From Escherichia coli (lineage in GTDB: Bacteria; Pseudomonadota; Gammaproteobacteria; Enterobacterales; Enterobacteriaceae): 64,000 nt of DNA. Below are positions 1 to 64,000 of the stretch, in pieces (positions within the stretch are counted from its first letter, which is position 1; the number at the start of each line of letters is the position of its first letter). A model generated the notes under the pieces. The model saw only the letters and a list, made by a program, of their open reading frames with translations. It made no database searches and was not told where the DNA came from. The stretch lies in the NCBI RefSeq assembly GCF_003991155.1, contig NZ_CP031294.1; one strand, written 5' to 3'. Both the position numbers and the translations under genes were made by a program.

Positions 1-1198
1 AAAGATTGTCGTTAATTACACATTTTATCTTAGAAATAAACTCAGATTCATTGTCCTTGAATGAGTCACTAAAAATATCCCAAACATTGTTAACCTCACA
101 TAAAGCCTTGTGTTCTTTATATTGTTTATTTTTTTCTTCTATTATACCTCGAATATTGCTTTCAGTAGAAAGATAACCATTCTTGAGATAAAAATCTATG
201 TCATCATCGAAAGCAATTTCCGCTCGTTCATAAATAATATCAAGACTATTAATAAATGAATATACAGAATCATCCTTTTTATCATCTAACATGTAATCAA
301 ATACATGTATGTTTTTAATTGATTCTTTAAACAAGGCATAATCAACACCTGGAACACCAGAATAGTAAACCACTGAAAACAGAACCAATCTATTGATAAA
401 ACTTTCTCTAACCTTATCCTCTGCCAAGCTTAGCTCATTCCTAAGATTAACCAGAGATGTTTTTATTTTATTTAATATACGGATATTTTTAATGCCTAAG
501 TCATTTGCTAAGACTTTTAACAAAAGAAAATCAGAATCAGTTTCATAAAAAACTTTACGTAAGTTCTTCTCAGGCGTAGGATCGTATTTTATTTCGACAT
601 CAATTACTTTTTCTCTGTACTCTAAAAACTGTTTTTTTGCAGTTTCATCATGTAAATTATCTTCATTTAAAATTAGAACAACTTTGCAACCTTTTCTTCT
701 TGCTAATTCATCAATTACCCCCATAATTTCTTTAACTTCTAGCGAATTACCTTTTCTTTCAACATCATCAATACAAACCAAATAATTATTAACAAATTTA
801 TACTCAAGAGATGACAGCAGGTTATCTGTTTTGAACCCAAAAAAATCGTTCTTTCCGAAATGTATTAAAAATTTTGACAAGGAGTTGTATTTCAACCATC
901 CCCAAAACCCATTTCTATAACGAATCATAGTTCGATCCGTTTCAGATAAAATTAGTTCTTTATATTTCTTTTCATTAATTGGTGTGGCACAATGATAAAG
1001 AGTTTTTTTAATATCACCAATAGAGTTAACCCCAAACAAAGAAACATACGAATATGCATTAAAATCTAATCCTTCAGAATGCTTAGTATAAAAACTATTC
1101 CAATAATGAGTTTTACCAACGCCCCAATCTCCTTTTATGACGGCAACCCGATGATCTGAAACTAGAAAATTTTTTAGAAATGATTCTATCGATTCCAT
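1..1198 (-). CDS. KAP-family P-loop NTPase; N-terminus at 1198, C-terminus runs off the window start (partial)
   Basis: Hand translation of the minus strand from ATG 1198..1196 gives MESIESFLKNFLVSDHRVAVIKGDWGVGKTHYWNSFY... A Walker A of the G-x-W-G-x-G-K-T type sits near the N-terminus and a KAP-style Walker B LVCIDDVERK follows about 150 aa later. An AAGGA RBS lies 8 nt upstream. The frame stays open to position 1. The gene is very AT-rich compared with the neighbouring par genes. Confidence 0.55.
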   Translation of the reverse strand, partial: MESIESFLKNFLVSDHRVAVIKGDWGVGKTHYWNSFYTKHSEGLDFNAYSYVSLFGVNSIGDIKKTLYHCATPINEKKYKELILSETDRTMIRYRNGFWGWLKYNSLSKFLIHFGKNDFFGFKTDNLLSSLEYKFVNNYLVCIDDVERKGNSLEVKEIMGVIDELARRKGCKVVLILNEDNLHDETAKKQFLEYREKVIDVEIKYDPTPEKNLRKVFYETDSDFLLLKVLANDLGIKNIRILNKIKTSLVNLRNELSLAEDKVRESFINRLVLFSVVYYSGVPGVDYALFKESIKNIHVFDYMLDDKKDDSVYSFINSLDIIYERAEIAFDDDIDFYLKNGYLSTESNIRGIIEEKNKQYKEHKALCEVNNVWDIFSDSFKDNESEFISKIKCVINDNL

Positions 1199-1249
1199 TA
1201 GTATCAATCCTTTAATTCATATATTGGGCGTAACAAACGCCCAATATAA

Positions 1250-1609
1250 TCAACCTTTCTTCATCAACTCTCGTTTAATTTCATCGGTACGCATCGTAAC
1301 GTCGGCAGCTGTGATCGCCTCGTTAAGCTTCACGATGTCCTCGATTTCCTGCGGTGACTTCTCTGCCAGATGGAAAATGGCTGCTCGAATCACGTCAGAA
1401 CGAGTGAACTTCTCGAAGCGAGGGATGAACTTCATCATCTCCAGCAGTTCGAAGTATTCGTCTTCCAGTGACATTGTGCGGCTTTTAATTTTCTCTTTGC
1501 CACGAGTCGGGCGTCCCTGTGGTCTGACTGGTTGGCGCAAAGGAGTTGTGTTCTTAGCCGGTGCATCAGGCTCTTTGCGCTTTGCTAGGTCACCCATTTT
1601 CATGGACAT
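1250..1609 (-). CDS. ParG-like small centromere-binding protein (basic N-terminus, C-terminal ribbon-helix-helix-like region)
   Basis: The 119-aa ORF sits directly downstream of the ParA-type ATPase and overlaps it by one codon (ATGA-type coupling). The N-terminal tail is Lys/Arg/Pro-rich and the C-terminus is a short helical domain. This layout is typical of ParF/ParG type Ib partition cassettes. Confidence 0.5.
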   Translation of the reverse strand: MSMKMGDLAKRKEPDAPAKNTTPLRQPVRPQGRPTRGKEKIKSRTMSLEDEYFELLEMMKFIPRFEKFTRSDVIRAAIFHLAEKSPQEIEDIVKLNEAITAADVTMRTDEIKRELMKKG

Positions 1610-2277
1610 TATTCTTCTTCCTCCAGACTCAACAGATAATCTACAAATTCTTCAAACTCGGCTTCCGCCTTTTTGTCGCGCTCGTTACCGGTCATTTCAA
1701 AGATAGAACGACCAGACTCTTCCGCATCATCATAGACGTTGCGGTTATATAGATTGACTGGCGCAGACTCGATGCCAAACGTCTCAACAATCTCTTTAGC
1801 CGCCAGAATGCGAGACACTTGTGATGGCAAAGCCGGGCACTGGTTCATGACCGCGCGGACCTTCACTTTATCGTTTACATTACGAACATTGTCGATAATA
1901 GGATCAATGTCACGTAAAGATTTCAAATCACGACGCTTAGGACGCAGCGGGATAATGATAACGTCAGCCATCAGCATCGCTTGTCGCTGAATTTCGGAGT
2001 CGAAGCCACCAGCATCTACCACTACAAACTCAGCTCTACCCTGAAGCGATTTTAGGTGCTTAATGATGTCATCCTGAACGTATGCAAAAGGAATCAGCTC
2101 AAGGTCTTCGTTCTGTCGACGGTCTTCACACCAGCTCGTTGTCGTGCGCTGAATATCTATATCGGTAATATAAACCTTCTTCTTCTTTTTGACTTTCAGG
2201 CAAACGGCAATTTGCTGGGCAACGGTGGATTTGCCAGGCCCGCCCTTTGTGCCGCCAACCACAAAGATCTTGGTCAT
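1609..2277 (-). CDS. parA: ParA/ParF-family partition ATPase (deviant Walker A)
   Basis: The N-terminus reads MTKIFVVGGTKGGPGKSTVAQQIA, a deviant Walker A of the KGGxGKS/T type. The size is 222 aa. An acidic C-terminus and a downstream small DNA-binding partner complete the pattern. Confidence 0.85.
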   Translation of the reverse strand: MTKIFVVGGTKGGPGKSTVAQQIAVCLKVKKKKKVYITDIDIQRTTTSWCEDRRQNEDLELIPFAYVQDDIIKHLKSLQGRAEFVVVDAGGFDSEIQRQAMLMADVIIIPLRPKRRDLKSLRDIDPIIDNVRNVNDKVKVRAVMNQCPALPSQVSRILAAKEIVETFGIESAPVNLYNRNVYDDAEESGRSIFEMTGNERDKKAEAEFEEFVDYLLSLEEEE

Positions 2278-2312
2278 TGGAGAGTTCCCTTTGCGTATAT
2301 AATTATCGTCTG

Positions 2313-2325
2313 AAACAACTTGTTT
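2313..2325. promoter_or_regulatory. Palindrome AAACAACTTGTTT followed by TTCTTAT, 36 bp upstream of the parA start. Same family as the island operators.
   Basis: Direct reading gives tataattatcgtctgAAACAACTTGTTTtcttatatg. Other copies are at 41013, 42249, 43152, 46268, 46318, 59090 and 59819. Confidence 0.45.
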
Positions 2326-2453
2326 TCTTATATGTGATATAGCCTAAATGCCTACGGCTGTGGTGTAAAGGTTAAATGGTAGGTGCTGCCTTAGAATTTT
2401 TAGGCGAGAATTAATGGCTGTTAACAAAAAAGGCGACCAAAGTCGCCTGATTT

Positions 2454-3206
2454 TTAATCTTTTAGGTATAAACCTACTGGAGTTCTTGTTTTGCGGGAGA
2501 TGATAAGTACGATAAATTTCTGAACGTTAACTTGCACTTTGTTTGGGAGCCAAGAGCTTAACTCTGCATCAAGCAACAATCCTCTGTTCCACGGCAAAAA
2601 TCCGGTTTCTTTCCCCATCCCGTACTCACCTAACACATCTTCGAACGTTTCTGTTTTGGCATTGTATATACGCACATCGCCGGTTCGCATGAGAGGCCCT
2701 GCCCAGATCTTAGCACCAGGAATGGTTTGTGTATCGTCGCAGACTAAATGCTCATACCAATGAAGAAGAAAGAGATAGGTACGGTGACACAATCCTCGCT
2801 GACGACGCTCTCTGACAGTTTCGACACCAGCTACCTGGTAACATTCGATCTCATTACCGTCTTCAACAAAACTATATTCACGCAGAGCTATCCTACCAGC
2901 GATCGTATTTTTGTTTTCGTCCAGAAGCCCGGACTGGAGCACCTCTTTGATAATCTCTTCTTCAGGGGCATCTTCATCCGCTCGATCTAAGATGAATTCG
3001 CTCAGGTCGCCTTGGTCGCGCGCACCTACACGTTCCATAGAGACATACAGGCAAATGTCATCTTCTGGTTCAATGATTTCAATTTCTGAGATTTTATAGA
3101 GGTAGGCTTCATTGATAAGAAAGCCAAAACGAACAACACGAGTCTCCCCTTTATGAGGAAACTCGCTTAGATCTTTTGAATATGCGCTATCTAGTGTAGG
3201 AGCCAT
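2454..3206 (-). CDS. hypothetical protein (250 aa)
   Basis: Long minus-strand ORF in the operon between the lysis genes and parA. No recognisable motif. Confidence 0.45.
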   Translation of the reverse strand: MAPTLDSAYSKDLSEFPHKGETRVVRFGFLINEAYLYKISEIEIIEPEDDICLYVSMERVGARDQGDLSEFILDRADEDAPEEEIIKEVLQSGLLDENKNTIAGRIALREYSFVEDGNEIECYQVAGVETVRERRQRGLCHRTYLFLLHWYEHLVCDDTQTIPGAKIWAGPLMRTGDVRIYNAKTETFEDVLGEYGMGKETGFLPWNRGLLLDAELSSWLPNKVQVNVQKFIVLIISRKTRTPVGLYLKD

Positions 3207-3574
3207 TTTGTAGCAGAATCATCAGCCTTAACCGTGCTGACAATGCTACCATGATTGCGTAAGAAGCGGCGAATAGAATGTTCAATAACCTCCGAAAAAG
3301 CCTCGATAAAACGAGACAGCTCAGGGTACTGTTTAGCTGGCTTGACTACAAAACGAACACGACCATTCAGGTAAATTGCTTCAGCTAATGGCTTCACGCT
3401 TGCACCAGCGCGCTCAACATCGTCTTTGAAGGTAACGATGAAGCGTGAGTCTTCCGGTTCAATAGCGTCATTATTGAGCTTACGTACTTCAAGCTTGTGC
3501 TGATTCAGCACATGAGTCTCGATAATACTCGTGCAATCGCGAATAGTTTGTATAGAACGTTTCTCGTTCAGCAT
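3191..3574 (-). CDS. hypothetical protein (127 aa)
   Basis: Minus-strand ORF that overlaps the next gene by 16 nt, which suggests translational coupling. No recognisable motif. Confidence 0.4.
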   Translation of the reverse strand: MLNEKRSIQTIRDCTSIIETHVLNQHKLEVRKLNNDAIEPEDSRFIVTFKDDVERAGASVKPLAEAIYLNGRVRFVVKPAKQYPELSRFIEAFSEVIEHSIRRFLRNHGSIVSTVKADDSATKWLLH

Positions 3575-3798
3575 GTGTCCACCTTAGCCGTTAACACAAG
3601 TGTCATTGCGGCACCCCTCTCGGGGTTGAAGGCTACGAGGATGCGTAGCCTGTATGTGCCCACTTACGTGGATGCCTAATAAATCTACATCAAATTACTA
3701 AATGATTCAACATGAGCTTGAGTGAACAGGCGTGTATATGAGTGAAGATGCCATCTTTAGGATAAAAGGTAAACTGAGACCACTCATCAATCATCGCC

Positions 3799-4026
3799 TC
3801 AGTTCAGGTGCCCCCACTCACACAGCCTTTCACCTATCGTATTGTGGATAAGCAACTGTCGCTCCGTTTCCTCAGTCATAAAATCCTCTCTACTCACATA
3901 GATAGGATTTGCAGCATCGCAGAATAGCACGCCTGGAGCCTGCGTCTTAATCACGCACCCATTTATCAAGCAGCTCGCGATGAACACCAGAGGCATCTTT
4001 TTGCCGCACTTCATTAACCGTTTCAT
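3799..4026 (-). CDS. Rz1-like o-spanin candidate embedded in, and extending past, the Rz-like gene in another frame
   Basis: The alternative-frame ORF encodes ...MKRLMKCGKKMPLVFIASCLINGCV..., a lipobox-like IASC after a short signal sequence. An embedded or overlapping arrangement is typical of Rz/Rz1. The start is chosen by eye. Confidence 0.3.
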   Translation of the reverse strand: MKRLMKCGKKMPLVFIASCLINGCVIKTQAPGVLFCDAANPIYVSREDFMTEETERQLLIHNTIGERLCEWGHLN

Positions 4027-4198
4027 TTTTGACATCCACTGTGCTTTGAAGTCGTTTTCTGTCTTCCTGTTTTGCCTTCTCTTCCATTGCTCGTCGCGCC
4101 GCATTTCCGCCCATCGTGTAAGCGCCGACAAGAACGAAAAGAACGGCAGCCAGCGTAATCAAAGCAACTTTTAGCTTTGTCATCAGGCTGCCTAGCAT
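3947..4198 (-). CDS. Rz-like i-spanin candidate (N-terminal TM helix plus charged coiled-coil)
   Basis: The 83-aa product reads MLGSLMTKLKVALITLAAVLFVLVGAYTMGG... followed by a K/E/R-rich helix. The gene is adjacent to the other lysis genes. Confidence 0.45.
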   Translation of the reverse strand: MLGSLMTKLKVALITLAAVLFVLVGAYTMGGNAARRAMEEKAKQEDRKRLQSTVDVKNETVNEVRQKDASGVHRELLDKWVRD

Positions 4199-4199
4199 A

Positions 4200-4919
4200 T
4201 TAGACCATCCCTTTCTGGTGTCTTCTTACCTGCGACCAGGCGATAAATCCAGCCACAACAATAGTGGCAATACCGAAGATGATGCGTACTGTATCCCCGC
4301 TAGAGATATGACCTTGTGCTTTATCCATAGCAGCGGAAACCTGCGGCATAACATCGGCCAGCTGCGCCAGACCAATACCTGCTGTAACAGTTGCGCCAGC
4401 GGTTTCTTTAGTTACAGGAACAGCCTTCACGGTTTTCACCGGCTTAACGACGCCAGCTCGACGCAGACCTTCCTCAATAACTTCTGCCGCATACCAGGTG
4501 TTCAGCGTTTTTAGTGGACCTCGACCATTCTCGTGGCGAATGATTGCCTCAACCAAAGGTCGAAGGATGTCGTAATCATGCAGATCGATGATCATGTCTG
4601 CGGTTACACCAACGGCTTTAGACACCTCATTAATGTAGGCGTCAGTGTTGTTTTCATTCGGCGGTGCCCAACGTTCAATAACTTCACGAATGGTATCGAT
4701 ACTTGAGCCGTCTTTTGCGCGACGTTTGTCGTGGTAGGTAATTAGAGTCACCGCCAGCGCACGAATCCCCCAAACAGGGTCTTTAAACGTGCAAAAGCGC
4801 GGTTCGTCTGGATTCGCAACCAGACCTTGCCACGGTGATCCTTTATCAAGATTACCGGGGTTATTATTACGAATGCCTCTCGGAGTCTTCATCCTTGATC
4901 TCCTGTTATTGCAGTCCAC
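4200..4919 (-). CDS. putative endolysin/lysis protein with a C-terminal transmembrane anchor
   Basis: The 239-aa product has an N-terminal motif GIRNNNPGNL and a hydrophobic C-terminal segment IIFGIATIVVAGFIAWSQV. It lies between the holin-like and spanin-like genes. Catalytic class not assigned from sequence. Confidence 0.45.
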   Translation of the reverse strand: MDCNNRRSRMKTPRGIRNNNPGNLDKGSPWQGLVANPDEPRFCTFKDPVWGIRALAVTLITYHDKRRAKDGSSIDTIREVIERWAPPNENNTDAYINEVSKAVGVTADMIIDLHDYDILRPLVEAIIRHENGRGPLKTLNTWYAAEVIEEGLRRAGVVKPVKTVKAVPVTKETAGATVTAGIGLAQLADVMPQVSAAMDKAQGHISSGDTVRIIFGIATIVVAGFIAWSQVRRHQKGMV

Positions 4920-5241
4920 TTTTTACGCCATACGCGGCTAACCCCAAAAGCAGTGCGGTAATAATGAACGACGTTATTTTAGAAACAATGCCGCCAAAGA
5001 ACCCACTTGAGATGGAATCTAACCGGTTAAGGAGTTTGTCCAGATTGGAGTGTTGAATACTATGTTGCGCCGGGGTCATATCACCAAAGTAGGTTTTCAG
5101 CTGATCATTGACCTCCTGGCCAATTTCTTCACGTAGCTCTTTACCTAATTTGCCAACAACCTCCCGAGCAACGATCGCGGCAATACGCTCAACTTGCTCT
5201 GTTGTAACGCCCGCCATCTCGTTCGACATGTTTTCCTCCAT
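4906..5241 (-). CDS. holin-like small membrane protein (single C-terminal TM)
   Basis: The 111-aa product is charged and helical at the N-terminus and ends ...ITSFIITALLLGLAAYGVKSGLQ. It is the first gene of the lysis cassette and overlaps the next gene by 14 nt. Confidence 0.35.
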   Translation of the reverse strand: MEENMSNEMAGVTTEQVERIAAIVAREVVGKLGKELREEIGQEVNDQLKTYFGDMTPAQHSIQHSNLDKLLNRLDSISSGFFGGIVSKITSFIITALLLGLAAYGVKSGLQ

Positions 5242-5431
5242 GAAAAGTCAAATCGGGATGGCGGATTTATATCACACTTCTCCTTTCAATTATAGGTATA
5301 TACTTACCTACCTATGCATATACCGTTTAACGGCTGTTCAAATTCGTATCTAGTAACTCACTAATATATCCCTATGATTGCGGCTGTGAGATCGCATTTT
5401 AAACCTCACAGCCATATAAATAATGTCTAAA

Positions 5432-8400
5432 TCAGTTACTTGTTGCCCCAACAGTACCTGCAAATTTCAGCCATTGACCTGACGGACTTCTATTACTACG
5501 GTAATGATAAACGAGGATTGCGTTTGTAACTCCACCGTAGTCAGCTTTATGTGACGTTGTTAAACGAATTGTATAATCACCGTTAGGTAGATTAAAAACT
5601 TCGATTATAGATTCTGCTAATTCTACAGCACCAAATCCCGTTATATTGTTGATACTGCCAGCATTGAATCCCATAGCATCGCCAAAGCCAATCCAATAAC
5701 TTTTGCTAAACGCCCCATTTGATTTTAGGTGGCTAATGAATGTGGACAAACTCATGCCCATATCCCCACCTGAAACAGAGGAAGTTCGCACAGTCATACT
5801 TGGAAGAGCACTGCTCTTCACATAGGAACTTAGAAGGTTTGTTACCTCTGTTTTCGTATAGGCATTAAGGTTAGCCGCAGTCAAAGTAATATCGGCAGAG
5901 CCATCAAACGCCACACCAGCAATTTTCCTTGCTGTCTGCAATTTTGTGGCAGTGGCAGCATTACCAGTAGTGTTCTGATTACCGGTTGTATTCACACCAG
6001 GTATTGAATCCTTAGCGGTATATACCTGCGCCCACGCAGACCATGCCGCATCAGTGGTATCTCTTCGGGAGCGAATGAAAACCGGCGCATGTGCACCGCT
6101 CGTACCACTCCAGCCAATAAGCAACTCGCCCTCACCAGCAGCACTCGCACCTTTCATGTGCAATACGTTGCCATACGTGGTCGGGTAGCTATTGCTGTAC
6201 GCCTCGTACATTTGAATGCCAGCAGTACCTTGAGCAGAACCGCTTAACGCCGTAACTCGGCCACGAGATACCAATGTATTAATGTTGATATCGCCTGAGC
6301 CATCAAACTTAACACCATTGATGTTTCTCGCTGTTTGCAACTTCGTAGCTGTTGAAGCATTACCGTTCAAACTACCATTTACGCCACCAGTCACATTTAG
6401 TCCATTACCAATTGATACAGCACCGCTGGTATTATTAATTGTAATAGGTCGCAAACCGTTCCATGAACCTAATGTGTCTCCTGATGCTGTTAGCATGAAA
6501 TATGTGTTCGATCCATCATTACGGATAAAGAACCCAAAGCTACCGTAAGCAATGCGGAAACCATTTGCATATTTTGAAATGATCTCGCCAGAAGATGTCA
6601 AACCTCCAGATAATGTACCACCGGTAAGAGGTAATGCACCGACATCAGAGGCTGTTGGTTTGTTTTTCGTGTTATATACTCTTCGCCATCCTGGAGAATA
6701 ATCTGTGCCATTAAATACATAGATAAACTCCGCATTAGTGAGAGCACCAGAGACACTCGTCGTTGTGGCCGTTGTTATACGGATCGTATAATTGTTTGAG
6801 CTACTACCGTTATTAAATACCTCTATAACAGCTCCTGCCAATGGAATAACGCCACAACCAGTTTCACTATTTGGTATGGTTGCACTATTGGCATAGGCCC
6901 ACGCACATCGAGCAATCCATGACTTTGTGTTAAATGCTCCATTATTTTGCAATAACGTCACTAACTGTGCTGTTGTTATTGCTCCGCCATTACTTCCTGT
7001 AGTTAACCAACCAGTAGGAGATGCCGGGCAACCTATATTTGCTGGCGACAAGGAAATATTTGCCGAGCCGTCAAACGACACCCCATTAATAGTACGCGCA
7101 GTCTGCAACTTCGTAGCAGTAGCCGCGTTGCCCGTTGTATTCTGATTACCAGTCGTATTAACACCTGGCAAATTAATATTCGCAGTACCATCAAAGCTCA
7201 CGCCGCCGATAGTTCTTGCCGTCTGAAGTTTTGTAGCAGTTGCAGCATTACCAGTGGTGTTCTGATTACCCGTAGTATTTACACCTGGAAGGTTGATATT
7301 TGCAGAACCGTCGAAACCAACTCCACCGATAGATCTTGCCGTCTGCAATTTCGTGGCTGTACTTGCATTACCATTCAATGAACCAGTTAATCCACCTGTA
7401 ACAGACAACGGACCTGAAACTGTTCCTCCGGTTGTTGGCAGTGCTCCAATATCTGATGGTGTAGGTTTCTGATGTGAGCTATACATCGTATAAACAACAC
7501 CATCGGTAACGCTGGAAGGCTTACTCGCTGAATATGTTGGCGAGGTATAAATAGAAACTGTCGCATTTGCAGTACAATCCCAATGGATATTTACACGAGT
7601 CGCATAATTGCCAATCTCAACGTAAATATCATATGTATCGCCGGATGTGTTGATCCAGGCGAAATTCGTTAATCCGACAGCTGTACGCTTCCACAAAGCA
7701 CCTGTAATCCCTTTGGGGTTTCCATTGCCTGCTCGTAGAACCAGTTCTGAAATGCCTGCCTGATGTGGGGAGCCGACGTTGTAACCAGCGCCACCAATCA
7801 ATGCGATGTAAACGATGGAACTCGCTTGTGGCATGGTAACCGTAGCCAGTTTGAACCACCCTGCCCCGCCAGAGAAAGACATCGTTACTGAATTTAAAGT
7901 ACCAATATCTTTCGGCGTTAATGTGATATCCGCAGTCAGTGCTTTACCGTTAACTTTTCGGTTAGATGGCACCCTGCTATTCGCATTGTCATTGGCTGCT
8001 TTAACTGCTTTTGGCGTTGCGGCCAGCGATTCACTGGTGCTGTCGACAGCACTGCTAAGTTTCACAACACCTTTAGTTGTAAGGCTTGCGTCTTCCATCG
8101 CAACTGCACCGGCAATCTCTTCAGCACGATCAGCAGCAGCTTCCGCACGGGTCGCAGCGGATTCAGCAGCAGTTTTGCTCTGAGATGCTGCCGTCGCACT
8201 GCCTGCCGCCTCTGTTGCTTTCGTGGATGCCGTCGTGGCACTGCCCTTCGCTGCTGACGCCTGTCTGGTCGCCTCATCTTTTGAAGCAGACGCAGATGAT
8301 GCCGATGACGCCGCCGAACTGGCGGACGATGCGGCAGCCGTTTTTGAGGATTCTGCGCTGGTTTCCGACGCTTTCGCGTTCGTTTCGGATGTCTTCGCTG

Positions 8401-9460
8401 CGGAAGCAGACCTCGCTGCTGCGCTGGCCTGTTCAGTGGCTTCGCCAGCCTTCGTTGTGGCTGTTGAAGCAGACGATGCGGCACTTTCTGCCGATTTTCC
8501 GGCGGCGGTGGCACTGGCTGAGGCCTGCCCGGCACTTGTTGACGCGGCACTGGCAGACGACGCAGCCGCTGTTTTTGAGCCTGCCGCAGCTGAGGCACTC
8601 TGTGCTGCTGCCGTCTCAGAAGACTTAGCGTTCGTCTCGGACGTTTTTGCCGCCTTCGCGGAATTGCCTGCCGCTGTTGCCGAGGAGGCTGCACTACTGG
8701 CGCTCAAGGATGCGTTCGTTTCTGATGATTTCGCTGCCTCTTTTGAGGCCGCCGCATCCCGGACTGAGGTGGCAGCTTCTGACGCTTTCGTGGTCGCGGT
8801 GGATGCAGAAGTGGCTGCTGATTGTTGTGACGCTGCGGCATTCGTTTCAGATTTTTTCGCAGCAGTTGCACTCGCACTTGCGGCACTTTGTGAGGATGCC
8901 GCAGCGGATGCACTTTGAGACGCTTGAGAGGCTTTTTCTCCAGCGGTATTGGCGCTTTCTGCTGCTGCGGCAGCACTGGCCGCCGCCTCACGAGCTTTGT
9001 CGCCAGCAGCATCAATCGCGTCAGTGTTATTTTTATACCACTCAACGTTTTCGTTGTGCTCGTTGACGATCTGCATTAGCGGCTTAACGGTTACTTCTGT
9101 ACCGTCTTCACGCTCGATTGTCACCTCATCCAGAGCAGTCAACCAACTGCGCATAGACTTGGAATCAGCCGACATACGCGACATTAGTGCTGTAAAGCGC
9201 GCGCTAAACTGTGTTAAGTCGCCTTCATAGGTCGTAATGATTCGGCACGGAACCTCAGACTGAGTTTCGCCGGTATAAGGTTCTGAGAGAACAATATTCG
9301 TATCGCTTATTACGCGCTTGATCTCATACAGCTTATTGTCGGGGCCAATGACGATCATCCCCGGCAACACACCATTAGCTGTTACGTTCCAGGCTGTCCC
9401 TGCCCCAACCAGAGTATTGCTACCCTGTGTAAATGTGATAGTACCTTCCCTGTACCACAT
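5432..9460 (-). CDS. stf: side tail fibre, lambda Stf-like. It has an Ala/Ser-rich low-complexity rod, five copies of the NASTATKLQTAR-x-I-x-GV-x-FDGS repeat and two related C-terminal-type modules.
   Basis: The 1342-aa product contains the stretch KKSETNAAASQQSAATSASTATTKASEAATSVRDAAASKEAAKSSETNAS..., which closely resembles the lambda Stf middle region. The motif GVNTTGNQNTTGNAATATKLQTAR recurs five times. Confidence 0.85.
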   Translation of the reverse strand: MWYREGTITFTQGSNTLVGAGTAWNVTANGVLPGMIVIGPDNKLYEIKRVISDTNIVLSEPYTGETQSEVPCRIITTYEGDLTQFSARFTALMSRMSADSKSMRSWLTALDEVTIEREDGTEVTVKPLMQIVNEHNENVEWYKNNTDAIDAAGDKAREAAASAAAAAESANTAGEKASQASQSASAAASSQSAASASATAAKKSETNAAASQQSAATSASTATTKASEAATSVRDAAASKEAAKSSETNASLSASSAASSATAAGNSAKAAKTSETNAKSSETAAAQSASAAAGSKTAAASSASAASTSAGQASASATAAGKSAESAASSASTATTKAGEATEQASAAARSASAAKTSETNAKASETSAESSKTAAASSASSAASSASSASASKDEATRQASAAKGSATTASTKATEAAGSATAASQSKTAAESAATRAEAAADRAEEIAGAVAMEDASLTTKGVVKLSSAVDSTSESLAATPKAVKAANDNANSRVPSNRKVNGKALTADITLTPKDIGTLNSVTMSFSGGAGWFKLATVTMPQASSIVYIALIGGAGYNVGSPHQAGISELVLRAGNGNPKGITGALWKRTAVGLTNFAWINTSGDTYDIYVEIGNYATRVNIHWDCTANATVSIYTSPTYSASKPSSVTDGVVYTMYSSHQKPTPSDIGALPTTGGTVSGPLSVTGGLTGSLNGNASTATKLQTARSIGGVGFDGSANINLPGVNTTGNQNTTGNAATATKLQTARTIGGVSFDGTANINLPGVNTTGNQNTTGNAATATKLQTARTINGVSFDGSANISLSPANIGCPASPTGWLTTGSNGGAITTAQLVTLLQNNGAFNTKSWIARCAWAYANSATIPNSETGCGVIPLAGAVIEVFNNGSSSNNYTIRITTATTTSVSGALTNAEFIYVFNGTDYSPGWRRVYNTKNKPTASDVGALPLTGGTLSGGLTSSGEIISKYANGFRIAYGSFGFFIRNDGSNTYFMLTASGDTLGSWNGLRPITINNTSGAVSIGNGLNVTGGVNGSLNGNASTATKLQTARNINGVKFDGSGDININTLVSRGRVTALSGSAQGTAGIQMYEAYSNSYPTTYGNVLHMKGASAAGEGELLIGWSGTSGAHAPVFIRSRRDTTDAAWSAWAQVYTAKDSIPGVNTTGNQNTTGNAATATKLQTARKIAGVAFDGSADITLTAANLNAYTKTEVTNLLSSYVKSSALPSMTVRTSSVSGGDMGMSLSTFISHLKSNGAFSKSYWIGFGDAMGFNAGSINNITGFGAVELAESIIEVFNLPNGDYTIRLTTSHKADYGGVTNAILVYHYRSNRSPSGQWLKFAGTVGATSN

Positions 9461-9553
9461 GTTGAATATGCTCCTTGATTTGGCGGGTTATCCTTGCCCG
9501 CCATTAAGTAAATACTTACCTATTTTTACCGATATAAAATTTTTTTTCCACCA

Positions 9554-12500
9554 TCACAGACGGCCAATTCTTACTCGTAGGACGTTGTTATCGTCATAAA
9601 CGTCAATCCGCTGACCATTTATAACCAATCTCCCATTGCCGCCGCTATTACCGTTGATCTCAAGCGTTCCATTTTTGCCGAACCGCCATCCAGATCTACC
9701 GCTAACAAAATTGGTAGATTGCAGATCGCCTACTTTTGCATTGGTGATTGTGCCATCCTTGATATACGCTCCATTCATATAGGCGATACTGTTTTCGATA
9801 ACAAATGGCGTTGTGATCTTCCCGTTAACAGAGTTGACCAAACCAAACCTGTCCGCCTGAACCAAAAACTGAGATAGCCCAGTGGTGTCAATACCAAGCG
9901 CAATACCGGCAACATACTTCTGCCCTCCGCTCGTTGAAGTCTCCATTTTCAACGTCCACGCGGTTGATACTTTTTTGTTGGTATCAGCAATAGCTGTTGC
10001 CTGCTGTTGAATTGTCGCGGTATTTCCATCCACCTCTGCTTTCAGAGTATCGATTCGCCCACTCAGAGCATTATCTGCCTGCGTTCTCGCTGTCGTTTCA
10101 GTTGTGACCGCCGCAGAAATGTTGGCTGCTGTTTGAGACTCTAAGTTTGTGATTTGAGTCGCCAATGCAGCATCTTGCTCTGTACGCGTTTTCGTTTCGG
10201 TTGCTACAGCCGCTTTAATATCCTCTTTGTATTGAGAGGTCAGCTTGGTGATCTGAGACGACAACGCCGAGTCAGCATCAGTTCGAGCCTGCGTTTCAAC
10301 TGCAACGGCCGCACTAATATCTTTCGCTGTCTGTGCTTTTAAACTTGAAACCTCTTTTGTTAAAGCGGTATCACCATCTGCACGAGCCGTTGTTTCTCTG
10401 GCAAGAGACGCCTCGAGATCATTAGCTTTTGCTGTAAGAGACGTAATCTGGGTAGACAATGCACTATCGGCATCAGTCCTTGCTTTTGTCTCTACAGCAA
10501 CCGCTGCGGCAATATCAGTTCCGGTTTGTGCTCGCAGGCTGTTAATTTCTCGTGAGAGCGCCTGGTCAGCACTTGCTCTGGCCTCCTGCTCCTGAGTGAT
10601 GGCCGCGGATATATCACCGTCAACCTTTGACTGAAGCTGGTTTATTTGTTTGGCTAACGCAGAGTCCCCGCTTGCTCGGGCCTCCTGCTCACTACGTATT
10701 GCAGCAGAAATATCATCATCAACCTTTGCCTGAAGTTGGGTGATCTGGCTTGCCAGAGCCGAATCTTCCGTTGCTCGGGCTTCTTGCTCTTCCTTAATAG
10801 CTGCGACGATATCGTTGCTTACTTTCGACTCAAGCTGAGTGATCTGTGTCGTCAGAGCTTCATCGGCAGATGTACGAGCCTCCTGCTCTGTACTAATCGC
10901 CGCGCTGATATCTCCTTCAAACTTAGATTGCAGCTGAGTGACACGCTTTGCCAACGCTTCATCGCCATCGGCACGAGCGGTGGACTCTTCCAGAATACTG
11001 GCCTTAATGTCTTCGCCAATTTCTACGCGAATTTCCTCAACCTTCGTGGCCATTGCAGACATATCATCAGCAAAGGTTTTCTGTGTTGTTGCGATCTTCG
11101 CGTTATTGACCATCTGCTTGTGCTGGTCTTCATCTTGACGAAGAGCCAGGTCAATATTTGTTTTGGCTAACGCCTCAATGTTCGTAGTCAGTTCTGCACT
11201 GGCACGATCGACCTCTGCAACCGTCTTTTTCATTTCTTCAACGGCAGCGGAGCTTTCCTCTACCGTTGACTGCAACACTTCCAGTTGTTTAGCGTTTGCA
11301 GCATCGCCTTCAACACGAGCCTCGCTTTCCTTAGCAATAAGAGCCGCCGCTTCATCTCTTGCAGCCTTTATTGCCTCGACTGTATTAGCGAGAGCTTTAT
11401 CGTGTTCAGATACGGTGTTTTCGATTTCAACAATTGCAGCATCAGTAGCATCAATTTTTTCAAACGCTTCATTGACCTTGTCGATCGTTGCCGAAACCTC
11501 ACCTTTAAGCTCGGTTTGTGCGTTCTCCAAAGCATCGCTACGCTCGTTGAATTTTATTTCAAAATCCGCGAGGTTATCGCTGAACTGCTTATCTAATTCA
11601 GCTATATCTTCCTTAACGTCGTTTACCGCCCCCTCCAAAGATTCGACGCTCTGGTTGATATGCTCATTTAACTCGTCAACTGCTTCTTGAGAGGCTTTGC
11701 TGTTGATGTCCTCAAGCAGAGCCTGACCAAGCTCGGAAGATGTAATTTTGCCAGTCAGGAACGACAGTACATCGCGAGTTGTCGCCTCTGTACCCAAGTT
11801 TGAGTTCGGAGGACTTAACATACCTCGCTTGTTCGATGCTCGAACCCAGTAATACCACGTTTCGCTATCCCCAAGACCAGCATGTGTAAAGGTGGTGCTT
11901 GCAGACTCTGCGATCAGTTTCGCCGTATCCAGATTGTTGGTCTGGGATGCGTAAACATTAATGTGATCAAGGTCTACCGAATCTGGATTAACCCAATTCA
12001 GTATCACATTACGATAGTCTCCAACGGCCGTTAATGACGTTGGGGCATCCGGCGGTGTCATTGTGCCCAACACCTGATAAACGGTACTGATAATCTCTGT
12101 TTTTTTACCGTTGAATGAAACCGCATACAGCTGGAAGTCGTAGCGTCCATTCTCCGCGACATTAACGATTTCGTATTGCTCTTCGGTTACACGCGCCGAT
12201 TGCCAGTTCGATACATTGTTTTCATCAGAACGTCGCCAACTGATCCAATACTCTGGAGATTTCCCTTCCCATGTTGCAGTCAGTTTTACTGACAGGTTGC
12301 CCGGGCTTGAGAGATAAGTCCCTTCAGTGATTTGCAGATTAGATGGCTTGGAGTAAGTTGGGTCCAATACCGTCGTATTCTGCGGGATCAGCGTTGCACC
12401 ATTGTCGATTGCCTCATATTTAGACGGATTGTTCTCAACAGCGGTGATGTCAAAGCTACCCGGCGTTTCCCCTTGCGCGATGTTAACGATGCGAACGCGC

Positions 12501-14287
12501 ATAGGTTCGAGGTCTGGTTCTGTAATAGTCCAGACGCCGTTCAAAACAGGCGTTTCAGCCGAAGACAGGGCTTTTGAAAACGTAACTTTTGTTATATTTT
12601 CGCCAGTTTCAAGAACATCGCGTTCAACGATTTTGCCTTCCTGATTCAGTATTCGAATAAAGCAGCCGCCTTTGGCTAACGACACAGGCGCATCGAGTGT
12701 GACGCTGTTTTTGGTAAACGCCACAATTCGACCTGAGTTACGTTTGCCTGCGCGATATTTGTTCTGAATCAGAACGGTTTCACCAGGCATCAGAAATGAC
12801 GCGTCTAAGCCGGCAGTAAATGTAATTACATCCGACTCCATTCTGGCGGTATATAAAAGCCACAAACCAACTCGGTGAGCCTGCCCTCGGCTTGTACAGC
12901 CAAATGCTACGACTTCTGTTTTACGCTCACCATAACGGCGCATTGCGTCCTGATCTTCGACGTACTCGATGTTTTGCTTATAACCGTCCTCCTTGTTGTT
13001 GTAGGTTACGAGCGCAACGGATGGGCGATCTTTACGCGCAGAACCTTTATAGGTAAACAATCCATCTTTGACGTTAGAGTTGGTAAACATCATTACCGGA
13101 TCTGATGGGCTATCCTGCATGATGTTAACCATCCCACCAGCCCAAAACACCATGCCGCGGAATGCTCCGGCAATATCCTGAATTAGCCGGTATGCGTCCT
13201 GTCGACTGGTGATCTGCGTATTGATTGCAAAGCGTTTCTCTTTGCCACCAAAGCCATCATCGACCTCTTCGTCACAATATCGACCAATCTGGTACAACTG
13301 GCCAAGGTCAATCATAGATTCCGACACATACTGACCAAGGCCATATCGAGCATTGGTCAGCAAATCAAAGAGAATCCACGCGGGGTTCGAAGAAGACAAC
13401 AGCTTAAAAGTGCCATCCCATACCCCAGCGTAAGTGTTACTGGACTCGTTATAGTTTGAAGGTACTCGAATTTTTAGGCCACGCACCAGATAAGAGCGAG
13501 ATGGCATGGTGCTGCCGAATTGCTCAGAGTTTACCTTCAATCCAACCAAAACAGAGTTTGGATAGTTCATCGGTGTATCGACAATTTCCCCGATTGAATC
13601 CACCCATGTATCGTTATAGAGATACTGGCTACTGTTATCATCGGTAATACGGACCACACGAACCTTGTATGCTCGTCCAGGCTTAGGCAGCTTCAGCTCA
13701 TAGCTACGGTAATAAACGCCGGTCTTCTTTGCTGTTAGCTTAATGCCAACGCTTTTTTCACCTTCAGCGACCACATCTACAAATGTTGAGTCGCCATTTG
13801 CTATCTGGAACTTGTACTCAACAGTCGTACCGTTCGTGTCACCAGTTTTTTTATCTATGCTTCGCAAAGAAGGAAACTTCATGATGACACGAACCCGATC
13901 AGCTTCATCGTTATCGATTGAAACCGTTACATAATGTGTTTTTTTTAACTGGATATTGACGGATTTAGGCGTTTCAACGAAATCAAAGCCAGACATTGGA
14001 GTCTGGTCTTGTGAACCGTCGCGAAAATCCCATGTGATTCCGCTGAAGTTGGAGGAACCGTCTTCATTTACAATCGGCAGATCGTCGATAAAAATAGATC
14101 TTGCGCCATTTACTAAGCCGCCAATTACCCCTTCCCCAAGAAGATCGAGGATAGCGGCCATTGCACGAGAATTTACGGTATCGTCGGCTTCAACCGGTGT
14201 ACGGCTGGAGCTTTTGCTGCTTTTTTTACCACCCGCACCGGCAATAAACAGCGGTAGCTTTTTCTTCTTGAACTGTTCCATGTTCAA
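9554..14287 (-). CDS. central tail fibre / host specificity protein (lambda J-like N-terminal two-thirds, fibronectin-III region, then a long tandem coiled-coil repeat array and a distinct C-terminal domain)
   Basis: The 1577-aa product starts MNMEQFKKKKLPLFIAGAGGKKSSKSSSRTPVEADDTVNSRAMAAILDLLGEGVIGGL, like J. The gene sits directly downstream of the I/K/L/M-like genes. At least ten about 28-aa repeats of the form DISAAI-x-QEARA-x-D-x-AL-x-QITQLQ-x-KV follow. Confidence 0.85.
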   Translation of the reverse strand: MNMEQFKKKKLPLFIAGAGGKKSSKSSSRTPVEADDTVNSRAMAAILDLLGEGVIGGLVNGARSIFIDDLPIVNEDGSSNFSGITWDFRDGSQDQTPMSGFDFVETPKSVNIQLKKTHYVTVSIDNDEADRVRVIMKFPSLRSIDKKTGDTNGTTVEYKFQIANGDSTFVDVVAEGEKSVGIKLTAKKTGVYYRSYELKLPKPGRAYKVRVVRITDDNSSQYLYNDTWVDSIGEIVDTPMNYPNSVLVGLKVNSEQFGSTMPSRSYLVRGLKIRVPSNYNESSNTYAGVWDGTFKLLSSSNPAWILFDLLTNARYGLGQYVSESMIDLGQLYQIGRYCDEEVDDGFGGKEKRFAINTQITSRQDAYRLIQDIAGAFRGMVFWAGGMVNIMQDSPSDPVMMFTNSNVKDGLFTYKGSARKDRPSVALVTYNNKEDGYKQNIEYVEDQDAMRRYGERKTEVVAFGCTSRGQAHRVGLWLLYTARMESDVITFTAGLDASFLMPGETVLIQNKYRAGKRNSGRIVAFTKNSVTLDAPVSLAKGGCFIRILNQEGKIVERDVLETGENITKVTFSKALSSAETPVLNGVWTITEPDLEPMRVRIVNIAQGETPGSFDITAVENNPSKYEAIDNGATLIPQNTTVLDPTYSKPSNLQITEGTYLSSPGNLSVKLTATWEGKSPEYWISWRRSDENNVSNWQSARVTEEQYEIVNVAENGRYDFQLYAVSFNGKKTEIISTVYQVLGTMTPPDAPTSLTAVGDYRNVILNWVNPDSVDLDHINVYASQTNNLDTAKLIAESASTTFTHAGLGDSETWYYWVRASNKRGMLSPPNSNLGTEATTRDVLSFLTGKITSSELGQALLEDINSKASQEAVDELNEHINQSVESLEGAVNDVKEDIAELDKQFSDNLADFEIKFNERSDALENAQTELKGEVSATIDKVNEAFEKIDATDAAIVEIENTVSEHDKALANTVEAIKAARDEAAALIAKESEARVEGDAANAKQLEVLQSTVEESSAAVEEMKKTVAEVDRASAELTTNIEALAKTNIDLALRQDEDQHKQMVNNAKIATTQKTFADDMSAMATKVEEIRVEIGEDIKASILEESTARADGDEALAKRVTQLQSKFEGDISAAISTEQEARTSADEALTTQITQLESKVSNDIVAAIKEEQEARATEDSALASQITQLQAKVDDDISAAIRSEQEARASGDSALAKQINQLQSKVDGDISAAITQEQEARASADQALSREINSLRAQTGTDIAAAVAVETKARTDADSALSTQITSLTAKANDLEASLARETTARADGDTALTKEVSSLKAQTAKDISAAVAVETQARTDADSALSSQITKLTSQYKEDIKAAVATETKTRTEQDAALATQITNLESQTAANISAAVTTETTARTQADNALSGRIDTLKAEVDGNTATIQQQATAIADTNKKVSTAWTLKMETSTSGGQKYVAGIALGIDTTGLSQFLVQADRFGLVNSVNGKITTPFVIENSIAYMNGAYIKDGTITNAKVGDLQSTNFVSGRSGWRFGKNGTLEINGNSGGNGRLVINGQRIDVYDDNNVLRVRIGRL

Positions 14288-14298
14288 AAAATCCTTGT

Positions 14299-14892
14299 TT
14301 ACATTAGCTGGTCAATCGTGATTGAAGAACTCACAACCTGTGAGCCAACCAGAATTTCCTCGCCATAGATAAGTTGTACTGGGTTGCCCTGGTTTTCTGT
14401 ATTTTGAGGGCCGTCGAAATAATAAGAGTTCGAGTTATCTGCCTGTCTCACACTTTCGTTAGTGGCTTGCGGCGATATGATTTGTGATATGCCGCCCATC
14501 ATCAGTGACAAACCGAGAGGTGCTAAAGCAGGCATCACTACCGCCGATACAACCAACAAAGCGGCCCCTACTACCGTCTGAAACCACCCAAAAGCAGATC
14601 CACCGCTTCCTCGCGGAACAGGTGTAATGCGGATTTTGGCAATGTTGTCAGACTGCCCCATCATCTGATATTCACTTTCGTCAACAGACCACTTGTGGCC
14701 CTGTTTATTGGTGATCTGGATGTGGTAACGGTCATAGGTTTTGATATTGCGCTTCATCCATGCTTTAAACCCAGGCTTGTTGGCCTCAATTAAATCCAGA
14801 GCCTGTTTTGTATTGCGCACCTTTAGATGCCAGTGGCGGCCAAAATGTTTGGCCATAGGGCCGCCAAGCTGCACATGAACTAACTCAGACAC
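14299..14892 (-). CDS. tail assembly protein I-like
   Basis: Synteny between K and J. The C-terminus is hydrophobic and Gly-rich (GSGGSAFGWFQTVVGAALLVVSAVVMPALAPLGLSLMMGG) as in lambda I. Confidence 0.65.
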   Translation of the reverse strand: MSELVHVQLGGPMAKHFGRHWHLKVRNTKQALDLIEANKPGFKAWMKRNIKTYDRYHIQITNKQGHKWSVDESEYQMMGQSDNIAKIRITPVPRGSGGSAFGWFQTVVGAALLVVSAVVMPALAPLGLSLMMGGISQIISPQATNESVRQADNSNSYYFDGPQNTENQGNPVQLIYGEEILVGSQVVSSSITIDQLM

Positions 14893-15704
14893 GTCTCATC
14901 TCCCTTGAGCAAGTCTCTGTGACGCAAGTGATGCGTCGTATGTTTCTGATACATTCCGCCGTAATAAGCACGACAACTAAGACGGTCGATCTGGTGATGA
15001 AGAATCATTCCATCGCCGATATAAACCGCGCAGTGATCTGGCATTTTCCCGTATTGAATAAAGAAGACGTCCCCACGTTGAGGCTCTGTTCCAGGTGCAA
15101 GCCGTACCAATCCCTCGTTTCGGTAGTTCTGGTCGAGAATGTCGTTATCGCCGGTGTACCACGATGGAATATGCAGGTGTGCGTTCGGGTTAAGCTCGAC
15201 GTTAAACTCACGCTTCAAATAGTCCCGACACAACATCCAGCAATCGAATACGCCAAATACATACGGTCTACCCAGGTATGGCATTTCGAAACCATCAGGT
15301 GTGATCACATTCATCTCGCTAAAATGGAAAGGGGCATCTCCCTCAACATTCTTGCGAATAGCCAGAATCATCCACGGAACTTCCGTCGCTTCACAGCCTG
15401 CACGATCGGCATCAGATGCTTCTGCTGATTCATCAGTATGTGAATGCCAGATTGCGATTACGTCACCTGCATCCTCTGCCGCCATAATGTCGTCAACGTG
15501 CATTACAAAAGTGTTCTGCGGGTTCTCCGAAACATTTCGCGCTTCCATAAAGCGATATTTGTCGCCATTAGTTCTCACCAGAAAGCCACACGCTTCATTA
15601 GGGTAGCGATTTATGGCGCAGAGATAGATTTGCTGCATAACATCAGAGCCAAGCTCAGGGATTGCTTTATTACCCATATCGCGTAGCTCCAATAAACCCG
15701 CCAA
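14880..15704 (-). CDS. tail assembly protein K-like (MPN/JAMM plus NlpC/P60-like). The true start is probably internal.
   Basis: Carries the JAMM-like HSHTDESAEASDAD motif and a Cys/His region (FDCWMLCRDY...H). It lies between the L-like and I-like genes. The N-terminal 35 nt overlap the upstream gene. Confidence 0.7.
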   Translation of the reverse strand: MAGLLELRDMGNKAIPELGSDVMQQIYLCAINRYPNEACGFLVRTNGDKYRFMEARNVSENPQNTFVMHVDDIMAAEDAGDVIAIWHSHTDESAEASDADRAGCEATEVPWMILAIRKNVEGDAPFHFSEMNVITPDGFEMPYLGRPYVFGVFDCWMLCRDYLKREFNVELNPNAHLHIPSWYTGDNDILDQNYRNEGLVRLAPGTEPQRGDVFFIQYGKMPDHCAVYIGDGMILHHQIDRLSCRAYYGGMYQKHTTHHLRHRDLLKGDETCLS

Positions 15705-16401
15705 AATGGATCACTCCGTTGGCAAAATAATTCCGACGCGCATTACAGGCGTCATAACGTTTTGTGCAGTAATCAGCACCAGACATAGACGTCTGCTGGT
15801 TATTTTTGTCGAAATATGGACCGGTATAGCCGCATTCTGGCCCTCGGTATTTCCACGGGCAGGTGTTTTTAATGATCTGACGATACGGCAGTTGCACCCC
15901 CATCAAATCGAACACACTGGACAATTCAAACTCGACAACCTGATGAGTTTCGAGAGTTTTCTGTTCGATAAACCACATTTCATCCGGGAAATGTTGGTTT
16001 GGATCTGCTGTTGGGTTGCCGTCTTTAAAATTAACGGCATCGAGGAAGCGAGCCAGCGTCATCTTGCGAATAATGCGGCAGCCAACAAGATCGTCGTTCG
16101 CCTGAACTTCCGCAGAGACGGTTCCGGCAAAGTTCGATACCTGAATTTTTGGACGTGGCAACGTTCCCTGGCCAGTTTTGTCAAAGCCTGATGCTTTGAT
16201 TGGCCACGGCTCGTATGTCACTCCTTGCCAGACGACCGGTTGCATCAGTTCGTTTGTTCCGGCGTGGAAGAATAACTTCCCCCCTGAAGTTGTGTTCGAC
16301 ATATCCAGTACGAACAACTCAATGAGTGCAGAGGGAGATAAGCTCTGAATATCAGCTTTAATTCCCATTGTTTCATCCTTGAAATAAGTAGGCGCTAACA
16401 T
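15670..16401 (-). CDS. minor tail protein L-like (C-terminal 4-Cys cluster)
   Basis: The C-terminus reads ...CPWKYRGPECGYTGPYFDKNNQQTSMSGADYCTKRYDACNARRNYFANGVIHFGGF, which matches the lambda L-type Cys cluster. Synteny supports the call. Confidence 0.8.
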   Translation of the reverse strand: MLAPTYFKDETMGIKADIQSLSPSALIELFVLDMSNTTSGGKLFFHAGTNELMQPVVWQGVTYEPWPIKASGFDKTGQGTLPRPKIQVSNFAGTVSAEVQANDDLVGCRIIRKMTLARFLDAVNFKDGNPTADPNQHFPDEMWFIEQKTLETHQVVEFELSSVFDLMGVQLPYRQIIKNTCPWKYRGPECGYTGPYFDKNNQQTSMSGADYCTKRYDACNARRNYFANGVIHFGGFIGATRYG

Positions 16402-16450
16402 CCTGTCAGCGCCACAATGATAGTAAATTAGTACTTACTTATCCAGATAC

Positions 16451-16786
16451 TTAAGCCTCAAATACTTGTCTGAATGTAGCAGTTAAGACACAGTACCCCT
16501 GATATCGCTTGACCGTATGACTGTCACATACAACTACAATCCGTTTTCCTCTTGGATTAACCCAATAGAACGACTCAACGCCTGCTCGCTCAGTCAGGAA
16601 GTCATCGATTGCATTAATTTCGTTGTATGATCTGGTAAAGGTTAACGACCATTCTTCTTTAATACGATTAAGACCTTGAGCCTGTCGCTGCTCGTAGTCA
16701 TCACCAAAATTAAGTACCGTTACATTCGGTTTTACGCTTTTTTCAGATTCGTAATCTGGATACCAATTAAACGTTTGTCTTTCCAT
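16451..16786 (-). CDS. minor tail protein M-like
   Basis: The 111-aa ORF lies directly downstream of the tape measure gene in the lambda M position. Confidence 0.65.
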   Translation of the reverse strand: MERQTFNWYPDYESEKSVKPNVTVLNFGDDYEQRQAQGLNRIKEEWSLTFTRSYNEINAIDDFLTERAGVESFYWVNPRGKRIVVVCDSHTVKRYQGYCVLTATFRQVFEA

Positions 16787-16828
16787 CTCACATCCTTGTG
16801 AGACTGCCCCGGTCGGGGCAGTCGATAG

Positions 16829-19800
16829 TTAGTTACGTTGAGTGTTTGGGTTGAGTGATCCGCCAGGGCGTTTCTCTTGAGCGATAGTCTCAAGCGCGAT
16901 TGCTTTCATCCGTTGAGCGGCATTGTTCCATATGCTTTCTGTATCGCCGGATTCAGTTGTGCTACCGTCACTATGGACGTTGATCTCAATTGATACAGGA
17001 GAAAGAACATTTCCTCCTCCACTCATACCATCGGTACTGAGCGTTACAGGGATTGTTCGACCATCAGGCAATGGAACATACGCCTCATTCATATCGCCTT
17101 CCCCAAACAACGCCAATTGAGGTGAGTTGGCGATACCGCCTTTCTGGTATGCCCGGAGCGGGATCACGCCGTCTTTTCCGAATATGCCACCATTTGCAAA
17201 CTTCGGAATTGCAGGAATACCATTCGTGCCATCGGCAGCAGAACTGGTCAGATTGTTGAACCCGGAAGTTGAGCCAGAAGAACCGGACATCAATCCATCG
17301 AATCCACCACCAGCCCATACTGAAACCAAACCAGATGCAACTGTCGCGCCGAAATTCAACCACTTATTACCAGAGCCGGAAGCATTAGCTCCAAGCATTG
17401 CAAACGCGGCAGACAGAGCGCCGGTAACAGAGCTGAGGTTCTGCATCGAGAAGATGGAGTCCTTCACTGCTTTTGTCTCAGCATCTTTGGCTTCGGTGCT
17501 ATTAAATAGCCCTGATACCCAGCTACCAATCGCATTTGTTGCTGTGCCAATTGCGCTGGTGGTCTGCTGTGTCGTTTGCCCCAATCCAGTTACCGAACTG
17601 GACGTCTCCTTCGTGGCTTCTCCTACCGACTTGTCGCCATTAACAGTGTTGCTTATGCGCACACCTTGATTGGCAACTGCGGAAGCAACCCCGGTGAGCA
17701 AATTACCACTCTGTGAACTACCAGCTGCGGTGGTTCCCATCCCCAACATGTTCATTAGAGGCAGCGTGATCTGCGACTTCACGACCATATTGGTGATATC
17801 TTTCAAAATGGACTGAGATAGGCTGGAGAAGCTCATCTTCCCGTTAATAACGAAATCAGTCAGGACATCAGTTAAGCCACTAAACAAATCAGTCCAGGTG
17901 CTTTCGATCTGCTCTGCCAGATTTTCGTATTCCAGTGCCAACTTCTGCGTCGCAGTCCCCGTCTCTTTAATAAGCGCGGTATTGCCAGCAGCAATCAGTT
18001 GATTGATTTTCTTTGTATAAAGCGCCACAACTTTAGGATCAGACGCCTTATCACGAAGTTCTATCAACGCTTTGAGATTGCGGTTGTAGGTGTCTTCGAA
18101 ATCAGCAACTTTCTCTTCGCGAGACGGCGTATAGCCAGCACTAATAATGGAATCCGCCTCCGGTGCCCAAGTGGAGATCATCTGCTCAACATTGCGGCGA
18201 TTAAACATCTCACGATATTCAGGTGTCGCATTTTTGAGGTCTTCAAGACGTTTTTTCGCCTTGTCGATCATCTCTTGAGTGATGAACTCGTTAGGAACCG
18301 CATTAGCCAAATCTGTCAGCGATTTCGTTGTATCGCGAAGAGACTGATCAAACGATACCGTAGCCTTAGAGCTTTCACCCATTTGCCCCATAAGCTGATC
18401 GGCTTTGTCCAGAGCCTTCTGGTATCCGGCTGCCAGTTTCTGTTGCGCTGCCTGTTCCTTCTTGGCCGCACGCTGCGAGGCGTTAGCTGATCGTTGGGCT
18501 GCTTTCTCGGCAGCTGCTGCATCCTGTTCACGAGCTTTAGTAAGTGCGGCAATGGCTGCGGCACGCTCTTCATCGCTCATTTTCTCCAGAGAGCTGGCAC
18601 TGGATGCTTTCTGCAAATTAAGCTGCGTCTTGAGTTGTTTAGGCCCAATAATCGGCTTACCTTCGAAGTCCATCATCGGAGTGCCGTCAGGCAAAGTACG
18701 CTGATAAGTCGCAGAATCCATCTGGTTTCGCATATATTGCGCCAACGCCTTCTGAGCAGCTTTATCAGTTGTACCTAACCCAAGAACAGTCCCCTGGTTT
18801 GACATTACGCCCTTACCAGTTTTGGCCGCGTTATCTCTCTCGAACTCTGCCTGAGTAAGTTCCTGAGCAACGGCTTCCAAATGCTCCTGATAACCACGAA
18901 TACTGCCTTGCAGTTTCTGGATTTGCTCGGTATTGCCATCCTTTTTGGCTTTTTCAAGCTGATCATTAAGAGTCGCGATTTGCTTCTCGGTCGCATTCTT
19001 ACGAGAAGAAAGTGAATCAACCAGTTTTTGCGCAGGCTCCAGATAGCTTTTGTTTACCGTTTCACGTAACGGTGCCAATAGCTTGTTCTTTTCGTCATCT
19101 GAAAGTGAACCGTCATCATTGATTTTCTGGATCTTATCCAGAGCCTCCTGCCGGGCTTTCACGAATGTTGCCGCGAAAATCTGGTTTTCCGCTCGAATTT
19201 TCTCAATCTGAGATTCGGCAGCCTCTTTAGCCAAACGCTTTGCTACAGCGCCGTCACCAAGAGCTATCGTGCCGGTTATCTTTTGATACTCTTCCTGATT
19301 TTTTTTCAGGCGTGCTTCGATGTCAGCCTTCGACTCTTTGTGAGTAATAACACCGGCAGAGTTAGATACGTAATTAACACCCTCACCAGTTTTTAATGCT
19401 CGTTGATCAGCAAGAATCTGCTTTTCGAGCTTTTCTGCGCGGTCGGCCATTTGTGCACGTTTGGCCGCCGTCATCGCCTCTGGTATTTTCCTAATCTCGT
19501 CAACGACCTTTGAAGTTTCGCTGCGGAGCATGGTCATGTACGTGATTAGGCCAGCAACAGCTACAGTGGCAACTGTAAATGCTGCCCCTATAGGGTTTGC
19601 TGCAATGAACGCCGTTAATCCAGCAAAAGCGCCTTTAAGCCCCGTAATCGCCCCACGGATGGCGAAAATAAGAGAGGGGATCGGAGCCAGCCCCATACGT
19701 GCCGCACGATTGAATCGGGTTACTGCTGTAGCGCCGAGGTTAAATGGAGTCTGTATGGCGGTCGCCATCGTGGCAAAGGTGCTAACCATCTGGCTGCCTG

Positions 19801-21421
19801 CGCCAACTACCCCCATGATCCCTGCTCGCATCAGTTTGAACGCAACCATCGCGGCCACGACCTTACCGAGATTAATTACCAGCTCTTGGTTCTTTGCTAA
19901 CCATTGAGCAAGCTGACGCAACCCATCGATTGCCGTCGTTAACCCCGAGCCTAAAGAATTGGCAAACGAAATCCCTTCGGCGCTATTCATGATTGAAGCC
20001 AGTTCTTTCATCCCCTTCGATAGAGAATCCAGATATCCGGCCTGACCAACCCGATCAGCAAATAACGTGAATGACGTCTGAAGTTGCGCCAGCGCACCTG
20101 TGTAGGTTTGCATCATGTCTTTCGCTGCGTTCTCATTCTCCGCACGCAGACCAACAAACATCAGAGACAACGCCTGTTTTGCCTCAACCGTACCGCTGGC
20201 AACGGCTTTAGTCAGTTCCCCCATAGTGATGCCTGCGGCGTCTGCCATTGCCTGCATCGCGTTAGGAACGGCTTCACCTAATTGCTGACGTAGCTCTTCC
20301 ATTGACACAACGCCCTTACCGGACATCTGCTGAACGGCCACAGCCGCACGTTTCAACAGCTCACTATCACCACCAAAACGAGCAACGGAGTCCACCAGCG
20401 CCTTCAGAGAACCATCGGTTGGATCTAAGCCAGCAGAACGAAACTTCACGAAGGAATCTGTTAACGCCTGCATCGCGAACGGCGCATTTTGCGCCATGTC
20501 TACGATGTACTTCATATCATCAGCGGCAGCCTGGCCCGGGTTGGACTTCTCCTTATTCAACCCTCGAAGCATCACCCGCATACGTTCCATTTCGGCCGCA
20601 GCTTCAACAATAGGCTTCTGCCACCCAAACATGATGTCAGTAACCGTTCTGGCTGCATCTCCGATCTCGCCAAGCAGGAAAATGTTGCCACGAAGGCCAG
20701 AGAACATACCTCCTTCGTTACTTTTACCGCTATGGCCAGAAGCGCCGCTACGCCGCCCGCTACCACCATCGCCACTTCCAGATGTACGAACGCGTACCGG
20801 CTTGCTAATCAGTTGCTGACGTCCGATAACTTCGTCCATCTGCTCACGAACCTTTTTCAGTCCCTCGGCAGCCTGACTCGTTGTGACACCCCAATTACTG
20901 AGTCGCTTCGTCGTGGTATTAAGGCGCGTATTCATGCCACTCACGGACGCAGAGGCTTCTTTGGCCTCCGTACCAAAGCGGCTTGCGCTTTTGCTTGCAT
21001 AGGTCGCCCAATCAGAGAAATCATTTAGCTCTGATTGCACTTTACGTAATGACGCGGTGAGTTTATCTACTGAAGAAGTTGTCGTATCGACGCGCTCAAT
21101 CAGGGCTTTAAGACCAGAATTGAGGCTGGTGATGTTGCCACGCATTTTACGCGTAGCATCTGAAGCAAGCTCAAAACCGGCAGCTACATCCTGTAGTTTA
21201 TCTGCCGTAGAATCGAGCTTGCTTTCCAGAACGCCAATGATACGGGCGACCGAACCCAAAGAGCGTTCAAAGGTTTGGATTTTTTGAGCAGGCTTTGTTA
21301 CCTGCTCACCAAATCGAGTAAGCAGTTTCCCCGCACGATCGATTGACGCTGTAAACTGTTTGTCTTCCAGCGACAGGATAAACTCTACGTTTTGTGACAT
21401 TCCCTTGTCATCCTCTGCCAA
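16829..21421 (-). CDS. tail tape measure protein (1530 aa)
   Basis: Very long, helix-rich, Ala/Gln/Lys-rich protein with a Gly-rich C-terminus. It lies downstream of the G/GT pair and upstream of M/L/K/I/J. Confidence 0.9.
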   Translation of the reverse strand: MAEDDKGMSQNVEFILSLEDKQFTASIDRAGKLLTRFGEQVTKPAQKIQTFERSLGSVARIIGVLESKLDSTADKLQDVAAGFELASDATRKMRGNITSLNSGLKALIERVDTTTSSVDKLTASLRKVQSELNDFSDWATYASKSASRFGTEAKEASASVSGMNTRLNTTTKRLSNWGVTTSQAAEGLKKVREQMDEVIGRQQLISKPVRVRTSGSGDGGSGRRSGASGHSGKSNEGGMFSGLRGNIFLLGEIGDAARTVTDIMFGWQKPIVEAAAEMERMRVMLRGLNKEKSNPGQAAADDMKYIVDMAQNAPFAMQALTDSFVKFRSAGLDPTDGSLKALVDSVARFGGDSELLKRAAVAVQQMSGKGVVSMEELRQQLGEAVPNAMQAMADAAGITMGELTKAVASGTVEAKQALSLMFVGLRAENENAAKDMMQTYTGALAQLQTSFTLFADRVGQAGYLDSLSKGMKELASIMNSAEGISFANSLGSGLTTAIDGLRQLAQWLAKNQELVINLGKVVAAMVAFKLMRAGIMGVVGAGSQMVSTFATMATAIQTPFNLGATAVTRFNRAARMGLAPIPSLIFAIRGAITGLKGAFAGLTAFIAANPIGAAFTVATVAVAGLITYMTMLRSETSKVVDEIRKIPEAMTAAKRAQMADRAEKLEKQILADQRALKTGEGVNYVSNSAGVITHKESKADIEARLKKNQEEYQKITGTIALGDGAVAKRLAKEAAESQIEKIRAENQIFAATFVKARQEALDKIQKINDDGSLSDDEKNKLLAPLRETVNKSYLEPAQKLVDSLSSRKNATEKQIATLNDQLEKAKKDGNTEQIQKLQGSIRGYQEHLEAVAQELTQAEFERDNAAKTGKGVMSNQGTVLGLGTTDKAAQKALAQYMRNQMDSATYQRTLPDGTPMMDFEGKPIIGPKQLKTQLNLQKASSASSLEKMSDEERAAAIAALTKAREQDAAAAEKAAQRSANASQRAAKKEQAAQQKLAAGYQKALDKADQLMGQMGESSKATVSFDQSLRDTTKSLTDLANAVPNEFITQEMIDKAKKRLEDLKNATPEYREMFNRRNVEQMISTWAPEADSIISAGYTPSREEKVADFEDTYNRNLKALIELRDKASDPKVVALYTKKINQLIAAGNTALIKETGTATQKLALEYENLAEQIESTWTDLFSGLTDVLTDFVINGKMSFSSLSQSILKDITNMVVKSQITLPLMNMLGMGTTAAGSSQSGNLLTGVASAVANQGVRISNTVNGDKSVGEATKETSSSVTGLGQTTQQTTSAIGTATNAIGSWVSGLFNSTEAKDAETKAVKDSIFSMQNLSSVTGALSAAFAMLGANASGSGNKWLNFGATVASGLVSVWAGGGFDGLMSGSSGSTSGFNNLTSSAADGTNGIPAIPKFANGGIFGKDGVIPLRAYQKGGIANSPQLALFGEGDMNEAYVPLPDGRTIPVTLSTDGMSGGGNVLSPVSIEINVHSDGSTTESGDTESIWNNAAQRMKAIALETIAQEKRPGGSLNPNTQRN

Positions 21422-21677
21422 ATATTTGCATCAGTTGCTCTTTGGCGTCAGGGTCTGCCTTATCCTGGCTTGGATCGTAGACTTTATCTGTTACGACTGG
21501 TCTTCCAATCCTGAGTTGCAAACCCTCCATGAACGCCTTCACAGCCTCGCCATCCGCCTGGGACGCACGAGCGACTTGTAAGTTGCGGACATCCTCTTCC
21601 GCACGCAGACGGTCTATATTGCGACTGAGCATCCAGAACATCGTGAGAGGAACGTTCAGTAGCTCTAATGGCGACAC
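21408..21677 (-). CDS. T portion of a probable G-T programmed -1 frameshift product (the frame is open upstream of this Met, to about 21780)
   Basis: By coordinate arithmetic this ORF is in the -1 frame relative to the G-like gene and overlaps its 3' end. An A-rich stretch GAAAACGAAAAAGCG lies near the G stop. Position and size match lambda T. Confidence 0.45.
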   Translation of the reverse strand: MSPLELLNVPLTMFWMLSRNIDRLRAEEDVRNLQVARASQADGEAVKAFMEGLQLRIGRPVVTDKVYDPSQDKADPDAKEQLMQIFGRG

Positions 21678-21757
21678 GGCGTAGTGAGCAACTACACGAC
21701 TGAAATAGAATCCGAGATCTATTGAGACGGTCCTTGTCCCGGATTCATCGCGGGAAA

Positions 21758-22075
21758 TTACTTTGCCCCTTCGCCAGCCGCTTTTTCGTTTTCTTCATCA
21801 ATCACTTCCATAGCGAAGGTGAAGATCTGCTGGAGTTGCGGAACAGTCAGTTTTTCAAGAACTTCGTCAGGTACTGAAGGGATAACCTTACGAACCAGAT
21901 CTGCATAAGCTGTCACTTGCTCAACAGGAGACATGTTCATGAGATCTTTGCCTTCCATCTGCTTGATGGAAACGAACAGACCTACCGTCATTTCAACGAT
22001 GGGATATTCCTGACCGCCAAATTTGATGCTTTTCTTCGGAGGCAGAATGGAATCGAGATCGAGTAATTTGGTCAT
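21758..22075 (-). CDS. tail assembly chaperone G-like
   Basis: The 105-aa acidic protein lies between the major tail protein and the tape measure gene. The next ORF is in the -1 frame and runs on from its 3' end. Confidence 0.6.
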   Translation of the reverse strand: MTKLLDLDSILPPKKSIKFGGQEYPIVEMTVGLFVSIKQMEGKDLMNMSPVEQVTAYADLVRKVIPSVPDEVLEKLTVPQLQQIFTFAMEVIDEENEKAAGEGAK

Positions 22076-22130
22076 TGGTTAAAATCCTTTTAAAAGAGAG
22101 GCCCATCCTGAGCCTCTGCTTAATTACTGA

Positions 22131-22913
22131 TTAATCTGCGGGGTTAATCGTTACTGACTTAGTTGCCTTCTTACCACCGCTATTGCTGGTGAAGGAGATA
22201 TTTGTAGAACCCTGCGCCACACCACGTACCAGACCCGTTTGATCTACCGTGGCCTTTTCCTGGTCTTCGGATTCCCAAACACCGGTTTTGTCTGCGGCAT
22301 CAGCTGGAGTGATTTCGGCTGTCAGTTGCACAGTTTCTCCAGCTTTTACGGTTGGAGATTCCGGTGAGATCGACACAGTTTTTACCGGTTTAGGACCGCT
22401 CATTTTGCCCAGAACGCCTTCATCATCCGGGTATGCGCTGAACTGAACAGAGAACACACGAACATCATCAGACTGGTAGGTCATAGTGAAGTTGCCCGCG
22501 GTTGCCGCTTTCGGGATGGTCAACACATAGTCGGTGGTGTCCTGCGGAGTCAGAACCAGCTCCTTCGCCACATCAATCAGGTTAACGCCCTGTGCAGATG
22601 TGATCGTGACAGAGTTGTCATCTTCGCTCAGAGTAGAACCAGGCATCAGGTCAACCATGTTTTGGAGTACAGACTCAGCCAGAGGCGCGGTGATGGTAAT
22701 GTTGCGCCCCTGAACTAATTCGGAAATTACGGTCTGCCCCAACTGATCGACGGTGACTTTCAGCGTTTCAGTGGCTACTTCAACCTGAACACCACCTTTG
22801 GTGTAACCCAAATCCACACCACCAAACGACACCTTACAGGCACCAAGTTTGATGTTTTTTACATGGGTATTAGACATTGATGGAAAACTCCTTTTTCCGT
22901 TAATTCTACGCAT
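22131..22913 (-). CDS. major tail protein V-like with a C-terminal Ig-like (Big_2-type) domain
   Basis: The 260-aa product ends in a TVSISPESPTVKAGETVQLTAEITPADA...ATVDQTGLVRGVAQGSTNISFTS Ig-like segment. AAGGAG RBS. The gene lies upstream of the G/GT pair. Confidence 0.7.
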   Translation of the reverse strand: MRRINGKRSFPSMSNTHVKNIKLGACKVSFGGVDLGYTKGGVQVEVATETLKVTVDQLGQTVISELVQGRNITITAPLAESVLQNMVDLMPGSTLSEDDNSVTITSAQGVNLIDVAKELVLTPQDTTDYVLTIPKAATAGNFTMTYQSDDVRVFSVQFSAYPDDEGVLGKMSGPKPVKTVSISPESPTVKAGETVQLTAEITPADAADKTGVWESEDQEKATVDQTGLVRGVAQGSTNISFTSNSGGKKATKSVTINPAD

Positions 22914-22925
22914 TCATTGCGCTAA

Positions 22926-22945
22926 TAGTAAGTATATACTTACTA
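22926..22945. promoter_or_regulatory. perfect palindrome TAGTAAGTATATACTTACTA upstream of the major tail gene
   Basis: Read directly. Same family as the copy at 62923. Confidence 0.55.
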
Positions 22946-22951
22946 ATTGAG

Positions 22952-23335
22952 TTAATTCAATAAATAGCCAGCAAATTCAACAGGAATGCCTGCTTCTATT
23001 AATGCCCCATCATTTTTGGGATAAATGATTGGCATCGCCATCGGTCGTACAAGTCGAAAATAAACACCACCAGATTCCGTTTCCTCTACTGGAAACATCT
23101 CAATGATTTTATGGGCTTTCTCAACCGTCGTAGTAATTGACGAACCACGCACAATGATTGTGAATGATTCGTGATAAAAGCCCTGTAGCTCATGATCGAT
23201 GCTGATGCCGGTATTTGGGTTAATAAGCAGGACGCCAGATTTCACATTGGCAGGCAAGTAGTGACAGAAAATGTCAGTCCCGACCGTGCCAATCTTTGCC
23301 TTCTGCATCAAACTTGCAAACGCTTCAATAAACAC
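22952..23335 (-). CDS. tail terminator U-like protein. The start is reassigned to the GTG at 23335.
   Basis: The six-frame ORF overlaps the upstream gene by 122 nt. The in-frame GTG at 23335 is preceded by GAGAGG and lies immediately after the upstream stop. The resulting product is 128 aa, in the position before V. Confidence 0.4.
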   Translation of the reverse strand: MFIEAFASLMQKAKIGTVGTDIFCHYLPANVKSGVLLINPNTGISIDHELQGFYHESFTIIVRGSSITTTVEKAHKIIEMFPVEETESGGVYFRLVRPMAMPIIYPKNDGALIEAGIPVEFAGYLLN

Positions 23336-23336
23336 A

Positions 23337-23810
23337 TTAACCTCTCGTAAATCCGGCTTTTCTGGCAGCCTCAAGAATCGCTTCTGAGAACTGCTTCTCG
23401 CTAATTTCCACCGCTCTTTCCAGAAAGTGTGGCCCAACACGGGGTTTAACACCGGCAATTGGTGGGTTTGTCACGTTCTTCATTCGAGAAAGATAACCGA
23501 GTCGGTATTTACCCAGCTCCATGTACTTAGCATAGTCACCTACTTCTACGCCCGGATGCCCCTGACGTGGTTTTGCTCCAGACACAGAAAGCTCAATACG
23601 CAGCCCTGAATAACCTTCTTTAATCACCCTGGCAAAGATGGCTGTCTCCAGAGATCCGGTTTCCAGCGGGGCCATTGCACGGCTGAGACGCTCAACCAAA
23701 CGCGCCAGCTTTTCCATGTCCCGGATAAGATATCGCTTAAATGCTTTCTGGCTGTTGTTGAGTCGATTCCCCGCACGTTTGAACTGATGCGCATCGTATT
23801 TCAGACCCAT
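23337..23810 (-). CDS. tail completion / head-tail joining protein (Z-like position)
   Basis: Synteny between the connector genes and the U-like gene. No motif-level evidence. Confidence 0.35.
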   Translation of the reverse strand: MGLKYDAHQFKRAGNRLNNSQKAFKRYLIRDMEKLARLVERLSRAMAPLETGSLETAIFARVIKEGYSGLRIELSVSGAKPRQGHPGVEVGDYAKYMELGKYRLGYLSRMKNVTNPPIAGVKPRVGPHFLERAVEISEKQFSEAILEAARKAGFTRG

Positions 23811-24241
23811 ATATTCGCCCCTACTTCAAGATGCCCAGGTCTTCCTCGTAGCCCCCAGCGGCGATGAACACTGGACACCTTTAATTTTTGACCTTCAAGG
23901 ATCAGCACATCATCAAGTTGTACAGCCGCTTCTAAAGGGACAACTAACACAGCATCAAACAGCTCCAGACTCGCCTTACCACGACTACCAGAGCTATCAG
24001 CACGAACTGACGATTTCTCATTACTCTGTTCGAACTTAACCACGCCGACATTCGTCTTCCTGACGAATTGTAATTGCGCCTCGCCGTAAACGTTCTTTGC
24101 GCCAAAGCGGTAGATCGCAATTTCTGTTTGCCACGAAATATTCATGCTCTCTCTCTGTTGTTGTCGGTCGCTCTCATTACTGGCCAAAAACCCTTTCGAC
24201 CAAAAGTAAATAATGCGACTGGCGTTACGCACGGCGAACAA
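23801..24241 (-). CDS. head-tail adaptor/connector protein candidate
   Basis: Synteny only. Confidence 0.3.
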   Translation of the reverse strand: MFAVRNASRIIYFWSKGFLASNESDRQQQRESMNISWQTEIAIYRFGAKNVYGEAQLQFVRKTNVGVVKFEQSNEKSSVRADSSGSRGKASLELFDAVLVVPLEAAVQLDDVLILEGQKLKVSSVHRRWGLRGRPGHLEVGANIWV

Positions 24242-25058
24242 TCATACGGTTGTTGATGTAACTGACCAGCAAGCGCCAGGTACTGCGAGCCACATGAACG
24301 TTTGCAGCTTTACCGGTACGGTACATGTTGGTTGTTTCACCGATTGACTCTGACAAAATGCCATCCTCTCGTGCTGCGGCAACATCATTGCCATTTGCGA
24401 TCTCACACGCTTCGTTGACAACGGCAAGCATCAACGCTTCTTTGAAGTAGTCAGGGAACTCTTCAAACTTCTCCTGCGTCATCTTTTCCCAATCGACTAA
24501 ATCATGCCGGTACGCTCCATCTGCTCCCCACGGAATGTCATACACATTCAGCATATTTTGAGGGCGATCGTATCGGTCAAAGTCGATACGTAGAATTTTG
24601 CGGATTGAGAACGGTAAAGTTTTAATTCGTCTGGTAGCCTCAATGAGACGCTTGCGCATTAAGCCTTCACCATCCGACAGCAAAGTGTCCCCATTCAGCA
24701 TATCGATCGCCTGCATTTGAGCATCAGCGACAGTTGCAAACGACTGTTCTGGTATCGACAGTTCAAAACTATTCAGCAGAACATACATTTGCCGCTCTTC
24801 ATGCGTCAGACCCGATGCAACAGCCTTCACAATGACGTACCGCAGATCGCGTTCTTTCTCAGAGAGCTGGTTATATTCAGCCGACACGACAACCGGAATC
24901 GACATTTGACCGCTGGTAATTTCTAGCGGCTCGCCATCAACGAGAATAGCCCCGGTGCTGTCCTTTACTGTGTAGGTAGCAGATTCGATATCCAGCACGT
25001 TGAAGGCAAATGAAAGGGAAACAGCTTCACCGCTACGATACGAGTCGATCTGCGCCAT
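24225..25058 (-). CDS. hypothetical virion protein (277 aa)
   Basis: Large ORF in the head-completion region, co-directional and tightly packed. Confidence 0.4.
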   Translation of the reverse strand: MAQIDSYRSGEAVSLSFAFNVLDIESATYTVKDSTGAILVDGEPLEITSGQMSIPVVVSAEYNQLSEKERDLRYVIVKAVASGLTHEERQMYVLLNSFELSIPEQSFATVADAQMQAIDMLNGDTLLSDGEGLMRKRLIEATRRIKTLPFSIRKILRIDFDRYDRPQNMLNVYDIPWGADGAYRHDLVDWEKMTQEKFEEFPDYFKEALMLAVVNEACEIANGNDVAAAREDGILSESIGETTNMYRTGKAANVHVARSTWRLLVSYINNRMIVRRA

Positions 25059-25492
25059 TACTCACCGCCTTGTGCTTTCAGGATGCCTTCAATCATCTCG
25101 ACAATTCCTTTCGCTTTGACACCAACCTGATTACCAATCACACGTAGACCGGCAATGCCTTCATTGTCTGCAATTGACTCCAACTCTTCTCGTGTGAAAG
25201 TCTGGATCTGTTTGGCCGGTTCATCTGGTGTCCCACGTTTCATTGGCACAATGTCAGGTGCTGCTGGCTCGGTAATCAGGTCTGCGGTCAACTCGCCACG
25301 ATCACTGTATGCGGCAGACGGAGAAACATTTTTGCCCTCGACTGTTGATGCTCGCATTGAGGCACAAATCCTTTGCTGATCGATAAAAGGCAACTCCGCT
25401 ACGGACACCCCGTTCTCGAACTGAACGCCGCACAACATTCCCGAATAACCGGAAAATTGCGGTTCTAATAAAACAATTTTTGCTGGTTTCAT
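25058..25492 (-). CDS. hypothetical virion protein (144 aa)
   Basis: Start and stop overlap the neighbouring gene (coupled). Function not inferable. Confidence 0.35.
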   Translation of the reverse strand: MKPAKIVLLEPQFSGYSGMLCGVQFENGVSVAELPFIDQQRICASMRASTVEGKNVSPSAAYSDRGELTADLITEPAAPDIVPMKRGTPDEPAKQIQTFTREELESIADNEGIAGLRVIGNQVGVKAKGIVEMIEGILKAQGGE

Positions 25493-25536
25493 AACGCATT
25501 CTCTCTACATGGGCGGCTTTCGCCGCCCAATATTGA

Positions 25537-26457
25537 TTATTCCTGTGCAGCAGTGACTTCTACGGTCGCTGTCGCTTTGTGGCTACCATCTTGGGTAGTA
25601 ACCTCGATTGTGGCAGTACCAGCCGCAACGCCAGTTACAACACCGGTTTCGCTATCCACCGTTGCAAACTCGGTATTTTTGGATTCCCAAGTAACGGTTT
25701 TATTTGTTGCTCCTGCCGGCTCGACATTTGCGGTCAGCTGAACAGTTTTGTTTGCCTCAACGGTTGTGCTATTTGGGTCGATTTCGACGCCGGTAACAGC
25801 CACAACAGGCGCAGTTACTTCCACCGTTGCAGTTCCCTTTTTGCTGCCATCTTGGGAAACGATCTCAATCGTCGCAGTGCCAACTTCTACACCAGTAACG
25901 TTCCCGCTCTGGTCTACCGTTGCCTTGTCTTCATTTTTGGAAGACCAAGTAACTGCCTTATTCGTCGCATTTGACGGCTGAACATTCGCTTTCAGACTGA
26001 CTGATTTCCCTTTCTCAACAGAGGTTGAGTCTGGCGTTACCGTTACGGATTGAACGGCTACCGGATTTACGGTGACTTCCACTGACGCGGAAAGCTGGGT
26101 TTCCTGATCAGTTGCGGTAATTTTCACTTTGCCTGGTGCTACGCCAGTTACTAATCCAGTGCCGTTGACGGTTGCAATTTGATCATTGGCTGACTTCCAG
26201 GTGAATGAACTGGCACTCTTACCCATAGTAATACCTGCACTAAGTTGAACAGTTTTCCCAACCAAAACTGACGGTGAAGCCGGGGTTATGTTTACGGATT
26301 GGGAGAAGGGAACCGCCTGCAAACAAGCAGATAGCTGACTTTGTTGTCGCTCGGTTAAAGGTTCATCGGAGATAGAATTGGTAAATCCGGCACGGCACAT
26401 ATGCCCCGTAAAATCCGAAAATGCCTCTTCCGTAATCTTCATCTTTTGTTCTGGCAT
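25537..26457 (-). CDS. Ig-like (three Big_2-type repeats) surface/decoration protein
   Basis: Three repeats of about 90 aa share the pattern ...VTPxSxSVxxGKTVQLSAxVxPxxATNKxVTWxSxNxxxATVDxxGxVTGVxxGxxxIxxT... The gene lies directly downstream of the capsid gene. Confidence 0.6.
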   Translation of the reverse strand: MPEQKMKITEEAFSDFTGHMCRAGFTNSISDEPLTERQQSQLSACLQAVPFSQSVNITPASPSVLVGKTVQLSAGITMGKSASSFTWKSANDQIATVNGTGLVTGVAPGKVKITATDQETQLSASVEVTVNPVAVQSVTVTPDSTSVEKGKSVSLKANVQPSNATNKAVTWSSKNEDKATVDQSGNVTGVEVGTATIEIVSQDGSKKGTATVEVTAPVVAVTGVEIDPNSTTVEANKTVQLTANVEPAGATNKTVTWESKNTEFATVDSETGVVTGVAAGTATIEVTTQDGSHKATATVEVTAAQE

Positions 26458-26530
26458 TTCTCGCTCCTACAAAAAGGGTGGGCGTATAGCCCACCCTTTA
26501 ACATAGATAATTACTTATCTACTTCACTGA

Positions 26531-27406
26531 TTAAATTTTTACATTGGTCAGTGCAGCGATAGCCTTATCGTGCTTATTCGCCAGAGAGCAGTACCACTTC
26601 ACACGGGTACGTACTGCGTCTTTGTTCTGTACAGTACCAATGTTTTCAACAACGATACCTGCGTTGTCGCCGCCATACAGACCAGTAACGCCGTTCTCTT
26701 CTGACAGATGCAGGCAGTAGATGCTTGCTTTGCCAGAATCGGTCGGGATGAAGTCGTTGATGATGAACGGAACGCCGTTATGACACAGCATCGGACGACC
26801 GAAGTTCTCCATCATGATTTCAGACGGACCTACGTTTACTGTACGCAGCAGCGCACGGTAAGCACGCAGGTGCTCTGAACGCATCATGATGCAGTCAGCA
26901 CCAAGATCTTTCACCGCATCGACCAGTTCGTCGAACATAGAGAAAGTCATAGATGCACCGGCGATATCGATCTTCTGATCTGCGTGCATCAGGCGTGGAA
27001 TGCCGTCAAACGCCTTGTTGTTGGAGCTGGAGTCACCCAAAATCAGGTTGCGACGGAACGCACGAGCCAGACCTTTAACTTTCTGACGAACCTGAATAGC
27101 CAACTGGTTGTTGGTGTCGGCCATAGTGGTCGCCAGGAATTTATCAACGTCTACGTCACCAGCCAGAATACGCAGTTTCGCAACGCATTCTTCGAAGGTT
27201 GCTGCACCTTCAGGGATGGTGTCGTTAACGTCGATGAAGGTAGCTTCACTCAGCGTTTTTTCACGGTTGTACAGATATGCCTTTGAATTAATTTTCATAA
27301 AAGGCAGGATGGCAAACAGGTCATCGCGATCGATGATAGTTTCGATCACACCCTGTTCAAGTTCGTTGTTAGACAGCTTTTCAGCTTCTTCACGCAGTAA
27401 TGGCAT
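26531..27406 (-). CDS. major capsid protein candidate (291 aa)
   Basis: Sits after the scaffold-like gene and before the decoration-like gene. Size and position fit a major capsid protein. The HK97-fold assignment is inference, not a motif match. Confidence 0.55.
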   Translation of the reverse strand: MPLLREEAEKLSNNELEQGVIETIIDRDDLFAILPFMKINSKAYLYNREKTLSEATFIDVNDTIPEGAATFEECVAKLRILAGDVDVDKFLATTMADTNNQLAIQVRQKVKGLARAFRRNLILGDSSSNNKAFDGIPRLMHADQKIDIAGASMTFSMFDELVDAVKDLGADCIMMRSEHLRAYRALLRTVNVGPSEIMMENFGRPMLCHNGVPFIINDFIPTDSGKASIYCLHLSEENGVTGLYGGDNAGIVVENIGTVQNKDAVRTRVKWYCSLANKHDKAIAALTNVKI

Positions 27407-27431
27407 CTATCAATTCCCTTTGATTTAGATG

Positions 27432-28319
27432 TTACTTAAGTCCAATTTTCCCCAGACCGGAGGCCAACTTATCCATAGTCGACTTGTTCTTCGGTTGGGA
27501 TATTGTGTAGGTCGATTTGGAATGTGAGCCTACACCCTGCTTGGCTTCGCTACGCATCAATGCGTCAGCTTCCGGATCTGCCCGCACAATGCGTTCAATC
27601 GCGGATTCAAACGGCAACGGCTTACCTTCACCGTCAACCAGAACAGCTCGTTCTTTGTGACCTGCCGGTTTGTCATAACCCACTACGCTACCGTCTTCAC
27701 CCACTTCAAAATGAGAACCGTAGATCACGCGGGCTTTTGCCGGGGTCATCAGAACTTTGTCACGTAGGAAGAGAGAGTTACTGAAGGAAGCGCCCACGGT
27801 CATCTCGACTAATTGAGATTTCAGTGATGCGTTTTCACTTTCCAGTGCTGCATAACGTTCGTCACGCTGTGCCAGCTCTGCCTGGTGTGCTTCGATCATC
27901 TGTTTTTTAACAGCATCGAACTCACCACGACGCTCCAGTTCAGCTTGCTCCGCCTCACGACGTGCGTTTTCTGCGGCCTGTTCAGCTTCTAAAAGCTGGC
28001 GAGCACGAGCCGGATCGATATCACCGTACTGAGCAAGCTGATCGGCCAATGTGCGCTCTTTCTCTTTGCGCTTCATGTTCTCCTTCAGCAGTTCAGCACC
28101 AGCTTTCTTGGTTTTACGAAGTTCGGCCAGTAACTCTTCCTGAGTCATGCCAGCGTATTCGTCATCGCCCTTCGGCTGCTCTTTTTGTTCACCCTGTTTG
28201 TCAGGATCTTGTGTACTCTGCTCATTATCAGCAGCTACACCGCCAGCGCCTCCACGCTCATGCGCTTCAGCGACATCCATCAGACCACGACGGGCCAAAA
28301 GCATTTGCCACAGATTCAT
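27432..28319 (-). CDS. scaffolding protein candidate
   Basis: Highly charged, coiled-coil-rich 295-aa protein (AELLKENMKRKEKERTLADQLAQ..., EAEQAAENARREAEQAELERRGE) between the portal and capsid genes. Confidence 0.55.
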   Translation of the reverse strand: MNLWQMLLARRGLMDVAEAHERGGAGGVAADNEQSTQDPDKQGEQKEQPKGDDEYAGMTQEELLAELRKTKKAGAELLKENMKRKEKERTLADQLAQYGDIDPARARQLLEAEQAAENARREAEQAELERRGEFDAVKKQMIEAHQAELAQRDERYAALESENASLKSQLVEMTVGASFSNSLFLRDKVLMTPAKARVIYGSHFEVGEDGSVVGYDKPAGHKERAVLVDGEGKPLPFESAIERIVRADPEADALMRSEAKQGVGSHSKSTYTISQPKNKSTMDKLASGLGKIGLK

Positions 28320-28340
28320 AAAAATTCCTTTTGTTACTTA

Positions 28341-29915
28341 TCACTCGTTCTCTTGAGTAGATGAGTCCCCATTCCCTCGGGGTTGATCTTGCCCGCTTTC
28401 TTGGGCTGCACCACGATCATAAGTAAGTACTGACTTATTTTCAAGGGTATTTAGATCATTTTTTGGAGGAAAATTCAAGAGATCTTTATCAAATTCCTTT
28501 TTCATCGCCTCAGTAATGTTCGGGAAAATCTTCTCAATAAGCATTTCCATCTGGTGACGACGTACAGAGTCCGGTGCCTGAAGTAATGACAGTTTCTCGG
28601 CAACAGAAAATTCATCAGTAAGGCCACGAATATCGAAACTTTCTGGATATGCAATTAAAGAGTGGTCTTCGTCCAGATCTACCCCCATCCATTTCGCAAC
28701 CAGTAGCATGATTTGGCGTTCAGCCCTTTCCAGACGCTCTGCTTTTGTGACAAGCAAGCTATTTACACGCTGGAAGTCATACATTTTTGCGGCACCAGAT
28801 GAATTATCGATTCCCTGTGCGTTGTCCTGCTTCGTTCGCTCACCAGCTACACCAACTGAATGGTAGATTTCGTTAATCACCGTCTTAATCGTAGTGATGA
28901 TCATCTGAGCTTGTTTCGGGTCTGGTGACAGATAAAACGGCTGGTTTCCACCTTCAGAATCGTAGGTGAAGACTCGCTTTGTGCCCATTTCAAGCACTTT
29001 AGTGTGGTTTTCATCACCAGGTAAAAGCGACTGTACCGGTATAGCCAACTGGCTAAATGTCTGATCCTGAATAATGGCATCAAGGTTTGACAGATAGTTT
29101 GCAACCGCACGATCAAGATAAGCGATATCATCGATCAACGATGGGCTGAAATACGGTGATTCACTTTCTCCAATACAATCAACAGGAAACACAGGAACTA
29201 CGCCGAGATTATGCTCACCGCTATCCTCTAAAATAACTTTTGCCTGACGGCGACCTGCTCCACCAGCGCCCTTCTTCACTTCCTCACGGAACAGATACCA
29301 CTCGTTTTGTGTCCACAGACGATAACGTTGGTATTCCTGACCTGTAGAAGTAAAAGGATCTGCGTCATCACGAGCGACTTCCACAATTAACGCCCACAAC
29401 ATATTCCCGTCGTCGTCCCATGCCACATCCAGCATTTGCTGAGGTGAAATCCAGTAGGCGTAGGCGCGAGCATCTTTCTTTTTCTCGTCAGCTACTGACT
29501 CAACATCACCACTCATCGTGCTATCGACAACAACCCATATGCGACCGTAAATAGACGACTGCAAATCAATAGCGGCCATAAATGAGTCAATAGAGGCATT
29601 CTGGCGAGTCGCACGTTTCCAGAAATTGCGGATCTGCTCTGGTGCCTCTTCGATATTTCTATGAATGTCTTCTTTAAAGAGATATTTGTTGATGAGGTTT
29701 ACCACCTCACGAGTGTGGTTGAAGCGATAAGCACGTTCAACTCGCTCCTTAAACTCCTGATCTCCCTCTTTAAAGTAACGAAAGATATTGTCTGTAAACC
29801 AACCACGCCCGCCAGCGTAAGTGCTGGCGAGGAAGTCCCAATGTTCTTTTTTCTTTTCGTATTCCGGGTGGCGTCGCGCCACCAGATCCTTAATTTGTTT
29901 GTCGTTCAATTCCAT
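28341..29915 (-). CDS. portal protein
   Basis: The 524-aa ORF lies immediately downstream of the large terminase. Size and position are typical. Confidence 0.7.
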   Translation of the reverse strand: MELNDKQIKDLVARRHPEYEKKKEHWDFLASTYAGGRGWFTDNIFRYFKEGDQEFKERVERAYRFNHTREVVNLINKYLFKEDIHRNIEEAPEQIRNFWKRATRQNASIDSFMAAIDLQSSIYGRIWVVVDSTMSGDVESVADEKKKDARAYAYWISPQQMLDVAWDDDGNMLWALIVEVARDDADPFTSTGQEYQRYRLWTQNEWYLFREEVKKGAGGAGRRQAKVILEDSGEHNLGVVPVFPVDCIGESESPYFSPSLIDDIAYLDRAVANYLSNLDAIIQDQTFSQLAIPVQSLLPGDENHTKVLEMGTKRVFTYDSEGGNQPFYLSPDPKQAQMIITTIKTVINEIYHSVGVAGERTKQDNAQGIDNSSGAAKMYDFQRVNSLLVTKAERLERAERQIMLLVAKWMGVDLDEDHSLIAYPESFDIRGLTDEFSVAEKLSLLQAPDSVRRHQMEMLIEKIFPNITEAMKKEFDKDLLNFPPKNDLNTLENKSVLTYDRGAAQESGQDQPRGNGDSSTQENE

Positions 29916-29941
29916 TTGAATAACCTTAGATAATTACTTAC

Positions 29942-31198
29942 CTATCGAGAACCACCAAGAATAACACGGTTTTTGACTGGATACCTACGATGTACTGGAT
30001 AGCCCAATGCGTCTGCACTATGCTCAATGCCACCTGTCTTATCCATATCTCGTGTTCCAGGCTTGTAGATGACTTTTTCCAGTGAATCAATCAAATGCTT
30101 GCACTTCGGATCGATATACAGCCGGATATCTCCAGATGCGGTCATCAGCATTCGGTTAACAGCATTAACACGATCCGCAATTGGCGGGTGCTTTTTCGAA
30201 TAATCGACACGTAAGAATCCCTTCTCTTTGAATATGTCGACGTCAGACTCCCCGCGAGCATGTTGGCGATAAGCACCTGCCGGATCTGGAAATACCGTTA
30301 TCTGTGATTTCCAGCGCCAGAAGCGTCTCTCAAGCTCATCACAAACCTCTGCCGTGTTAGAGGAAAAGAGCACCAATTCATCAATTGCCCATAGCTCACC
30401 ATTTGGCTGAGGTTGCAAAATTACTGAAGACATCGGGTCAATGTTGAAGTCCTGCCCTACCCATATAGGCAACCGAGGGTTGAACTGAAGCGGTTTTACA
30501 TGCACGTTACGATCGAACGGGTAGTAAACGCGCCCGGACATGTTCTCAAAGCTCGCCAGGTACTCCTGAGCGAACGATTTCGGGTCCATATCGTTCTTAG
30601 CAGCTTCAATTTCCGCCGTAGGTACAAACGGAGAATCGGCAGTTACAAACTGCCAGCTCTTCCACTGTCCCTTTCTTTGCAGCTCTACGTTCTGGCCTAT
30701 AGTCCACAGTTTGTGAAATTCCGAGAAGCCTTTTGGCGTACCAATGATCAGTGCACCGCCGCGTGTCGATGAAAGAGTAGGTCGTAACACCTTGTACCAG
30801 GTGTCAGCCTTCATATCCTGAAATTCATCAAGCACTACAAAATGCAACGCTACGCCGCGCAGAGTGTCAGGCTTATCAGCACCTTTGAGGGCGATCTCCG
30901 AACCGTTCTTCAACACGATTGTCATCGTGGTGTCGTTCTTTTTCCTAACCCACTTACGAGGCAGAACTTCCTGTAGATCGTCCCACAAAATCTGGCGAGC
31001 CATCTGGTAAGTAGGAGCGACATACCAGACTCTTTGCTTTTTTTCCTTTGCCGCCGCACGAATAATAGTGGAGATCGACAACCGGGATTTTCCCCAGCGT
31101 CGACCAGCACAAACAACTTTAAATCGATGCGGAGACTGGAAGACTTTCATCTGTCCAGAATGCAGTTGCACAAGACTGAGCGAGGACGGGATTGCCAT
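29942..31198 (-). CDS. terminase large subunit
   Basis: The 418-aa product has an N-terminal ATPase region (…GRRWGKSRLS…, a Walker A-like GKS, and …VLDEFQDM…, a Walker B-like hhhhDE) and a C-terminal acidic nuclease-like region. It is coupled to the upstream small subunit by ATGA overlap. Confidence 0.8.
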   Translation of the reverse strand: MAIPSSLSLVQLHSGQMKVFQSPHRFKVVCAGRRWGKSRLSISTIIRAAAKEKKQRVWYVAPTYQMARQILWDDLQEVLPRKWVRKKNDTTMTIVLKNGSEIALKGADKPDTLRGVALHFVVLDEFQDMKADTWYKVLRPTLSSTRGGALIIGTPKGFSEFHKLWTIGQNVELQRKGQWKSWQFVTADSPFVPTAEIEAAKNDMDPKSFAQEYLASFENMSGRVYYPFDRNVHVKPLQFNPRLPIWVGQDFNIDPMSSVILQPQPNGELWAIDELVLFSSNTAEVCDELERRFWRWKSQITVFPDPAGAYRQHARGESDVDIFKEKGFLRVDYSKKHPPIADRVNAVNRMLMTASGDIRLYIDPKCKHLIDSLEKVIYKPGTRDMDKTGGIEHSADALGYPVHRRYPVKNRVILGGSR

Positions 31199-31830
31199 TA
31201 TTCGTCCTCCCCTTCACTTCCATCATCTGTCGCATCAAATTCGCTTAGAGCTTCTTCTTCCAACGTCTCAAGCAATTCGTCATCGATGATTTCAGGCTCG
31301 TCGTCTTCCTGACGTAATTTCGCCACCTGGGAAGGCGTAAGCTCACCAAATACCAGGTTCGGAATTTCTTCCTCGTCATTTTCCGCATGATCCATGCCCA
31401 ATGCTTTGGACGAAACTTCAAAGCATTTTGCAAGGGTATTACTGGCTCTCTGTAAGCTCTTGAGAGAATCCTCAATCGCCCCTAAAGGCTTACCCTCACG
31501 TTTGGCCGTAGTGACTTCGACCATCACCATCTGCCCCAACGCATACGCCCAGCCGTCATAACGTGTACGACGTTCTTCTATCTTTTCCGCACGGGCTTTA
31601 GCGCGAAGCTCTGCGTCAGATTTAAGAGACTCACGAACCATCTTCCCAACAGAGTCCGCGCCTTTCTCTAATCCTCGCTTTTTGAAATGTCTGGAGAGTG
31701 TTTCACGACGAATGCCGTACTCTTCCTCCAGCTTTGAGAGTGTATATTCGCCTGACGTCCATTTGGCTTCAGCTTCGGCCCACTCCGCTGGTGTCAGGCG
31801 AGTTTTTACCTCGTCTTTTTCGACCGTCAT
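31198..31830 (-). CDS. terminase small subunit candidate (N-terminal HTH)
   Basis: The 210-aa product has an N-terminal helix-turn-helix-like region LSKLEEEYGIRRETLSRHFKKRG and an acidic C-terminus. It lies immediately upstream of the large subunit. Confidence 0.55.
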   Translation of the reverse strand: MTVEKDEVKTRLTPAEWAEAEAKWTSGEYTLSKLEEEYGIRRETLSRHFKKRGLEKGADSVGKMVRESLKSDAELRAKARAEKIEERRTRYDGWAYALGQMVMVEVTTAKREGKPLGAIEDSLKSLQRASNTLAKCFEVSSKALGMDHAENDEEEIPNLVFGELTPSQVAKLRQEDDEPEIIDDELLETLEEEALSEFDATDDGSEGEDE

Positions 31831-31966
31831 AGATCCCTCTAAAACACACAGAGCGCGTCCATGCGCTCTAAAACAACTTGTTTACTGCATCTGCTAACCA
31901 ACTTGTTTTCTGGGGTGTTTAATTAGGTCTGGCATGTCTTACGAAGCCTGCTTCCGTATATATTTA

Positions 31967-31981
31967 ATAAGTTACTTATTA
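31967..31981. promoter_or_regulatory. perfect palindrome AATAAGTTACTTATT upstream of the terminase genes
   Basis: Read directly, in the AT-rich gap between the 88-aa gene and the small terminase gene. Confidence 0.45.
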
Positions 31982-32025
31982 TTTATATATACAGATGCAG
32001 GTCTTTAAATAAGCTCCCAGACCGA

Positions 32026-32292
32026 TTACATCACCAGTAACTTCGCTTTGGCTCGACCTAAAGTGGTTAACCCAAGAGTCCGGCGGTGATAGCGATTGTC
32101 ACTGCGTTGGCGCGTATGCCCTTTCTCCACCAGCCCCTTTTTTATCAGAGCGCGAATTGAGAACTGGATACTTTGCTTGGTTGTCTTGTACGGCAAAACT
32201 TCAAGCAATTCGTCCAGGTCAAGTAGATGACCTCGCTCATAACCGAGATTGAGCGTTTTGATGATGTCCTTTTGTTTGTCGGTTAACGTCAT
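32026..32292 (-). CDS. small winged-helix DNA-binding protein candidate
   Basis: The 88-aa product contains ...TTKQSIQFSIRALIKKGLVEKGHTRQ... (wHTH-like). It lies between the ParB-like operon and the terminase genes. Confidence 0.35.
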   Translation of the reverse strand: MTLTDKQKDIIKTLNLGYERGHLLDLDELLEVLPYKTTKQSIQFSIRALIKKGLVEKGHTRQRSDNRYHRRTLGLTTLGRAKAKLLVM

Positions 32293-32301
32293 GGCAAATC
32301 C

Positions 32302-33192
32302 TTATGCCGGTAAAGCAATTTCTAACGGTTTATCCAAAGGTTGTTTGTCGAATGCCAGCAGTGGCAGCGTGTCAGGCAGTCGACGGCCAAAGTCAGGGTT
32401 TCGGTACACACCATACAACGGAGACGTAAAGCTCAGGTTGTGAATGTCCTTGAGCAGCTTCACAATGCTGGCCTCGTCCACCAGACTGTCGGCAATGTCC
32501 TGAATCGTCGTGCCACGATTCCGCCCAGCTTTTGCCAGGGAACTGTTCTTATGGTAGTCCGCCACCAAATCGCGCAGCGCACGGCGACGACGAGACTCGC
32601 TCATAGCGAACAACTCTTTGACGATCGCCTCGTTATCACCCGGGTCGGAGCGGAAATGGCGCTGGAACACACGCAGTGCACTTTCATAGCTCTTCGGTCG
32701 CTCAGGGCGGATGAACTTAAACCCTGCTTTCATGGCGAAGGGATTGTATTTGCTCATCGAGGACTGGATCTCAATGATTGGCCGGTCATGCATCCTGCTA
32801 ACCAGGTTAATCATTCTATAAGAGACGCCTACGCCACGATACTGAGTATCCACAACTGAGCGACTGATCACCGCAAAGTTGTTATTCACGTACCGACCCC
32901 AGTACTGGTTAGCCACGGTGGTATTAGTGGTTGGTTTCAACTTAGGAAACATGCGGTGGCGAGGTGCCAACAGTAGTTTCGGGTAAGCCATAACCACGAC
33001 GCCCACCAGACGGTCATCAAGTTCGCAGCGATAGTAAGTTGGCGCGAAAGGTTTGCCGTCTGTTTTGTAGTGAAGCGACTTAAGAGCGTGCCAGTCCTCT
33101 ACAGTTCCCTTTGTAACAGTCATTCGCTCCAGAAAGTCCAGATGACGCGGAAACTCTTCAGGGCGGTAGCGTTTAATGATGATGTCCGTCAT
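32302..33192 (-). CDS. hypothetical protein (296 aa), cotranscribed with the ParB-like and ATPase genes
   Basis: ORF only. Overlap-coupled with the upstream ATPase gene. Confidence 0.4.
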   Translation of the reverse strand: MTDIIIKRYRPEEFPRHLDFLERMTVTKGTVEDWHALKSLHYKTDGKPFAPTYYRCELDDRLVGVVVMAYPKLLLAPRHRMFPKLKPTTNTTVANQYWGRYVNNNFAVISRSVVDTQYRGVGVSYRMINLVSRMHDRPIIEIQSSMSKYNPFAMKAGFKFIRPERPKSYESALRVFQRHFRSDPGDNEAIVKELFAMSESRRRRALRDLVADYHKNSSLAKAGRNRGTTIQDIADSLVDEASIVKLLKDIHNLSFTSPLYGVYRNPDFGRRLPDTLPLLAFDKQPLDKPLEIALPA

Positions 33193-33854
33193 GAATGGAC
33201 CTCATCATGACTACCATTGTGATATTCCACCTTCACGCGTTCTTTGTAGTGCTTGGTGATCTGCATATCAGGGCGCAGCGCGTTCTTCAGGTCTTCGTGA
33301 GTCGTCGCCACCATTACCGTCGCACCAACCTTTCGAGCGGCACGCTGGAGGTTAGACGCCACAACCTGAGCGGTTACACGGTCGAGAACAGCGCCGAACT
33401 CGTCAGCAGCCCATACTTTAGCGCCTGACTCAATCAGTTTGGCAATCTTGAGACGATATTTCTGGCCGTCTGACATTTCAGAAGGCTTGCGAACAAACAG
33501 ATATGCATCGTTCAGACCAGCCATAGATAACAACCCAAGCGCATCACTGGTCGTTTTGCCCAACTGATCGATGACGTTAACCTCATTATCGAAGGTAAAA
33601 TCATCGATGGAGGCTACAGACAGCCCTTCATCCTTCATCTGTCGTTGCAACTCGCGCAGCACAACGGATTTGCCGGAACCGGATTGGCCGGTGATGTACA
33701 CCACATCGCCCTGCTTCACTTCCAGCTCCAGATTGTCGTAAAGCGTCCACTCTTTTTCGTCCAGGCCAAGCCCGAACGACTCAGCGATTTCCAACGTGCG
33801 CGTGGTTTTATTTACGCGTGTCTGAAACGATACGTTGATGATGTATTTGCTCAT
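33189..33854 (-). CDS. ABC-type ATPase (Walker A GQSGSGKS, signature-like SDGQK, Walker B VWAADEFGAVLD)
   Basis: Motifs read directly from the translation. Confidence 0.6.
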   Translation of the reverse strand: MSKYIINVSFQTRVNKTTRTLEIAESFGLGLDEKEWTLYDNLELEVKQGDVVYITGQSGSGKSVVLRELQRQMKDEGLSVASIDDFTFDNEVNVIDQLGKTTSDALGLLSMAGLNDAYLFVRKPSEMSDGQKYRLKIAKLIESGAKVWAADEFGAVLDRVTAQVVASNLQRAARKVGATVMVATTHEDLKNALRPDMQITKHYKERVKVEYHNGSHDEVHS

Positions 33855-34552
33855 GCAGCCATCTCCCCGGAAGAGATCTTCTCCGCATATGCCACAAATG
33901 CGTCTACCCCGCTTTCTCCCGTCATTTCTTCCATATGGGCAAGCAAATCACCAACAACAATGGCAGAGCCAGCAGGGAGCGTTTTAAAGCCCAATACGTC
34001 GACAACACGTACTTCTTCCGCTGCAACTTCACGACTGATCTCGGTGTGTTCATCCTTCTGTCGTTTAGTTTCTTCGCCAAGATCGATAACTAGCGAGTCG
34101 GTGTCCATTTCTTCTGTCATACTGCCAACGAGAACATTCAACTCACGCTCTTCAAAGCCGAAAACCTCGATATCGTCCAGAACAAGCGACTCAAGCTCTT
34201 TCTGTAGCTTAATTGCATCGTAATCAATGCTGGCAAGTCGGTTATCTTCAAGGCGCTTCGCACGAACCTCGTCATCACTGAGATCATCGCGAACAATAAC
34301 CGGTACGCGCTCAAGTCCAGCAAAAATTGCAGCCTCACGGCGGCCGTGGCCAGTAATAATTACGTCGTTCTTATCGACCGTAATTGGCTGGTCAAATCCG
34401 CGCTTTTTAATGGCTGCGGCTAGATCTCGGATCTGCTGTTCATCATGCTTTTTGGCATTCATCTCATAGGGAATAAGATCTGCCGGGTCGCGATATACGA
34501 TTTCAAACTTTTTGGTCATTACATACGCTCCTTGTAGTAGTCGACCAGCCAC
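33851..34552 (-). CDS. ParB-like nuclease-domain protein
   Basis: The N-terminal region ...DLIPYEMNAKKHDEQQIRDLAAAIKKRGFDQPITVDKNDVIITGHGRREAAIFAGLERVPVIV carries the ParB/Srx-fold GxxRxxA motif. Confidence 0.6.
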   Translation of the reverse strand: MAGRLLQGAYVMTKKFEIVYRDPADLIPYEMNAKKHDEQQIRDLAAAIKKRGFDQPITVDKNDVIITGHGRREAAIFAGLERVPVIVRDDLSDDEVRAKRLEDNRLASIDYDAIKLQKELESLVLDDIEVFGFEERELNVLVGSMTEEMDTDSLVIDLGEETKRQKDEHTEISREVAAEEVRVVDVLGFKTLPAGSAIVVGDLLAHMEEMTGESGVDAFVAYAEKISSGEMAA

Positions 34553-35217
34553 ACCAGAGCCTCACCAGCGTTCTCCATTTCATTACCGGTGTTAATAGCC
34601 TGCTCTTTGATGATGTTTTTTATGGTTTCTGCAACACGATCTGACGCATCGAAAGTTACTTTGAAGCGCATGGTCTGATGTTCCGCACCCACACGTTCGG
34701 TTTTCTCTCGTTTGTCGGTATCGACAGGCTCATCACTACCACGAGACAACGCCTCCAGTGCTTCAAGGTCGATTGCCGCCTCTTTTGCTAAAACCATCGA
34801 GATTTCGTCGTCATACGGAGCGATTTCAGACAGTTGATAGTCAAGTTCTGACTGAATTTCTTCAATGAAGCGTTGCAATGCGATTTGGTCGTCTTCACCG
34901 TATCGCTCGTTGTCCACCAGTGACATCTGTTTAGCTACGACATCGCTAATTTTGCCCACAGAAAGCACCGGAACCGTTGAAATTCCTTGCTCAATAGCAG
35001 CACGCCAGCGATGTTCGCCGCCGAGGATTTCAAAAAATCCATCTTCAAGTTCACGAGCCAAAATTGGCTTAAAAAAGCCCAATTTTTCGATAGAACCTTT
35101 CAGTTTTTCAAAATTCTGCGCACCAACCGAATTGGTGTTCCAGGTATTCGGGCGAAGGTTGGCAACATCAACCTGCAAAATCGTGATTTTTACATCCATT
35201 TTATTGCTACAATCCAC
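34519..35217 (-). CDS. ParB-like nuclease-domain protein (second paralogue)
   Basis: ...FKPILARELEDGFFEILGGEHRWRAAIEQGISTVPVLSV shows the same motif class as the downstream gene. Confidence 0.6.
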   Translation of the reverse strand: MDCSNKMDVKITILQVDVANLRPNTWNTNSVGAQNFEKLKGSIEKLGFFKPILARELEDGFFEILGGEHRWRAAIEQGISTVPVLSVGKISDVVAKQMSLVDNERYGEDDQIALQRFIEEIQSELDYQLSEIAPYDDEISMVLAKEAAIDLEALEALSRGSDEPVDTDKREKTERVGAEHQTMRFKVTFDASDRVAETIKNIIKEQAINTGNEMENAGEALVWLVDYYKERM

Positions 35218-35281
35218 TAAGTAATCACTTACTTATTATAATAGCCAAATAACATACAAAAGGCACTAAGGAAAGAGGTTT

Positions 35282-36841
35282 ATGACTGTTCGGATTGTAT
35301 CTAACGCAGTAAATGCGCTTATTTCTGGCGCAGATGACAAGGTAAAGCAACTGGTGCAGCAAATGTTGAGCTACGAAGTCGAGACTGGCGACTGGAAGGG
35401 CACAAGCACGATGTTCAACTGGAGTAAAAACTCGTTCCCTGCTGGCTTTGCCAAGCCTGTAGCGGCGAACTTGAACAAGGCGGGCATCAAATGTGTTCAT
35501 ATCCGCAAAGACAAAGCCCCGGCGCTTGGTAAACCAAATCCTGCGGTTAACCCATTCCCATACAATCCTGATTATGCGTATCAGGATCAGACTGTGGAAA
35601 CACTGGTTCGAGAGGGAATGATGATTGCGCAGATCGCTACTGGTGGCGGGAAATCTAACGTTGCCTGCAAAGCAGCTGCACGTATCGGTCGAATGACATT
35701 ATTTTTAACAACCCGCTCTGTTCTGATGTTTCAAATGGCCGAAAACTTCCAGAGATCCATCGACTACCGCGCCGAAAATGGCGAACCGTGGTTAAAAGAC
35801 CAAAAGGTTGGAGTCATTGGCTCGGGTGAGTTCCAGGTATCACGACATATCAACGTCGCTACAGTTCAAACTCTTGCAAGTTTCCTCGAAGAACCACCAC
35901 GCGATGCAACACCAGATAAGAAAAGCTACCACCTCAAACGTCGGGAGTTGGTGAAACGCTTCCTTTCAAGTGTCTCTCTTCTTATTCTGGAAGAGGCGCA
36001 TGAGTCTTCAGGCTCAAATTTCTATGACATCGCCAGATTATGTGTGAACGCAGACTATCGTCTGGCGCTTACAGCCACGCCGTTCATGAAGGATTCGACG
36101 GAAGCCAACATGCGCCTGATGGCGGTGGCCGGGCGAATTGAAATTAAAGTCACAGAAAAGTACCTGATTGATCGAGGCATTCTGGCAAAGCCGTACTTCC
36201 TTTATCATAAAGTTGCCTACAAGCCAGACGAGGCCAGAATCAAGGCCGAACTTGCCAACAAACACCTCAATTTTAGAGTTGGTATGAGCACCGCCTACCA
36301 AAAGGCTTATCAGTTGGGGATCGTGTATAATTTGGGACGTAACGAGGCCATAGTGCGCGAGGCATTGCTTTATAAGCAACATTCACTCAACTGCATGACT
36401 CTGGTTCGTCTTAAACGCCACGGGCAAATCCTGATGGAGATGATGAAGGAGTCAGGTCTTAAAGTTGATTTCATCTATGGGGAATCTAACCAGACGACAA
36501 GGCAAGCAAAGCTGAATAGTTTAGCGTCTGGTGAAATAGATGTTTTAATAGGCTCGACTATTCTGGATGTTGGTGTTGATGTGCCAAGCGTTGGTGCGGT
36601 CATTCTTGCTGGTGGTGGGAAAGCAGAAGTTGAAATGAGACAGCGTGTCGGTCGTGGCTTACGAGCCAAAAAAAATCAGGCAAACGTGTGTTTTATCACC
36701 GATTTCATTGACATTAGCAACAAATACCTGTTGTCTCACTCTTATGAGCGAAAACACATCATCGACACCACACCTGGCTTTGCAGAAGGTGTATTGCCTA
36801 TTGATGGAGCATTCGATTTTGGAGTTCTGAAACGAGATTAG
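35282..36841 (+). CDS. DEAD/DEAH-box superfamily-2 helicase
   Basis: Walker A ATGGGKSNVA, DEAH-like LILEEAHE, SAT-like LTATP and C-terminal helicase motifs. AGGAAAGAGG RBS. Divergent from the ParB operon. Confidence 0.8.
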   Translation: MTVRIVSNAVNALISGADDKVKQLVQQMLSYEVETGDWKGTSTMFNWSKNSFPAGFAKPVAANLNKAGIKCVHIRKDKAPALGKPNPAVNPFPYNPDYAYQDQTVETLVREGMMIAQIATGGGKSNVACKAAARIGRMTLFLTTRSVLMFQMAENFQRSIDYRAENGEPWLKDQKVGVIGSGEFQVSRHINVATVQTLASFLEEPPRDATPDKKSYHLKRRELVKRFLSSVSLLILEEAHESSGSNFYDIARLCVNADYRLALTATPFMKDSTEANMRLMAVAGRIEIKVTEKYLIDRGILAKPYFLYHKVAYKPDEARIKAELANKHLNFRVGMSTAYQKAYQLGIVYNLGRNEAIVREALLYKQHSLNCMTLVRLKRHGQILMEMMKESGLKVDFIYGESNQTTRQAKLNSLASGEIDVLIGSTILDVGVDVPSVGAVILAGGGKAEVEMRQRVGRGLRAKKNQANVCFITDFIDISNKYLLSHSYERKHIIDTTPGFAEGVLPIDGAFDFGVLKRD

Positions 36842-36843
36842 TT

Positions 36844-37122
36844 ATGAGTGAAAAGAAAACAACTTACTGTCAGGTAGCATTGTCTGATAAGGCCAATGAC
36901 AAACTTGGAAAGTTTCAAGTGAAACTAAAAGAAAAAAATATCAAAATGTCTAAGGCTGAAGTCATAAATACCATTCTGGAACAATTGACAATGGCCGACT
37001 TTGACAAGGTTATATCTTCTGTCGGGGCTTCCGCTAAGACTCGTGAGAAAATCATGCGTATCTATGAGAACTCTAATATGACAAAGGAAGATCTCAAAAC
37101 GCTATTAAGCAGATTAAAATAA
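36844..37122 (+). CDS. hypothetical small protein (92 aa)
   Basis: Start overlaps the helicase stop. Confidence 0.35.
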   Translation: MSEKKTTYCQVALSDKANDKLGKFQVKLKEKNIKMSKAEVINTILEQLTMADFDKVISSVGASAKTREKIMRIYENSNMTKEDLKTLLSRLK

Positions 37123-37190
37123 TCACGCTATCAATTAGGGAGACAAAGATGAAGTCTCCCATACTGTTCACTTTCTGTTCTAAAACTATC

Positions 37191-37613
37191 ATGAAATACT
37201 CGCTTCTCCCTCTACTAACGTTACCAGTGTTGATGCTTGCCGCGTGCCAATCACACCCAATATCAATCCATGACGCCAAACCAGCACCGCAGGCCAAAGT
37301 GTTCAAGTATCAAAGCGCAGCGCCAGCTACGTTGGTGGTAATGAGAGACACAGGTTTTGTAGGAGCTGGATGTGATGCTTCCATTTTCATCAACGGCGAA
37401 ACTGTCGCAAAACTGGCTACAGGCGAAAAAGCGACTTTCCATTTAAATGCCGGAGAATTAATTGTGGGTGCATCTCTTGAAGGTGCAGGTTTATGTGCTC
37501 TAAACCCCGCTCGTCAAGAGCGAGAAACGACTCTGAAGAATGGAGACACAAAAGCGTTCAGGGTGTTTACCAGCAATTCTGGTGACATCGACATTCTGCC
37601 AACAACTCTGTGA
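37191..37613 (+). CDS. lipoprotein (signal peptide with lipobox LAAC)
   Basis: MKYSLLPLLTLPVLMLAACQSHP... The start is moved to the internal ATG, which gives a canonical lipoprotein signal sequence. Confidence 0.55.
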   Translation: MKYSLLPLLTLPVLMLAACQSHPISIHDAKPAPQAKVFKYQSAAPATLVVMRDTGFVGAGCDASIFINGETVAKLATGEKATFHLNAGELIVGASLEGAGLCALNPARQERETTLKNGDTKAFRVFTSNSGDIDILPTTL

Positions 37614-37615
37614 TG

Positions 37616-38142
37616 ACATGACAACCAAAGATATTACCTACGGTATCCAAGCTGAACTCTGGCCGCGAGATTACACTAACGTTGAAAAACTACTGATGTT
37701 CTGGCGCAGAGAACAAATTCCTGTAAGGGTCACTCTCGAAGATGGCCAGGCGTTTTGCATGTACGTTTATGGCCTCATGCCATCTCGTAACAAAGTTGAC
37801 CTTTGCCCAGCCCCTTTTGACAAAGAAAATCGTATAAGGCTCCCACTTGAACGCATTAGTACAATTGAATCAGGTGTGGTTGACAGTATCGCTCACGATT
37901 TCAAAGGTCGACTAACAGTTCACCCTGATTATGTCGATAATCGGCCATCACGCCGCGATTTTTTTGCAATTTGCAACCAAGCCTACAAAGCAAACAAATC
38001 TATAAGGGTGTACATGGCGGATGGCCGTGAAATTGAGGGGGTGTCAGCAGGCGCAGATGCTTGTCAGGTTACACTACGTGTCGAGAACGGTAGAAAAATA
38101 GTTGTTTTGTTCGATTGGGTTGAACGAATTTTGCCTTTTTGA
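37616..38142 (+). CDS. hypothetical protein (about 175 aa)
   Basis: The ORF begins MTTKDITYGIQAELWPRDY... The start is chosen at the first ATG after the lipoprotein stop. Confidence 0.4.
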
Positions 38143-38145
38143 GTT

Positions 38146-38454
38146 ATGAAATCGATATTGTTACCACCATTATTTTTACTTTGCTCAGTTGCGGCAAATG
38201 CAATGGACTATAAGCCTGTCATTCAGTCGCTGATGAATGACGTGTGCTCAACGTCTCAGAATGTATCAGTTTGCATGTATCAATTTTCGGCAGCCGTAAA
38301 AGCAGGAAAAGCGATAGGCGAGAATGTGGAACTGTGTAAGAAAGTGGCAAATGAAGAACGGGCAATGTTGGATTGCGAATCTAGCGAGTCATCGGCACAG
38401 TTCGTTGATGCGCTATTTGACACCAATCGTAAGGCTGTAGAGTCTGTTCAATAA
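38146..38454 (+). CDS. small secreted Cys-containing protein (signal peptide)
   Basis: MKSILLPPLFLLCSVAANA followed by a hydrophilic domain with four Cys. The start is 4 nt after the preceding stop. Confidence 0.5.
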   Translation: MKSILLPPLFLLCSVAANAMDYKPVIQSLMNDVCSTSQNVSVCMYQFSAAVKAGKAIGENVELCKKVANEERAMLDCESSESSAQFVDALFDTNRKAVESVQ

Positions 38455-38465
38455 ATCTATAAGGT

Positions 38466-38495
38466 TAATAACCGGCTAAGTCCGGTTATTATTTT
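38466..38495 (+). terminator. rho-independent terminator (TAACCGGCTAAGTCCGGTTA plus T-run)
   Basis: Perfect 7-bp stem followed by TTATTTTT, 12 nt after the stop codon. Confidence 0.6.
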
Positions 38496-38645
38496 TCACA
38501 TCACTTCTTTATATCTACAAATCAAATAACCTAAATATATATAAGGTCTAAAGCCGCAATCAATTATTTATTTAGGGAACACCTTCGACGATCTCGCTTT
38601 TATTTCTAGGACTTTCATCCCTGCAAAAAATTTAAAAAAAAACAC

Positions 38646-38673
38646 TTGCAATCTTTTTTCGCATATCGATAAT
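38646..38673 (+). promoter_or_regulatory. sigma70-like promoter of the AT-rich cassette (TTGCAA, 16 nt, GATAAT) with an upstream A-tract
   Basis: Read directly from aaaaaatttaaaaaaaaacacTTGCAAtcttttttcgcatatcGATAATtgaac. An AAGGAAAAA RBS precedes the ATG at 38739. Confidence 0.5.
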
Positions 38674-38738
38674 TGAACTCGTCGAAAGCGAAGACGCTAA
38701 CGACAATAAATTTTAAATTTACATAAGGAAAAATTATC

Positions 38739-39389
38739 ATGGCTAACATTATCATTTCTAAAAAATCCATCATTGAAGCTGCTTCCATTGTATCCGATGA
38801 ACTGCGCGAAAAAGCAGATCTGGCAACTCAAACATATAACGAACATTATAAAAATGGTACGCACACTAAAGCAGACAAAGCAAATATGCAAGCTGCGACC
38901 ACTAAACTTGCTTACTTCATCAACAACGTCGTAAACGCAGTAGAAGACGAAAAATTATGCTCTGTTTTCTACTATGCGATTAAAGCAAGCAAACAAGCGC
39001 CAGAAGTATTTTTCCGTGATGCAATGACTAATAGTTATTCTCTGGAAAAACTGGTTTATCTGGTTAAATCAATTAAATCTGGTAAATGCGTTTATTCCAT
39101 CGCTGATATGTCTGGATCTCGTGTATTCGCTTTAATCGATATGATTAACGACGAGATCGACACGTTCACTAATGGCGCTGTTTTCGATTTAATGAATGAA
39201 GCTAAAAAAGCGTGTGAAATTAAATTGGACGCTGGTTATACTCAAGCCAACCAGTTGATCAATCTTTGCGAACGTCTTGGACTTGTTGAAAAAGTCAAAG
39301 GAGCTGGGAGCGCGAAAGCTGGTACTCAGCAATATCGCTTCATTAAAAATGATTTCTACAATTATTTAGCTGATGCTTTCAAAGCGTAA
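38739..39389 (+). CDS. hypothetical protein (216 aa), first gene of the AT-rich cassette
   Basis: Good RBS and own promoter. Terminator hairpin 12 nt after the stop. Confidence 0.55.
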   Translation: MANIIISKKSIIEAASIVSDELREKADLATQTYNEHYKNGTHTKADKANMQAATTKLAYFINNVVNAVEDEKLCSVFYYAIKASKQAPEVFFRDAMTNSYSLEKLVYLVKSIKSGKCVYSIADMSGSRVFALIDMINDEIDTFTNGAVFDLMNEAKKACEIKLDAGYTQANQLINLCERLGLVEKVKGAGSAKAGTQQYRFIKNDFYNYLADAFKA

Positions 39390-39401
39390 TTAATGGAATC
39401 A

Positions 39402-39426
39402 AGCGCCCACTATGGGCGCTTTAAAG
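39402..39426 (+). terminator. hairpin AGCGCCCACTATGGGCGCT plus TTT (copy 1 of a duplicated terminator)
   Basis: Perfect 7-bp GC-rich stem. An identical hairpin sits at 39898. Confidence 0.55.
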
Positions 39427-39437
39427 GAGCTTTGAAA

Positions 39438-39641
39438 ATGGTCAGCTATGACAAGATCCGCGCGGAATATCGCGCAAAGTATCGCGCTTATAAACTAGAA
39501 TTAATCGATGATTTAATCGCGCAACGCGACCAATTAAATTTTACGTTTTCTGATTTGCTTAACAGCAAGCGAGATTGCAAGCGCAAACGTGAATACTTAC
39601 GTTTAAGCGCATTAATCGGAAAACTTCAAAATTCTATTTAA
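39438..39641 (+). CDS. small basic helical protein (67 aa)
   Basis: The AAAGGAG RBS lies immediately after the terminator hairpin. The start is reassigned from the track ORF, whose first codons lie inside the hairpin. Confidence 0.45.
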   Translation: MVSYDKIRAEYRAKYRAYKLELIDDLIAQRDQLNFTFSDLLNSKRDCKRKREYLRLSALIGKLQNSI

Positions 39642-39661
39642 TTTTTTTAAGGAGCTTAATC

Positions 39662-39892
39662 ATGTTTGTTCTTATCGCTGGCGTTAACGTCCATAACGAA
39701 TATTATGTTAATCGCATCGCTGGGATCGCTGGTTACGCTGGGCGCGCAGTCGAGTTTATCGATGAAACAACGCGTAAAATTGATTTATTGAGCGACCAGG
39801 AGCGAAAAAAAGCAGACGTGAACGACGCTGATATATTTTTAATGTTAAAAGCGTTTGTAGAAATGGGATTTAAAATCAGTTTACACAAATAA
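39662..39892 (+). CDS. hypothetical small protein (76 aa)
   Basis: TTAAGGAGC RBS. Followed by a terminator. Confidence 0.45.
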   Translation: MFVLIAGVNVHNEYYVNRIAGIAGYAGRAVEFIDETTRKIDLLSDQERKKADVNDADIFLMLKAFVEMGFKISLHK

Positions 39893-39896
39893 AATC

Positions 39897-39921
39897 GAGC
39901 GCCCACTATGGGCGCTTTTTT
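39897..39921 (+). terminator. rho-independent terminator (copy 2 of AGCGCCCACTATGGGCGCT, plus TTTTTT)
   Basis: Identical hairpin to the one at 39402, followed by six T. Confidence 0.7.
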
Positions 39922-39942
39922 CGTTTCCAATACTTCCACAAT

Positions 39943-39970
39943 AACGCGCCATTGATGGCGCGTTTTTTAT
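39943..39970 (+). terminator. second tandem terminator (AACGCGCCATTGATGGCGCGTT plus TTTTTT)
   Basis: Perfect 8-bp stem plus T-run. Confidence 0.6.
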
Positions 39971-40379
39971 TGTCTTTAACTCACTCCAACAACATAAAAA
40001 TAAGCGCCAAAATAACGCCATAAACGCGCTTTTATATCCTTACCAGTACATACCCATTACTTAACACATTAACGCGCTTAAAACGCGTTATATTGCGCTA
40101 TAGCGTATGGTTAATCATTGGCTTTTAGTCTTGCTATGTGATCCGCGTTTATTTGTCGGCGCGGATCGGCATTTTGTTTTGTTCCGTATCCGCTCGCGTA
40201 TTATGTGCGCGTGATTTTTCACATAATCACACCACTTAATCACGTATGTGATTATGCTACGAAAGAAATCTGGATGTCTCAGGCGACGAAAGTCATCATA
40301 ATTTTCCCCGCTCGCCTGTCCGACAACCGCTGGTTGGATTCCACCAGCTTCCCGATGTTTTTTTCTACATAAAGGCGAA

Positions 40380-40500
40380 TGCAGCCGTTTCCCGAAAAAA
40401 TCCTGGCCGTTTCCCGTCGGCTCATGAATACGTTCCTCGCCGTTTCTGAAAATTTCCCTGCGGCAGCTGGTGGCTATAGAGAAAGGGCCGTTTCTGGCCC
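40380..40500. repeat. iteron cluster 1: four copies of GCCGTTTC(C/T) followed by CGAAAA/TGAAAA-type sequence
   Basis: The copies are gcagccgtttcccgaaaaaatcc, tggccgtttcccgtcgg, ctcgccgtttctgaaaatttccctg and gggccgtttctggccc. Confidence 0.5.
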
Positions 40501-40509
40501 TCTTCTCAG

Positions 40510-40992
40510 TTACACGCCATCAAGGATGTGGATGCGGTTGCTTGCGTATACATTCAGCATAAAGTTAGCGCAAAACAGTTTCCATGTATCAACGCCAGCG
40601 GTATACGTAATGTTTTTGCATTTAATCGCATTGTTGGCGATCCGCATCCCCTGCGATACTGCTTCATCGTCGGAAAATTTGAACGACGATTGAGTTTTAA
40701 TCCAGACAGAAATCTGCGTAGCGAACTCAATCAGCTTGGACTGGCAGAATCGCCCGGAGCGCACCGGAAAGACGAACGTTCCGAATCCAGAATTTACCAC
40801 ATATGCTTTCTCAAATACCCGCGAGTAACGACGATTGCCAATGATGTCGCGTGCAATAATGCATTTTTCTTGTGCTGACAGTTCTACCGTCTCATTGTCG
40901 CGCCATGCACCAAGTACTCGTTTTTCAATGTCAGAGAACGTTACAGCGATATTGCCATGTGCGGGTGCGTTTACAGTAGCGATAAAATTCAT
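40510..40992 (-). CDS. hypothetical protein (160 aa)
   Basis: AAGGAAT RBS. The operator element lies 20 to 55 bp upstream. Confidence 0.5.
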   Translation of the reverse strand: MNFIATVNAPAHGNIAVTFSDIEKRVLGAWRDNETVELSAQEKCIIARDIIGNRRYSRVFEKAYVVNSGFGTFVFPVRSGRFCQSKLIEFATQISVWIKTQSSFKFSDDEAVSQGMRIANNAIKCKNITYTAGVDTWKLFCANFMLNVYASNRIHILDGV

Positions 40993-41010
40993 GATTAATT
41001 CCTTATCGTA

Positions 41011-41046
41011 AATAACAAATTGTTTTCTTGTTGGTGTTAATTATCG
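41011..41046. promoter_or_regulatory. island operator/promoter element ATAACAAATTGTTTTCTTGTTGGTGTTAATTATCG
   Basis: The core palindrome is AACAAATTGTT. On the coding strand it gives GATAAT or TAATTA (a -10-like hexamer), then about 12 nt, then the palindrome, then the RBS. Confidence 0.5.
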
Positions 41047-41165
41047 TTGTACGAATAAGGCGTCAAAGTGGAAAGTTGCGGTAGCCGGACGGGAACAGGT
41101 GGGTTTGTCGGTTGCCTGGAGGTAAGAGGTTGGTGTTTTTAGCCTGCGGGAAACAGGATGGTCAT

Positions 41166-41193
41166 TTAAGGCCACCAGCATTGGTGGCCTTAA
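41166..41193. terminator. hairpin TTAAGGCCACCAGCATTGGTGGCCTTAA (copy 1)
   Basis: Perfect 11-bp stem. A near-identical copy with an inverted loop is at 41637. Confidence 0.5.
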
Positions 41194-41196
41194 TCT

Positions 41197-41480
41197 TTAG
41201 TGGAGCAGACCGATGTCGATGGTATCCCCTGAATCATCCACACGGATCATCAGCATGGCAAAGGCGTTTAGTGGATAGCTTGCGTGCCATTCAGGGAAGC
41301 GGTCATCTCGCATGAAGTCGGCAATGTCGTAAACGCATCCCTCAAAGTGGAAGAATCGCGTGCTTACCTGCTCGTCATAATCCACATGATCCATTTCTTG
41401 CTGTTCTGTTTCCGGCAAGTCCAGCCATGATTCAAGAAATACATTTTGTGCTTTAGGGGTAATGGTGAAATCAGTCATGA
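41197..41480 (-). CDS. small acidic protein (about 94 aa)
   Basis: The start is reassigned to the ATG at 41480, preceded by GAGGAT. Reads MLMTDFTITPKAQNVFLESWLDLPETEQQEMDHVDYDEQ... Strongly acidic. Confidence 0.45.
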
Positions 41481-41507
41481 GCATATCCTCACTGCGTAAA
41501 CATGTTG

Positions 41508-41540
41508 TTTTCTTGTTGGTGTAATTATCGCAGTGTAGAT
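41508..41540. promoter_or_regulatory. operator element variant AAACATGTTGTTTTCTTGTTGGTGTAATTATCG
   Basis: Same downstream half (TTTTCTTGTTGGTGT-AATTATCG) as the copy at 41011. The palindromic core is AACATGTT. Confidence 0.45.
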
Positions 41541-41636
41541 AAGGCATAAAAGAAGTTAATACAGGCTGAATACACAAGAAAGGTTCTGGAAGTTGATAGC
41601 CAGGTTTCAAACTAACCTTCGGTTATTAAAAGTCAT

Positions 41637-41664
41637 TTAAGACCACCAATGCTGGTGGCCTTAA
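41637..41664. terminator. hairpin TTAAGACCACCAATGCTGGTGGCCTTAA (copy 2)
   Basis: See the copy at 41166. Both are preceded by GTCATTTAA. Confidence 0.5.
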
Positions 41665-41813
41665 TAATTATCGCCCGATTACGCTAAGGATCTTTTCCTC
41701 AACTGATTTGTTGTTGCGACTAAACTGCCTTGCGTATCTGATGACAGAAGAGGCGTTTTGCTTTCTGACCATCTCGGCTCTTTCCTTCAGGCGTTTCTTG
41801 AAATCGCCCATAT

Positions 41814-42188
41814 TTACCACCAGGCGCAGAAGGTCAGTCTGTTATTGTGAAAGTCGTGGTTCTTAATCAGATCTTCCACAAGCTCTTTCAACTCCCCCAC
41901 ATCATGCCAGTAACCTTCATCGTACTCCTGACTGCCGAAGAAAAAACCTTCCCGGGTAGGCAAGTACTCTTCGCAATTACTTTCGTTTATGTGCATCAAA
42001 TGAGCCTTCAGAAAACAAATGTCATTCATCGTTAATTCTAAAAGCTCACAATTTTCGACTTCACCTACGTTGCGCTCCATCCACCCAACGAGCGCATTGA
42101 ACTTACGGAAGTAAGCAACCTGCTTTCTGGATGCCTCGTTATTCAGATCGTTTTTAGGCTGTGTCTCGATATAGATATCAAGTCCCAT
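41814..42188 (-). CDS. hypothetical acidic protein (about 124 aa)
   Basis: The start is reassigned to MGLDIYIETQ..., preceded by AAGGAAACC. An operator-like AAACAAATTGTTAT lies at 42247. Confidence 0.45.
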   Translation of the reverse strand: MGLDIYIETQPKNDLNNEASRKQVAYFRKFNALVGWMERNVGEVENCELLELTMNDICFLKAHLMHINESNCEEYLPTREGFFFGSQEYDEGYWHDVGELKELVEDLIKNHDFHNNRLTFCAWW

Positions 42189-42305
42189 GATGGTTTCCTT
42201 ATTAAGTTGCTTCAGTGAAATCATTTTCACAAATCAGATAAGGCAGAAAACAAATTGTTATCGGGCATAAGAAAATGGCGCGGTTTACGCGCCATTCAAA
42301 GAGGA

Positions 42306-42698
42306 TTAAGCGAATACGCTTTCAGGGATTAAGGTGTCAGCAGGAATGCCGGAGGTAATGCGCAGGCCGTACTGACCAATCCAGGTAGTGTTGGTATTCA
42401 GGCTGGAGGCGAATACGGTGTTAACCATATTCATCATGGTTTCAAACACCTCTTCATCAACCTGGCGGAAGTAGTTCTCGATTTTCAGCAGCAGCGGGTC
42501 AGTTGCATCGAAAATAGACTGGTATTGAGTCGCGTACTCGCCGCCGGAGGCATCACCTTTACGCACGATCGTACTGGCCTGGACTTCGGCACCAGTTTCG
42601 GTGTTGTACGTAACAACGGTGATTTTTGCCACATTCTTACCTTCGGCGGTTTCAGAGGCATAGTAAACATCAACTGTCAGTTTTTCGCGTTTAACGGT
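42306..42698 (-). CDS. hypothetical protein (about 131 aa)
   Basis: The start is reassigned to MTVKREKL..., preceded by GGAGAGTG. The palindrome GTAAGTATGTACTTAC lies upstream at 42745. Confidence 0.45.
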   Translation of the reverse strand, partial: TVKREKLTVDVYYASETAEGKNVAKITVVTYNTETGAEVQASTIVRKGDASGGEYATQYQSIFDATDPLLLKIENYFRQVDEEVFETMMNMVNTVFASSLNTNTTWIGQYGLRITSGIPADTLIPESVFA

Positions 42699-42827
42699 CA
42701 TTTCACTCTCCGTAGTGTTTTGGTTATTTTTATATTCTATGATCGTAAGTATGTACTTACAATACAAAAAAGCCCCGTAAGGATGGCGGGGCTGTCGTAC
42801 TGTCGACTAATTACCACTTGCACATTA

Positions 42828-43139
42828 TCAGGCTATTGCCATCACTGATGCTCTCTGAATCTCTTGCTGGGCCACGCGGTTAACTTCCATCAAAGCCAGT
42901 TCGAGCTGATGTTCCGGCCACATTCTTTGAAATGCCACCCAGCCTTTTCCACGCTGGCGACGAACATTCATTACATAACGAGTAAAGGTGTATTTATCGA
43001 AAGACACCGCTGTTTCACGGAACAGACGAATAGAGGTTCCATTGGCAACGATGTCCAGCAAAGTTAATTGAGCAACCAGCGCAGGCTTCTCTTTTCTCTT
43101 CTGGTCTTTGTCCAGACCAAGAACCAATGATTTTTTCAT
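42828..43139 (-). CDS. hypothetical protein (about 103 aa)
   Basis: The operator AAACAACTTGTTT at 43152 lies just upstream of the MKKSLVLG start. Confidence 0.4.
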   Translation of the reverse strand: MKKSLVLGLDKDQKRKEKPALVAQLTLLDIVANGTSIRLFRETAVSFDKYTFTRYVMNVRRQRGKGWVAFQRMWPEHQLELALMEVNRVAQQEIQRASVMAIA

Positions 43140-43292
43140 CACAACTCCGTAAACAACTTGTTTTCTCAATGGCGTAAATAATACCAGTAAGAAAACGGCT
43201 ACAAAGCATATTGATCAGGTGCATGAGCGATATGCAGGTTCTTCCCTGCGGCTATAGAGAAATTAAGCCAGCATTGCTGGCTTTGGTTAGGT

Positions 43293-43622
43293 TTACTCGA
43301 ATACTTCAAGAAACTCCTGAACGTCCCAATGCTGGACAAGGTGAAGATAGACCTTAGAAATAACATCATTCTCGCTATCGCATGTGAAGTAGTACTTCTG
43401 GCTGCGGTTGTATGTGTCCACACAAAATTCGCTCATATCCATAAAGTCAGCATCTTCACCCATGTCGCAAATCATCAAAGCAGGTGCGTCATCACGAGTC
43501 ATCAGCTCAAGCACCCACCGCGAATTGATCAGAGTGGAAGACCAACCTTCTAACTCATAAAACTGATCAAACTCTTTTTGAGTTAATTTCTTGATTTGGT
43601 TGATGTCGATATTTGCAAACAT
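43293..43622 (-). CDS. small acidic protein (about 110 aa)
   Basis: The product begins MFANIDINQIKKL... and has high Asp/Glu content. The operator lies at 43633. Confidence 0.45.
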   Translation of the reverse strand: MFANIDINQIKKLTQKEFDQFYELEGWSSTLINSRWVLELMTRDDAPALMICDMGEDADFMDMSEFCVDTYNRSQKYYFTCDSENDVISKVYLHLVQHWDVQEFLEVFE

Positions 43623-43699
43623 AAAGCAATCCTTAAACAACATGTTTTCTTGATGGTGTTATTATCGCAATAACGCACAGGTGAAAAAGGATTTTATTC

Positions 43700-45170
43700 C
43701 GGTGAATGTGGTTTTGGCAGTGAGTTTTCAGGTTCAGTACCGAGTACACTTTTTACATTATTCTGATTTAGTGGCCGAAGGTGGCTGGTGGGCAGAATAA
43801 TCCTCTCCCCGAAAACCTACTGAAATCGATTGTGACCCGTTGGCTGTCTGGCACAATTACGCTGTAACTGGGCATTCAGAGGGAATCCAGCGGTAAGTAA
43901 GTTCGCCTGCACGTGAGCGCCTCTCTTCTTCCCGCACATTACAGGTGGGTAGCCGCAACTCTCCCTCTCGCTATACCGGTACGCCGCCGTTCCTGAACCG
44001 GCATCGAGCCTTCTCCCGAAATCCACACAGGCAACTCGACCGTTTCCCTGAAAACCTCCAGCCGTTCCCCGAAGGCAACCCAGCCGTTTCTGTAGCGGGA
44101 TGCAACCTTTTCCCTGTATGGACCGAAGGCTGACCGTAGGGGTGTTACGGGGGATAAAATCAGGAGTTGAATAAATACGAAAAAGGAGGCGACACCCCTC
44201 CTTCTCTCCCCACTTATACATACCTGGCTTCTTCGCTATACATGTTGTGTTTTATTCGTGTTTTATCTGTCTCAACCTCTCTATGGACGTTAATACTCAC
44301 TCCTTCCAGAACGTTCTATACGGCGACTAATTCTGTTGGTGAATTGGGTGTGTTGTTCTCTCTGTCGGTGTATGTGGTTTCGTTCGTTTTGCGGTGGTTC
44401 TTCTATGGGGTGTTCTCGTCGTTTTGGTGATTGTTCTTCTCCGTGTATGGAGTAATGGCAGGTGGGCGATTCCTTTCGTTATTGTGTTTGAGTTGTTTGT
44501 CTGGAGTGCGTGAAGGGCTTTTGTAGTTATTCGTGTGTTGGGTAATGGCGTTTCCCGTGATTGTTCTGTTTCGTGTCTTTTGGGATTGAGAGAAACCTTG
44601 CGGTTACAGGCTTCGTTGGGGTTTCAGTGATTCTGGTGTTTCTTCGCTGTTTGGGTAATGGCGTGTCGTGGGTATCGCGCGTATGGAAGTTTCGAATTGC
44701 CTGTGAAAGTTAGGTTGGTTGTCCGGTAGCCTGAGAAGAAGAGGTGGGTCTTTTCGGTAGCCTGCCATAAAGAGGTTGGTTGTTTTTGGTAATGGCATAT
44801 GTGTTATTTAGTTGTTTTGTTATGCCTGAAAATAAGTTGTTTATATGGTTATGTAACGCAACGGGAACGATTTTGAGCGTGTGTTTTTGTTGGTAGTGTG
44901 TTGGGTCGTCTGTGGTGAAAATTGGACGCTGTGGCGCTGTCTGCTGCGTAGAATTACGGGTATAAGCAGTGATGTGTGAAAACGTCAATTTTTTAGACCA
45001 AATCGGGTGAAAGCGTTGATGTTTCGTTGATCTGTTATTCAGTTGTTTTCTTATTGGTATAAACAACTGTAACCTATTGATATTTAAGGATGTGATTCCA
45101 GGCATGGAAGGGGAGTAGTGGCGATCAACGGATTCTTATAGAAAAGAATCAAATTGTGACCGCCATTATC
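43700..45170. repeat. 1.4-kb non-coding region: iteron cluster 2 (about 43,960-44,130, the same CCGTTTCCC-GAAAA family as 40380-40500) plus a strongly G/T-skewed segment (about 44,230-44,800) with GGTAATGGC repeated four times and CGGTAGCCTG repeated twice
   Basis: No ORF with a credible start or RBS. The repeats were read directly (ctctccccgaaaacc, ccttctcccgaaatcc, cgaccgtttccctgaaaacc, cagccgttccccgaagg, cagccgtttctgtagcg, aaccttttccctgtatgg). The plus strand between 44,340 and 44,800 has very few A. Confidence 0.6.
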
Positions 45171-45176
45171 AATGTT

Positions 45177-45911
45177 TTACTTAGTTTTGTTTAGCAGAGA
45201 GAGAATTTCATCACTAATTTCACTCGCCTGTTTGATAGCCAATGCAGTTACCTCTTCTATGGTTGGTGACTGTTGATGCTCATATTTGGTTTCGGTTATG
45301 ACAATGTGTTCTTCACCAGAATTTGCGCATAGTGCCGCATTGACGATAAGGTTTGAGTAAGAATTTAGCAGAGCACTGTTGATGAACGCTTTCACGGTAT
45401 TACTGTCTGCACCAAATACATCTTTTCTGACCGCTTCAGCCTCACAGCGAACCCCTGCAGCAACATCGTGAAGAACATGTATGGCCTTGGAGCTTGTTTG
45501 TTCACAGTACTCAATCATTATTGTCGAATTGTTCTGTTCAACAAACGATCTGATGCCTGACGATTTACCCATAGCATCGAAGGCAGCGTGACCCGCACTA
45601 GTAGAGATATCTTCATAGAGTTCTTCATCGCTATCTTTTTCTTCAGGTGTCGAGGTGTCTTCATCGTCGTAATAGATATTGCCTTTAATCAGTGTCTTGG
45701 ACACTTGATATAAACAATAAGAAACGAGATTTAAGCATTGGATTTTAGCTGTATTGTCCTTTGTCGCCTCGCTATTCAGTTCTTTCGCTTCTTCAGTAAG
45801 GCTGTTGATAAGACTTTGTATTTTTTCCAACGCGTTAGGTGCACACTCCGCGTTGTCCATAAAGAATTTATAACCAGTCCCAGGGATTTCTAAACTTTTC
45901 AACTTTTTCAT
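45177..45911 (-). CDS. hypothetical acidic protein (244 aa)
   Basis: Good ORF. The Asp/Glu-rich central segment reads DDEDTSTPEEKDSDEELYEDIS. Confidence 0.5.
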   Translation of the reverse strand: MKKLKSLEIPGTGYKFFMDNAECAPNALEKIQSLINSLTEEAKELNSEATKDNTAKIQCLNLVSYCLYQVSKTLIKGNIYYDDEDTSTPEEKDSDEELYEDISTSAGHAAFDAMGKSSGIRSFVEQNNSTIMIEYCEQTSSKAIHVLHDVAAGVRCEAEAVRKDVFGADSNTVKAFINSALLNSYSNLIVNAALCANSGEEHIVITETKYEHQQSPTIEEVTALAIKQASEISDEILSLLNKTK

Positions 45912-45956
45912 TTCTTTGATAATCCTAAAAACAAACTACCAATGCTTTAATATCTG

Positions 45957-46256
45957 TTACCAGTTCCAGCACTCAAGCCCTTCAACGACCGGCGCACCAC
46001 AATCAAAATGTACAGAGTCAAAGCCTACATCAAGTACTTTCTGAATGTTAGCAATCGCGCCTTCGGATATACCATATCGACGCAAGTCCTCTTTCCAGAC
46101 ATCATCCTGTAACCCAGCGTGGACAATACAACCGCCGTCAATTTGTGAAACCCAATCCAGCTCATTGCTTGCGATCATGAATCGGCGAGCATCTTCCTCT
46201 GATGTATGAGATGAGCTGATCAATGCCACCTGGTAGGCTTGGGTAATGTTCAACAT
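45957..46256 (-). CDS. small acidic protein (99 aa)
   Basis: Two operator palindromes lie immediately upstream. Confidence 0.45.
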   Translation of the reverse strand: MLNITQAYQVALISSSHTSEEDARRFMIASNELDWVSQIDGGCIVHAGLQDDVWKEDLRRYGISEGAIANIQKVLDVGFDSVHFDCGAPVVEGLECWNW

Positions 46257-46265
46257 TTCAACAAC

Positions 46266-46336
46266 TCCGAAACAATTTGTTTTCTTATGTGGCTTATTAT
46301 CTCAATCAACAAAAGGTAGAAAACAAATTGTTTTAG
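46266..46336. promoter_or_regulatory. tandem operators AAACAATTTGTTT (46268) and AAACAAATTGTTT (46318)
   Basis: Read directly. The first is followed by TCTTATGTGGCTTATTATCTC, as in the other copies. Confidence 0.5.
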
Positions 46337-46417
46337 GGTTTGTTAAAGTCAGAAGGGGTTGTGTCTATATGAAAATGCCCAGCGTGTTGCCGGGCATTGC
46401 GAACAGAGGTTGTTTAA

Positions 46418-48451
46418 TTACTTAACCTGGTGGCCTGGTTTAGCACCAGCATCCGGGCTTAACAGGAAGATATCTTTCCCGCCGGGGCCAGCAGCCATCA
46501 CCATGCCTTCGGAGATACCGAAGCGCATTTTACGCGGAGCCAGGTTAGCCACCATAATGGTGTGACGACCAATCAGTGCCTGTGGGTCTGGATAAGCAGA
46601 ACGGATGCCTGAGAAGACATTACGCTTTTCACCACCGAGATCCAGTGTCAGACGCAGCAGTTTGTCAGAACCTTCGACAAACTCCGCGTTTTCAATCAGC
46701 GCCACACGCAGGTCAACTTTGGCGAAGTCGTCAAAGGTGATGGTTTCCTGAATCGGGTCGTCAGCCAGTGGGCCAGTTACCGGTGCAGCTGTGGCTTTCA
46801 CTTCTTCTTTGGATGCTTCCACCAGTGCTTCCACCTGTTTCATATCGATACGGTTATACAATGCCTTGAACGGATTCACTTTATGGCCCAGCAGCGGTTG
46901 CTGGATACCATCCCAGGTCAGTTCTGTATTCAGGAATGCTTCTGCACGTTCAGTCAGTTTCGGCAGTACCGGTTTCAAGTACGTCATCAGCACGCGGAAC
47001 AGGTTAATGCCCATAGAGCAAATCGCCTGCAGATCGGCATCGCGTCCTTCCTGCTTCGCCACCACCCACGGAGCCTGTTCATCGACATATCGGTTAGCCA
47101 GGTCAGCCAATGCCATGATTTCACGGATAGCTTTACCAAATTCGCGGCTTTCCCATGCTTCGCCAATCACTTCAGCGGCATCAGTAAAGGTTTTGTACAG
47201 TTGCGGGTCAGCCAGTTCGCTTGCCAGCACGCCGTCAAAACGCTTGTTGATAAAGCCTGCATTACGGGAGGCCAGGTTAACCACTTTGTTCACGATATCG
47301 GCATTCACGCGCTGAACGAAATCCTCCAGGTTGAGATCGATATCATCAATGCGCGAAGAGAGTTTCGCAGTGTAGTAGTAACGCAGGCTGTCGGCGTCAA
47401 AATGATTCAGCCAGGTGCTGGCTTTAATAAAGGTGCCGCGAGACTTGGACATCTTCGCGCCGTTCACCGTCACATAGCCGTGAACAAACAGGTTGGTCGG
47501 CTTGCGGAAGTTGCTGCCTTCCAGCATGGCAGGCCAGAACAGGCTGTGGAAGTAAACAATATCTTTACCGATGAAGTGGTACAGCTCGGCTGTGGAGTCT
47601 TTCTTCCAGTATTCATCGAAGCTGGTGGTATCGCCGCGCTTGTCGCACAGATTCTTGAAGGAACCCATGTAGCCAATCGGCGCGTCCAGCCAGACGTAGA
47701 AATATTTGCCCGGCGCGTTCGGAATTTCAAAACCGAAGTAAGGCGCATCGCGGGAGATATCCCACTGTTGCAGGCCGGATTCAAACCACTCCTGCATTTT
47801 GTTCGCCACCTGCTCCTGCAACGCACCGCTGCGGGTCCATGCCTGCAACATTTCGCTGAAAGAGGGCAGATCAAAGAAGAAGTGTTCGGAATCACGCATT
47901 ACCGGGGTAGCGCCAGAAACCACCGATTTCGGCTCGATCAATTCAGTCGGGCTATATGTTGCGCCGCAGACTTCACAGTTATCGCCGTATTGATCTGGCG
48001 CTTTACATTTCGGGCAGGTGCCTTTCACAAAACGATCCGGCAGGAACATGCCTTTTTCCGGGTCGTACAACTGAGAGATAGTGCGGTTTTTAATAAAACC
48101 GTTCTCTTTCAGGCGAGTATAGATAAGCTCAGACAGCTGGCGGTTCTCTTCGCTGTGCGTCGAGTGATAGTTGTCATAGCTGATGTTAAAGCCTGCGAAA
48201 TCAGTCTGGTGTTCCTGACTCATTTCGCCAATCATCTGCTCCGGTGTGATACCAAGCTGCTGTGCTTTCAGCATGATCGGCGTACCGTGGGCATCGTCGG
48301 CACAGATGAAATTAACCTCGTGGCCGCGCATTCGCTGGTAACGAACCCAGACATCAGCCTGGATGTGCTCCAGCATATGGCCGAGGTGGATTGAGCCGTT
48401 AGCGTACGGCAGCGCGCACGTCACCAGAATTTTCTTCGCGACTTGGGTCAT
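46418..48451 (-). CDS. metG: methionyl-tRNA synthetase
   Basis: Translation from [35 protein letters not shown]... carries the class I HIGH motif and KMSKS (…GAKMSKSRG…). The full-length product is 677 aa with a C-terminal tRNA-binding domain. A terminator hairpin follows the stop. Confidence 0.95.
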
Positions 48452-48608
48452 AGTAGGCATTACTTCTTTGTAGTGAAAAGGGGCTTGATAGTAACAAAAT
48501 GGCCTTATGTCTGCCATGTGATAACAGCATTTCTCATAAATGATTAAATGTCGTAGCTGGAGTACACTACAAGGCGACAATTGCGCAAATTAAAATAAAG
48601 GAGACGGG

Positions 48609-49709
48609 ATGAGCGAGTCCAAATCGCCGGATGCCCTGAGAGCAATGGTAGCCGGTACGCTGGCTAATTTTCAGCACCCAACCCTGAAACACAACCTGAC
48701 TACGCTTAAAGCGTTACACCATGTTGCGTTGATGGATGACACACTGCATGTCGAACTAATCATGCCTTTCGTGTGGAATAAGCCTTTTGAAGACCTGAAA
48801 GAGCAATGTAGTGGTGATCTGCTCCGTATCACTGGCGCAAAGGCTATTGACTGGAAGCTGTCGTACAACATTGCCACGCTTAAGCGCGTCAAAAACCAAC
48901 CAGGCATTAATGGCGTTAAGAACATTATCGCCGTCAGCTCAGGCAAGGGCGGCGTGGGTAAATCCTCCACGGCGGTAAACCTGGCACTGGCGTTGGCTGC
49001 TGAAGGTGCGAAAGTTGGTATTTTGGATGCCGATATCTATGGTCCATCAATTCCAACCATGCTGGGCGCGGAAAACCAACGTCCAACCTCACCTGACGGT
49101 ACTCACATGGCACCTATCATGTCTCATGGCCTGGCAACCAACTCTATTGGTTATCTGGTCACCGACGACAATGCAATGGTGTGGCGTGGACCGATGGCCA
49201 GCAAGGCGCTGATGCAGATGTTGCAGGAAACTCTATGGCCTGATCTGGACTATCTCGTTCTCGATATGCCGCCGGGCACTGGTGATATTCAGTTGACGCT
49301 GGCGCAGAACATTCCTGTAACTGGTGCGGTTGTGGTAACTACGCCGCAAGACATCGCGCTGATCGATGCGAAGAAAGGCATTGTGATGTTCGAAAAAGTC
49401 GAAGTGCCGGTACTGGGTATCGTCGAAAACATGAGTGTGCATATTTGCAGTAACTGCGGTCATCACGAGCCAATTTTTGGCACCGGTGGCGCACAGAAAC
49501 TGGCCGAGAAATACAACACGCAGTTGTTAGGCCAAATGCCACTTCATATCTCTCTTCGTGAAGATCTGGATAACGGAACACCAACCGTTATTAGTCGTCC
49601 AGATAGCGAATTTACGGCTATTTATCGTGACCTCGCAGATCGCGTTGCCGCCCAAATGTATTGGCAAGGTGAAGTAATACCTGGCGAAATCGCATTCCGC
49701 GCAGTGTGA
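48609..49709 (+). CDS. mrp: Mrp/ApbC Fe-S cluster carrier ATPase
   Basis: MSESKSPDALRAM... The P-loop reads VSSGKGGVGKSSTAVNLA. The CxxC pair reads CSNCGHHEP. Divergent from metG with a 157-bp intergenic region. A terminator hairpin follows. Confidence 0.93.
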   Translation: MSESKSPDALRAMVAGTLANFQHPTLKHNLTTLKALHHVALMDDTLHVELIMPFVWNKPFEDLKEQCSGDLLRITGAKAIDWKLSYNIATLKRVKNQPGINGVKNIIAVSSGKGGVGKSSTAVNLALALAAEGAKVGILDADIYGPSIPTMLGAENQRPTSPDGTHMAPIMSHGLATNSIGYLVTDDNAMVWRGPMASKALMQMLQETLWPDLDYLVLDMPPGTGDIQLTLAQNIPVTGAVVVTTPQDIALIDAKKGIVMFEKVEVPVLGIVENMSVHICSNCGHHEPIFGTGGAQKLAEKYNTQLLGQMPLHISLREDLDNGTPTVISRPDSEFTAIYRDLADRVAAQMYWQGEVIPGEIAFRAV

Positions 49710-49745
49710 TAAAAGGCGGTGCATTGCACCGCCTAATCAGTTCTC

Positions 49746-50135
49746 CTACATCACGGGACAATCATCAAACTCGCCACTTCTTGCGTCGTTGATAATGTGA
49801 GTGATCACACCAAACACGGCATTGCTGCCCGTGCATCCATCGTCATCCTTTGGCAATGCTTCCTTCTTACCGGTTCTTAAATCCTCCAGATGCTGACGTG
49901 GGTACTTCCGGTATCTTTTTACGCGATATTCCCCATCCAGAGCGCATACAAGCAGAGAACCATCAACCGGGGTAAGTGAGGAATCGACCACCAGCAATGC
50001 ACCCTGTAATATTCCCTCACGATGATGACTATCAGCTGCCCTCATGAAGTAGGTCGCTGAAGGATGTCTAATTATCTGCTGATCAAGAGAAATACGGCTC
50101 TCAGCATAATCCGCCGCAGGAGAAGGGAAGCCCAT
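49746..50135 (-). CDS. UmuD/LexA-like S24 peptidase-domain protein (orphan, no umuC partner in the window)
   Basis: The 129-aa product has a C-terminal S24-like domain ...DGSLLVCALDGEYRVKRYRKYP.... A LexA box lies 19 bp upstream. Confidence 0.65.
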   Translation of the reverse strand: MGFPSPAADYAESRISLDQQIIRHPSATYFMRAADSHHREGILQGALLVVDSSLTPVDGSLLVCALDGEYRVKRYRKYPRQHLEDLRTGKKEALPKDDDGCTGSNAVFGVITHIINDARSGEFDDCPVM

Positions 50136-50153
50136 AGCGTTTTCACCTCAGAG

Positions 50154-50173
50154 TACTGTTTATCCATACAGTA
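50154..50173. promoter_or_regulatory. LexA (SOS) box TACTGTTTATCCATACAGTA
   Basis: Perfect CTGT-N8-ACAG with TA flanks, read directly at 50154-50173. Confidence 0.8.
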
Positions 50174-50233
50174 TACATTAAAGATGCTTGAAGTGTGCAA
50201 TAGCGCGATGCTTTGCGCTCGTCTGGTGGCGCG

Positions 50234-50485
50234 TTATTTTTTGGCTATATCTTCTTTCTGATATACCGGATCGTTTCCTTTTGGCAGCAGGAGGCTTAAC
50301 TGCCGGTAGTGCCGTAGCCGTTCCATGAAATAGGTGCGCAGGTTCTCAGGTTGCTCACGGGCTACCTGTTCCGCTATGACGGGTATGTTCAATCGCTCTT
50401 TGTAGGCAACCCCCCTGGCAGCCAGGTCAACGTTAACTTTATTCCTTTCTTCCTGGCTTTTGGCTGCTATGTTCCAGTTGCTCAT
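50234..50485 (-). CDS. hypothetical protein (83 aa)
   Basis: ORF adjacent to the next small ORF. No motif. Confidence 0.4.
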
Positions 50486-50487
50486 GT

Positions 50488-50676
50488 TTAAGGCTCACAT
50501 TTCCAGATGGTATTCTGAACACCCGTACCAGGCGCAAGATGAGGGTTAGCGTTCGCGCTATGCAGATATACAGCTTTAGACTTTCCGTATTGCTGACAGG
50601 CTTTATCTGCGTTTTTTGGCAGGCTATCCAAGCCAATACCAGCCATCGAACTGGATGCTAACCTTTTCACCGTCAT
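50488..50676 (-). CDS. hypothetical small protein (about 62 aa)
   Basis: Weak. Start chosen at MTVKRL. Confidence 0.25.
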
Positions 50677-50837
50677 TGTATTGCACCATCGCACACCCAG
50701 ACATAGCTAAAATCGCACCGACAATACCGCTTTTCCAAAAAGCTCTAATTAGGTCATTCGTTACCTAATGTCCGAACTGCTAAAGCATCCAAGTTGCTGT
50801 AGAATCACATCCAATTACTTAAACCTGAAATAAGTGG

Positions 50838-52396
50838 ATGAAAATGACAAGTATTCAACAACGTGCAGAGCTTCATCGCCAGATCTGGCAAATTGCTAAC
50901 GATGTCAGGGGTTCAGTCGATGGATGGGATTTTAAGCAGTACGTTTTGGGCGCGCTTTTTTACCGTTTTATCAGCGAAAATTTTTCCAGTTATATTGAAG
51001 CCGGTGATGACAGTATCTGTTATGCGAAACTGGATGACAGCGTAATTACTGATGACATTAAAGACGATGCCATCAAAACTAAAGGCTACTTCATCTACCC
51101 CAGTCAGCTTTTCTGCAACGTAGCTGCGAAAGCAAATACTAATGACAGACTGAATGCAGATTTAAACAGCATCTTCGTTGCTATCGAAAGTTCTGCTTAC
51201 GGTTATCCTTCAGAAGCTGACATCAAAGGTTTGTTTGCTGATTTCGATACCACCAGTAACCGCCTGGGTAACACCGTTAAAGATAAAAATGCCCGCTTGG
51301 CTGCGGTTCTGAAAGGGGTTGAAGGGCTAAAACTTGGTGACTTCCATGAACATCAGATTGACCTGTTCGGTGACGCCTATGAGTTCCTGATTTCTAACTA
51401 TGCGGCGAATGCCGGTAAGTCCGGCGGCGAGTTCTTTACACCGCAGCACGTCTCTAAGCTGATTGCACAACTGGCTATGCACGGGCAGACCCACGTTAAC
51501 AAAATCTACGACCCGGCAGCAGGCTCCGGTTCGCTGTTGTTGCAGGCGAAAAAACAGTTTGATGACCATATCATCGAAGAAGGTTTTTTTGGTCAGGAAA
51601 TCAACCATACGACCTATAACCTGGCGCGTATGAACATGTTTTTGCACAACATCAACTACGACAAGTTTGATATCAAGCTGGGTAATACACTGACTGAGCC
51701 GCACTTCAGAGATGAAAAACCGTTTGATGCCATCGTTTCTAACCCGCCGTATTCGGTGAAATGGATTGGCAGCGATGACCCGACGCTGATTAACGATGAA
51801 CGTTTTGCCCCGGCTGGCGTTCTGGCCCCCAAATCCAAAGCTGACTTTGCGTTTGTATTACATGCGCTGAACTATCTTTCGGCCAAAGGTCGCGCTGCGA
51901 TTGTCTGCTTCCCAGGCATTTTTTACCGTGGCGGCGCGGAGCAGAAAATCCGTCAGTATCTGGTCGACAATAACTATGTCGAAACCGTGATTTCACTGGC
52001 ACCGAATCTGTTCTTTGGCACCACTATTGCCGTCAATATTCTGGTGCTGTCTAAACATAAAACGGATACCAAAGTTCAGTTTATTGATGCCAGCGAACTG
52101 TTCAAAAAAGAGACTAACAACAACATTCTGACCGATGCTCATATCGAACAGATTATGCAGGTATTTGCCAGCAAGGAAGATGTTGCTCATCTGGCGAAAT
52201 CTGTTGCGTTTGAGACTGTTGTCGCGAATGACTATAACCTGTCGGTGAGCAGCTATGTGGAAGCGAAAGATACTCGCGAAATTATCGATATCGCTGAGCT
52301 GAATGCTGAGCTGAAAACCACGGTCAGCAAAATCGACCAGTTGCGTAAAGATATTGATGCGATTGTTGCTGAGATTGAAGGTAGCGAGGTACAGGC

Positions 52397-52400
<4 letters not shown>
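50838..52400 (+). CDS. hsdM: type I restriction-modification methyltransferase subunit HsdM (type IC, EcoR124-family)
   Basis: [25 protein letters not shown]... An AdoMet-binding region and a catalytic SNPPYSVKW (NPPY) motif are present. The stop overlaps the hsdS start. Confidence 0.9.
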
Positions 52401-53656
<1,256 letters not shown>

Positions 53657-53777
53657 TTGACCATTGCTACCGACCGGATCACCTTAACATCCGGTCTATA
53701 TAGAGACTATTTTTTACACGCCGGAAGTCGCCCTTAAAGCCCTTCCGGCCCTTGCCAGACGGCACAAAGGATGCGCT

Positions 53778-56700
53778 ATGACTCATCAGACACACACCAT
53801 TGCTGAATCCAATAACTTTATCGTTCTTGATAAGTACATCAAAGCCGAGCAAACAGGCGACAGCTACCAGAGCGAATCGGACCTGGAACGTGAACTGATT
53901 CAGGATCTGCGGAATCAGGGCTATGAATTTATTTCCGTAAAATCTCAGTCGGCGATGCTGGCCAACGTTCGGGAACAGCTTCAGAGCCTCAATGGTGTGA
54001 TGTTTAATGACAGCGAGTGGCGGCGCTTCACGGAGCAGTATCTGGACAACCCCAGCGATGGTATTCTGGATAAAACCCGTAAAATCCATATCGACTATAT
54101 CTGCGACTTTATTTTTGACGACGGGCGACTTGAGAACATCTATTTGATAGATAAAAAGAATCTCATGCGCAATAAGGTGCAGATTATCCAGCAGTTTGAA
54201 CAGACGGGTTCTCATGCTAACCGTTATGACGTCACGATCCTGGTTAATGGTTTACCGCTGGTGCAAATCGAACTAAAAAAACGCGGGGTGGCGATTCGTG
54301 AGGCTTTCAACCAGATACATCGTTACAGTAAAGAGAGTTTTAACAGCGAAAATTCCCTGTTTAAGTATCTGCAACTGTTTGTCATTTCTAACGGCACCGA
54401 TACCCGTTATTTTGCCAACACGACAAAGCGCGATAAAAACAGTTTTGACTTCACCATGAATTGGGCGAAATCAGACAACACGCTGATTAAAGACCTCAAA
54501 GACTTTACCGCTACCTTTTTCCAGAAACATACTCTGCTGAATGTTCTGGTGAACTACAGCGTTTTTGACAGTAGTCAGACGCTACTGGTGATGCGACCGT
54601 ACCAGATTGCCGCCACCGAGCGCATTCTGTGGAAAATTAAGAGTTCCTTTACAGCGAAGAACTGGTCAAAACCGGAAAGCGGTGGGTATATCTGGCATAC
54701 TACCGGTTCTGGTAAAACCCTCACCAGCTTTAAAGCCGCGCGTCTGGCAACAGAGCTGGACTTTATTGATAAAGTCTTCTTTGTGGTCGACAGGAAAGAC
54801 CTCGATTACCAGACCATGAAGGAATATCAGCGTTTTTCGCCAGACAGCGTCAACGGCTCGGAAAATACCGCAGGCCTTAAACGAAATCTGGATAAGGACG
54901 ATAACAAAATTATCGTCACTACTATTCAGAAACTCAATAACCTGATGAAAGCAGAAAGCGACCTGCCTGTATATAATCAGCAAGTGGTGTTTATATTTGA
55001 TGAATGCCACCGCAGCCAGTTTGGAGAAGCGCAGAAAAACCTGAAGAAGAAATTCAAACGCTATTATCAGTTTGGTTTTACCGGCACCCCTATTTTCCCG
55101 GAAAACGCTTTAGGCTCAGAAACGACCGCCAGCGTATTTGGTCGTGAATTGCATTCGTATGTAATTACCGATGCGATTCGTGATGAAAAAGTGCTCAAAT
55201 TCAAGGTGGACTACAACGATGTGCGGCCACAGTTTAAATCTTTAGAGACAGAAACCGACGAGAAAAAACTGAGTGCGGCTGAAAATCAGCAGGCATTTCT
55301 TCATCCCATGCGTATACAGGAAATTACGCAATATATTCTGAATAACTTCCGCCAGAAGACCCACCGTACTTTCCCAGGTTCCAAAGGCTTTAATGCCATG
55401 CTGGCAGTGAGTAGCGTGGATGCCGCGAAAGCCTATTACGCGACGTTTAAACGGTTACAAGAGGAAGCAGCTAATAAATCGGCTACCTATAAACCGCTGC
55501 GTGTTGCAACAATCTTCTCCTTTGCCGCCAATGAAGAACAAAATGCCATTGGTGAAATTTCCGATGAAACTTTTGATACCAGCGCAATGGACAGCAGTGC
55601 TAAAGAGTTTCTTGACGCTGCAATTCGTGAGTATAACAGCTATTTTAAAACTAACTTCAGCACCGACAGTAACGGTTTTCAGAACTACTATCGTGATTTA
55701 GCCCAACGGGTTAAAAATCAGGATATCGATCTGTTAATTGTCGTTGGGATGTTTTTAACCGGCTTCGACGCTCCAACATTGAACACGCTATTCGTCGATA
55801 AAAACTTGCGTTTTCACGGCCTGATGCAGGCATTCTCCCGTACCAACCGCATTTATGACGCTACTAAAACCTTCGGTAACATCGTCACTTTTCGGGATCT
55901 GGAACGCTCAACCATTGATGCCATAACGCTGTTTGGTGATAAAAATACTAAAAATGTGGTGTTAGAAAAGAGTTATGCTGAGTATATGGAAGGCTTTACA
56001 GATGCTGCCACTGGTGAAGCTAAACGCGGCTTTATGGCAGTAGTTTCAGAACTGGAACAACGGTTCCCTGACCCTGCCAGTATTGAAAGTGAAAAACAGA
56101 AGAAAGACTTCGTAAAACTGTTTGGTGAATACCTGCGTGCCGAGAACATCCTGCAAAACTATGATGAATTTGCCACGCTGAAAGCCCTGCAACAAATCGA
56201 TCTTAGCGATCCTGTTGCGGTAGAAAAATTCAAAGCAGAACATTATGTGGATGATGAAAAGTTCGCTGAATTGCAAACAATTCGTCTCCCTGCTGAACGC
56301 AAGATTCAGGATTATCGTTCTGCCTATAACGATATTCGCGACTGGCAGCGCCGTGAGAAAGAAGCTGAGAAAAAAGAGAAATCAACCACTGACTGGGATG
56401 ACGTAGTTTTTGAGGTCGATTTGCTGAAGTCTCAGGAAATAAACCTGGATTATATCCTTGGACTGATTTTCGAACACAACAGACAAAATAAAGGCAAGGG
56501 CGAAATGATCGAAGAGGTCAAACGCTTAATTCGTTCAAGCCTGGGGAACCGGGCGAAAGAGGGCCTGGTGGTCGATTTTATTCAGCAAACGAACCTGGAT
56601 GATTTACCAGACAAAGCCAGTATCATTGAGGCATTCTTTACGTTTGCTCAACGCGAACAGCAACGTGAAGCAGAAGCATTGATAAAAGAAGAAAATCTCA

Positions 56701-56894
56701 ATGAAGAGGCGGCGAAACGCTATATTCGCACGTCTTTAAAACGCGAATACGCCACCGAAAATGGCACAGAATTAAACGAGACATTACCAAAACTTAGTCC
56801 GTTAAACCCGCAATATAAAACGAAAAAACAGACCGTTTTCCAGAAAATCGTCACGTTTATTGAAAAGTTCAAAGGAGTAGGTGGGCAGATATAG
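53778..56894 (+). CDS. hsdR: type I restriction enzyme endonuclease/translocase subunit HsdR
   Basis: The 1038-aa product has an SF2 helicase Walker A …TGSGKT…, a DEAH/DECH-like …[16 protein letters not shown]… and helicase C-terminal motifs. It lies 122 bp after hsdS. Confidence 0.9.
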
Positions 56895-56952
56895 TGTATT
56901 AATCTGAACCAGATCTGGCAGACATCTGTGCAAATTGCAGATAGCTGTCAGA

Positions 56953-57363
56953 TCAAACCATCGTAGGGATGTTTGTATCCACTTTGAACTCAGGTACACC
57001 AACGAACTCTTTAACCTTCATCTGGTAGCCGGTTCTGTCAGTTTTGATGACTTCCTGTTTGCCCTCTATAAACTGCTCACGCCACTCGTCGCGACGGGAA
57101 GCTGGCATGATCAGCAAAACGTTAGTCATATCCGTGACCTTCCTCCAGTACTCGGCCCAAATATTCTGTTTCACCCATTCCAGATCGACTTTATCCAGCC
57201 AAGCTCGATTCAAACGTGAGCGTTCTTCATCTGGTCGATGGTTTAGTCTCAGCAGGCGATTAATCATGTTGTGGCGTTCGTCGCCATAAACGAAGTCGTG
57301 TACCTGATACATGAAGGCGATCTCTTTCTCGCACTCGGCCACGATTTCGTGGATGACATTCAT
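56953..57363 (-). CDS. hypothetical protein (136 aa) convergent with hsdR
   Basis: The product begins MNVIHEIVAECEKEIAFMYQVH... A heptamer tandem repeat abuts its RBS and a 16-bp perfect inverted repeat lies upstream. Confidence 0.5.
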   Translation of the reverse strand: MNVIHEIVAECEKEIAFMYQVHDFVYGDERHNMINRLLRLNHRPDEERSRLNRAWLDKVDLEWVKQNIWAEYWRKVTDMTNVLLIMPASRRDEWREQFIEGKQEVIKTDRTGYQMKVKEFVGVPEFKVDTNIPTMV

Positions 57364-57371
57364 TTCCTGCC

Positions 57372-57399
57372 GATAGTCGATAGTCGATAGTCGATAGCA
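57372..57399. repeat. heptanucleotide tandem repeat (GATAGTC) x3.5, 9 bp upstream of the ATG at 57363
   Basis: Read directly: ccgatagtcgatagtcgatagtcgatagc. Confidence 0.85.
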
Positions 57400-57442
57400 G
57401 CGTTTGAGTTGGGATCGTCGATGATGGAAAGGGCTGTATTCA

Positions 57443-57485
57443 TAATAGCACCATTAAGAAGTGATTTGTTTAATGGTGCTATTAT
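57443..57485. promoter_or_regulatory. 16-bp perfect inverted repeat ATAATAGCACCATTAA-N11-TTAATGGTGCTATTAT
   Basis: Read directly. It lies about 80 to 120 bp upstream of the 136-aa gene. Confidence 0.6.
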
Positions 57486-57546
57486 TTCAAAAATGAAAAG
57501 GTACTAAATAGAAATAAACAGGCAATCCTTCAAATAAAGGCATTGG

Positions 57547-58218
57547 CTAATCATACTTGGAGGTATTTATCACCAGAATTTTGTTTGTATAAATCTTCTT
57601 AATATCCCATGTGACATTACCGGAATACCATTGACCGTTATATACTTGGTTTCCAGTTGCACCTGTCATTGTTACATAGACAGGTCTGTCGTAATCGGTT
57701 CGTCTATAGTTATATACTCCAACCATAGCAGGCATTACCGCACATGGATACCCCATATCTATTGTAAATTGAGGGTCAGAAATAGTGATAAGTTTCGCAT
57801 CAAGGGGCATCATCTCACCGTGATACACCATTGCGCCTGCGCTGTTATACATGGCAATGCCATAGCCAGAATGTGGTAACACCATATCAGAAAAAGCATA
57901 AACTGTTATTGTTCCGGGGCTACCATTTACCTGATGCAATCTGAGAGCATTGTATCCGTTACTATGTTCATGAATAAACATCATGTTCGCCTTATTACTG
58001 CTTTTTATGAAAAAAAAACATGATTTGTTTGATGGGATTGATGTTTGAAAAACAGAACCTTTAGATGTAGACATTGTCCCTTTATTAATCAGATTTTGCG
58101 GAGTAAATTCAGGACTCATCCACAAACTTCCATCTGATTGAGTAATTGACATCCCGAACATAATTATCCCCAGTATGTGTATATGTAAGAACCAAGCCCC
58201 GTATATAAATTTGACCAA
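57547..58218 (-). CDS. Gly/Tyr/Asn-rich protein (223 aa). Possibly the distal part of a frameshifted gene that continues from 58164-58445.
   Basis: Composition is beta-rich and fibre or lectin-like (…TGATGNQVYNGQWYSGNVTW…). It overlaps the upstream ORF by 55 nt in a different frame. Confidence 0.35.
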   Translation of the reverse strand: MVKFIYGAWFLHIHILGIIMFGMSITQSDGSLWMSPEFTPQNLINKGTMSTSKGSVFQTSIPSNKSCFFFIKSSNKANMMFIHEHSNGYNALRLHQVNGSPGTITVYAFSDMVLPHSGYGIAMYNSAGAMVYHGEMMPLDAKLITISDPQFTIDMGYPCAVMPAMVGVYNYRRTDYDRPVYVTMTGATGNQVYNGQWYSGNVTWDIKKIYTNKILVINTSKYD

Positions 58219-58445
58219 CTAACCGTATTTCCATTAATAGTAACATTTGGAACAGGTAAATTGATGTAGTTGTCGTTGTTAAGAGGCATTAATGACCACA
58301 CGGCATGTAGTGATTTACCCGGTGGCGGATTAGAGTACGTCTTAGAGCCTGATGACGCCGTAAATCGATCAAGAAAAAAAATAGGTGTAAGGAAGCCAGT
58401 AACGTTAATTCCTTTATTGTTGTAAATCCCTGTACCGTATGCCAT
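58164..58445 (-). CDS. Gly/Tyr/Asn-rich ORF (93 aa), possible proximal part of the same disrupted gene
   Basis: MAYGTGIYNNKGINVTGFLTPIFF...GLGSYIYTYWG. Composition is similar to the downstream ORF. Confidence 0.3.
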   Translation of the reverse strand: MAYGTGIYNNKGINVTGFLTPIFFLDRFTASSGSKTYSNPPPGKSLHAVWSLMPLNNDNYINLPVPNVTINGNTVSWSNLYTGLGSYIYTYWG

Positions 58446-58499
58446 TTTTCACCCTTGTTTTTATCAACACAATATGGCCGATCATGCGGCCATATCAGA

Positions 58500-59069
58500 T
58501 CAATTAGAGCTTTGAAAGACTTTGTGTGGTTGTGTTGCGAGGTTATGTCGATGGCTTAACTCACGCATCATGTCTTCAAGGCGACTCTTTGTGTCGTCGA
58601 GTTGGTCGGCCATTGCTCCCAAAAGCTGACGAACGGCCATAGGATCATCGCTGTTTAGTGATGGCATTTTATAACCCGCCTGAGAAGACATAAGATTGAA
58701 CGCAGACATCAACATCGTTAGAGAGGATTTAAGCCCAGCAATTTCACGATCTTTGCTGGCAATAATCGTCTCACTCTTGTTAGTGTCATCAGTTCGTTGA
58801 GTCTCGCTCACCATATCCAAAGTCGCCTGCAACTTATCAGCGCGCTCTTTTTCAGCAAGATAATGAACACCGAAATGATGTGCTAAAGCTACAACCTGAG
58901 TTGGCTCTTCAAAGGTGGACTCAAAATTAAGTGCTGTAACCACTCTCTCAAATATGGAAACGTCTTCTATTCCTCGAAGAATGGCTAACATTTTGACCAG
59001 TTCATTAGCATCCATTTCTTCGAATAAGGCGTTTTGTTCATCAGCTATCGCTTTGCATTTCTTGCACAT
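58500..59069 (-). CDS. hypothetical acidic protein (189 aa)
   Basis: The operator AAACAAGTTGTTT-TCTTATTGG-CTTTATTGTGA lies 20 bp upstream of the start. Confidence 0.5.
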   Translation of the reverse strand: MCKKCKAIADEQNALFEEMDANELVKMLAILRGIEDVSIFERVVTALNFESTFEEPTQVVALAHHFGVHYLAEKERADKLQATLDMVSETQRTDDTNKSETIIASKDREIAGLKSSLTMLMSAFNLMSSQAGYKMPSLNSDDPMAVRQLLGAMADQLDDTKSRLEDMMRELSHRHNLATQPHKVFQSSN

Positions 59070-59087
59070 GTGTTTTTCCTAATTCTT

Positions 59088-59125
59088 AAACAAGTTGTTT
59101 TCTTATTGGCTTTATTGTGATGTGG
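59088..59125. promoter_or_regulatory. operator element copy (AAACAAGTTGTTTTCTTATTGGCTTTATTGTGATG)
   Basis: Same family as the copies at 41011, 43150, 43633 and 46268. Confidence 0.5.
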
Positions 59126-59366
59126 CATAAAAGGGGAGCAAGCTAAACGTAAAGGTGCAAACTCTCTATTTCGGTCAACGAAACACAAGGGCCATTTGGC
59201 CCTTGTTATTAACACGTTGCTTTACGGACTAGCGGATAAGCGAAGTAGATCGCCAGACCAATGAGGACGCCATCAGAAATGACAGACATCATCTTTCCCG
59301 TAAAATCCACCAACACCGCCATCACCAGAAGAGCAATGACGATCACAAGCCGGAATCTCTCAAGCA

Positions 59367-59792
59367 TTAGAGATAAGCATCCAGTGACAACTGAAGCGCC
59401 TGGGCGATCTTTTTCAGTGCCTGCTCTTCTTGTTCACCAATGCCATCCTGATCGGCAATATCAAGGCACAGACACAGAACATCGACCGCCTCTGGAGTAC
59501 CCGCAATATCAGACAGCTCACGAATAGCCTGTGCATTAGCAGAACGAGGGGACGCTTCGTAACGAGCACGGATATTGGCGCTCATTTGGGCAATTTCACC
59601 AGCAAACGGAGAAAACGCAGGCAGAGCTGCAATTGTCTTCTCAAGAATGGCAATTTCTTTTGCGTCACATGTGCCGTCGGCATAGGAGATCATGTACGCG
59701 CCCCACACGGTGGCCTCAACCGCATCACGGTTCTCCATTTTTTTGACTTCGATAACTGCTTTACGAGTTTTCTTTTTGAAGAAACCTAACAT
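59367..59792 (-). CDS. TerB-like (tellurite-resistance TerB / DjlA N-terminal type) domain protein
   Basis: The 141-aa product has a helical acidic repeat pattern …AYMISYADGTCDAKEIAILEKTIAAL… and …VLCLCLDIADQDGIGEQEEQALKKIAQALQL…, consistent with the TerB fold. The call is from memory. An operator lies upstream at 59817. Confidence 0.4.
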   Translation of the reverse strand: MLGFFKKKTRKAVIEVKKMENRDAVEATVWGAYMISYADGTCDAKEIAILEKTIAALPAFSPFAGEIAQMSANIRARYEASPRSANAQAIRELSDIAGTPEAVDVLCLCLDIADQDGIGEQEEQALKKIAQALQLSLDAYL

Positions 59793-59816
59793 GTGTTTTC
59801 CTTTTGTTATTTGTCA

Positions 59817-59850
59817 AAACAAGTTGTTTTATAGTTTCATAAATTGCTTA
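59817..59850. promoter_or_regulatory. operator element copy (AAACAAGTTGTTTTATAGTTTCATAAATTGC)
   Basis: The palindrome AAACAAGTTGTTT lies 25 bp upstream of the ATG at 59792. Confidence 0.45.
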
Positions 59851-59885
59851 CGCAAAGATGGTCAATGCATATGCACTAACAGCCG

Positions 59886-60074
59886 TCAGAAATAACCAAG
59901 TACCGAACCGACTGGAAAAACAAAAATCCCAACTACACGAGCCAAGGTCATGCCAGCCTGAAACTGGAGATCGCCAGAGCAAACAAGTTTTATAATGTTC
60001 GATACCCAACCGGCGGCCATGAGGGCAAGAATTGCCAGCCAAATTTTTCCAAAGTGATTTGAAAACCAGTTCAT
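59886..60074 (-). CDS. small two-TM membrane protein (62 aa)
   Basis: MNWFSNHFGKIWLAILALMAAGWVSNIIKLV...VVGIFVFPVGSVLGYF. ATGA overlap with the upstream ORF. Confidence 0.35.
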   Translation of the reverse strand: MNWFSNHFGKIWLAILALMAAGWVSNIIKLVCSGDLQFQAGMTLARVVGIFVFPVGSVLGYF

Positions 60075-60322
60075 ACAACCGCCTTAGTCACAGCATGATC
60101 CTGAGTAACCGGATGAACTTGAGGTATCGCATCCACCGTCATCCCATCCAGAGTGACAGGACGCTCTACTGGAGTGGTGGTAATTGTCGTCGACGGAGGT
60201 GTGGTGATGGATGAACCCGGCATCAAAAGGCTCTGGCCGGCTGGAACGGCTACCGTCGCCAGTGAAACTATAATGAGAACGTAGGCCATTGGTTTCAGCC
60301 TCTTTCTTTGAAAATTTTCCAT
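60071..60322 (-). CDS. small protein with an N-terminal TM/signal-like helix and a Thr/Pro-rich region (83 aa). It lies in the alternative frame of the 60084-60578 ORF.
   Basis: MENFQRKRLKPMAYVLIIVSLATVAVPAG...TTPPSTTITTTP... Confidence 0.3.
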   Translation of the reverse strand: MENFQRKRLKPMAYVLIIVSLATVAVPAGQSLLMPGSSITTPPSTTITTTPVERPVTLDGMTVDAIPQVHPVTQDHAVTKAVV

Positions 60323-60578
60323 TCGAACTGTCCTTGTTGTTTTTCTCCTTCACTAAAGGCCGTGTACTTTTCGCTTCGCGTGAAGAACCAGAGGCAACAA
60401 TCGCCCCCACGTTCGCAACAACTGACGCTTGATTATCTAAACGTTCATTCAGCAACCGAACGGTAGTCTCTAGTTCATCAAGACGTGACATAACACGACC
60501 GCTAAACAATTCGGCCAAAATTTGACGTAAAGAACGAGGACGTTTAGTTGCAGAAGTGAAATAGGTTTGACGTGCCAT
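60084..60578 (-). CDS. ORF whose N-terminal about 85 aa look genuine (charged coiled-coil MARQTYFTSATKRPRSLRQILAELFSGRVMSRLDELETTVRLLNERLDNQ). The distal part overlaps the 60071-60322 ORF and is low-complexity.
   Basis: Two overlapping frames are open. Which one is translated downstream of about 60330 cannot be decided from sequence alone. Confidence 0.3.
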   Translation of the reverse strand: MARQTYFTSATKRPRSLRQILAELFSGRVMSRLDELETTVRLLNERLDNQASVVANVGAIVASGSSREAKSTRPLVKEKNNKDSSNGKFSKKEAETNGLRSHYSFTGDGSRSSRPEPFDAGFIHHHTSVDDNYHHSSRASCHSGWDDGGCDTSSSSGYSGSCCD

Positions 60579-60723
60579 GTGGACTCCATCCAGTGTCAGA
60601 AAGAGTTGCGGCTGGCGATTGCCAGCCGCCTTTCTCGTTCCATCCTGGAACTGTGTCTTACCGACACATTGTCATCCTGACGCTGATAAGATACATGATT
60701 TAAAATGATAGGTAAACACTTAC

Positions 60724-61368
60724 TTACCACTTGTTATAAACAAAACCAATATCTTTCTTGTGAGGCATATCTGCTGCTGAAAAAGCTGCGATCTTCGCGA
60801 GTCGATCACATATTTCATTTTCACGATGCCCGGCGTGACCTTTAACCCACTTCCAGCGAACATTATGTCGACTTGCGGCCTCATCCAGACGTTTCCACAG
60901 ATCAACATTCTTTACCGGTTTTTTATCAGAAGTCATCCATCCATTACGTTTCCACCATTTCATCCACTGTGTCATGCCGTTTTTCAGATACTGGCTATCA
61001 GAGTACAAAATAACGTTGCATGGATATTTCAAACGCTCCAGCCCGATAAGTGCGCCCATCATCTCCATGCGGTTATTGGTGGTGCTATGAAAACCATCTG
61101 AGAACTCGCGTTCCTCACCACGATACTGGAGAACGATACCGTAACCGCCCGGGCCACCCGGATTTTTAAGGCAAGAGCCATCACTAAAGATTTTCACGGT
61201 TTTGAGCTGGGGATTGAACTCTACGACAGGCGTTGTGGGATTGGTGCGGGGAGAATTTTTGTTTTTGGCTTTTTTGCGAGTTTTTGCTTGCGATCGGGCT
61301 GGTGTCTTCGTCGTCATATAAACTCCTGAATCAAGCGCCGCGCCGATTTTTTCCTCGCGCGTGCGCAC
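60724..61368 (-). CDS. RNase HI homologue with a 45-aa basic N-terminal extension
   Basis: …[25 protein letters not shown]…[16 protein letters not shown]…[23 protein letters not shown]…[17 protein letters not shown] aligns residue-by-residue with E. coli RnhA catalytic motifs (the catalytic Asp/Glu/Asp/Asp positions are present). Confidence 0.8.
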
Positions 61369-61439
61369 ACGCGTGCGTGTTAATAATTATTAAAATAAAC
61401 AAATTACTTCCCAGAACAGGTTTTTTATAAACCTGAACT

Positions 61440-61890
61440 GAACGAACGAAGTGAGTGAAGTTCACCTCGAACGAAGTGAGAGGTTGTCTTTTCAGGTAAT
61501 ACTCTCCCAGGGAGGTGAGTATAAAATTCCTCACCAACCTGGTCGTTTCATAACCTGAAAAGCTATGGTCTAAGTCTACTGCCAGCTTAGACTTGGGAAG
61601 TTATGGATGACAGCACCCCAGAACCGAGATCTTCCCACACTTTATGAAGGGGAGTACTGGATTCAACCTCTCGAAACACCCCAGACTCGACAATCATAAA
61701 GTGACCCTTGTCTCTGCTCACTTTGGTTCCCCCTTCCCCGACACCTAAACGGCACCGGTTCTACGCTGGTAGTGAGCTTTTTTAAACCTGACGCCAGTGA
61801 CGCTTACCCCCACCCATCAGGTCGAGTCTCCAGTCTACGACTGGAAACTATCAGATCTTAGCACTTACAATTCACTTTATGAATAGTTTG
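61440..61890. other. about 450-bp non-coding region with direct repeats (CGAACGAAGTGAG x2) and several short inverted repeats. No ORF.
   Basis: The repeats are aacctgaactgaaCGAACGAAGTGAGtgaagttcacctCGAACGAAGTGAGaggttgtc..., ctcccagggaggtgag...ctcacc and ctacgctggtag plus a T-run. No tRNA-like T-arm was recognised. Confidence 0.4.
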
Positions 61891-61900
61891 TACTTATCTA

Positions 61901-62155
61901 TCATTTCGATTGATTATTTTTTCGACCATGTAGTTGAACATTCAAGGCAAACACCTCGTTGATCAACTCACCTAAAAGCTGTTCAACAAGTTCGCGATGC
62001 TCCCCAAGATGCAAGCACTTAATTGCCCATTCGTACAAGTTGAAAGCCTGCTCACGATCTTTCATCATTTCACGAGCCTGGGCCAGAAAATCGCTCTCTA
62101 CGAGCGCAACGACATTAGTCGGATATGACATGTTGGTTTCCTTAAAGTGGTTCAT
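61901..62155 (-). CDS. hypothetical small protein (84 aa)
   Basis: ORF only. Confidence 0.35.
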   Translation of the reverse strand: MNHFKETNMSYPTNVVALVESDFLAQAREMMKDREQAFNLYEWAIKCLHLGEHRELVEQLLGELINEVFALNVQLHGRKNNQSK

Positions 62156-62317
62156 AAAATCGATTTTAAAGCGTCTGGGAAGGGGTTCTAGTGGATTCTG
62201 TAGTGGTGTTCAGGTCTGGGAGTCTCTGATATAAAACAGCCTGCTTCCGTATATTAATAATTAATATGTAGTTATTTATATATACAGAAGCAGGCTAATT
62301 ACAGACGCCAGAACAAA

Positions 62318-62911
62318 CTAAGCAGCCTTCTTTGATGGTCTTTTTTTCCTGATCACATTCGCAGGATCATACCCTCCCAGACTTTTCATGACGTCCAAAG
62401 GGATCTTGCTTATAGAGTGCCCAGCGTCCTGACAGAATCCTCGAAAAACAACGAGCATACTGCCACCGGGGTTGATGTTTACTTCTACCTGACCCAAATT
62501 GACGTCAGGCTCGACAAACGCTACGCGGCCACCAGACAGAATAATCGTCTCATTCGCACACTCTGTTGCACGCTCATACCACTTTGTATCGAGGGATTGA
62601 GGAATTAGCATCACTGTTGTAACTCCGCGAGCCTGCTCACGTATAGCCGCATCAATCCAGGGGGAGATTTTGGAGTAGGGTGGATTGAGGAAGGCAATTG
62701 TACCTGGCTGTCCCCATTCAGATTTCAAAGCATCACGCTCAACGCCTATGAAATTAGGCAGCTTCGCATTGTCCTTGTTGCAGGCAACGTCAACATCAAA
62801 TGTCACTCCAAGATAACGTTGAATGGCAGAAAACAGCCAGTCAGGTGTTCTCCAGAGGTCACGAAGAGAGTTGTCGCGCTTTCGCTGTTTGATTTTTTCG
62901 GCTGCAATCAT
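62318..62911 (-). CDS. phage-type DNA N6-adenine methyltransferase (Dam family)
   Basis: The 197-aa product carries the catalytic motif IAFLNPPYS (NPPY) in the arrangement typical of small phage Dam methyltransferases. N-terminal …WRTPDWLFSAIQRYLG… motif. Confidence 0.75.
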   Translation of the reverse strand: MIAAEKIKQRKRDNSLRDLWRTPDWLFSAIQRYLGVTFDVDVACNKDNAKLPNFIGVERDALKSEWGQPGTIAFLNPPYSKISPWIDAAIREQARGVTTVMLIPQSLDTKWYERATECANETIILSGGRVAFVEPDVNLGQVEVNINPGGSMLVVFRGFCQDAGHSISKIPLDVMKSLGGYDPANVIRKKRPSKKAA

Positions 62912-62922
62912 CTTCTTTCTCG

Positions 62923-62942
62923 ATAGGTAAGTGATTACCTAT
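62923..62942. promoter_or_regulatory. perfect palindrome ATAGGTAAGTGATTACCTAT, 12 bp upstream of the methyltransferase start
   Basis: Read directly. It belongs to the second palindrome family (see findings). Confidence 0.55.
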
Positions 62943-63094
62943 TTTTGCATTTGATTTTATGTCTGACAATCAAATAAAACGCGCCAGAAATGCAAACGAG
63001 AAGCTCTCTGGCGCGTTTTTGTGGTGCTGGATATGTGATTGGCTTACCCAGCACTATAAAGCTCTCTATGGGCTTTATTTTCAGTAGGGGGACG

Positions 63095-63904
63095 TCATCC
63101 AATAGTGTACTCCGCTACAAACTTCTTAACGATCGGTGATTCTTCGTTCAATGTTAGATTTCCACCGTCTCTAACGGCAATTCCTGTCGCTGGAAATACA
63201 GCCATCATTTGCCCAGCCTGAGTTGACGCAGTGTTAAGCGGATACGGTTTTTCTGGATTGCTCATTAAAGCAATCTTAATACTATTACTTGTAGCCTTCT
63301 TTTCTGTGAGAAGGTGTCTCATGGAAATTACCGTGTAAACACTAATATCTGGACCTCCGCTAAACCAATTAAGAAGGTTTAATATCTTATCCTTTGCTTT
63401 GACAGGCGCGTTTTCGTAAGCGTCTAAGAAAATATCTGTTTCTAAGCCTGCTTTATTGAAAAACGAATCATCTTTATCACTTAAAGTAAAACGAGGACCT
63501 CTTGCAGTACGCGCTTTTTTATTTGTGTTGCTATCATTTGACTGTTGAACTTTTAATTCATCATTAACATCAACACACTCTTCAACCTCAATCAATCCCA
63601 ATTGTTCTGGCTCGTTTTCGGCAGATTCAACACTTTCAGCGTTAATTACGTTTATAGGCTCATGCGCTAACTCCAACTCATTTAAAGCAGAGCTGAAATC
63701 ACCTGCTTTTTCTTCATTGAACAGTTCTTCGGCAACATCATCAGAACTCATGGCTACGCCAGCATCGAGGCCGAGCAGCAGATCGTCAATATCATCAGTA
63801 TTTTCAACCTGTGCGGCTTTTTTTACTGGCTCATCAAGTGATTGCAACATGGCTGTCAGCTCGTCCAGATCATCATTTGCCATTACATTTTCAACCGAAC
63901 TCAT
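63095..63904 (-). CDS. hypothetical highly acidic protein (269 aa)
   Basis: The N-terminal 130 aa are about 35% Asp/Glu (…DDLDELTAMLQSLDEPVKK…ENTDDIDDLLLGLD…). The C-terminal half is neutral. Confidence 0.5.
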   Translation of the reverse strand: MSSVENVMANDDLDELTAMLQSLDEPVKKAAQVENTDDIDDLLLGLDAGVAMSSDDVAEELFNEEKAGDFSSALNELELAHEPINVINAESVESAENEPEQLGLIEVEECVDVNDELKVQQSNDSNTNKKARTARGPRFTLSDKDDSFFNKAGLETDIFLDAYENAPVKAKDKILNLLNWFSGGPDISVYTVISMRHLLTEKKATSNSIKIALMSNPEKPYPLNTASTQAGQMMAVFPATGIAVRDGGNLTLNEESPIVKKFVAEYTIG

Positions 63905-64000
63905 GTAAGTCTCCTTCTGCTTGGTTACATTTGCGTTTCGATAGCTACATTTTGACTAAACCTATCAGGCGGAAAAGTATTAAATACAGGCAGGAAATGA

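What the first reader, a model, noticed from the sequence alone, without database searches (positions are those of the whole stretch)
40990..46340. One operator/promoter cassette (palindrome AAACAA-N-TTGTTT plus TTCTT-N-TGG-N-TTATTATC) is reused in front of about ten separate small genes, on both sides of metG-mrp and in front of parA
Copies were read directly at 2313, 41013, 41511 (variant), 42249, 43152, 43633 (variant), 45049/45071 (split form CAGTTGTTT-N12-AAACAACTG), 46268, 46318, 59090 and 59819. On the coding strand each copy lies between a -10-like GATAAT/TAATTA hexamer and the RBS, so it sits in the 5' leader or operator position. That is the signature of one DNA-binding regulator, or one RNA element, switching a dispersed set of monocistronic genes. 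The set includes the partition ATPase and a family of small acidic proteins. The regulator itself is not identifiable in the window.
Basis: seen in the sequence. Interest (0 to 1): 0.78.

Follow-up and report, generated by a model that had tools for sequence, protein, structure and literature searches.

The report
Shared operator palindrome in a phage-plasmid
A 17-19 bp palindrome sits at one of two fixed positions around about twenty promoters of an SSU5-type phage-plasmid, which most likely lets one plasmid-encoded DNA-binding repressor, still unidentified, keep a scattered set of early genes silent while the element lives as a plasmid.

Summary
The window is part of a ~110 kb E. coli SSU5/pHCM2-type phage-plasmid (100% identical to pEC17CM6_2 over the stretch compared). 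The element AAGAAAACA-NNN-TGTTTAA occurs at 12 strong loci in the window and ~17 in the plasmid, about 16 times chance. All strong copies are intergenic.

It is kept at orthologous promoters in Salmonella phage SSU5 and in a divergent Klebsiella relative, and is essentially confined to this family. It occupies two fixed registers relative to a -10 hexamer: centre about +13/+14, or about -38. Neighbouring copies are 25 or 51 bp apart. Copies at -38 are not in the mRNA, and the leaders form no stable hairpin, so this is a DNA operator, not an RNA element.

In published Cyrano lysogen RNA-seq, genes behind the element sit at background, except the parA operon.

The binding protein is not proven. 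My leading candidate (~35%) is the 117-aa protein encoded just after parA (window 1250-1603). Rivals are a FljA-family protein, a 92-aa protein (36844-37122), the CI-like HTH repressor and a host factor.

It is a new member of a known kind: multi-operator regulons such as P1 C1, RK2 KorB and pSM19035 omega.

The parts
2311..2329 (-). Proximal-type copy AAGAAAACAAGTTGTTTCA in the parA promoter/leader, 35 nt before the parA ATG at 2277.
   Evidence: Conserved in SSU5 and in Klebsiella CP027615.
31869..31912 (-). Two tandem copies, centres 25 bp apart, in the leader of the terS-like/terminase late operon.
   Evidence: Same pair in SSU5 and Y. pestis pMT1.
31841..31869 (-). Hairpin AGAGCGC-ATGGAC-GCGCTCT followed by GTGTGTTTT, between the tandem copies and the terS-like start codon. 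It looks like a leader terminator or attenuator.
   Evidence: Read directly. Conserved in SSU5 and pMT1. Function inferred.
41011..41029 (-). Proximal copy. GATAAT lies 13 nt upstream on the coding strand. It heads the 160-aa gene 40510-40992.
41496..41514 (-). Proximal copy (central triplet ACA) heading the 93-aa gene 41197-41478.
42246..42264 (-). Distal-type copy. TTGTTT is followed after 19 nt by the -10-like GAAAAT. It sits upstream of gene 41814-42188, and no proximal palindrome is left at this promoter.
43149..43167 (-). Proximal copy heading the 103-aa gene 42828-43139. The SD GGAG starts 3 nt after the palindrome (2 nt between them).
43633..43651 (-). Proximal copy (central triplet TGT) heading the 109-aa gene 43293-43622.
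44826..44844 (+). Weak copy (16.6 bits) inside the 1.5 kb ORF-poor region.
45043..45066 (.).
   Evidence: The same N12 arrangement occurs once in SSU5, six times in Klebsiella CP027615, and exactly once in the Moellerella relative, in its parA promoter.
46268..46286 (-). Proximal copy, centre about +14 of the promoter heading the 99-aa DUF5983 gene 45957-46256.
46296..46301 (-). The -10-like hexamer GATAAT of that promoter. The start site is inferred at about 46289.
   Evidence: Read directly. Position class confirmed statistically. The start site is not mapped.
46317..46335 (+). Distal copy of the same promoter, centre about -38, 51 bp from the proximal copy. It lies downstream of the metG terminator hairpin.
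59086..59104 (-). Proximal copy heading the 189-aa gene 58500-59069.
59815..59833 (-). Proximal copy heading the TerB/TciA-like gene 59367-59792.
1609..2277 (-). Small Walker-type ParA partition ATPase (222 aa, no N-terminal DNA-binding domain).
   Evidence: Pfam MipZ/AAA_31/CbiA. NCBIfam ParA_partition E=1.8e-33.
1250..1603 (-). 117-aa protein encoded 5 nt after parA. It is the leading candidate for the protein that binds the palindrome (putative centromere-binding autorepressor).
   Evidence: Synteny. IKSRTMSxEDE, RSDVIRAAI and PQGRPTRGK are nearly invariant across the family. Expressed in the lysogen as CYRAN_29, 89 against background 9.8. Fold not confirmed. Only a weak sub-threshold match to the aCcr1 family.
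36844..37122 (+). 92-aa protein, rival candidate regulator.
   Evidence: Its Cyrano orthologue CYRAN_117 reads 114 in the lysogen. No Pfam family. The N-terminal strand-like segment varies between lineages that keep the same motif.
37618..38142 (+). FljA-family protein (Pfam Flag1_repress), rival candidate acting on RNA.
   Evidence: E=1.5e-84. Core gene of the family, including in Klebsiella. Absent from the Moellerella relative, which also lacks the motif.

Best explanation
The element is a DNA operator. It is a 17-19 bp palindrome, core AAACA-N3-TGTTT, extended on one side to AGAAAACA. It sits in one of two fixed registers around sigma-70-type -10 hexamers that have poor -35 elements. One register is just downstream of the inferred start site (centre about +13/+14). 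The other overlaps the -35 region (centre about -38). Some promoters carry both copies, 51 bp apart, which is five helical turns and therefore the same face of the DNA.

A dimeric or tetrameric protein encoded by the phage-plasmid binds these sites and blocks RNA polymerase. This keeps about ten transcription units in the window (about 15 in the whole plasmid) off while the element is maintained as a plasmid. The units are a run of small single-gene units of unknown function, the DnaB-like helicase, nrdB, the CobT-like gene, the terminase operon and parA itself. After entry into a naive cell no repressor is present, so these promoters would fire at once.

Shown: the sites, their geometry, their conservation, their family specificity, and the silence of the genes in a lysogen. 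Inferred: the start sites, the binding and the repression.

The binder is not identified. My leading candidate (about 35%) is the 117-aa protein encoded directly after the small ParA ATPase (window 1250-1603). It would then act like the centromere-binding autorepressors of type Ib partition systems, which also serve as global regulators. The dispersed palindromes could in that case also serve as centromere sites.
For: Enrichment: 27 strand-matches against 3.5 expected, and 34 against 2.1.

Location: all strong copies are intergenic and oriented with the downstream gene.

Geometry: 54 sites in three genomes were classified. In 38 'proximal' sites a -10-like hexamer starts 25 nt upstream of the palindrome centre. 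In 16 'distal' sites it starts 26 nt downstream. The AGAAAAC arm always faces the promoter core. The only neighbour spacings are 25 and 51 bp. Several Klebsiella promoters have only the distal copy, which is not transcribed with the gene.

Conservation: the palindrome is the best-conserved intergenic block upstream of dnaB and parA in E. coli, Salmonella and Klebsiella elements.

Specificity: 108 of 118 IMG/VR loci holding the exact 19-mer are SSU5-like.

Expression: in LF82/Cyrano RNA-seq, genes headed by the element read 5.7-25.5 against a background of 9.8. The parA operon reads 50-89, as expected for autoregulation (PMC9928086 S1 table).

For the parA-linked protein as binder:
- It follows a 222-aa ParA that has no DNA-binding domain. 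In type Ib systems the downstream protein is the autorepressor at the parA promoter (established knowledge of ParG, omega and pB171 ParR).
- The only conserved repeat in the parA promoter is this palindrome.
- Its strand-like and helix segments are nearly invariant while overall identity falls to 48%. This parallels the unchanged motif.
- In the Moellerella relative, which has lost the motif everywhere else, the single TTGTTT-N12-AAACAA pair of the whole 108 kb plasmid lies in the parA promoter, against about 0.1 expected anywhere.

Precedent for dispersed single palindromes as centromere sites in a phage-plasmid: N15 IR1-4 (PMC7205306).
Against: No binding or start-site data exist.

The promoters fail a simple consensus scan because the -35 is poor. 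The -10 assignment therefore rests on position statistics only.

The ribbon-helix-helix fold of the 117-aa protein is my inference from its sequence pattern. The AlphaFold monomer gave only helices after a disordered N-terminus (pLDDT 69). Foldseek, a profile search of PDB sequences and hhalign against ParG gave nothing. The only hint is a sub-threshold NCBIfam match to the aCcr1 family, E=2e-4.

The parA promoter has a single palindrome, not the repeat array usual for type Ib centromeres.

The Moellerella protein keeps the same putative DNA-reading residues although the motif is gone from its other promoters. Under this model the regulon would have to have expanded or collapsed.

Other proteins expressed in the lysogen (the 92-aa protein, the HTH repressor) are not excluded.
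Confidence: 0.7

Rival explanations
1. The element works at the RNA level. The proximal copies form the 5' end of the mRNAs, directly before the Shine-Dalgarno sequence. They would be bound by the FljA-family protein encoded at 37618-38142. This would be a translational repressor like Salmonella FljA on the fliC leader, co-opted as a global post-transcriptional regulator of the phage-plasmid.
For: The protein matches Pfam Flag1_repress at E=1.5e-84, with a weak Hfq-like stretch. FljA acts post-transcriptionally on fliC mRNA (PMC2652032).

The gene is core in the family. It is found in 834 plasmid records, including 345 from Klebsiella, a genus I know to be non-flagellate, and Y. pestis pMT1. 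Its target is therefore probably not host flagellin.

It is present in all four motif-bearing lineages and in every one of the 80 viral loci whose sequence reaches its position. It is absent from the one relative that lacks the motif.

In many proximal copies the SD starts 1-3 nt after the palindrome.

The Salmonella fliC leader contains CAAGTTGT about 20 nt before its SD.
Against: Sixteen of 54 sites are upstream of the -10 at a fixed distance, and some promoters have only that copy. Those copies are not in the mRNA.

Leaders do not fold better than shuffles (z from -0.6 to +1.1), and the palindrome hairpin appears in only 1 of 8 minimum-energy folds.

The protein is highly diversified, 33-100% identical across 79 clusters at 90% identity, while the motif does not change.

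The E. coli fliC leader, which a close FljA relative also silences, lacks the motif.

The gene reads only 18 in the lysogen, where the targets are silent.
Confidence: 0.1
2. It is the same DNA operator, but the binder is the 92-aa protein at 36844-37122, which would be the maintenance repressor of these promoters.
For: Its Cyrano orthologue CYRAN_117 is among the most highly expressed phage-plasmid genes in the lysogen (114 against background 9.8). That is 2.5 times the gene upstream of it.

It is small, with a strand-helix-helix-like pattern near the N-terminus (my reading).

It is present in all motif-bearing lineages.
Against: It has no family assignment.

The strand-like segment differs between E. 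coli (TYCQVAL) and Klebsiella CP027615 (VSCHLKL), with 35% identity overall, although both elements use the identical palindrome.

No copy of the motif lies in front of its own operon. The helicase/ParB intergenic region carries the other repeat, TAAGTA-NN-TACTTA, instead.
Confidence: 0.12
3. It is the same DNA operator, but the binder is the CI-like HTH repressor. This is a 128-aa protein next to the integrase, at plasmid coordinates 16963-17349, outside the window. The arrangement would resemble P1 C1 with its many operators.
For: It is annotated as a transcriptional regulator, with a weak HTH_19 match. It is expressed in the lysogen as CYRAN_45, 96. The module is conserved as far as Moellerella. 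The element is SOS-inducible.
Against: SSU5 lacks the gene yet keeps about 25 sites at orthologous promoters.

The protein diverges to 56% in typical Klebsiella elements, 48% in CP027615 and 66% in pHCM2/pMT1, with no change in the motif.

Its own promoter region carries TAAG..CTTA-type elements, not this palindrome, in E. coli, Klebsiella and Moellerella.

Moellerella has the protein but not the motif.
Confidence: 0.08
4. A host transcription factor or nucleoid protein of Enterobacteriaceae binds the palindrome, and the phage-plasmid has recruited it.
For: The motif is unchanged while every plasmid-encoded candidate diverges to 33-66%. The one relative lacking the motif lives in a different family, Morganellaceae.
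Against: I could not match the motif to any E. coli regulator site I know. KdgR, Cra, PhoP, Zur, IHF and LexA boxes differ in spacing or orientation. This comparison is from memory and was not tested.

The exact 19-mer is essentially confined to SSU5-like elements among IMG/VR viral contigs. Other enterobacterial phages could be expected to exploit a host factor as well.
Confidence: 0.07
5. There is no dedicated regulator. The similarity reflects repeated duplication of one promoter-leader cassette, and the A/U-rich leader serves as start region or translation enhancer.
For: The small-gene promoters share about 50 bp beyond the palindrome (GCCTTaT-N9-GATAAT-aACACCAaC-AAGAAAACAA). Promoters with only a distal copy still keep the half-element AAGAAAACAA after the -10.
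Against: Promoters with otherwise unrelated flanks (dnaB, parA, nrdB, CobT-like, terS) share only the palindrome.

Both arms are conserved at 1.2-1.8 bits per position.

The palindrome recurs in a second register upstream of the -10, in inverted orientation, with strict 25/51 bp spacing. A leader function cannot explain that.
Confidence: 0.05

Closest known systems
P1 C1 repressor and its dispersed operators (phage-plasmid P1)
   Same: A plasmid prophage in which one short operator sequence recurs at many promoters scattered over about 100 kb, keeping lytic and accessory functions off during plasmid maintenance (my own knowledge of P1).
   Different: P1 operators are asymmetric 17-mers bound by C1, and no C1 homologue was seen here. 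This operator is a palindrome in two strict registers. The CI-like HTH protein of this family does not track the motif.
RK2/IncP KorB (ParB) and pSM19035 omega: partition proteins that double as global repressors
   Same: A centromere-binding protein encoded after parA represses its own operon and several other operons through copies of one site dispersed over the replicon. The sites lie close to or overlap the promoters (my own knowledge).
   Different: KorB is a large ParB-type HTH protein with 13-bp OB sites. Omega binds arrays of 7-bp heptads. Here there are single 17-19 bp palindromes, a 117-aa protein of unconfirmed fold, and no demonstration that this protein binds them.
N15 SopB and the four IR centromere sites
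   Same: A phage-plasmid whose partition protein recognises single palindromes scattered in the genome rather than one tandem array (PMC7205306). An influence on phage gene expression has been reported (my recollection of Ravin et al., not checked here).
   Different: N15 uses a type Ia SopAB system and has 4 sites of a GC-rich 16-bp palindrome. Here there is a type Ib-like ParA, about 17 AT-rich sites per plasmid (about 20 in SSU5 and the Klebsiella relative), and a strict promoter register.
TP228 ParF-ParG-parH (type Ib partition with a ribbon-helix-helix autorepressor)
   Same: A small Walker ParA followed by a small protein with a disordered basic N-terminus. That protein represses the par promoter (PMC3130281 abstract, plus my own knowledge).
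   Different: parH is a ~100 bp array of ACTC tetramer boxes. No sequence or profile similarity to ParG was detected (probability 0.1).
Salmonella FljA acting on the fliC 5' leader
   Same: A protein of the same Pfam family is encoded in the window, and proximal copies lie directly before the SD, as a translational operator would.
   Different: It is only 34% identical to true FljA. A third of the copies are not transcribed with the gene. No hairpin forms. The hosts include non-flagellate genera.

Membership tests
Multi-operator repressor regulon of a plasmid or phage-plasmid (P1 C1, RK2 Kor, omega type) | One short consensus site recurs at many separate promoters of the replicon, far above chance. 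| tested here: met
   27 against 3.5. 34 against 2.1. About 17 loci in the plasmid, about 20 in SSU5 and about 20 in Klebsiella CP027615.
Multi-operator repressor regulon of a plasmid or phage-plasmid (P1 C1, RK2 Kor, omega type) | The sites overlap core promoter elements or the start site, so a bound protein excludes RNA polymerase. | tested here: inconclusive
   The offset to -10-like hexamers is fixed, with centres about +13/+14 or about -38. However, start sites are not mapped and the promoters fail a consensus scan.
Multi-operator repressor regulon of a plasmid or phage-plasmid (P1 C1, RK2 Kor, omega type) | The target genes are silent when the element is maintained as a plasmid. | tested here: met
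   In Cyrano lysogen RNA-seq, class-A-headed genes read 5.7-25.5 against background 9.8. The parA operon reads 50-89. For genes outside locus L006, presence of the site in Cyrano is inferred from 98% identity.
Multi-operator repressor regulon of a plasmid or phage-plasmid (P1 C1, RK2 Kor, omega type) | An identified repressor binds the sites. | not testable with these tools
   Only candidates can be named.
Type Ib partition locus with autorepressing centromere-binding protein | A small Walker ParA (about 200-220 aa, no N-terminal HTH) followed directly by a small gene. | tested here: met
   The ParA is 222 aa. The 117-aa ORF starts 5 nt after it.
Type Ib partition locus with autorepressing centromere-binding protein | The downstream protein has a ribbon-helix-helix (or other DNA-binding) fold. 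| tested here: inconclusive
   Its pattern and nearly invariant segments are compatible with that fold. The AF2 monomer shows helices 46-57 and 68-80 after a disordered N-terminus. Foldseek, a PDB profile search and hhalign against ParG were negative. There is a weak aCcr1-family match, E=2e-4, below cut-off.
Type Ib partition locus with autorepressing centromere-binding protein | An array of binding repeats next to the par operon forms the centromere/operator. | tested here: not met
   There is only one palindrome in the parA promoter and no other repeat array within 1100-4000. The copies are dispersed instead.
REP/MITE-like mobile intergenic repeat | Intergenic copies without a fixed relation to promoters. 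A stable hairpin. Spread through the host chromosome or unrelated replicons. | tested here: not met
   The register to the -10 and the gene orientation are strict. There is no stable fold. 108 of 118 IMG/VR loci with the exact 19-mer are SSU5-like. The host chromosome itself was not scanned.
FljA-type translational operator | The target lies in the 5' untranslated leader of the regulated mRNA. | tested here: not met
   This holds for the 38 proximal sites but not for the 16 distal sites. Some promoters have only the distal copy.
FljA-type translational operator | The sequence is related to the known FljA target, the fliC leader. | tested here: inconclusive
   CAAGTTGT is shared with the Salmonella fliC leader. 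It is absent from the E. coli fliC leader. The published FljA binding site could not be read.
Known structured RNA families (Rfam) | A match to a curated covariance model. | tested here: not met
   There was no meaningful hit in 40000-46500 at E<=1.

The most novel reading that the evidence does not exclude
The FljA-family protein has been taken over by the phage-plasmid as a global post-transcriptional repressor. Until now this family is known only as a silencer of one flagellin mRNA. On this reading it recognises the AAGAAAACAAnUUGUUUAA leader of about twenty mRNAs, possibly on top of a DNA-level repressor that uses the same sequence. It is conserved even in non-flagellate hosts such as Klebsiella and Y. 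pestis.
Probability: 0.1. Interest if true: 0.8.

Novelty: new member of a known kind. Interest (0 to 1): 0.5.

Why it matters
SSU5/pHCM2-type phage-plasmids are common in E. coli, Salmonella Typhi, Klebsiella and Enterobacter. They contributed half of Y. pestis pMT1, and they carry resistance genes. Yet their regulatory circuitry is essentially undescribed.

This element marks one co-regulated promoter class from sequence alone. That class includes parA, replication and nucleotide-metabolism genes, the terminase leader and a block of small, individually terminated genes of unknown function. These small genes are plausible 'first-minutes' establishment or anti-defence genes.

The element also gives a direct handle (EMSA, DAP-seq, titration) for finding the repressor. 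If the binder is the partition protein, plasmid segregation and control of phage early genes would be coupled in a phage-plasmid, as in RK2 KorB or pSM19035 omega.

Tried and rejected
- **RNA element.** An Rfam E-value scan of 40000-46500 found nothing. Eight leaders fold no better than shuffles.
- **SOS box.** The motif is not CTGT-N8-ACAG. The S24 protein in the window is a HumD/UmuD-type subunit without a DNA-binding domain.
- **CI-like HTH repressor.** It is absent from SSU5, diverges without any motif change, and its own promoter carries the other repeat.
- **The two ParB_N-domain proteins (33851-35199).** I considered them as KorB-like regulators. They are present at 44-69% identity in the motif-less Moellerella element, with nearly the same C-terminal strand-like segment, so they do not discriminate.
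- **Small proteins of the array itself as autoregulators.** All fall in PHROG families of unknown function, with no Pfam DNA-binding domain.
- **Fold confirmation of the 117-aa protein.** AF2 with Foldseek, a PDB profile search and hhalign against ParG gave no support.
- **A diverged homologue in a non-phage plasmid (hit H67).** It was an IS-truncated fragment.
- **pMT1 as a natural test.** It lacks the parA-linked protein, but the small-gene array is deleted and the lineage is too young. The two terS sites are intact.
- **Literature.** The FljA mechanism papers and a 2026 preprint on an SSU5-like phage-plasmid that mentions promoters 49 times are not held in the library. No paper in the held library describes this motif.
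- **Host regulator sites.** The comparison was from memory only.

Full report
**What the window is.** Positions 40000-47000 are 100% identical to plasmid pEC17CM6_2 (NZ_CP190020.1, 110,667 bp) and 98% identical to other ~105-120 kb E. coli plasmids. 164 complete E. coli genomes carry at least 80% of this stretch. The annotation shows a siphovirus structural module, RepA, a ParA-type ATPase, DNA-metabolism genes, and plasmid-borne copies of metG and apbC. Phage Cyrano (pLF82) is 98% identical and Salmonella phage SSU5 about 70% identical over the region. The window is therefore part of an SSU5/pHCM2-type phage-plasmid. It is not a prophage flanking chromosomal metG-mrp.

**The observation.** On the coding (minus) strand the element reads AAGAAAACA-NNN-TGTTTAA. 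Information content is 1.0-1.8 bits at 15 of its 16 positions; only the central base is free. The core with at most one mismatch gives 27 strand-matches in the window, against 3.5 expected and a maximum of 8. A 19-nt matrix gives 34 strand-hits above 12 bits in the whole plasmid, against 2.1 in shuffles.

Outside the window, the same plasmid has copies in front of a DUF7238 gene, the CobT-like gene, the DnaB-like helicase and nrdB. All strong copies are intergenic. The only sub-threshold hits inside genes are at 38091 and 47550.

In the window the element heads about ten units: parA, the terS-like operon, six small genes between 40.5 and 46.3 kb, and two genes near 59 kb. Several of the small genes between 41 and 43.3 kb are followed by terminator-like hairpins. 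Their products belong to PHROG families of unknown function.

**Anatomy.** I oriented 54 sites from the E. coli element, SSU5 and a divergent Klebsiella element (CP027615.1) by gene direction. They fall into two classes.
- **38 'proximal' sites.** The consensus is ..tAaTtAcaC.aAtAAGAAAACAA.TTGTTTAa. A -10-like hexamer (GATAAT, TAATTA and similar) starts 25 nt upstream of the palindrome centre.
- **16 'distal' sites.** The consensus is CCTtAAACAA.TTGTTTTCTgCCTt...GATAAT. The -10 starts 26 nt downstream of the centre.

If transcription starts about 7 nt after the hexamer, the centres lie at about +13/+14 and about -38. The longer arm, AGAAAAC, faces the promoter core in both classes. Neighbouring copies are only ever 25 or 51 bp apart, for example 46276/46327 in the window.

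The promoters have poor -35 hexamers and do not pass a plain consensus scan. The -10 assignment therefore rests on position statistics, not on mapped starts.

**DNA or RNA?** Distal copies are upstream of the -10, and at 46317 the copy lies downstream of the metG terminator hairpin. In the Klebsiella element several small-gene promoters have only the distal copy. These copies cannot act in the mRNA of the gene they precede. Eight leaders fold no better than dinucleotide shuffles, and the palindrome hairpin is the minimum-energy structure in only one of them. Rfam has nothing. A symmetric site on one helical face, either over the -35 or just past the start, is what a repressor operator looks like.

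**Conservation and specificity.** SSU5 keeps the element at orthologous promoters: terS (tandem pair), parA, dnaB, the CobT-like gene, nrdB and the small-gene block. So does the Klebsiella element, whose proteins are only 33-91% identical. Upstream of dnaB and parA the palindrome is the best-conserved intergenic block apart from the ribosome-binding site. Sites also turn over: the Klebsiella nrdB and CobT-like promoters lack it. Among IMG/VR viral contigs, 108 of 118 loci holding the exact 19-mer are SSU5-like, and the other ten have single, presumably chance, copies. A Moellerella relative (NZ_CP093251.1) with the same gene order has no such sites at its promoters.

**Expression.** The LF82 study (PMC9928086) gives per-gene RNA-seq values for Cyrano in an overnight LB culture, where the median 'background' is 9.8. 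Genes headed by the element read as follows.

| Gene (Cyrano) | Reading |
|---|---|
| terS | 7.1 |
| helicase | 21 |
| CobT-like | 7.8 |
| DUF7238 | 5.7 |
| nrdB | 12.9 |
| TciA-like | 7.0 |
| CYRAN_87 | 7.1 |
| CYRAN_101 | 7.5 |
| CYRAN_105 | 12.8 |
| CYRAN_106 | 12.2 |
| CYRAN_110 | 6.7 |
| CYRAN_111 | 25.5 |

The exception is the parA operon: ParA reads 50, and the protein after it reads 89. Seven sites were verified directly in the Cyrano locus I fetched; the others are inferred from 98% identity. The regulon is thus off in the lysogen, and the par operon behaves as if autoregulated.

**Who binds?** I compared the candidates on three criteria: presence in lineages with and without the motif, divergence relative to the unchanged motif, and expression in the lysogen.

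(a) *The CI-like 128-aa HTH protein* lies next to the integrase, outside the window. It is expressed in the lysogen (96). But it is missing from SSU5, and it diverges to 48-66% identity in pHCM2, pMT1 and Klebsiella elements. Its own promoter region carries TAAG..CTTA-type elements instead of this palindrome.

(b) *The 92-aa protein at 36844-37122* is the most strongly expressed gene of its operon in the lysogen (114). But its N-terminal strand-like segment differs between lineages that use the same palindrome.

(c) *The FljA-family protein at 37618-38142* matches Pfam Flag1_repress at E=1.5e-84. It is a core gene of the family even in Klebsiella and Y. pestis. It is absent from the motif-less Moellerella element. 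However, it is very diversified (33-100% identity), it reads only 18 in the lysogen, and as an RNA-binding protein it cannot explain the distal copies.

(d) *The 117-aa protein at 1250-1603* starts 5 nt after a 222-aa Walker ParA that has no DNA-binding domain. In type Ib partition systems the protein in this position binds the par promoter and represses it. This is established knowledge for ParG, omega and pB171 ParR.
- The only conserved repeat in the parA promoter is this palindrome.
- The segments IKSRTMSxEDE, RSDVIRAAI and PQGRPTRGK are nearly invariant while overall identity falls to 48%. That matches a motif that never changes.
- In Moellerella, the single TTGTTT-N12-AAACAA pair of the whole 108 kb plasmid lies in the parA promoter, against about 0.1 expected anywhere.

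Against candidate (d), I could not confirm a ribbon-helix-helix fold. The AlphaFold monomer (pLDDT 69) shows a disordered N-terminus and then helices. Foldseek, a PDB profile search and hhalign against ParG (1P94, sequence verified) are all negative. Only a sub-threshold NCBIfam match to the aCcr1 family exists; I know aCcr1 as a small ribbon-helix-helix regulator.

I rate (d) at about 35%, (b) at about 12%, (a) at about 8%, a host factor at about 7%, another unrecognised plasmid protein at about 15%, and the RNA/FljA reading at about 10%.

**Mechanism proposed.** Shown: a family-specific palindrome in two fixed registers at about 15-20 promoters, conserved across genera, with the target genes silent in a lysogen. 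Inferred: a plasmid-encoded dimer or tetramer binds the sites, occludes the -35 and/or blocks initiation or escape at about +13/+14, and binds cooperatively where two copies lie 51 bp apart. On entry into a naive cell the promoters are free and fire until the repressor accumulates. If the binder is the partition protein, the same sites could act as dispersed centromere sites, as the four IR sites do in phage-plasmid N15.

**Comparison and novelty.** The closest known systems are P1 C1 with its many operators, RK2 KorB and pSM19035 omega (partition proteins doubling as global repressors), N15 SopB/IR1-4, and TP228 ParFG. The present case works like these, but membership of any one family is not established. 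There is no C1 or KorB homologue, no support for homology to ParG, and no repeat array at parA. I found no description of this motif in the held literature. One possibly relevant 2026 preprint could not be read. I therefore classify it as a new member of a known kind, of moderate interest. It defines a regulon in a clinically widespread but poorly understood phage-plasmid family, and it makes the search for the regulator straightforward.

Noticed in passing
Window about 3653, 5293, 9505, 16424, 22929, 28420, 35218, 42746, 60700, 62920 (plasmid coordinate minus 32000; the last two are shifted by about 19 nt): There is a second, equally abundant repeat, TAAGTA-NN-TACTTAcTTATC. It occurs at about 20 sites per genome, against 0.1-0.2 expected. 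It lies in front of structural, lysis and DNA-metabolism operons and in the ParB/helicase divergent region. Unlike the finding, it is kept in all four lineages, including Moellerella. Related TAAG..CTTA elements lie in front of the CI-like HTH repressor gene. It may be a second promoter or operator class.
   Followed up: partly
window 37618-38142 (+): A FljA-family protein ('repressor of phase-1 flagellin', Pfam E=1.5e-84) is a core gene of these phage-plasmids. It is 79-83% identical in typical Klebsiella elements and Y. pestis pMT1, hosts without functional flagella, but only 34% identical to true FljA. Alleles are swapped between otherwise near-identical elements. Its real target is unknown.
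   Followed up: partly
window 43660-45170: This is a 1.5 kb stretch without convincing genes. It is G+T-rich on the + strand and has degenerate repeats ending in GGTAATGGC every ~90-110 bp. Copies of the palindrome flank it or lie inside it (43633, 44826, 45043). Equivalent ORF-poor stretches exist in SSU5 and the Klebsiella element. It could be an origin, a packaging or partition site, or a long non-coding transcript. Tandem Repeats Finder and Rfam found nothing.
   Followed up: partly
window 31841-31869 (-): The terminase-operon leader carries a GC-rich hairpin followed by GTGTGTTTT, directly after the tandem operator pair and overlapping the ribosome-binding site. It is conserved in SSU5 and pMT1. 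This suggests attenuation or antitermination control of the late operon.
   Followed up: no
window 34519-35199 (-) and 33851-34519 (-): Two adjacent ParB_N-domain proteins sit upstream of the packaging genes. The first ends in a strand-helix-helix-like segment (TMRFKVTFDASDRV...GEALVWLVDYY) that is conserved across the family. That would make it a ParB-N/RHH-like fusion of unknown role.
   Followed up: partly
window 46418-50500: The phage-plasmid carries full-length copies of the host housekeeping genes metG and apbC (mrp), a HumD/UmuD-type S24 protein, a DNA polymerase III theta homologue, and a complete type I restriction-modification system. SSU5 and the Klebsiella and Moellerella relatives lack metG/apbC. 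In the Cyrano lysogen apbC reads 92 and the S24 gene 148, against a background of 9.8.
   Followed up: no
Moellerella plasmid NZ_CP093251.1 (loci L013/L014), e.g. 564, 13428, 13528, 26046, 42171, 51923, 75597, 75663, 83775: The relative that lacks the palindrome has its own nine-copy promoter-like repeat, ccgc-N-GCCTAGCTCCCATAGTATTTATATAAT, in intergenic regions.
   Followed up: no

Follow-up and report, generated by a model that had tools for sequence, protein, structure and literature searches.

The question raised by positions 43,700-45,175 of the DNA analyzed here is what a stretch of 1.5 kb with no gene and several families of repeats does for a phage-plasmid. The whole 64-kb stretch (the window) comes from an Escherichia coli SSU5/pHCM2-type phage-plasmid that carries the resistance gene dfrA51. 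A first-pass annotation had found no credible ORF in this region, and this was borne out. PGAP annotation of a 99.9%-identical plasmid calls no gene within 43,700-45,175, substitutions across 16 lineages lack codon periodicity (3-nt periodicity ratios of 1.0-1.9 for the region compared to 2.8 for a coding control), and the indels between lineages are 11, 11, and 23 nt long. The hidden minus-strand genes (CYRAN_103/104, SSU5_108/109, and the 66-aa PGAP calls) and the hydrophobic plus-strand mini-ORFs were rejected on the same basis, as they show no codon periodicity and their indels are not multiples of three. The region belongs to the conserved backbone of SSU5/pHCM2-type phage-plasmids. It is neither a gene nor the plasmid replicon, but a DNA site in the conserved phage core that acts in cis. 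No description of it was found in the literature searched, and the region appears to be new to the literature. As to its role, our leading but tentative guess is an origin, or a control region, through which the repressor would govern replication in the phage (lytic) mode.

The region is carried by 832 plasmids and 12 phages, which represent six genera or more. It co-occurs near one-to-one with the phage-core helicase in Escherichia, Enterobacter, Salmonella, Citrobacter, Cronobacter, and Shigella, and it is present in essentially all members of the six genera. Identity is 60-90% across the region, above that of both flanking genes, which are swapped between lineages. The architecture is kept in relatives beyond blastn alignment (pCAV1335-118, hereafter pCAV, and the metagenome lineage L283), where the order of parts, the strand skew, and the hairpin loop motif are all retained. 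In Acinetobacter and Aeromonas phage-plasmids, which have other plasmid replicons, the syntenic gene-free gap also holds repeat arrays, and this persistence despite different replicons indicates that the site is tied to the phage core. Conservation above both flanks, co-occurrence with the helicase, and persistence in distant relatives all favor the lytic origin. The strand skew is not universal, being missing in the Acinetobacter and Aeromonas relatives, and this counts against the lytic origin.

The locus is fixed and occurs once per genome (median 1), on SSU5-type plasmids only; the few matches in 200-kb Klebsiella plasmids are captured fragments with IS elements on either side. The idea that the repeats are degenerate insertion-sequence remnants, raised with the first-pass annotation, was rejected on the basis of the single copy, the fixed locus, and the lack of a coding signal. 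The region might also have no dedicated function and be a graveyard of decayed promoter and operator modules, kept similar by recombination between the flanking cargo zones. Parts of the 24-nt units described below and positions 44,630-44,700 do look like the -10/+1/operator portion of the early-promoter module, and a real promoter at 41,068 also has the 31-bp repeats upstream of it. However, a graveyard is not expected to be better conserved than its flanks, to keep its part order, skew, and loop motif beyond blastn range, or to be carried by essentially every member of six genera, and we consider this explanation very doubtful. The features of the region and of the related sites at 40-41 kb are collected in Table 1.

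Table 1 Features of the gene-free region and related sites, in window coordinates
Feature	Coordinates	Strand	Description
Iteron cluster 1	40384..40460	+	GCCGTTTCCC-type repeats at 40,384, 40,406, 40,439
Second site of 31-bp family	41076..41168	+	CGGTAGCC-N-AGGTGGGT; three copies, upstream of early promoter at 41,068
Left-edge conserved block	43784..43830	+	Chi octamer (43,784), then iteron-like CTCTCCCCGAAAACC; same arrangement in pCAV relative
Iteron cluster 2	43985..44127	+	Six GCCGTTTCCC(T)GAAAA copies in 22-bp phase, A-tract after each; columns conserved
Conserved block D	44130..44222		~80% identity; GGGGGAT..TTGAATAAATACG..GCGA..CCCCTCC..CTTATAC
C/T-rich, G-poor spacer	44223..44335	+	Variable length; GC-skew sign change at right end
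Keto-skewed core	44336..44800	+	G+T 70-74%; four copies of 24-nt unit TTCTCCGTGTATGGAGTAATGGC
31-bp repeats	44700..44786	+	CGGTAGCCTG-N8-AAGAGGTGGGTC; two good copies, one degenerate
Internal operator	44799..44846	-	AAACAAnTTGTTT at 44,830-44,843, with partial copy at 44,812-44,821
Conserved block I	44950..45070		77-90% identity; GGGTATAAG, inverted TTGAC/GTCAA boxes, half-operator module ACCAATAAGAAAACAA
Hairpin K	45119..45165		Stem TGGCGATCA/TGACCGCCA around invariant CTTATAGAAA (45,134-45,143)

Iterons had been reported at about 43,960-44,130, and phased plus-strand copies of GCCGTTTCCC are indeed found there. With up to two mismatches, they start at 44,008, 44,039, 44,061, 44,083, and 44,105 (spacings of 31, 22, 22, and 22 nt), accompanied by two degenerate copies (43,986 and 43,806). 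The second cluster, said to be 3.5 kb away, was located at a distance of 3.6 kb, which ranges from 2.3 to 4 kb across lineages. Three of the four copies that the first-pass annotation placed at 40,380-40,500 were recovered as iterons; the fourth, at 40,485-40,500 (matched at 40,487), is instead the stem of the terminator hairpin of the gene at 40,510-40,992(-), and cluster 1 begins a short way downstream of this hairpin. The two 250-nt bins that hold the clusters have the highest GCCGTTTCCC density in the whole window, and on the plasmid such clusters occur at 72.4 kb and 76.0 kb only. Both clusters are present in identical orientation in every lineage examined, and cluster 1 was found in all lineages with enough flanking sequence. 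A scan of viral contigs for these iterons beside a recognizable gene returned only SSU5-type loci and chance or simple-repeat matches. The locus thus has an array of phased direct repeats that is conserved together with the phage core, as in iteron lytic origins of the lambda/SPP1/P4 type, and the strict 22-bp phase and the fixed orientation of two clusters in all lineages argue for such an origin. On the other side, conservation within each 22-bp repeat is limited to a 10-15-nt core, and in the pCAV relative a single degenerate copy is all that is left of cluster 1. The Chi octamer at the left edge was rejected as a special feature of the region, since Chi is about 11-fold over-represented plasmid-wide on both strands.

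Repeat arrays of this kind could also form a pac-like packaging site, at which the small terminase would bind and headful packaging would begin. Terminase recognition sites are typically repeat arrays, the region belongs to the conserved phage core, and the iteron core CGTTTCC is probably identical to a 7-mer of the lambda cosB R sites. Yet the terminase genes (29,942-31,830) are 12-13 kb distant, whereas pac is normally in or beside terS. Moreover, the large terminase belongs to Terminase_6N/3 and not to the lambda GpA type, the putative small subunit shows no similarity to Nu1, and by coordinate arithmetic the SSU5 record begins near the terminase genes and not at the region. A packaging role is therefore improbable, and a lambda-type cos was rejected on the basis of the TerL family, a putative TerS without a Pfam match, and the same distance.

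A plasmid-maintaining role was examined from the side of the plasmid replicon. The first-pass annotation had offered an iteron origin or a centromere; a conserved cis-acting DNA site stands, but an origin that maintains the plasmid does not. The RepA (IncFIB) origin was rejected, as repA (plasmid position 1-1056) is 35-75 kb away and its flanking iterons, which come with GATC clusters and DnaA boxes, are of an unrelated type. A natural deletion is found in Yersinia pestis pMT1, which keeps 39,631-41,551, and with it cluster 1, and is maintained without cluster 2 and the skewed stretch. In pMT1 these parts are hence dispensable for plasmid maintenance, and the centromere reading is weakened. 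Separation from the RepA origin and dispensability in pMT1 both favor an origin for lytic replication. Between 41,542 and 45,803 no DnaA box TTATCCACA (at most one mismatch) was found, and the region has no classical long AT-rich unwinding element, only two 40-nt patches; both absences count against the lytic origin, and they also speak against an origin served by RepA.

A maintenance site could still take the form of a centromere for the ParA-like ATPase system or of a RepA-titrating copy-control locus. Two clusters of direct repeats resemble centromeres or incA-type loci, the small ParA-like ATPase and its 117-aa partner have no assigned centromere, and the operator motif, which is densest at 44,810-45,070, has another copy at the parA-like promoter. 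Nevertheless, the repeats are unrelated to the RepA iterons, the par-like operon is ~40 kb from the site, and the site lies in the phage core and not in the variable plasmid module. Stable inheritance of pMT1 without cluster 2 or the skewed region is a further argument against maintenance, although pMT1 has another par system. Taken with these points, we give a maintenance role little chance.

The replication genes of the element bear on the lytic origin in both directions. The phage-plasmid encodes its own replisome, including a T4-like SSB, a DnaB-like helicase, and a primase, together with T4-like recombination genes, and no second origin is annotated, which supports our leading reading. 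Pfam and PHROG scans of 26 neighboring and replication-module proteins found no initiator family; several of these proteins have no assigned function, among them a phrog_2500 protein next to the DnaB-like helicase. That no initiator gene was recognized, and that the island proteins are without assigned function, weighs against the lytic origin. Replication in T4-like systems can also begin at transcripts, with no need of iterons, but the region yielded no conserved promoter. For an R-loop origin (ColE1/T4 oriF type), no conserved plus-strand sigma-70 promoter was seen in four lineages, and the sole module-like promoter remnant points opposite to what an R loop needs and would yield a C/A-rich RNA. 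A conjugative leading-region Frpo/ssi element, for which a ~300-nt imperfect hairpin presenting -35 and -10 boxes is expected, was rejected because 44,700-45,180 as single-stranded DNA folds only into short local hairpins; the psiA neighbor behind this idea is an IS-flanked fragment. The cumulative GC skew of the whole plasmid tracks gene orientation and was uninformative.

The other striking property of the region is its strand composition. The first-pass annotation described 44,340-44,800 as 45% T and 30% G with almost no A. The skew is real, but the composition is T 40%, G 33%, C 13%, and A 13%. The G+T-rich stretch spans 0.5-0.7 kb, peaks at 0.74 on the plus strand in the skewed core, and is the sole place in 64 kb with G+T of at least 0.66 per 300 nt. 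GC skew turns from negative to positive at ~44,330, and a C-rich stretch equivalent to the adjoining spacer is also present in pCAV and L283. The skew switch, together with operators that overlap the only two AT-rich patches, is consistent with the lytic origin. Within the core, a motif GGTAATGGC had been counted four times; three copies are exact, the fourth reads AGTAATGGC, and the true repeat is the 24-nt unit, whose GTAATGGC lies at 44,453, 44,542, 44,655, and 44,789. The paired repeat CGGTAGCCTG...GAGGTGGGT, noted twice, is found at 44,724 and 44,755, the second time as GAGGTTGGT; this family has a degenerate third copy in the region and three more at 41,076-41,168. The substitution spectrum of the region gave no clear signal of selection for extra G/T exchange.

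The opposite strand is C/A-rich and G-poor, as first described, with C 33% and G 13% over 470 nt. Consensus folding detected almost no conserved RNA structure, with minus-strand energies of -0.3 to -1.0 kcal/mol per 120 nt and about 0 over 44,250-44,650. Rfam 15 covariance models gave 0 matches at the gathering score in the whole window, and within 39,800-45,300 only chance-level matches (E above 0.08), none of them in the skewed core. A non-coding region with no Rfam family and almost no conserved RNA structure fits an origin. With respect to the long Rho-utilization region proposed earlier, the minus strand has the composition of a rut site (C-rich, G-poor, unstructured, at least ~80 nt) and a Rho reading agrees with the data, although the conserved motifs are then left unexplained.

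Whether the minus strand is transcribed depends on the operators and promoters at the right end. The two ~40-nt AT-rich patches, at 44,804-44,846 and 45,046-45,087, lie 700-900 bp from the iterons. The internal operator sits in the first of these, in the bottom 1% of the window for GC, and its palindrome is perfect in non-E. coli lineages and pCAV. A split operator near the second had been proposed to drive minus-strand transcription into the region. Its inverted half-sites are present (CAGTTGTTT at 45,040-48 and AAACAACTG at 45,061-69), but a usable -10 element is absent in every lineage. The counterpart in pCAV-type relatives is a complete palindromic operator with a -10 that is no better, and a promoter at the split operator in the E. 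coli or SSU5 lineages is not convincing. The CTTATAC pair (44,213 and 44,966) was rejected as promoters or inverted ends, having no -35 elements and no extended inverted repeat.

Hairpin K stands directly 3' of the stop codon of whichever gene sits upstream, and its CTTATAGAAA loop is held by different stems in five lineages. The loop may resemble the f1 gpII nick site, but no nickase gene was found. A CGGTAGC match to the RfaH ops element (7-9/12) is on the wrong strand for any downstream operon and was rejected as a coincidence. RNA-seq of the LF82/Cyrano lysogen places two ORF calls over the skewed-core flanks at or near the detection floor, with the upstream gene 10-30 times higher (PMC9928086 S1 table). 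The 10-30-fold fall in transcript level is from CYRAN_102 to CYRAN_103, that is, across hairpin K, and the ORF call over 44,711-45,067 is at the floor (PMC9928086). The long non-coding RNA suggested by the first-pass annotation is thus not supported as a lysogen-expressed transcript, and silent flanks of the skewed core in lysogeny agree with the lytic origin.

An early, repressor-controlled RNA could nonetheless be made from the minus strand, starting at ~45,040-45,070 and running for ~700 nt as an untranslated, unstructured, C/A-rich transcript. One possible use is as an exceptionally long leader for Rho loading, by which the gene island downstream would be insulated or gated. In another version, it would act in the lytic phase as a decoy whose repeated GCCAUUAC..GGAGAAGAAC units titrate an RNA-binding factor, be it Rho, Hfq, or a GU-rich sRNA such as GcvB. 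The minus-strand composition and near-zero folding energy are consistent with such an RNA, and repeated units on an unstructured RNA recall protein-sponge RNAs. At 45,043-45,052 lies a copy of the AAGAAAACAA module, which elsewhere is preceded by a -10 element and followed by an SD-ATG; in pCAV this copy holds a complete palindromic operator. In the E. coli and Klebsiella lineages, block D contains a hairpin with a T-run (44,206-44,180) that resembles a minus-strand terminator, and the transcript drop across hairpin K also fits. However, the module -10 is without its key A in all lineages, and neither a conserved sigma-70 promoter nor a conserved terminator was found in the region across the lineages compared; the block D hairpin is missing in the Salmonella-type, pCAV, and L283 lineages. 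The floor-level ORF call over 44,711-45,067, the lack of strong extra G/T exchange, and GcvB R1 pairing no better than composition-matched shuffles, on which the GcvB sponge was rejected, are further points against it. It also leaves the 22-bp-phased iterons and the second cluster unexplained. We regard this RNA as possible but unlikely, and as the less probable reading compared to a lytic origin.

For the lytic origin, a sequence of events can be proposed. In the lysogen, repressor on the AAACAAnTTGTTT operators, over the two AT-rich patches and the neighboring early promoters, would silence the region. After induction, a putative early protein would bind the 22-bp-phased, A-tract-flanked GCCGTTTCCC iterons and may bridge clusters 1 and 2, as phage P4 does with ori and crr. 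DNA opening could then spread to the adjacent strand-asymmetric stretch, whose A+C-rich strand is predicted to be unable to fold and whose G+T-rich strand is dense in GTT triplets, so that both would suit loading of the SSB, helicase, and primase of the element. A bolder and rather unlikely version is a new type of phage origin, with two looping iteron clusters and a 0.5-0.7 kb strand-asymmetric "landing strip". One strand of this strip would be unfoldable and the other rich in priming triplets, allowing a T4-like replisome, controlled directly by the repressor, to initiate on a prophage in plasmid form. As an alternative, the strip may be transcribed only after induction as a C/A-rich decoy RNA, which would soak up Rho or Hfq and thereby turn the host over to phage expression.

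Clinical E. coli, Klebsiella, Enterobacter, and Salmonella commonly harbor SSU5/pHCM2-type phage-plasmids, and these carry resistance genes. A conserved, repressor-guarded cis element is an obvious place to seek their switch from low-copy plasmid to phage replication, and would open a way to influence copy-number bursts, induction, and curing. The region also marks the border of two hot spots for cargo and is therefore a useful typing landmark. If the skewed stretch is functional as DNA or RNA, it would be an unusual case in which strand composition is under selection across hundreds of bases.

Among known systems, the RepFIB/IncFIB origin of the same replicon is likewise gene-free with direct repeats, but its repeats are ATCCACTATAGAGAG and not GCCGTTTCCC, GATC clusters and DnaA boxes are confined to repA, and the two sites are 35-75 kb apart. 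Rut regions and sponge RNAs (CsrB, CrcZ) share a C-rich, G-poor, unstructured strand with repeated units. Unlike these, the region is ~10 times the typical rut length, has no conserved promoter or terminator and no Rfam family, and its flanks are silent in the lysogen. A further group is formed by the origins of lambda, SPP1 (oriL/oriR), and P1 oriL (with c1-repressed transcription), which have ~20-bp phased repeats with A-tracts and a lytic-mode origin apart from the plasmid origin with repressor operators on top, an arrangement that we propose here. Their origins lie in or beside the initiator gene, whereas the region here is gene-free and has no clear AT-rich unwinding block beyond its two 40-nt patches. 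The origin of phage P4 is bipartite, with ori and crr both bound by the alpha protein. Its repeats are unrelated in sequence, no alpha-like primase-helicase was identified in this element, and P4 is not known to have anything like the 0.7-kb strand-skewed stretch; the roles of the clusters here are proposed. Nevertheless, P4 shares with this locus two same-orientation clusters of one short direct repeat, kilobases apart, in a phage that also lives as a plasmid.

A 1.5-kb query covering the gene-free, repeat-rich stretch at 43,700-45,175 (hereafter the region) matched E. coli plasmid pEC17CM6_2 (110,667 bp) at 99.9% identity, the phage-plasmid Cyrano/pLF82 at 97% and Salmonella phage SSU5 at about 67%. 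On the basis of this high identity, the window is by sequence part of an SSU5/pHCM2-type phage-plasmid. It starts at position 32,001 of pEC17CM6_2; when the full 64 kb are compared without gaps, there are 8,168 mismatches, which most likely reflect a register shift from an indel. Tail, head and terminase genes are followed by two ParB-like genes, a UvsW-like helicase, small early genes, the region, and then full-length MetRS, ApbC/Mrp and a complete type I restriction-modification system. The MetRS/ApbC slot is filled by other cargo in other lineages, such as a GIY-YIG nuclease. The arrangement of ParB-N-domain proteins with ABC-type ATPases is kept out to Acinetobacter and Aeromonas relatives. 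A ParA/MipZ-type ATPase and its small partner resemble a partition pair of type Ib; the early-gene operator recurs at their promoter, so the operator-binding protein might double as the centromere-binding protein of this pair. A further product, whose C-terminal part gives a weak Hfq-like signal, is close to FljA, the phase-1 flagellin repressor, a hint that the phage-plasmid may silence the flagellin of its host.

The absence of a credible ORF reported by the first-pass annotation is borne out. No gene is annotated by PGAP in 43,700-45,175, variation among 16 lineage representatives lacks 3-nt periodicity (2.8-fold in the adjoining coding segment), and indels between lineages measure 11, 11 and 23 nt.

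The two iteron clusters described earlier are both real and are the two densest bins across the window, except that one of the four copies at 40.4 kb, that at 40,487, is the terminator hairpin of gene 40,510-40,992. Between cluster 1 and two highly conserved tandem terminators, which end the plus-strand helicase operon, lie about 400 bp that are conserved and free of genes. The strand skew is likewise real, with G+T of at least 0.66 in a 300-nt window nowhere else in the 64 kb, although the earlier description (45% T, almost no A) overstated it. GC skew switches sign at 44,330, GTT triplets number 30 on the G+T strand versus 1 on the other, and consensus folding indicates that the A+C-rich strand of the skewed core (about 44,336-44,800) is unable to fold. 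Of the four copies of GGTAATGGC claimed, three are exact; the repeat proper is 24 nt long, TTCTCCGTGTATGGAGTAATGGC, with four copies here and up to six in Salmonella-type relatives. The CGGTAGCCTG..GAGGTGGGT repeat was also found, as a 31-bp unit with three copies in the region. Hairpin K, of modest stability, forms the right edge directly 3' of the stop codon of whichever gene sits upstream, and encloses an invariant CTTATAGAAA within stems of differing sequence in five lineages. Chi octamers (GCTGGTGG) adjoin both iteron clusters, but they are ruled out as a special feature of the region by an 11-fold over-representation plasmid-wide (26 in 110 kb of NZ_CP190020.1, on both strands, versus about 2.3 expected).

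Coordinates of features in the window
Feature	Position	Strand	Detail
ParA/MipZ-type ATPase and partner	1250-2277	-	222 aa; 117 aa, partner of no assigned family
Early promoter modules	2,329, 41,029, 41,514, 43,167, 43,651, 46,286, 46,317, 59,104; also 31912, 42244		
Chi octamers	17555, 36608, 40466, 41651, 43784, 47621	+	nine more on -
Two ParB-N-domain proteins, ABC-type ATPases	33189-35199	-	between terminase genes and helicase
FljA-like protein	37540-38142	+	Pfam Flag1_repress, E = 2.5e-84
Tandem intrinsic terminators	39899-39965	+	GAGCGCCCACTATGGGCGCTTTTTT, then AACGCGCC..GGCGCGTTTTTT
Cluster 1, GCCGTTTCCC-type iterons	40,384, 40,406, 40,439, 40,487	+	
31-bp repeat outside region	41,076-41,168		three copies
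Cluster 2, GCCGTTTCCC-type iterons	44,008, 44,039, 44,061, 44,083, 44,105	+	spacings 31, 22, 22, 22 nt
Terminator-like hairpin	44,206-44,180	-	E. coli and Klebsiella lineages only
Skewed stretch	44,340-44,800		T 40%, G 33%, C 13%, A 13%
Partial operator	44,812-44,821		
Full palindromic operator	44,830-44,843		
Half module	45,043-45,052		inverted half-sites 45,040-48, 45,061-69
Hairpin K	45,119-45,165		
Methionyl-tRNA synthetase; ApbC/Mrp iron-sulfur carrier	46418-48451; 48609-49709	-; +	adjoin region

Homologous DNA was found in 832 PLSDB plasmids, from Klebsiella, Escherichia, Enterobacter, Salmonella, Citrobacter, Cronobacter and Shigella, and in 12 phage records. Counts per genus approximate those of the phage-core helicase except in Klebsiella (425 versus 346), where the excess consists of extra fragment copies in larger plasmids. 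IS3- and IS5-family elements enclose a piece (0.2-0.8 kb) of the Klebsiella-type region in two 200-kb Klebsiella plasmids (L013 4710-5480, L014 5001-5186; large IncFIB/IncU plasmids). Among the 16 representatives, chosen from 56 loci, 44,120-45,175 keeps 60-90% identity while both flanking genes are exchanged for unrelated ones, and non-functional decay is a less likely reading. Both iteron clusters occur in every lineage examined, in the same orientation and 2.3-4 kb apart. Beyond blastn reach, the diverged relatives pCAV1335-118 (helicase protein 70% identical) and metagenome lineage L283 keep the order of iterons, conserved block D (44,130-44,222), C-rich spacer, G+T-rich stretch with GTAATGG-like repeats, TTGAC boxes and CTTATAGAAA hairpin. 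In Acinetobacter and Aeromonas phage-plasmids, which have other plasmid replicons, over 1 kb at the syntenic position is free of genes; this gap contains repeat arrays and lacks the skew. The gaps of A. caviae p1 (L168, 21152-21275) and A. baumannii p5666_3 (L167, 18140-18790) hold either a tandem array of six 17-bp units, CCTCAAATGAGGACTTC, or dispersed repeats of the TATCTATCTATATAGAT type; the Acinetobacter gap contains TCCTTATACCTGTT twice, a sequence that has CTTATACC in common with the E. coli element.

Early promoter modules consist of a -10 GATAAT, about 10 nt, AAGAAAACAAnTTGTTT and SD-ATG, and share a palindromic operator, AAACAAnTTGTTT, placed after the -10 and before the ribosome-binding site; 7 copies of AAGAAAACAA were counted versus 0.3 expected. 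Operator sites inside the region coincide with its only two AT-rich patches, and a usable -10 element is absent at every one. The split operator that the first-pass annotation placed at 45,049-45,079 has its half-sites but lacks a usable -10 for the proposed minus-strand transcription. The main rival explanation, a C/A-rich leader or decoy RNA made only on induction, has a composition ideal for Rho; however, no sigma-70 promoter or terminator conserved inside the region was found in the lineages compared, and GcvB pairing is accounted for by composition alone. We consider such an RNA less likely than a role in lytic replication. A known RNA was rejected, as the region has no Rfam match. Published RNA-seq exists for the LF82 lysogen, which carries Cyrano (97% identical to the window). 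There, the detection floor was not exceeded by the ORF call over 44,711-45,067, that over 43,817-44,221 was low, and the gene upstream of the region was 10-30 times higher than these flank calls (PMC9928086 S1 table); the values refer to annotated ORF calls, which lie on either side of the core at 44,222-44,710, a stretch with no annotated ORF.

An iteron-type origin, as first proposed, was rejected for plasmid maintenance because the RepA iterons, which are unrelated, sit with the GATC clusters and DnaA boxes at repA (plasmid position 1, 35-75 kb away). Y. pestis pMT1, a plasmid-only derivative, retains 39,631-41,551 and lives as a plasmid after losing cluster 2 and the skewed stretch, which rules out a need for the region in plasmid life. 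The pMT1 deletion, marked by an IS1541 copy (L164 13199-13657), removed the region together with the bulk of the small-gene island and about 30 kb past the region. The repeats are not degenerate insertion-sequence remnants, and an IS-derived origin of the region was dismissed, as was a conjugative leading-region element. A packaging site is less likely; a lambda-like cos was rejected, the large terminase being of T4/P22 type and 12-13 kb distant. A centromere is also less likely.

Three features favour a putative phage-core DNA element bound by protein over an RNA gene: the many distinct conserved motifs, the phased repeats together with their second cluster, and the fixed phage-core position across groups with different plasmid replicons. 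The phage-plasmid carries T4-like genes for replication and recombination (gp32-like SSB, RecA, UvsW, Mre11/Rad50-like proteins, DnaB-like helicase, primase, DnaE, RNase H) and is not known to have a second origin. Taken with the DNA-element features, this leads us to rank highest, tentatively, a role in lytic replication, as an origin or a control region guarded by a repressor. The skewed core could then act as a loading or priming zone, which would fit the skew switch, the GTT-dense strand and the unfoldable A+C strand. No description of the region was found in the literature searched on SSU5-type elements; it fits best among repeat-rich cis-acting phage regions, with the long strand-skewed segment as its unusual feature.

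Follow-up and report, generated by a model that had tools for sequence, protein, structure and literature searches.

The 64,000-nt window of Escherichia coli contig NZ_CP031294.1 comes from a single prophage that is extrachromosomal and belongs to the pSLy3 group within the SSU5 supergroup of phage-plasmids (P-P). The element is circular, has a size of about 110 kb and replicates as a plasmid. The metG-apbC pair present in the window is acquired cargo, and the DNA on both sides of it is the element's own backbone. Taken as one joint claim, the identity of the element, the borders of the cassette and the host origin of the cargo are highly probable.

A phage-plasmid with a metG-apbC cassette

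Positions 1-50000 of the window differed from the circular E. coli plasmid NZ_OW849379.1 (110,667 bp) by 3 mismatches in 50 kb. The window harbors tail, capsid, portal, terminase and ParB genes. Of the E. coli plasmids, 236 had the backbone portal and terminase genes, compared with 0 chromosomes in 5,426 complete genomes. The name pSLy3 stands for a curated group in the SSU5 supergroup (PMC7969092), whose members (e.g., pSLy3, pECOH89 and the phages Cyrano and PhiR41_1) were collinear with the window, 95-100% identical to it and matched it in their structural, partition and small-gene modules. The metG-apbC block of the window was shared by pSLy3, pECOH89 and Cyrano, and was also found in the phage genome records of PhiR41_1 and CMS-2020a. 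The P-P papers covered by our search (including PMC7969092) report phage genes as conserved and plasmid genes as variable, without mention of metG or apbC.

Matches to phage SSU5 at 31965-45172 and 56959-63422 had unchanged order and orientation. Because both flanks of the metG-apbC block are collinear with this phage, they belong to a single element. The preliminary description had called the metG-mrp (apbC) block core and its flanks accessory, which is the wrong way round. It had proposed that two related prophages lie back-to-back around the core, or that one element was split or rearranged around it. The SSU5 collinearity refuted the former. From the latter, a single element on both sides held true, but metG-apbC is not chromosomal core.

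A core chromosomal segment between two prophages, or inside a split one, would account for the higher GC content of the block, for the fact that every E. coli chromosome has these housekeeping genes and for a motif common to both flanks. We rejected this reading, which has next to no probability, on the plasmid match (the window equals a circular plasmid), the backbone counts (chromosomal in 0 of 5,426 genomes), the limits of chromosomal similarity (it ends at the two stop codons, and the chromosomal neighbors, a DUF4132 pseudogene and yehE, are missing) and the collinearity of the flanks with one phage genome, SSU5. Moreover, the plasmid copy is just 88-90% identical to the chromosomal version and, by counts, additional to it. 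An assembly artefact, i.e., a chimeric contig joining chromosomal metG-apbC to phage DNA, would fit the abrupt composition change at both junctions. It was rejected as extremely improbable, since identical junctions recurred in about 218 independently assembled, closed plasmids and in several deposited phage genome records, and since the cassette is a distinct allele and not the chromosomal allele of the host.

No integrase was annotated in the window, and no att core was found, as stated in the preliminary description. For a plasmid prophage with ParB-type partition genes, however, there are no prophage ends to define, and the missing integrase and att site are expected.

Borders, genes and neighbors of the cassette

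The cassette and its surroundings comprise the following features:

40510-45911, minus strand: array of small backbone genes, most with a copy of AAACAA-N-TTGTTT upstream
45957-46256, minus strand: DUF5983-family backbone gene left of the slot (Pfam PF19419, E = 7e-11)
46340-49745: host-derived cargo cassette in a variable P-P slot (metG terminator, metG, divergent control region, apbC, shared hairpin)
46374-46398, minus strand: intrinsic-terminator-like hairpin downstream of metG, followed by UUUUCAU (-20.1 kcal/mol, z -5.0)
46418-48451, minus strand: metG, methionine--tRNA ligase (MetRS), 677 aa, intact
47201-47850, minus strand: probable gene-conversion tract of about 650 bp in metG, from identity profile and triplet sites
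48452-48608, no strand: divergent metG/apbC control region, 157 bp (K-12 equivalent, 131 bp)
48609-49709, plus strand: apbC (mrp), Fe-S cluster carrier ATPase, 366 aa, intact
49714-49734, no strand: hairpin between the convergent apbC and humD (-19.0 kcal/mol on plus, -18.3 on minus strand; z -6.6 and -5.6)
49746-50183, minus strand: humD (UmuD'-like, phage P1 type; NCBIfam HumD equivalog, 219.8 bits vs. cutoff 120)
50154-50173: putative humD promoter with a LexA box read from the sequence, TACTGTTTATCCATACAGTA
50184-56955, no strand: second, independent cargo module of hot and a type I restriction-modification system
50234-50485, minus strand: hot, DNA polymerase III theta (NCBIfam theta, 97.6 bits vs. 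cutoff 97)
50838-56894, plus strand: hsdM-hsdS-hsdR, type I restriction-modification (hsdM NCBIfam, 650.8 vs. cutoff 242.75)
56959-57501, minus strand: remnant of a truncated DUF4942 backbone gene, where backbone synteny restarts

Similarity to E. coli chromosomes was limited to 46417-49705, with the stop codons of metG and apbC as its limits; nothing else in the window than the two coding sequences and their spacer is shared with these chromosomes. Together with the plasmid identity and the 0 chromosomal backbones, this led us to conclude that metG-apbC is acquired cargo. Homology to pBL12EC-1 covered 45957-46339 and 49746-50175 (89.5%), with a 927-bp DUF4145 gene between them, and homology to SSU5 ended at 46338. 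The GC content was 0.48-0.53 in the cassette versus 0.40-0.46 in the flanks and changed abruptly at both junctions. These comparisons placed the junctions within about 30 bp of the positions suggested earlier (about 46,370 and 49,740). Strong hairpins were found at both ends (46374-46398 and 49714-49734). The slot is bordered by the promoter/palindrome cassette of the DUF5983 gene on the left and by the P1-type humD gene on the right. A search for direct repeats at the junctions, as suggested in the preliminary description, found none around 46340-49745; likewise, no att site was present at the borders. Neither is expected there because the prophage replicates as a plasmid.

MetG showed 9 differences from the K-12 enzyme, all of them conservative. 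It matched the NCBIfam equivalog NF001100 (1019.8 bits vs. cutoff 587), and HLGH, KMSKS and the CPKC/CEVC zinc knuckle were all there. Compared to K-12, dS was 0.316, dN 0.006 and dN/dS 0.019. The identity to E. coli was 90-98%, with segmental dS of 0.15-0.54 and no shift in GC3. The tract 47201-47850 was 96-98% identical to E. coli chromosomes, and 46418-47200 only 90-92%. At triplet sites of the tract, two chromosomes agreed against the plasmid at 7 sites and did not at 25; for the remaining metG the numbers were 82 and 33 (Fisher p = 8e-7 vs. the tract). Some chromosomes (97.3%) were nearer to the window allele here than another P-P allele (95.3%). The tract lies within the chromosomal allelic diversity of E. 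coli, and gene conversion is the probable cause. The hairpin downstream of metG shows no sequence relationship to the terminator of K-12 metG, and its matches were confined to P-P loci (0 chromosomal loci).

In the control region, the 45 nt nearest to metG, including TGTTACTAT and the ribosome binding site (RBS), were K-12-like, and the remainder could not be aligned. The identity was 69-73% to E. coli and 100% among four P-P alleles. By eye, TGTTACTAT may be read as an extended -10-like promoter element; a simple promoter scan gave no match to the sigma-70 consensus in 48452-48608.

ApbC starts 3 aa later than the K-12 protein, matched the NCBIfam equivalog NF008669 (759.3 bits vs. cutoff 348) and contains both the Walker A motif GKGGVGKS and CSNC. 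Compared to K-12, dS was 1.56, dN 0.035 and dN/dS 0.023; segmental dS ranged from 0.92 to saturation, and the identity to E. coli was 75-88%. The overall GC3 of apbC was 0.53 versus 0.62 in K-12, with ranges of 0.43-0.57 for apbC, 0.57-0.67 for K-12 and 0.39-0.54 for backbone genes. The hairpin at 49714-49734 has a U-run (UUUUAU) on the minus strand and is therefore best read as the humD terminator, possibly a bidirectional one. It is kept in Cyrano, replaced from 49726 on in pSLy3 and not present in K-12 and pBL12EC-1.

On the left side, the small-gene array is collinear with SSU5 up to 45172, and the pBL12EC-1 homolog of the next gene (45957-46256) is also annotated as DUF5983. On the right side, the sequence from 49747 is about 87% identical to humD-hot of phage P1. 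The humD gene is common to the window, Cyrano and pBL12EC-1; pSLy3 has the metG-apbC block without humD, hot or hsd. Cyrano, pSLy3 and SSU5 lack the hot-hsd module and have ea22/eaa-like and DUF4942 genes there instead; the DUF4942 gene is annotated as DNA methyltransferase in SSU5. Its remnant in the window has an identity of 84.6% to the 5' portion of SSU5_095, 88.8% to pSLy3 and 98% to Cyrano, and is annotated as "incomplete; missing C-terminus" in pCP53-113k. A related plasmid harbors a DUF1778/GNAT toxin-antitoxin pair. The window contains no tRNA genes and thus no "Met-tRNA module".

Two palindrome families

The palindromic sites are located as follows:

2313, 31871, 43151, 46270, 46321, 59088, 59817: exact copies of AAACAA-N-TTGTTT
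31896, 41013, 41498, 42248, 43635, 44830: copies of AAACAA-N-TTGTTT with one mismatch
46270-46282 and 46321-46333, no strand: two 13-bp copies bracketing the promoter region of the DUF5983 gene
59088-59100 and 59817-59829: 13-bp copies of the right flank, upstream of minus-strand backbone genes
5292, 9504, 26503, 29926, 35217, 50749, 60708, 62923: sites of the second palindrome, ATAGGTAA-N4-TTACCTAT
62923-62942, no strand: second palindrome in perfect form, ATAGGTAAGTGATTACCTAT, directly upstream of an N6-adenine methyltransferase gene

The preliminary description stated that both flanks share two motifs. This was correct for the 13-bp palindrome AAACAA-N-TTGTTT, which occurs in 7 exact copies in the window versus 0.08 expected (0 of 100 shuffles reached 7), in both flanks and in the structural-gene region. 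In the right flank, 9.3-10 kb separate the copies from the junction. The palindrome was found in 6 of 6 P-P loci, including 8 copies in 29 kb of SSU5, and in 0 of 82 other loci (81 chromosomal stretches and one chromosomal contig mislabeled as phage). It is a real, P-P-wide signature of the element and gives no information on island borders.

The copies lie a short distance upstream of genes. The sites at 41013, 41498, 42248, 43151, 43635 and 44830 are 12-60 nt upstream of annotated or ORF starts, and over both flanks the distance to the start codons is 12-66 nt. Five of the seven exact copies come directly after a -10-like hexamer (ATAAGA, TTGAGA or ACTATA), which suggests operators overlapping transcription starts. 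We therefore regard them as putative binding sites of the element's own regulatory network, a role that is much less certain than the joint claim on element, borders and cargo. Dispersed operators of a plasmid prophage are known from phage P1, where C1 operators are scattered over the genome. Like these, AAACAA-N-TTGTTT is a short conserved site upstream of many separate transcription units; unlike them, it has a different sequence, is a perfect 13-bp palindrome and is an operator by prediction. At 46270-46333, the arms of the palindromes make a 30-nt inverted repeat. pSLy3, Cyrano and pBL12EC-1 all have kept this region, even next to a different downstream gene; it is the last backbone regulatory cassette ahead of the cargo.

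For the other motif, GGTAAGT/ACTTACC, the claim held in part. The heptamer is enriched (10 copies vs. 4.25 expected; reached in 1 of 100 shuffles), but no exact GGTAAGT...ACTTACC palindrome exists in the window. Half of the heptamers (5 of 10) fall into a real, imperfect 20-bp palindrome, ATAGGTAA-N4-TTACCTAT, with 35 sites in 248 kb of P-P loci versus 3 sites in 808 kb of chromosomal loci. Convincing sites of this kind are missing from the left flank (37-46.4 kb). The heptamers at 43892 (left flank), 49971, 51414 and 52948 lie within coding sequence and are non-palindromic. A perfect copy in SSU5 (locus L003, position 25630) adjoins the homologous DNA methyltransferase gene SSU5_088.

History and possible function of the cargo

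Among E. coli plasmid records, 218 had a cassette copy of at least 95% identity and 215 a backbone of at least 95% identity. Thus, the cassette is found in about 218 E. coli P-Ps, in a ratio of roughly 1:1 to the close backbones. In 5,425 genomes, metG-apbC occupied 5,429 chromosomal and 226 plasmid places, which indicates that strains with the P-P hold the cassette besides their chromosomal copy. In PLSDB, 191 plasmids encode a MetG of at least 99% protein identity, with E. coli, Shigella, E. albertii and E. marmotae among the examples listed. Independent capture in Klebsiella or Acinetobacter elements was not found. The cargo occurs in one P-P lineage only, so that there is no convergent evidence for adaptiveness.

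Pairwise comparison of P-P alleles gave dN of 0 to 0.0006 and dS of 0.03-0.145, and none of five alleles (window, pCP53-113k, pSLy3, Cyrano, Esc8) was disrupted. With a dN/dS of about 0.02 against K-12, both genes are under strong purifying selection. In neighbor-joining trees, both metG and apbC grouped with Escherichia, the latter on a long branch. The 80 loci returned for comparison did not include chromosomes of E. albertii, E. fergusonii and E. marmotae, and a closer donor may therefore exist.

The data suggest a single, ancient capture of the gene pair from an Escherichia-lineage chromosome, probably by illegitimate recombination; the junctions show neither repeats nor ends of mobile elements. 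The pair would since have been kept by purifying selection in nearly all members of the clade. Parts of metG may have been overwritten later by homologous exchange with the resident chromosomal metG, while the spacer and apbC drifted and apbC moved towards the lower G+C content of the element. A chimera of two donors, with metG from an Escherichia chromosome and spacer plus apbC from a distant, unsampled enterobacterium, is rather unlikely, and single capture with gene conversion is not cleanly separated from it. The sharp drop of identity (95% to 73%) across the metG start codon speaks for two donors, as does a dS of apbC versus E. coli (1.56) above that between E. coli and Salmonella (1.34). 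However, all genomes examined have metG and apbC divergently arranged as their native chromosomal synteny, which a joining of two donors would have had to re-create exactly. The apbC tree keeps the plasmid copy with Escherichia, and the shift of apbC GC3 towards the backbone value suggests long residence rather than a foreign donor. Mosaic tracts inside metG and, in Cyrano, inside apbC fit repeated homologous exchange.

With regard to function, the least certain part of our model, the cassette may be an insulated "moron" with a hairpin at each end and its own control region. This region is identical in four P-P alleles and would retain the extended -10-like element, 5' UTR and RBS of metG. Neither palindrome family occurs in the cassette, including this region, so its transcription is probably independent of the phage circuit and would take place in the plasmid state and, with a high copy number, in lytic replication. 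More ApbC and more MetRS, the latter nearly identical to the host enzyme, would be available, with an effect of dosage or autonomy and not of a new activity. This dosage model is much less certain than the joint claim. The gain from a second, nearly identical MetRS is not obvious, and our literature search found no paper discussing plasmid-borne metG-apbC copies.

Like phage morons or auxiliary host genes, the cassette forms a self-contained unit, complete with control region and terminators, between backbone operons; it is host-like in sequence and dispensable for virion structure. Host-homolog genes of this kind are humD and hot of phage P1, and P1-type versions of both adjoin the cassette. 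Unlike morons, the cassette combines an essential translation enzyme with an Fe-S carrier and preserves their chromosomal synteny as a block; the cargo does not serve virulence, defense or DNA metabolism and still recombines with the host copy. Giant viruses such as mimivirus encode MetRS, and a full-length MetRS in a viral genome links the window to these viruses and to jumbo phages. In 50,697 phage records, the only other phage-sized MetRS matches were a 274-kb Microcystis phage and uncultured phages of about 635 kb. The window's genome, in contrast, has only about 110 kb, is temperate and shows no tRNA genes in the window, and its MetRS is 99% identical to the host protein, whereas the viral lineages are deeply diverged (24-30% identity). 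The mupirocin-resistant isoleucyl-tRNA synthetases MupA/MupB are likewise extra plasmid copies of an essential class I synthetase. Such resistance copies are strongly diverged, whereas MetG, with its few conservative substitutions, is an ordinary metG equivalog and reached only 33 bits with the MupA/MupB models. Its sequence does not point to a resistance role.

A neutral passenger, picked up by chance like a specialized-transduction product, hitch-hiking with a successful clade and functionless for the element, would be compatible with the restriction to one clade, with a MetRS that adds no new activity and with the lack of a known phenotype. We consider it very unlikely. The dN/dS is only about 0.02 despite a dS of 0.3 in metG and saturation in apbC, and five intact P-P alleles would be very unlikely for 3.1 kb of unselected coding DNA. 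Practically every close backbone has the cassette, though neighboring slots turn over, and its control region is invariant among the four alleles compared. A specific role in phage-host conflict, instead of a plain dosage supplement, is also unlikely, if slightly less so. Where Met-tRNA charging or initiation is the target of a host defense or toxin, the cassette could serve as decoy or replacement; alternatively, it could make the plasmid indispensable or feed signaling with more MetRS editing products. The strong and long-lasting selection would suit such a role, as would the defense/counter-defense cargo nearby (humD, hot, type I restriction-modification), DUF4145 in the same slot elsewhere and the DUF1778/GNAT pair on the related plasmid. 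Some toxins of the latter class acetylate charged tRNAs. Two papers also count in its favor: MetRS activities affect persistence (PMC11004401), and a MetRS editing product was reported as SdiA ligand (PMC13463772). These points are circumstantial, the 9 conservative differences from the host enzyme do not make an obviously resistant variant, and 5,429 chromosomal places in 5,425 genomes are compatible with a chromosomal copy kept everywhere.

We concluded that the element itself is ordinary and its cargo mildly interesting: a phage-plasmid of a known family carries long-kept, intact copies of two host housekeeping genes.

Replicon carrying metG and apbC

The preliminary description had taken metG and apbC (mrp) as a core chromosomal segment lying between two related prophage elements or within a single split one. 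A chromosomal continuation of the block was not seen: similarity to E. coli chromosomes was confined to the stretch between the stop codons of metG (46417) and apbC (49705), and the K-12 neighbours of the genes were absent. Window positions 1-50000 differed at 3 positions from 32001-82000 of NZ_OW849379.1, a circular plasmid of 110,667 bp, and the gene coordinates coincided exactly. In a megablast search of 5,426 complete E. coli genomes with 46300-49800, plasmids of about 110 kb matched at 100% and chromosomes at only about 90%. Portal and terminase genes were present in 236 plasmid records and on none of the chromosomes of these genomes, and about 4% of the genomes (236/5,426) hold this backbone or a relative of it. 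In gene order the window follows both Salmonella phage SSU5 (67-87% identity) and pSLy3 (95-98%), the latter also giving its name to one of four curated groups in the SSU5 phage-plasmid supergroup (PMC7969092). Escherichia phage Cyrano matched 39645-50183 at 98% identity. The plasmid match, the distribution of the portal and terminase genes and the collinearity with SSU5 and pSLy3 together indicate that the window is a piece of one plasmid prophage and not of a chromosome.

The annotation of the identical plasmid and its relatives comprises tail fibres, tape-measure, capsid, portal and terminase proteins, two ParB-family partition proteins, ATPases and a helicase, together with many small hypothetical genes, metG, apbC, humD, hot, a type I restriction-modification system, rnhA and a Dam-like methylase. 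Phage structural and packaging genes and plasmid partition genes share one replicon, which is extrachromosomal, circular, about 100-115 kb in size and unintegrated; these features, like the gene order, are those of SSU5-supergroup phage-plasmids. The close relatives Cyrano and PhiR41_1 were deposited as phage genomes. By analogy with them the element, which is typical of its described phage-plasmid group, would form virions and persist as a plasmid in lysogeny.

The proposed junctions at about 46,370 and 49,740 are real and well placed, as homology to the related element pBL12EC-1 ended at 46339 and resumed at 49746. Att cores, expected there if these were prophage ends, did not appear: in a repeat search over 46200-49900 no direct repeat paired 46340 with 49745, and the search for att sites or target duplications in this region returned only short repeats at chance level. 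An integrase was indeed not visible in the window, since none is annotated there in the identical or related plasmids, and no tRNA gene was found in the window, either as an integration site or as a Met-tRNA module. An integrated prophage or genomic island was rejected, as integrase, junction-pairing repeat, tRNA gene and chromosomal neighbours were all missing. Nor was metG homology supported as a means of plasmid integration, because the backbone was never chromosomal (0 chromosomes, 5,426 genomes). The element is a circular replicon and therefore has no prophage ends to define; its recognition fixes the boundaries. A host-like housekeeping block in a phage-plasmid can mislead annotation towards "two prophages", a plasmid contig called chromosomal, or a futile hunt for att sites.

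In the complete E. coli genomes, the plasmid-type cassette was found at an identity of at least 95% in 218 records and the backbone, at the same threshold, in 215, and thus in a ratio of about 1:1. In PLSDB, 191 plasmids encode a MetG protein of at least 99% identity; the examples listed had E. coli, Shigella, E. albertii and E. marmotae as hosts. A search of 50,697 phage records for methionyl-tRNA synthetase (MetRS) gave these phage-plasmids, a 274-kb Microcystis phage and uncultured phages of about 635 kb; all other matches were short records or chromosomal contamination. Short "phage" records of this kind (Listeria, Staphylococcus, Salmonella S.Kent) look like contaminating fragments. The contigs of Acinetobacter phage MD-2021a were dismissed as an independent metG-mrp capture, being ordinary chromosomal DNA; the entry CAKLQF020000011.1, with efflux pumps, dcd, pfs and dusC around metG-mrp, is mislabelled or contaminated. 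Klebsiella metG "plasmids" were likewise not accepted as independent captures, judged by size alone (232 kb to 5.4 Mb, far above the phage-plasmids of about 110 kb).

The metG-apbC cassette in its variable slot

The organization of the cassette and its surroundings is listed below; the 13-bp palindrome is AAACAA-N-TTGTTT.

Features of the cassette and its flanks (window coordinates)
40.5-46.3 kb, minus strand: array of small genes; in most, the 13-bp palindrome precedes the start codon by 12-66 nt
45957-46256, minus strand: DUF5983 gene, last of the small-gene array; promoter bracketed by palindromes at 46270 and 46321
Seven bases beyond the palindrome copy at 46321: start of the cargo, which opens with a hairpin
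46374-46398, minus strand: metG terminator hairpin with U-run, -20.1 kcal/mol
46418-48451, minus strand: metG coding region
48452-48608: divergent control region of 157 bp between metG and apbC
48609-49709, plus strand: apbC coding region
49714-49734, U-run on minus strand: hairpin between the convergent genes apbC and humD
49746-50135, minus strand: humD, right border of the slot (NF051876, 219.8 bits, cutoff 120)
50184-56955: hot and hsdMSR, in place of the ea22/eaa/DUF4942 genes of Cyrano, pSLy3 and SSU5
56959-57501, minus strand: truncated DUF4942 remnant left by the hot/hsdMSR replacement; SSU5 synteny resumes after it

The segment between the conserved backbone genes is variable, as is typical for a moron. 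In pBL12EC-1, with about 82% backbone identity to the window, a 927-bp DUF4145 gene replaces the 3,406 bp of the window. SSU5 homology ends at 46338 and other genes follow, and pSLy3 shares 46262-49725 with the window and then has different genes. The metG-apbC/DUF4145 slot behaves as a cargo hotspot. In the pBL12EC-1 comparison locus (38250-38993 and 27610-28590), the slot holds the DUF4145-domain gene and a copy of ISKpn26 interrupts the early region.

The cassette may be a moron with a promoter and terminator of its own; strong hairpins are present at both of its ends. As the U-run of the 49714-49734 hairpin lies on the minus strand, this hairpin probably terminates humD. Neither it nor the metG terminator matched any of the chromosomal loci compared. 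The control region was identical among the four phage-plasmid alleles compared; it keeps the metG-proximal extended -10-like sequence TGTTACTAT, the 5' UTR and the RBS that are shared with K-12. A consensus promoter scan of the spacer gave no match, and neither palindrome family of the element was present in it.

A perfect LexA box, TACTGTTTATCCATACAGTA, is located at 50154-50173 upstream of humD, as expected for HumD, a P1-type UmuD' homologue. The humD-hot segment (49746-50485) was about 87% identical to the phage P1 module, and this similarity begins exactly at the humD stop codon. This SSU5-type element hence has the humD-hot module in common with phage-plasmids of the P1 family, to which it is unrelated; in Cyrano and pBL12EC-1, humD occurs by itself. 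A perfect tandem repeat of 12 bp at 52949-52988 lies within hsdS (52397-53656, plus strand); its 3.3 copies of CTTACCGCTGAG encode 12 residues in central HsdS. In EcoR124-type (type IC) systems, the length of the spacer in the recognition site depends on how many TAEL repeats there are, and slippage can alter the count. Downstream of the repeat, 53038-53522 was the sole part of 45957-63410 that did not align with pCP53-113k, and may represent a swap of the target-recognition domain between plasmids that are otherwise 97-99.7% identical. Another variable slot adjoins the tail-fibre region (2385-3818; 645-1443 in the pCP53-113k comparison locus): pCP53-113k has a DUF1778/GNAT toxin-antitoxin pair there and the window has different hypothetical genes (2454-3206 and 3191-3574).

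Selection and history of the two genes

The identity of both proteins rests on NCBIfam equivalog cutoffs, which were passed by a wide margin. MetG reached 1019.8 bits for NF001100 (cutoff 587) and 163 for the C-terminal domain model TIGR00399 (cutoff 117), and its translation shows HLGH, KMSKS and a CPKC...CEVC zinc knuckle, as in long dimeric class I synthetases. ApbC reached 759.3 bits for NF008669 (cutoff 348) and has the deviant Walker A motif GKGGVGKS and CSNC of the Fe-S carriers. Compared to K-12, dS was 0.316 and dN 0.006 for metG (dN/dS 0.019), and dS 1.56 and dN 0.035 for apbC (dN/dS 0.023). Among phage-plasmid alleles, dN was 0 to 0.0006 with dS up to 0.145. These values mark long-term purifying selection on both genes. 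Plasmid MetG is expected to be active in aminoacylation, given its dN/dS and a protein sequence 99% identical to that of the E. coli enzyme. The cassette occupies its variable slot in the extrachromosomal prophage as an intact unit under selection, and is probably insulated.

In neighbour-joining trees, metG and apbC both grouped with Escherichia. For metG, the plasmid copy, E. coli and Escherichia sp. E1V33 formed a trichotomy; for apbC, the plasmid copy lay on a long branch as sister to the other two. A chromosomal donor was not found among 80 species-representative genomes: the best matches listed were Escherichia at only 88%, with other Escherichia species outside the sample. Identity to E. 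coli chromosomes varied strongly along the cassette.

Identity of the cassette to E. coli chromosomes
46418-47200, metG: 90-92%
47201-47850, metG: 96-98%
Rest of metG: about 92-96%
Spacer: abrupt fall to 69-73%
apbC: 75-88%

We compared the plasmid to two E. coli chromosomes site by site. Within 47201-47850 the chromosomes agreed with each other against the plasmid at 7 sites, compared to 25 otherwise; for the rest of metG these numbers were 82 and 33 (p = 8e-7). The plasmid allele is thus no outgroup to the two chromosomes in this part, where some chromosomes are nearer to the window allele (97.3%) than is a second phage-plasmid allele (95.3%). The GC3 of apbC had dropped in the direction of the backbone, to 0.43-0.57, compared to 0.57-0.67 in K-12 and 0.39-0.54 in backbone genes; the GC3 of metG was unchanged.

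The simplest reading of these data would be that a native divergent metG-apbC pair was captured once, long ago, and remained resident in the phage-plasmid; its composition would have drifted where recombination with the host had become impossible, and exchange with the resident chromosomal metG would have persisted where similarity stayed high. A rival explanation takes the cassette as a chimera from two donors. The abrupt fall of identity in the spacer is what it has to offer; the two trees place both genes with Escherichia, the GC3 shift of apbC towards the backbone also speaks against it, and we consider such a double origin quite improbable. Exchange of metG may also run from plasmid to chromosome, as judged from shared variants.

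Three further observations concern chromosomal alleles. Divergence between two E. coli chromosomal metG alleles (comparison loci L005 and L091) reaches 6% when counted per 200 bp. The variant sites of 47501-47850 unite the EC1 chromosome with the plasmid against K-12 in 10 cases, and with K-12 against the plasmid in only 3. In CP170191.1, deposited as the chromosome of Enterobacter hormaechei B56, a 3,281-bp metG-apbC segment (2755-6035 of the comparison locus), bounded exactly by the two stop codons, matches E. coli K-12 at 100%; the flanks of this segment show only about 77% identity to another Enterobacter species and no E. coli match. This segment is either a recent allelic replacement of the gene pair or an artefact of assembly or polishing.

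Palindrome families and the possible role of the cassette

The 13-bp palindrome is strongly non-random: 7 exact copies were found, compared to 0.08 expected, and 6 further copies have one mismatch. Five of the exact copies directly follow a -10-like hexamer (ATAAGA, TTGAGA or ACTATA), and two copies (59088 and 59817) lie in the right flank, past the point where backbone synteny resumes. The motif is best read as a putative site for a regulator of the element itself, overlapping transcription starts.

The second proposed motif, a GGTAAGT/ACTTACC palindrome shared by both flanks, held only in part. The heptamer GGTAAGT was marginally enriched (10 copies, 4.25 expected), and one copy, at 52948, is the edge of the hsdS tandem repeat. 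No exact GGTAAGT-Nx-ACTTACC palindrome was present in the window in either order. Half of the heptamers (5/10) are part of a real 20-bp imperfect palindrome, ATAGGTAA-N4-TTACCTAT, with 35 sites in 248 kb of phage-plasmid DNA compared to 3 in 808 kb of chromosomal DNA, a density about 38-fold higher.

Sites of the 20-bp imperfect palindrome in the window
5292, 9504, 26503, 29926, 35217, 50749, 60708, 62923: structural region and right flank; no convincing site in the left flank

This palindrome is found 10-30 nt upstream of the starts of the portal, capsid-region Ig-like-domain, tail-fibre, methylase and hsdM genes and also in the divergent region between parB and the helicase gene. As RNA it would form only a weak hairpin of 7-8 bp (-4 to -7 kcal/mol). 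Its distribution points to another family-wide site.

The ORF at 37540-38142 (plus strand) matched Pfam Flag1_repress, the FljA-type phase-1 flagellin repressor, with E = 2.5e-84, and its SSU5 counterpart is annotated as "transcriptional repressor". A flagellin-repressor-type protein on a phage-plasmid is itself curious. This FljA-like protein is a candidate for binding to AAACAANTTGTTT or to the ATAGGTAA-N4-TTACCTAT family. The two palindrome families provide handles on how genes are regulated in these phage-plasmids, a group that is common in the clinic.

The cassette would be transcribed independently of the phage circuit; the cell would then receive one extra dose of MetRS and ApbC while the element is a plasmid, and many when it replicates lytically. 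Only 9 residues, all conservative, distinguish the plasmid MetRS from that of the host, so the effect would be one of dosage or autonomy and not a new activity; we regard this step as the weakest of the whole explanation. The most far-reaching reading, with metG-apbC as an anciently captured, clade-defining adaptive module of Escherichia phage-plasmids that still trades with host metG and has a specific role in takeover or conflict, for instance by sustaining Met-tRNA charging and Fe-S delivery during host shutdown or attack, and with the palindromes as an undescribed network of the SSU5 supergroup, appears unlikely to us.

The gene pair is already annotated in public records and the element belongs to a described group. 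In a full-text search of the literature, neither metG nor apbC was mentioned in connection with SSU5/pSLy3-type elements. In the papers that could be searched we found no precedent for the nearly universal presence of the pair across this clade, the strong and lasting selection on it, the mosaicism with the chromosome or the two palindrome families. As host-derived auxiliary cargo of a temperate phage, the cassette adds a case to a known kind and is no new kind of system.

Members of the pSLy3/SSU5-type group, which is clinically common, have been reported with blaCTX-M-15. In strains with a pSLy3-type backbone, an essential synthetase and an Fe-S carrier are encoded a second time, by copies under selection. 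The cassette offers a modest, testable instance of core translation genes that a mobile element carries and exchanges. If the far-reaching reading were true, phage-plasmids would be a reservoir and recombination partner for an essential translation gene.
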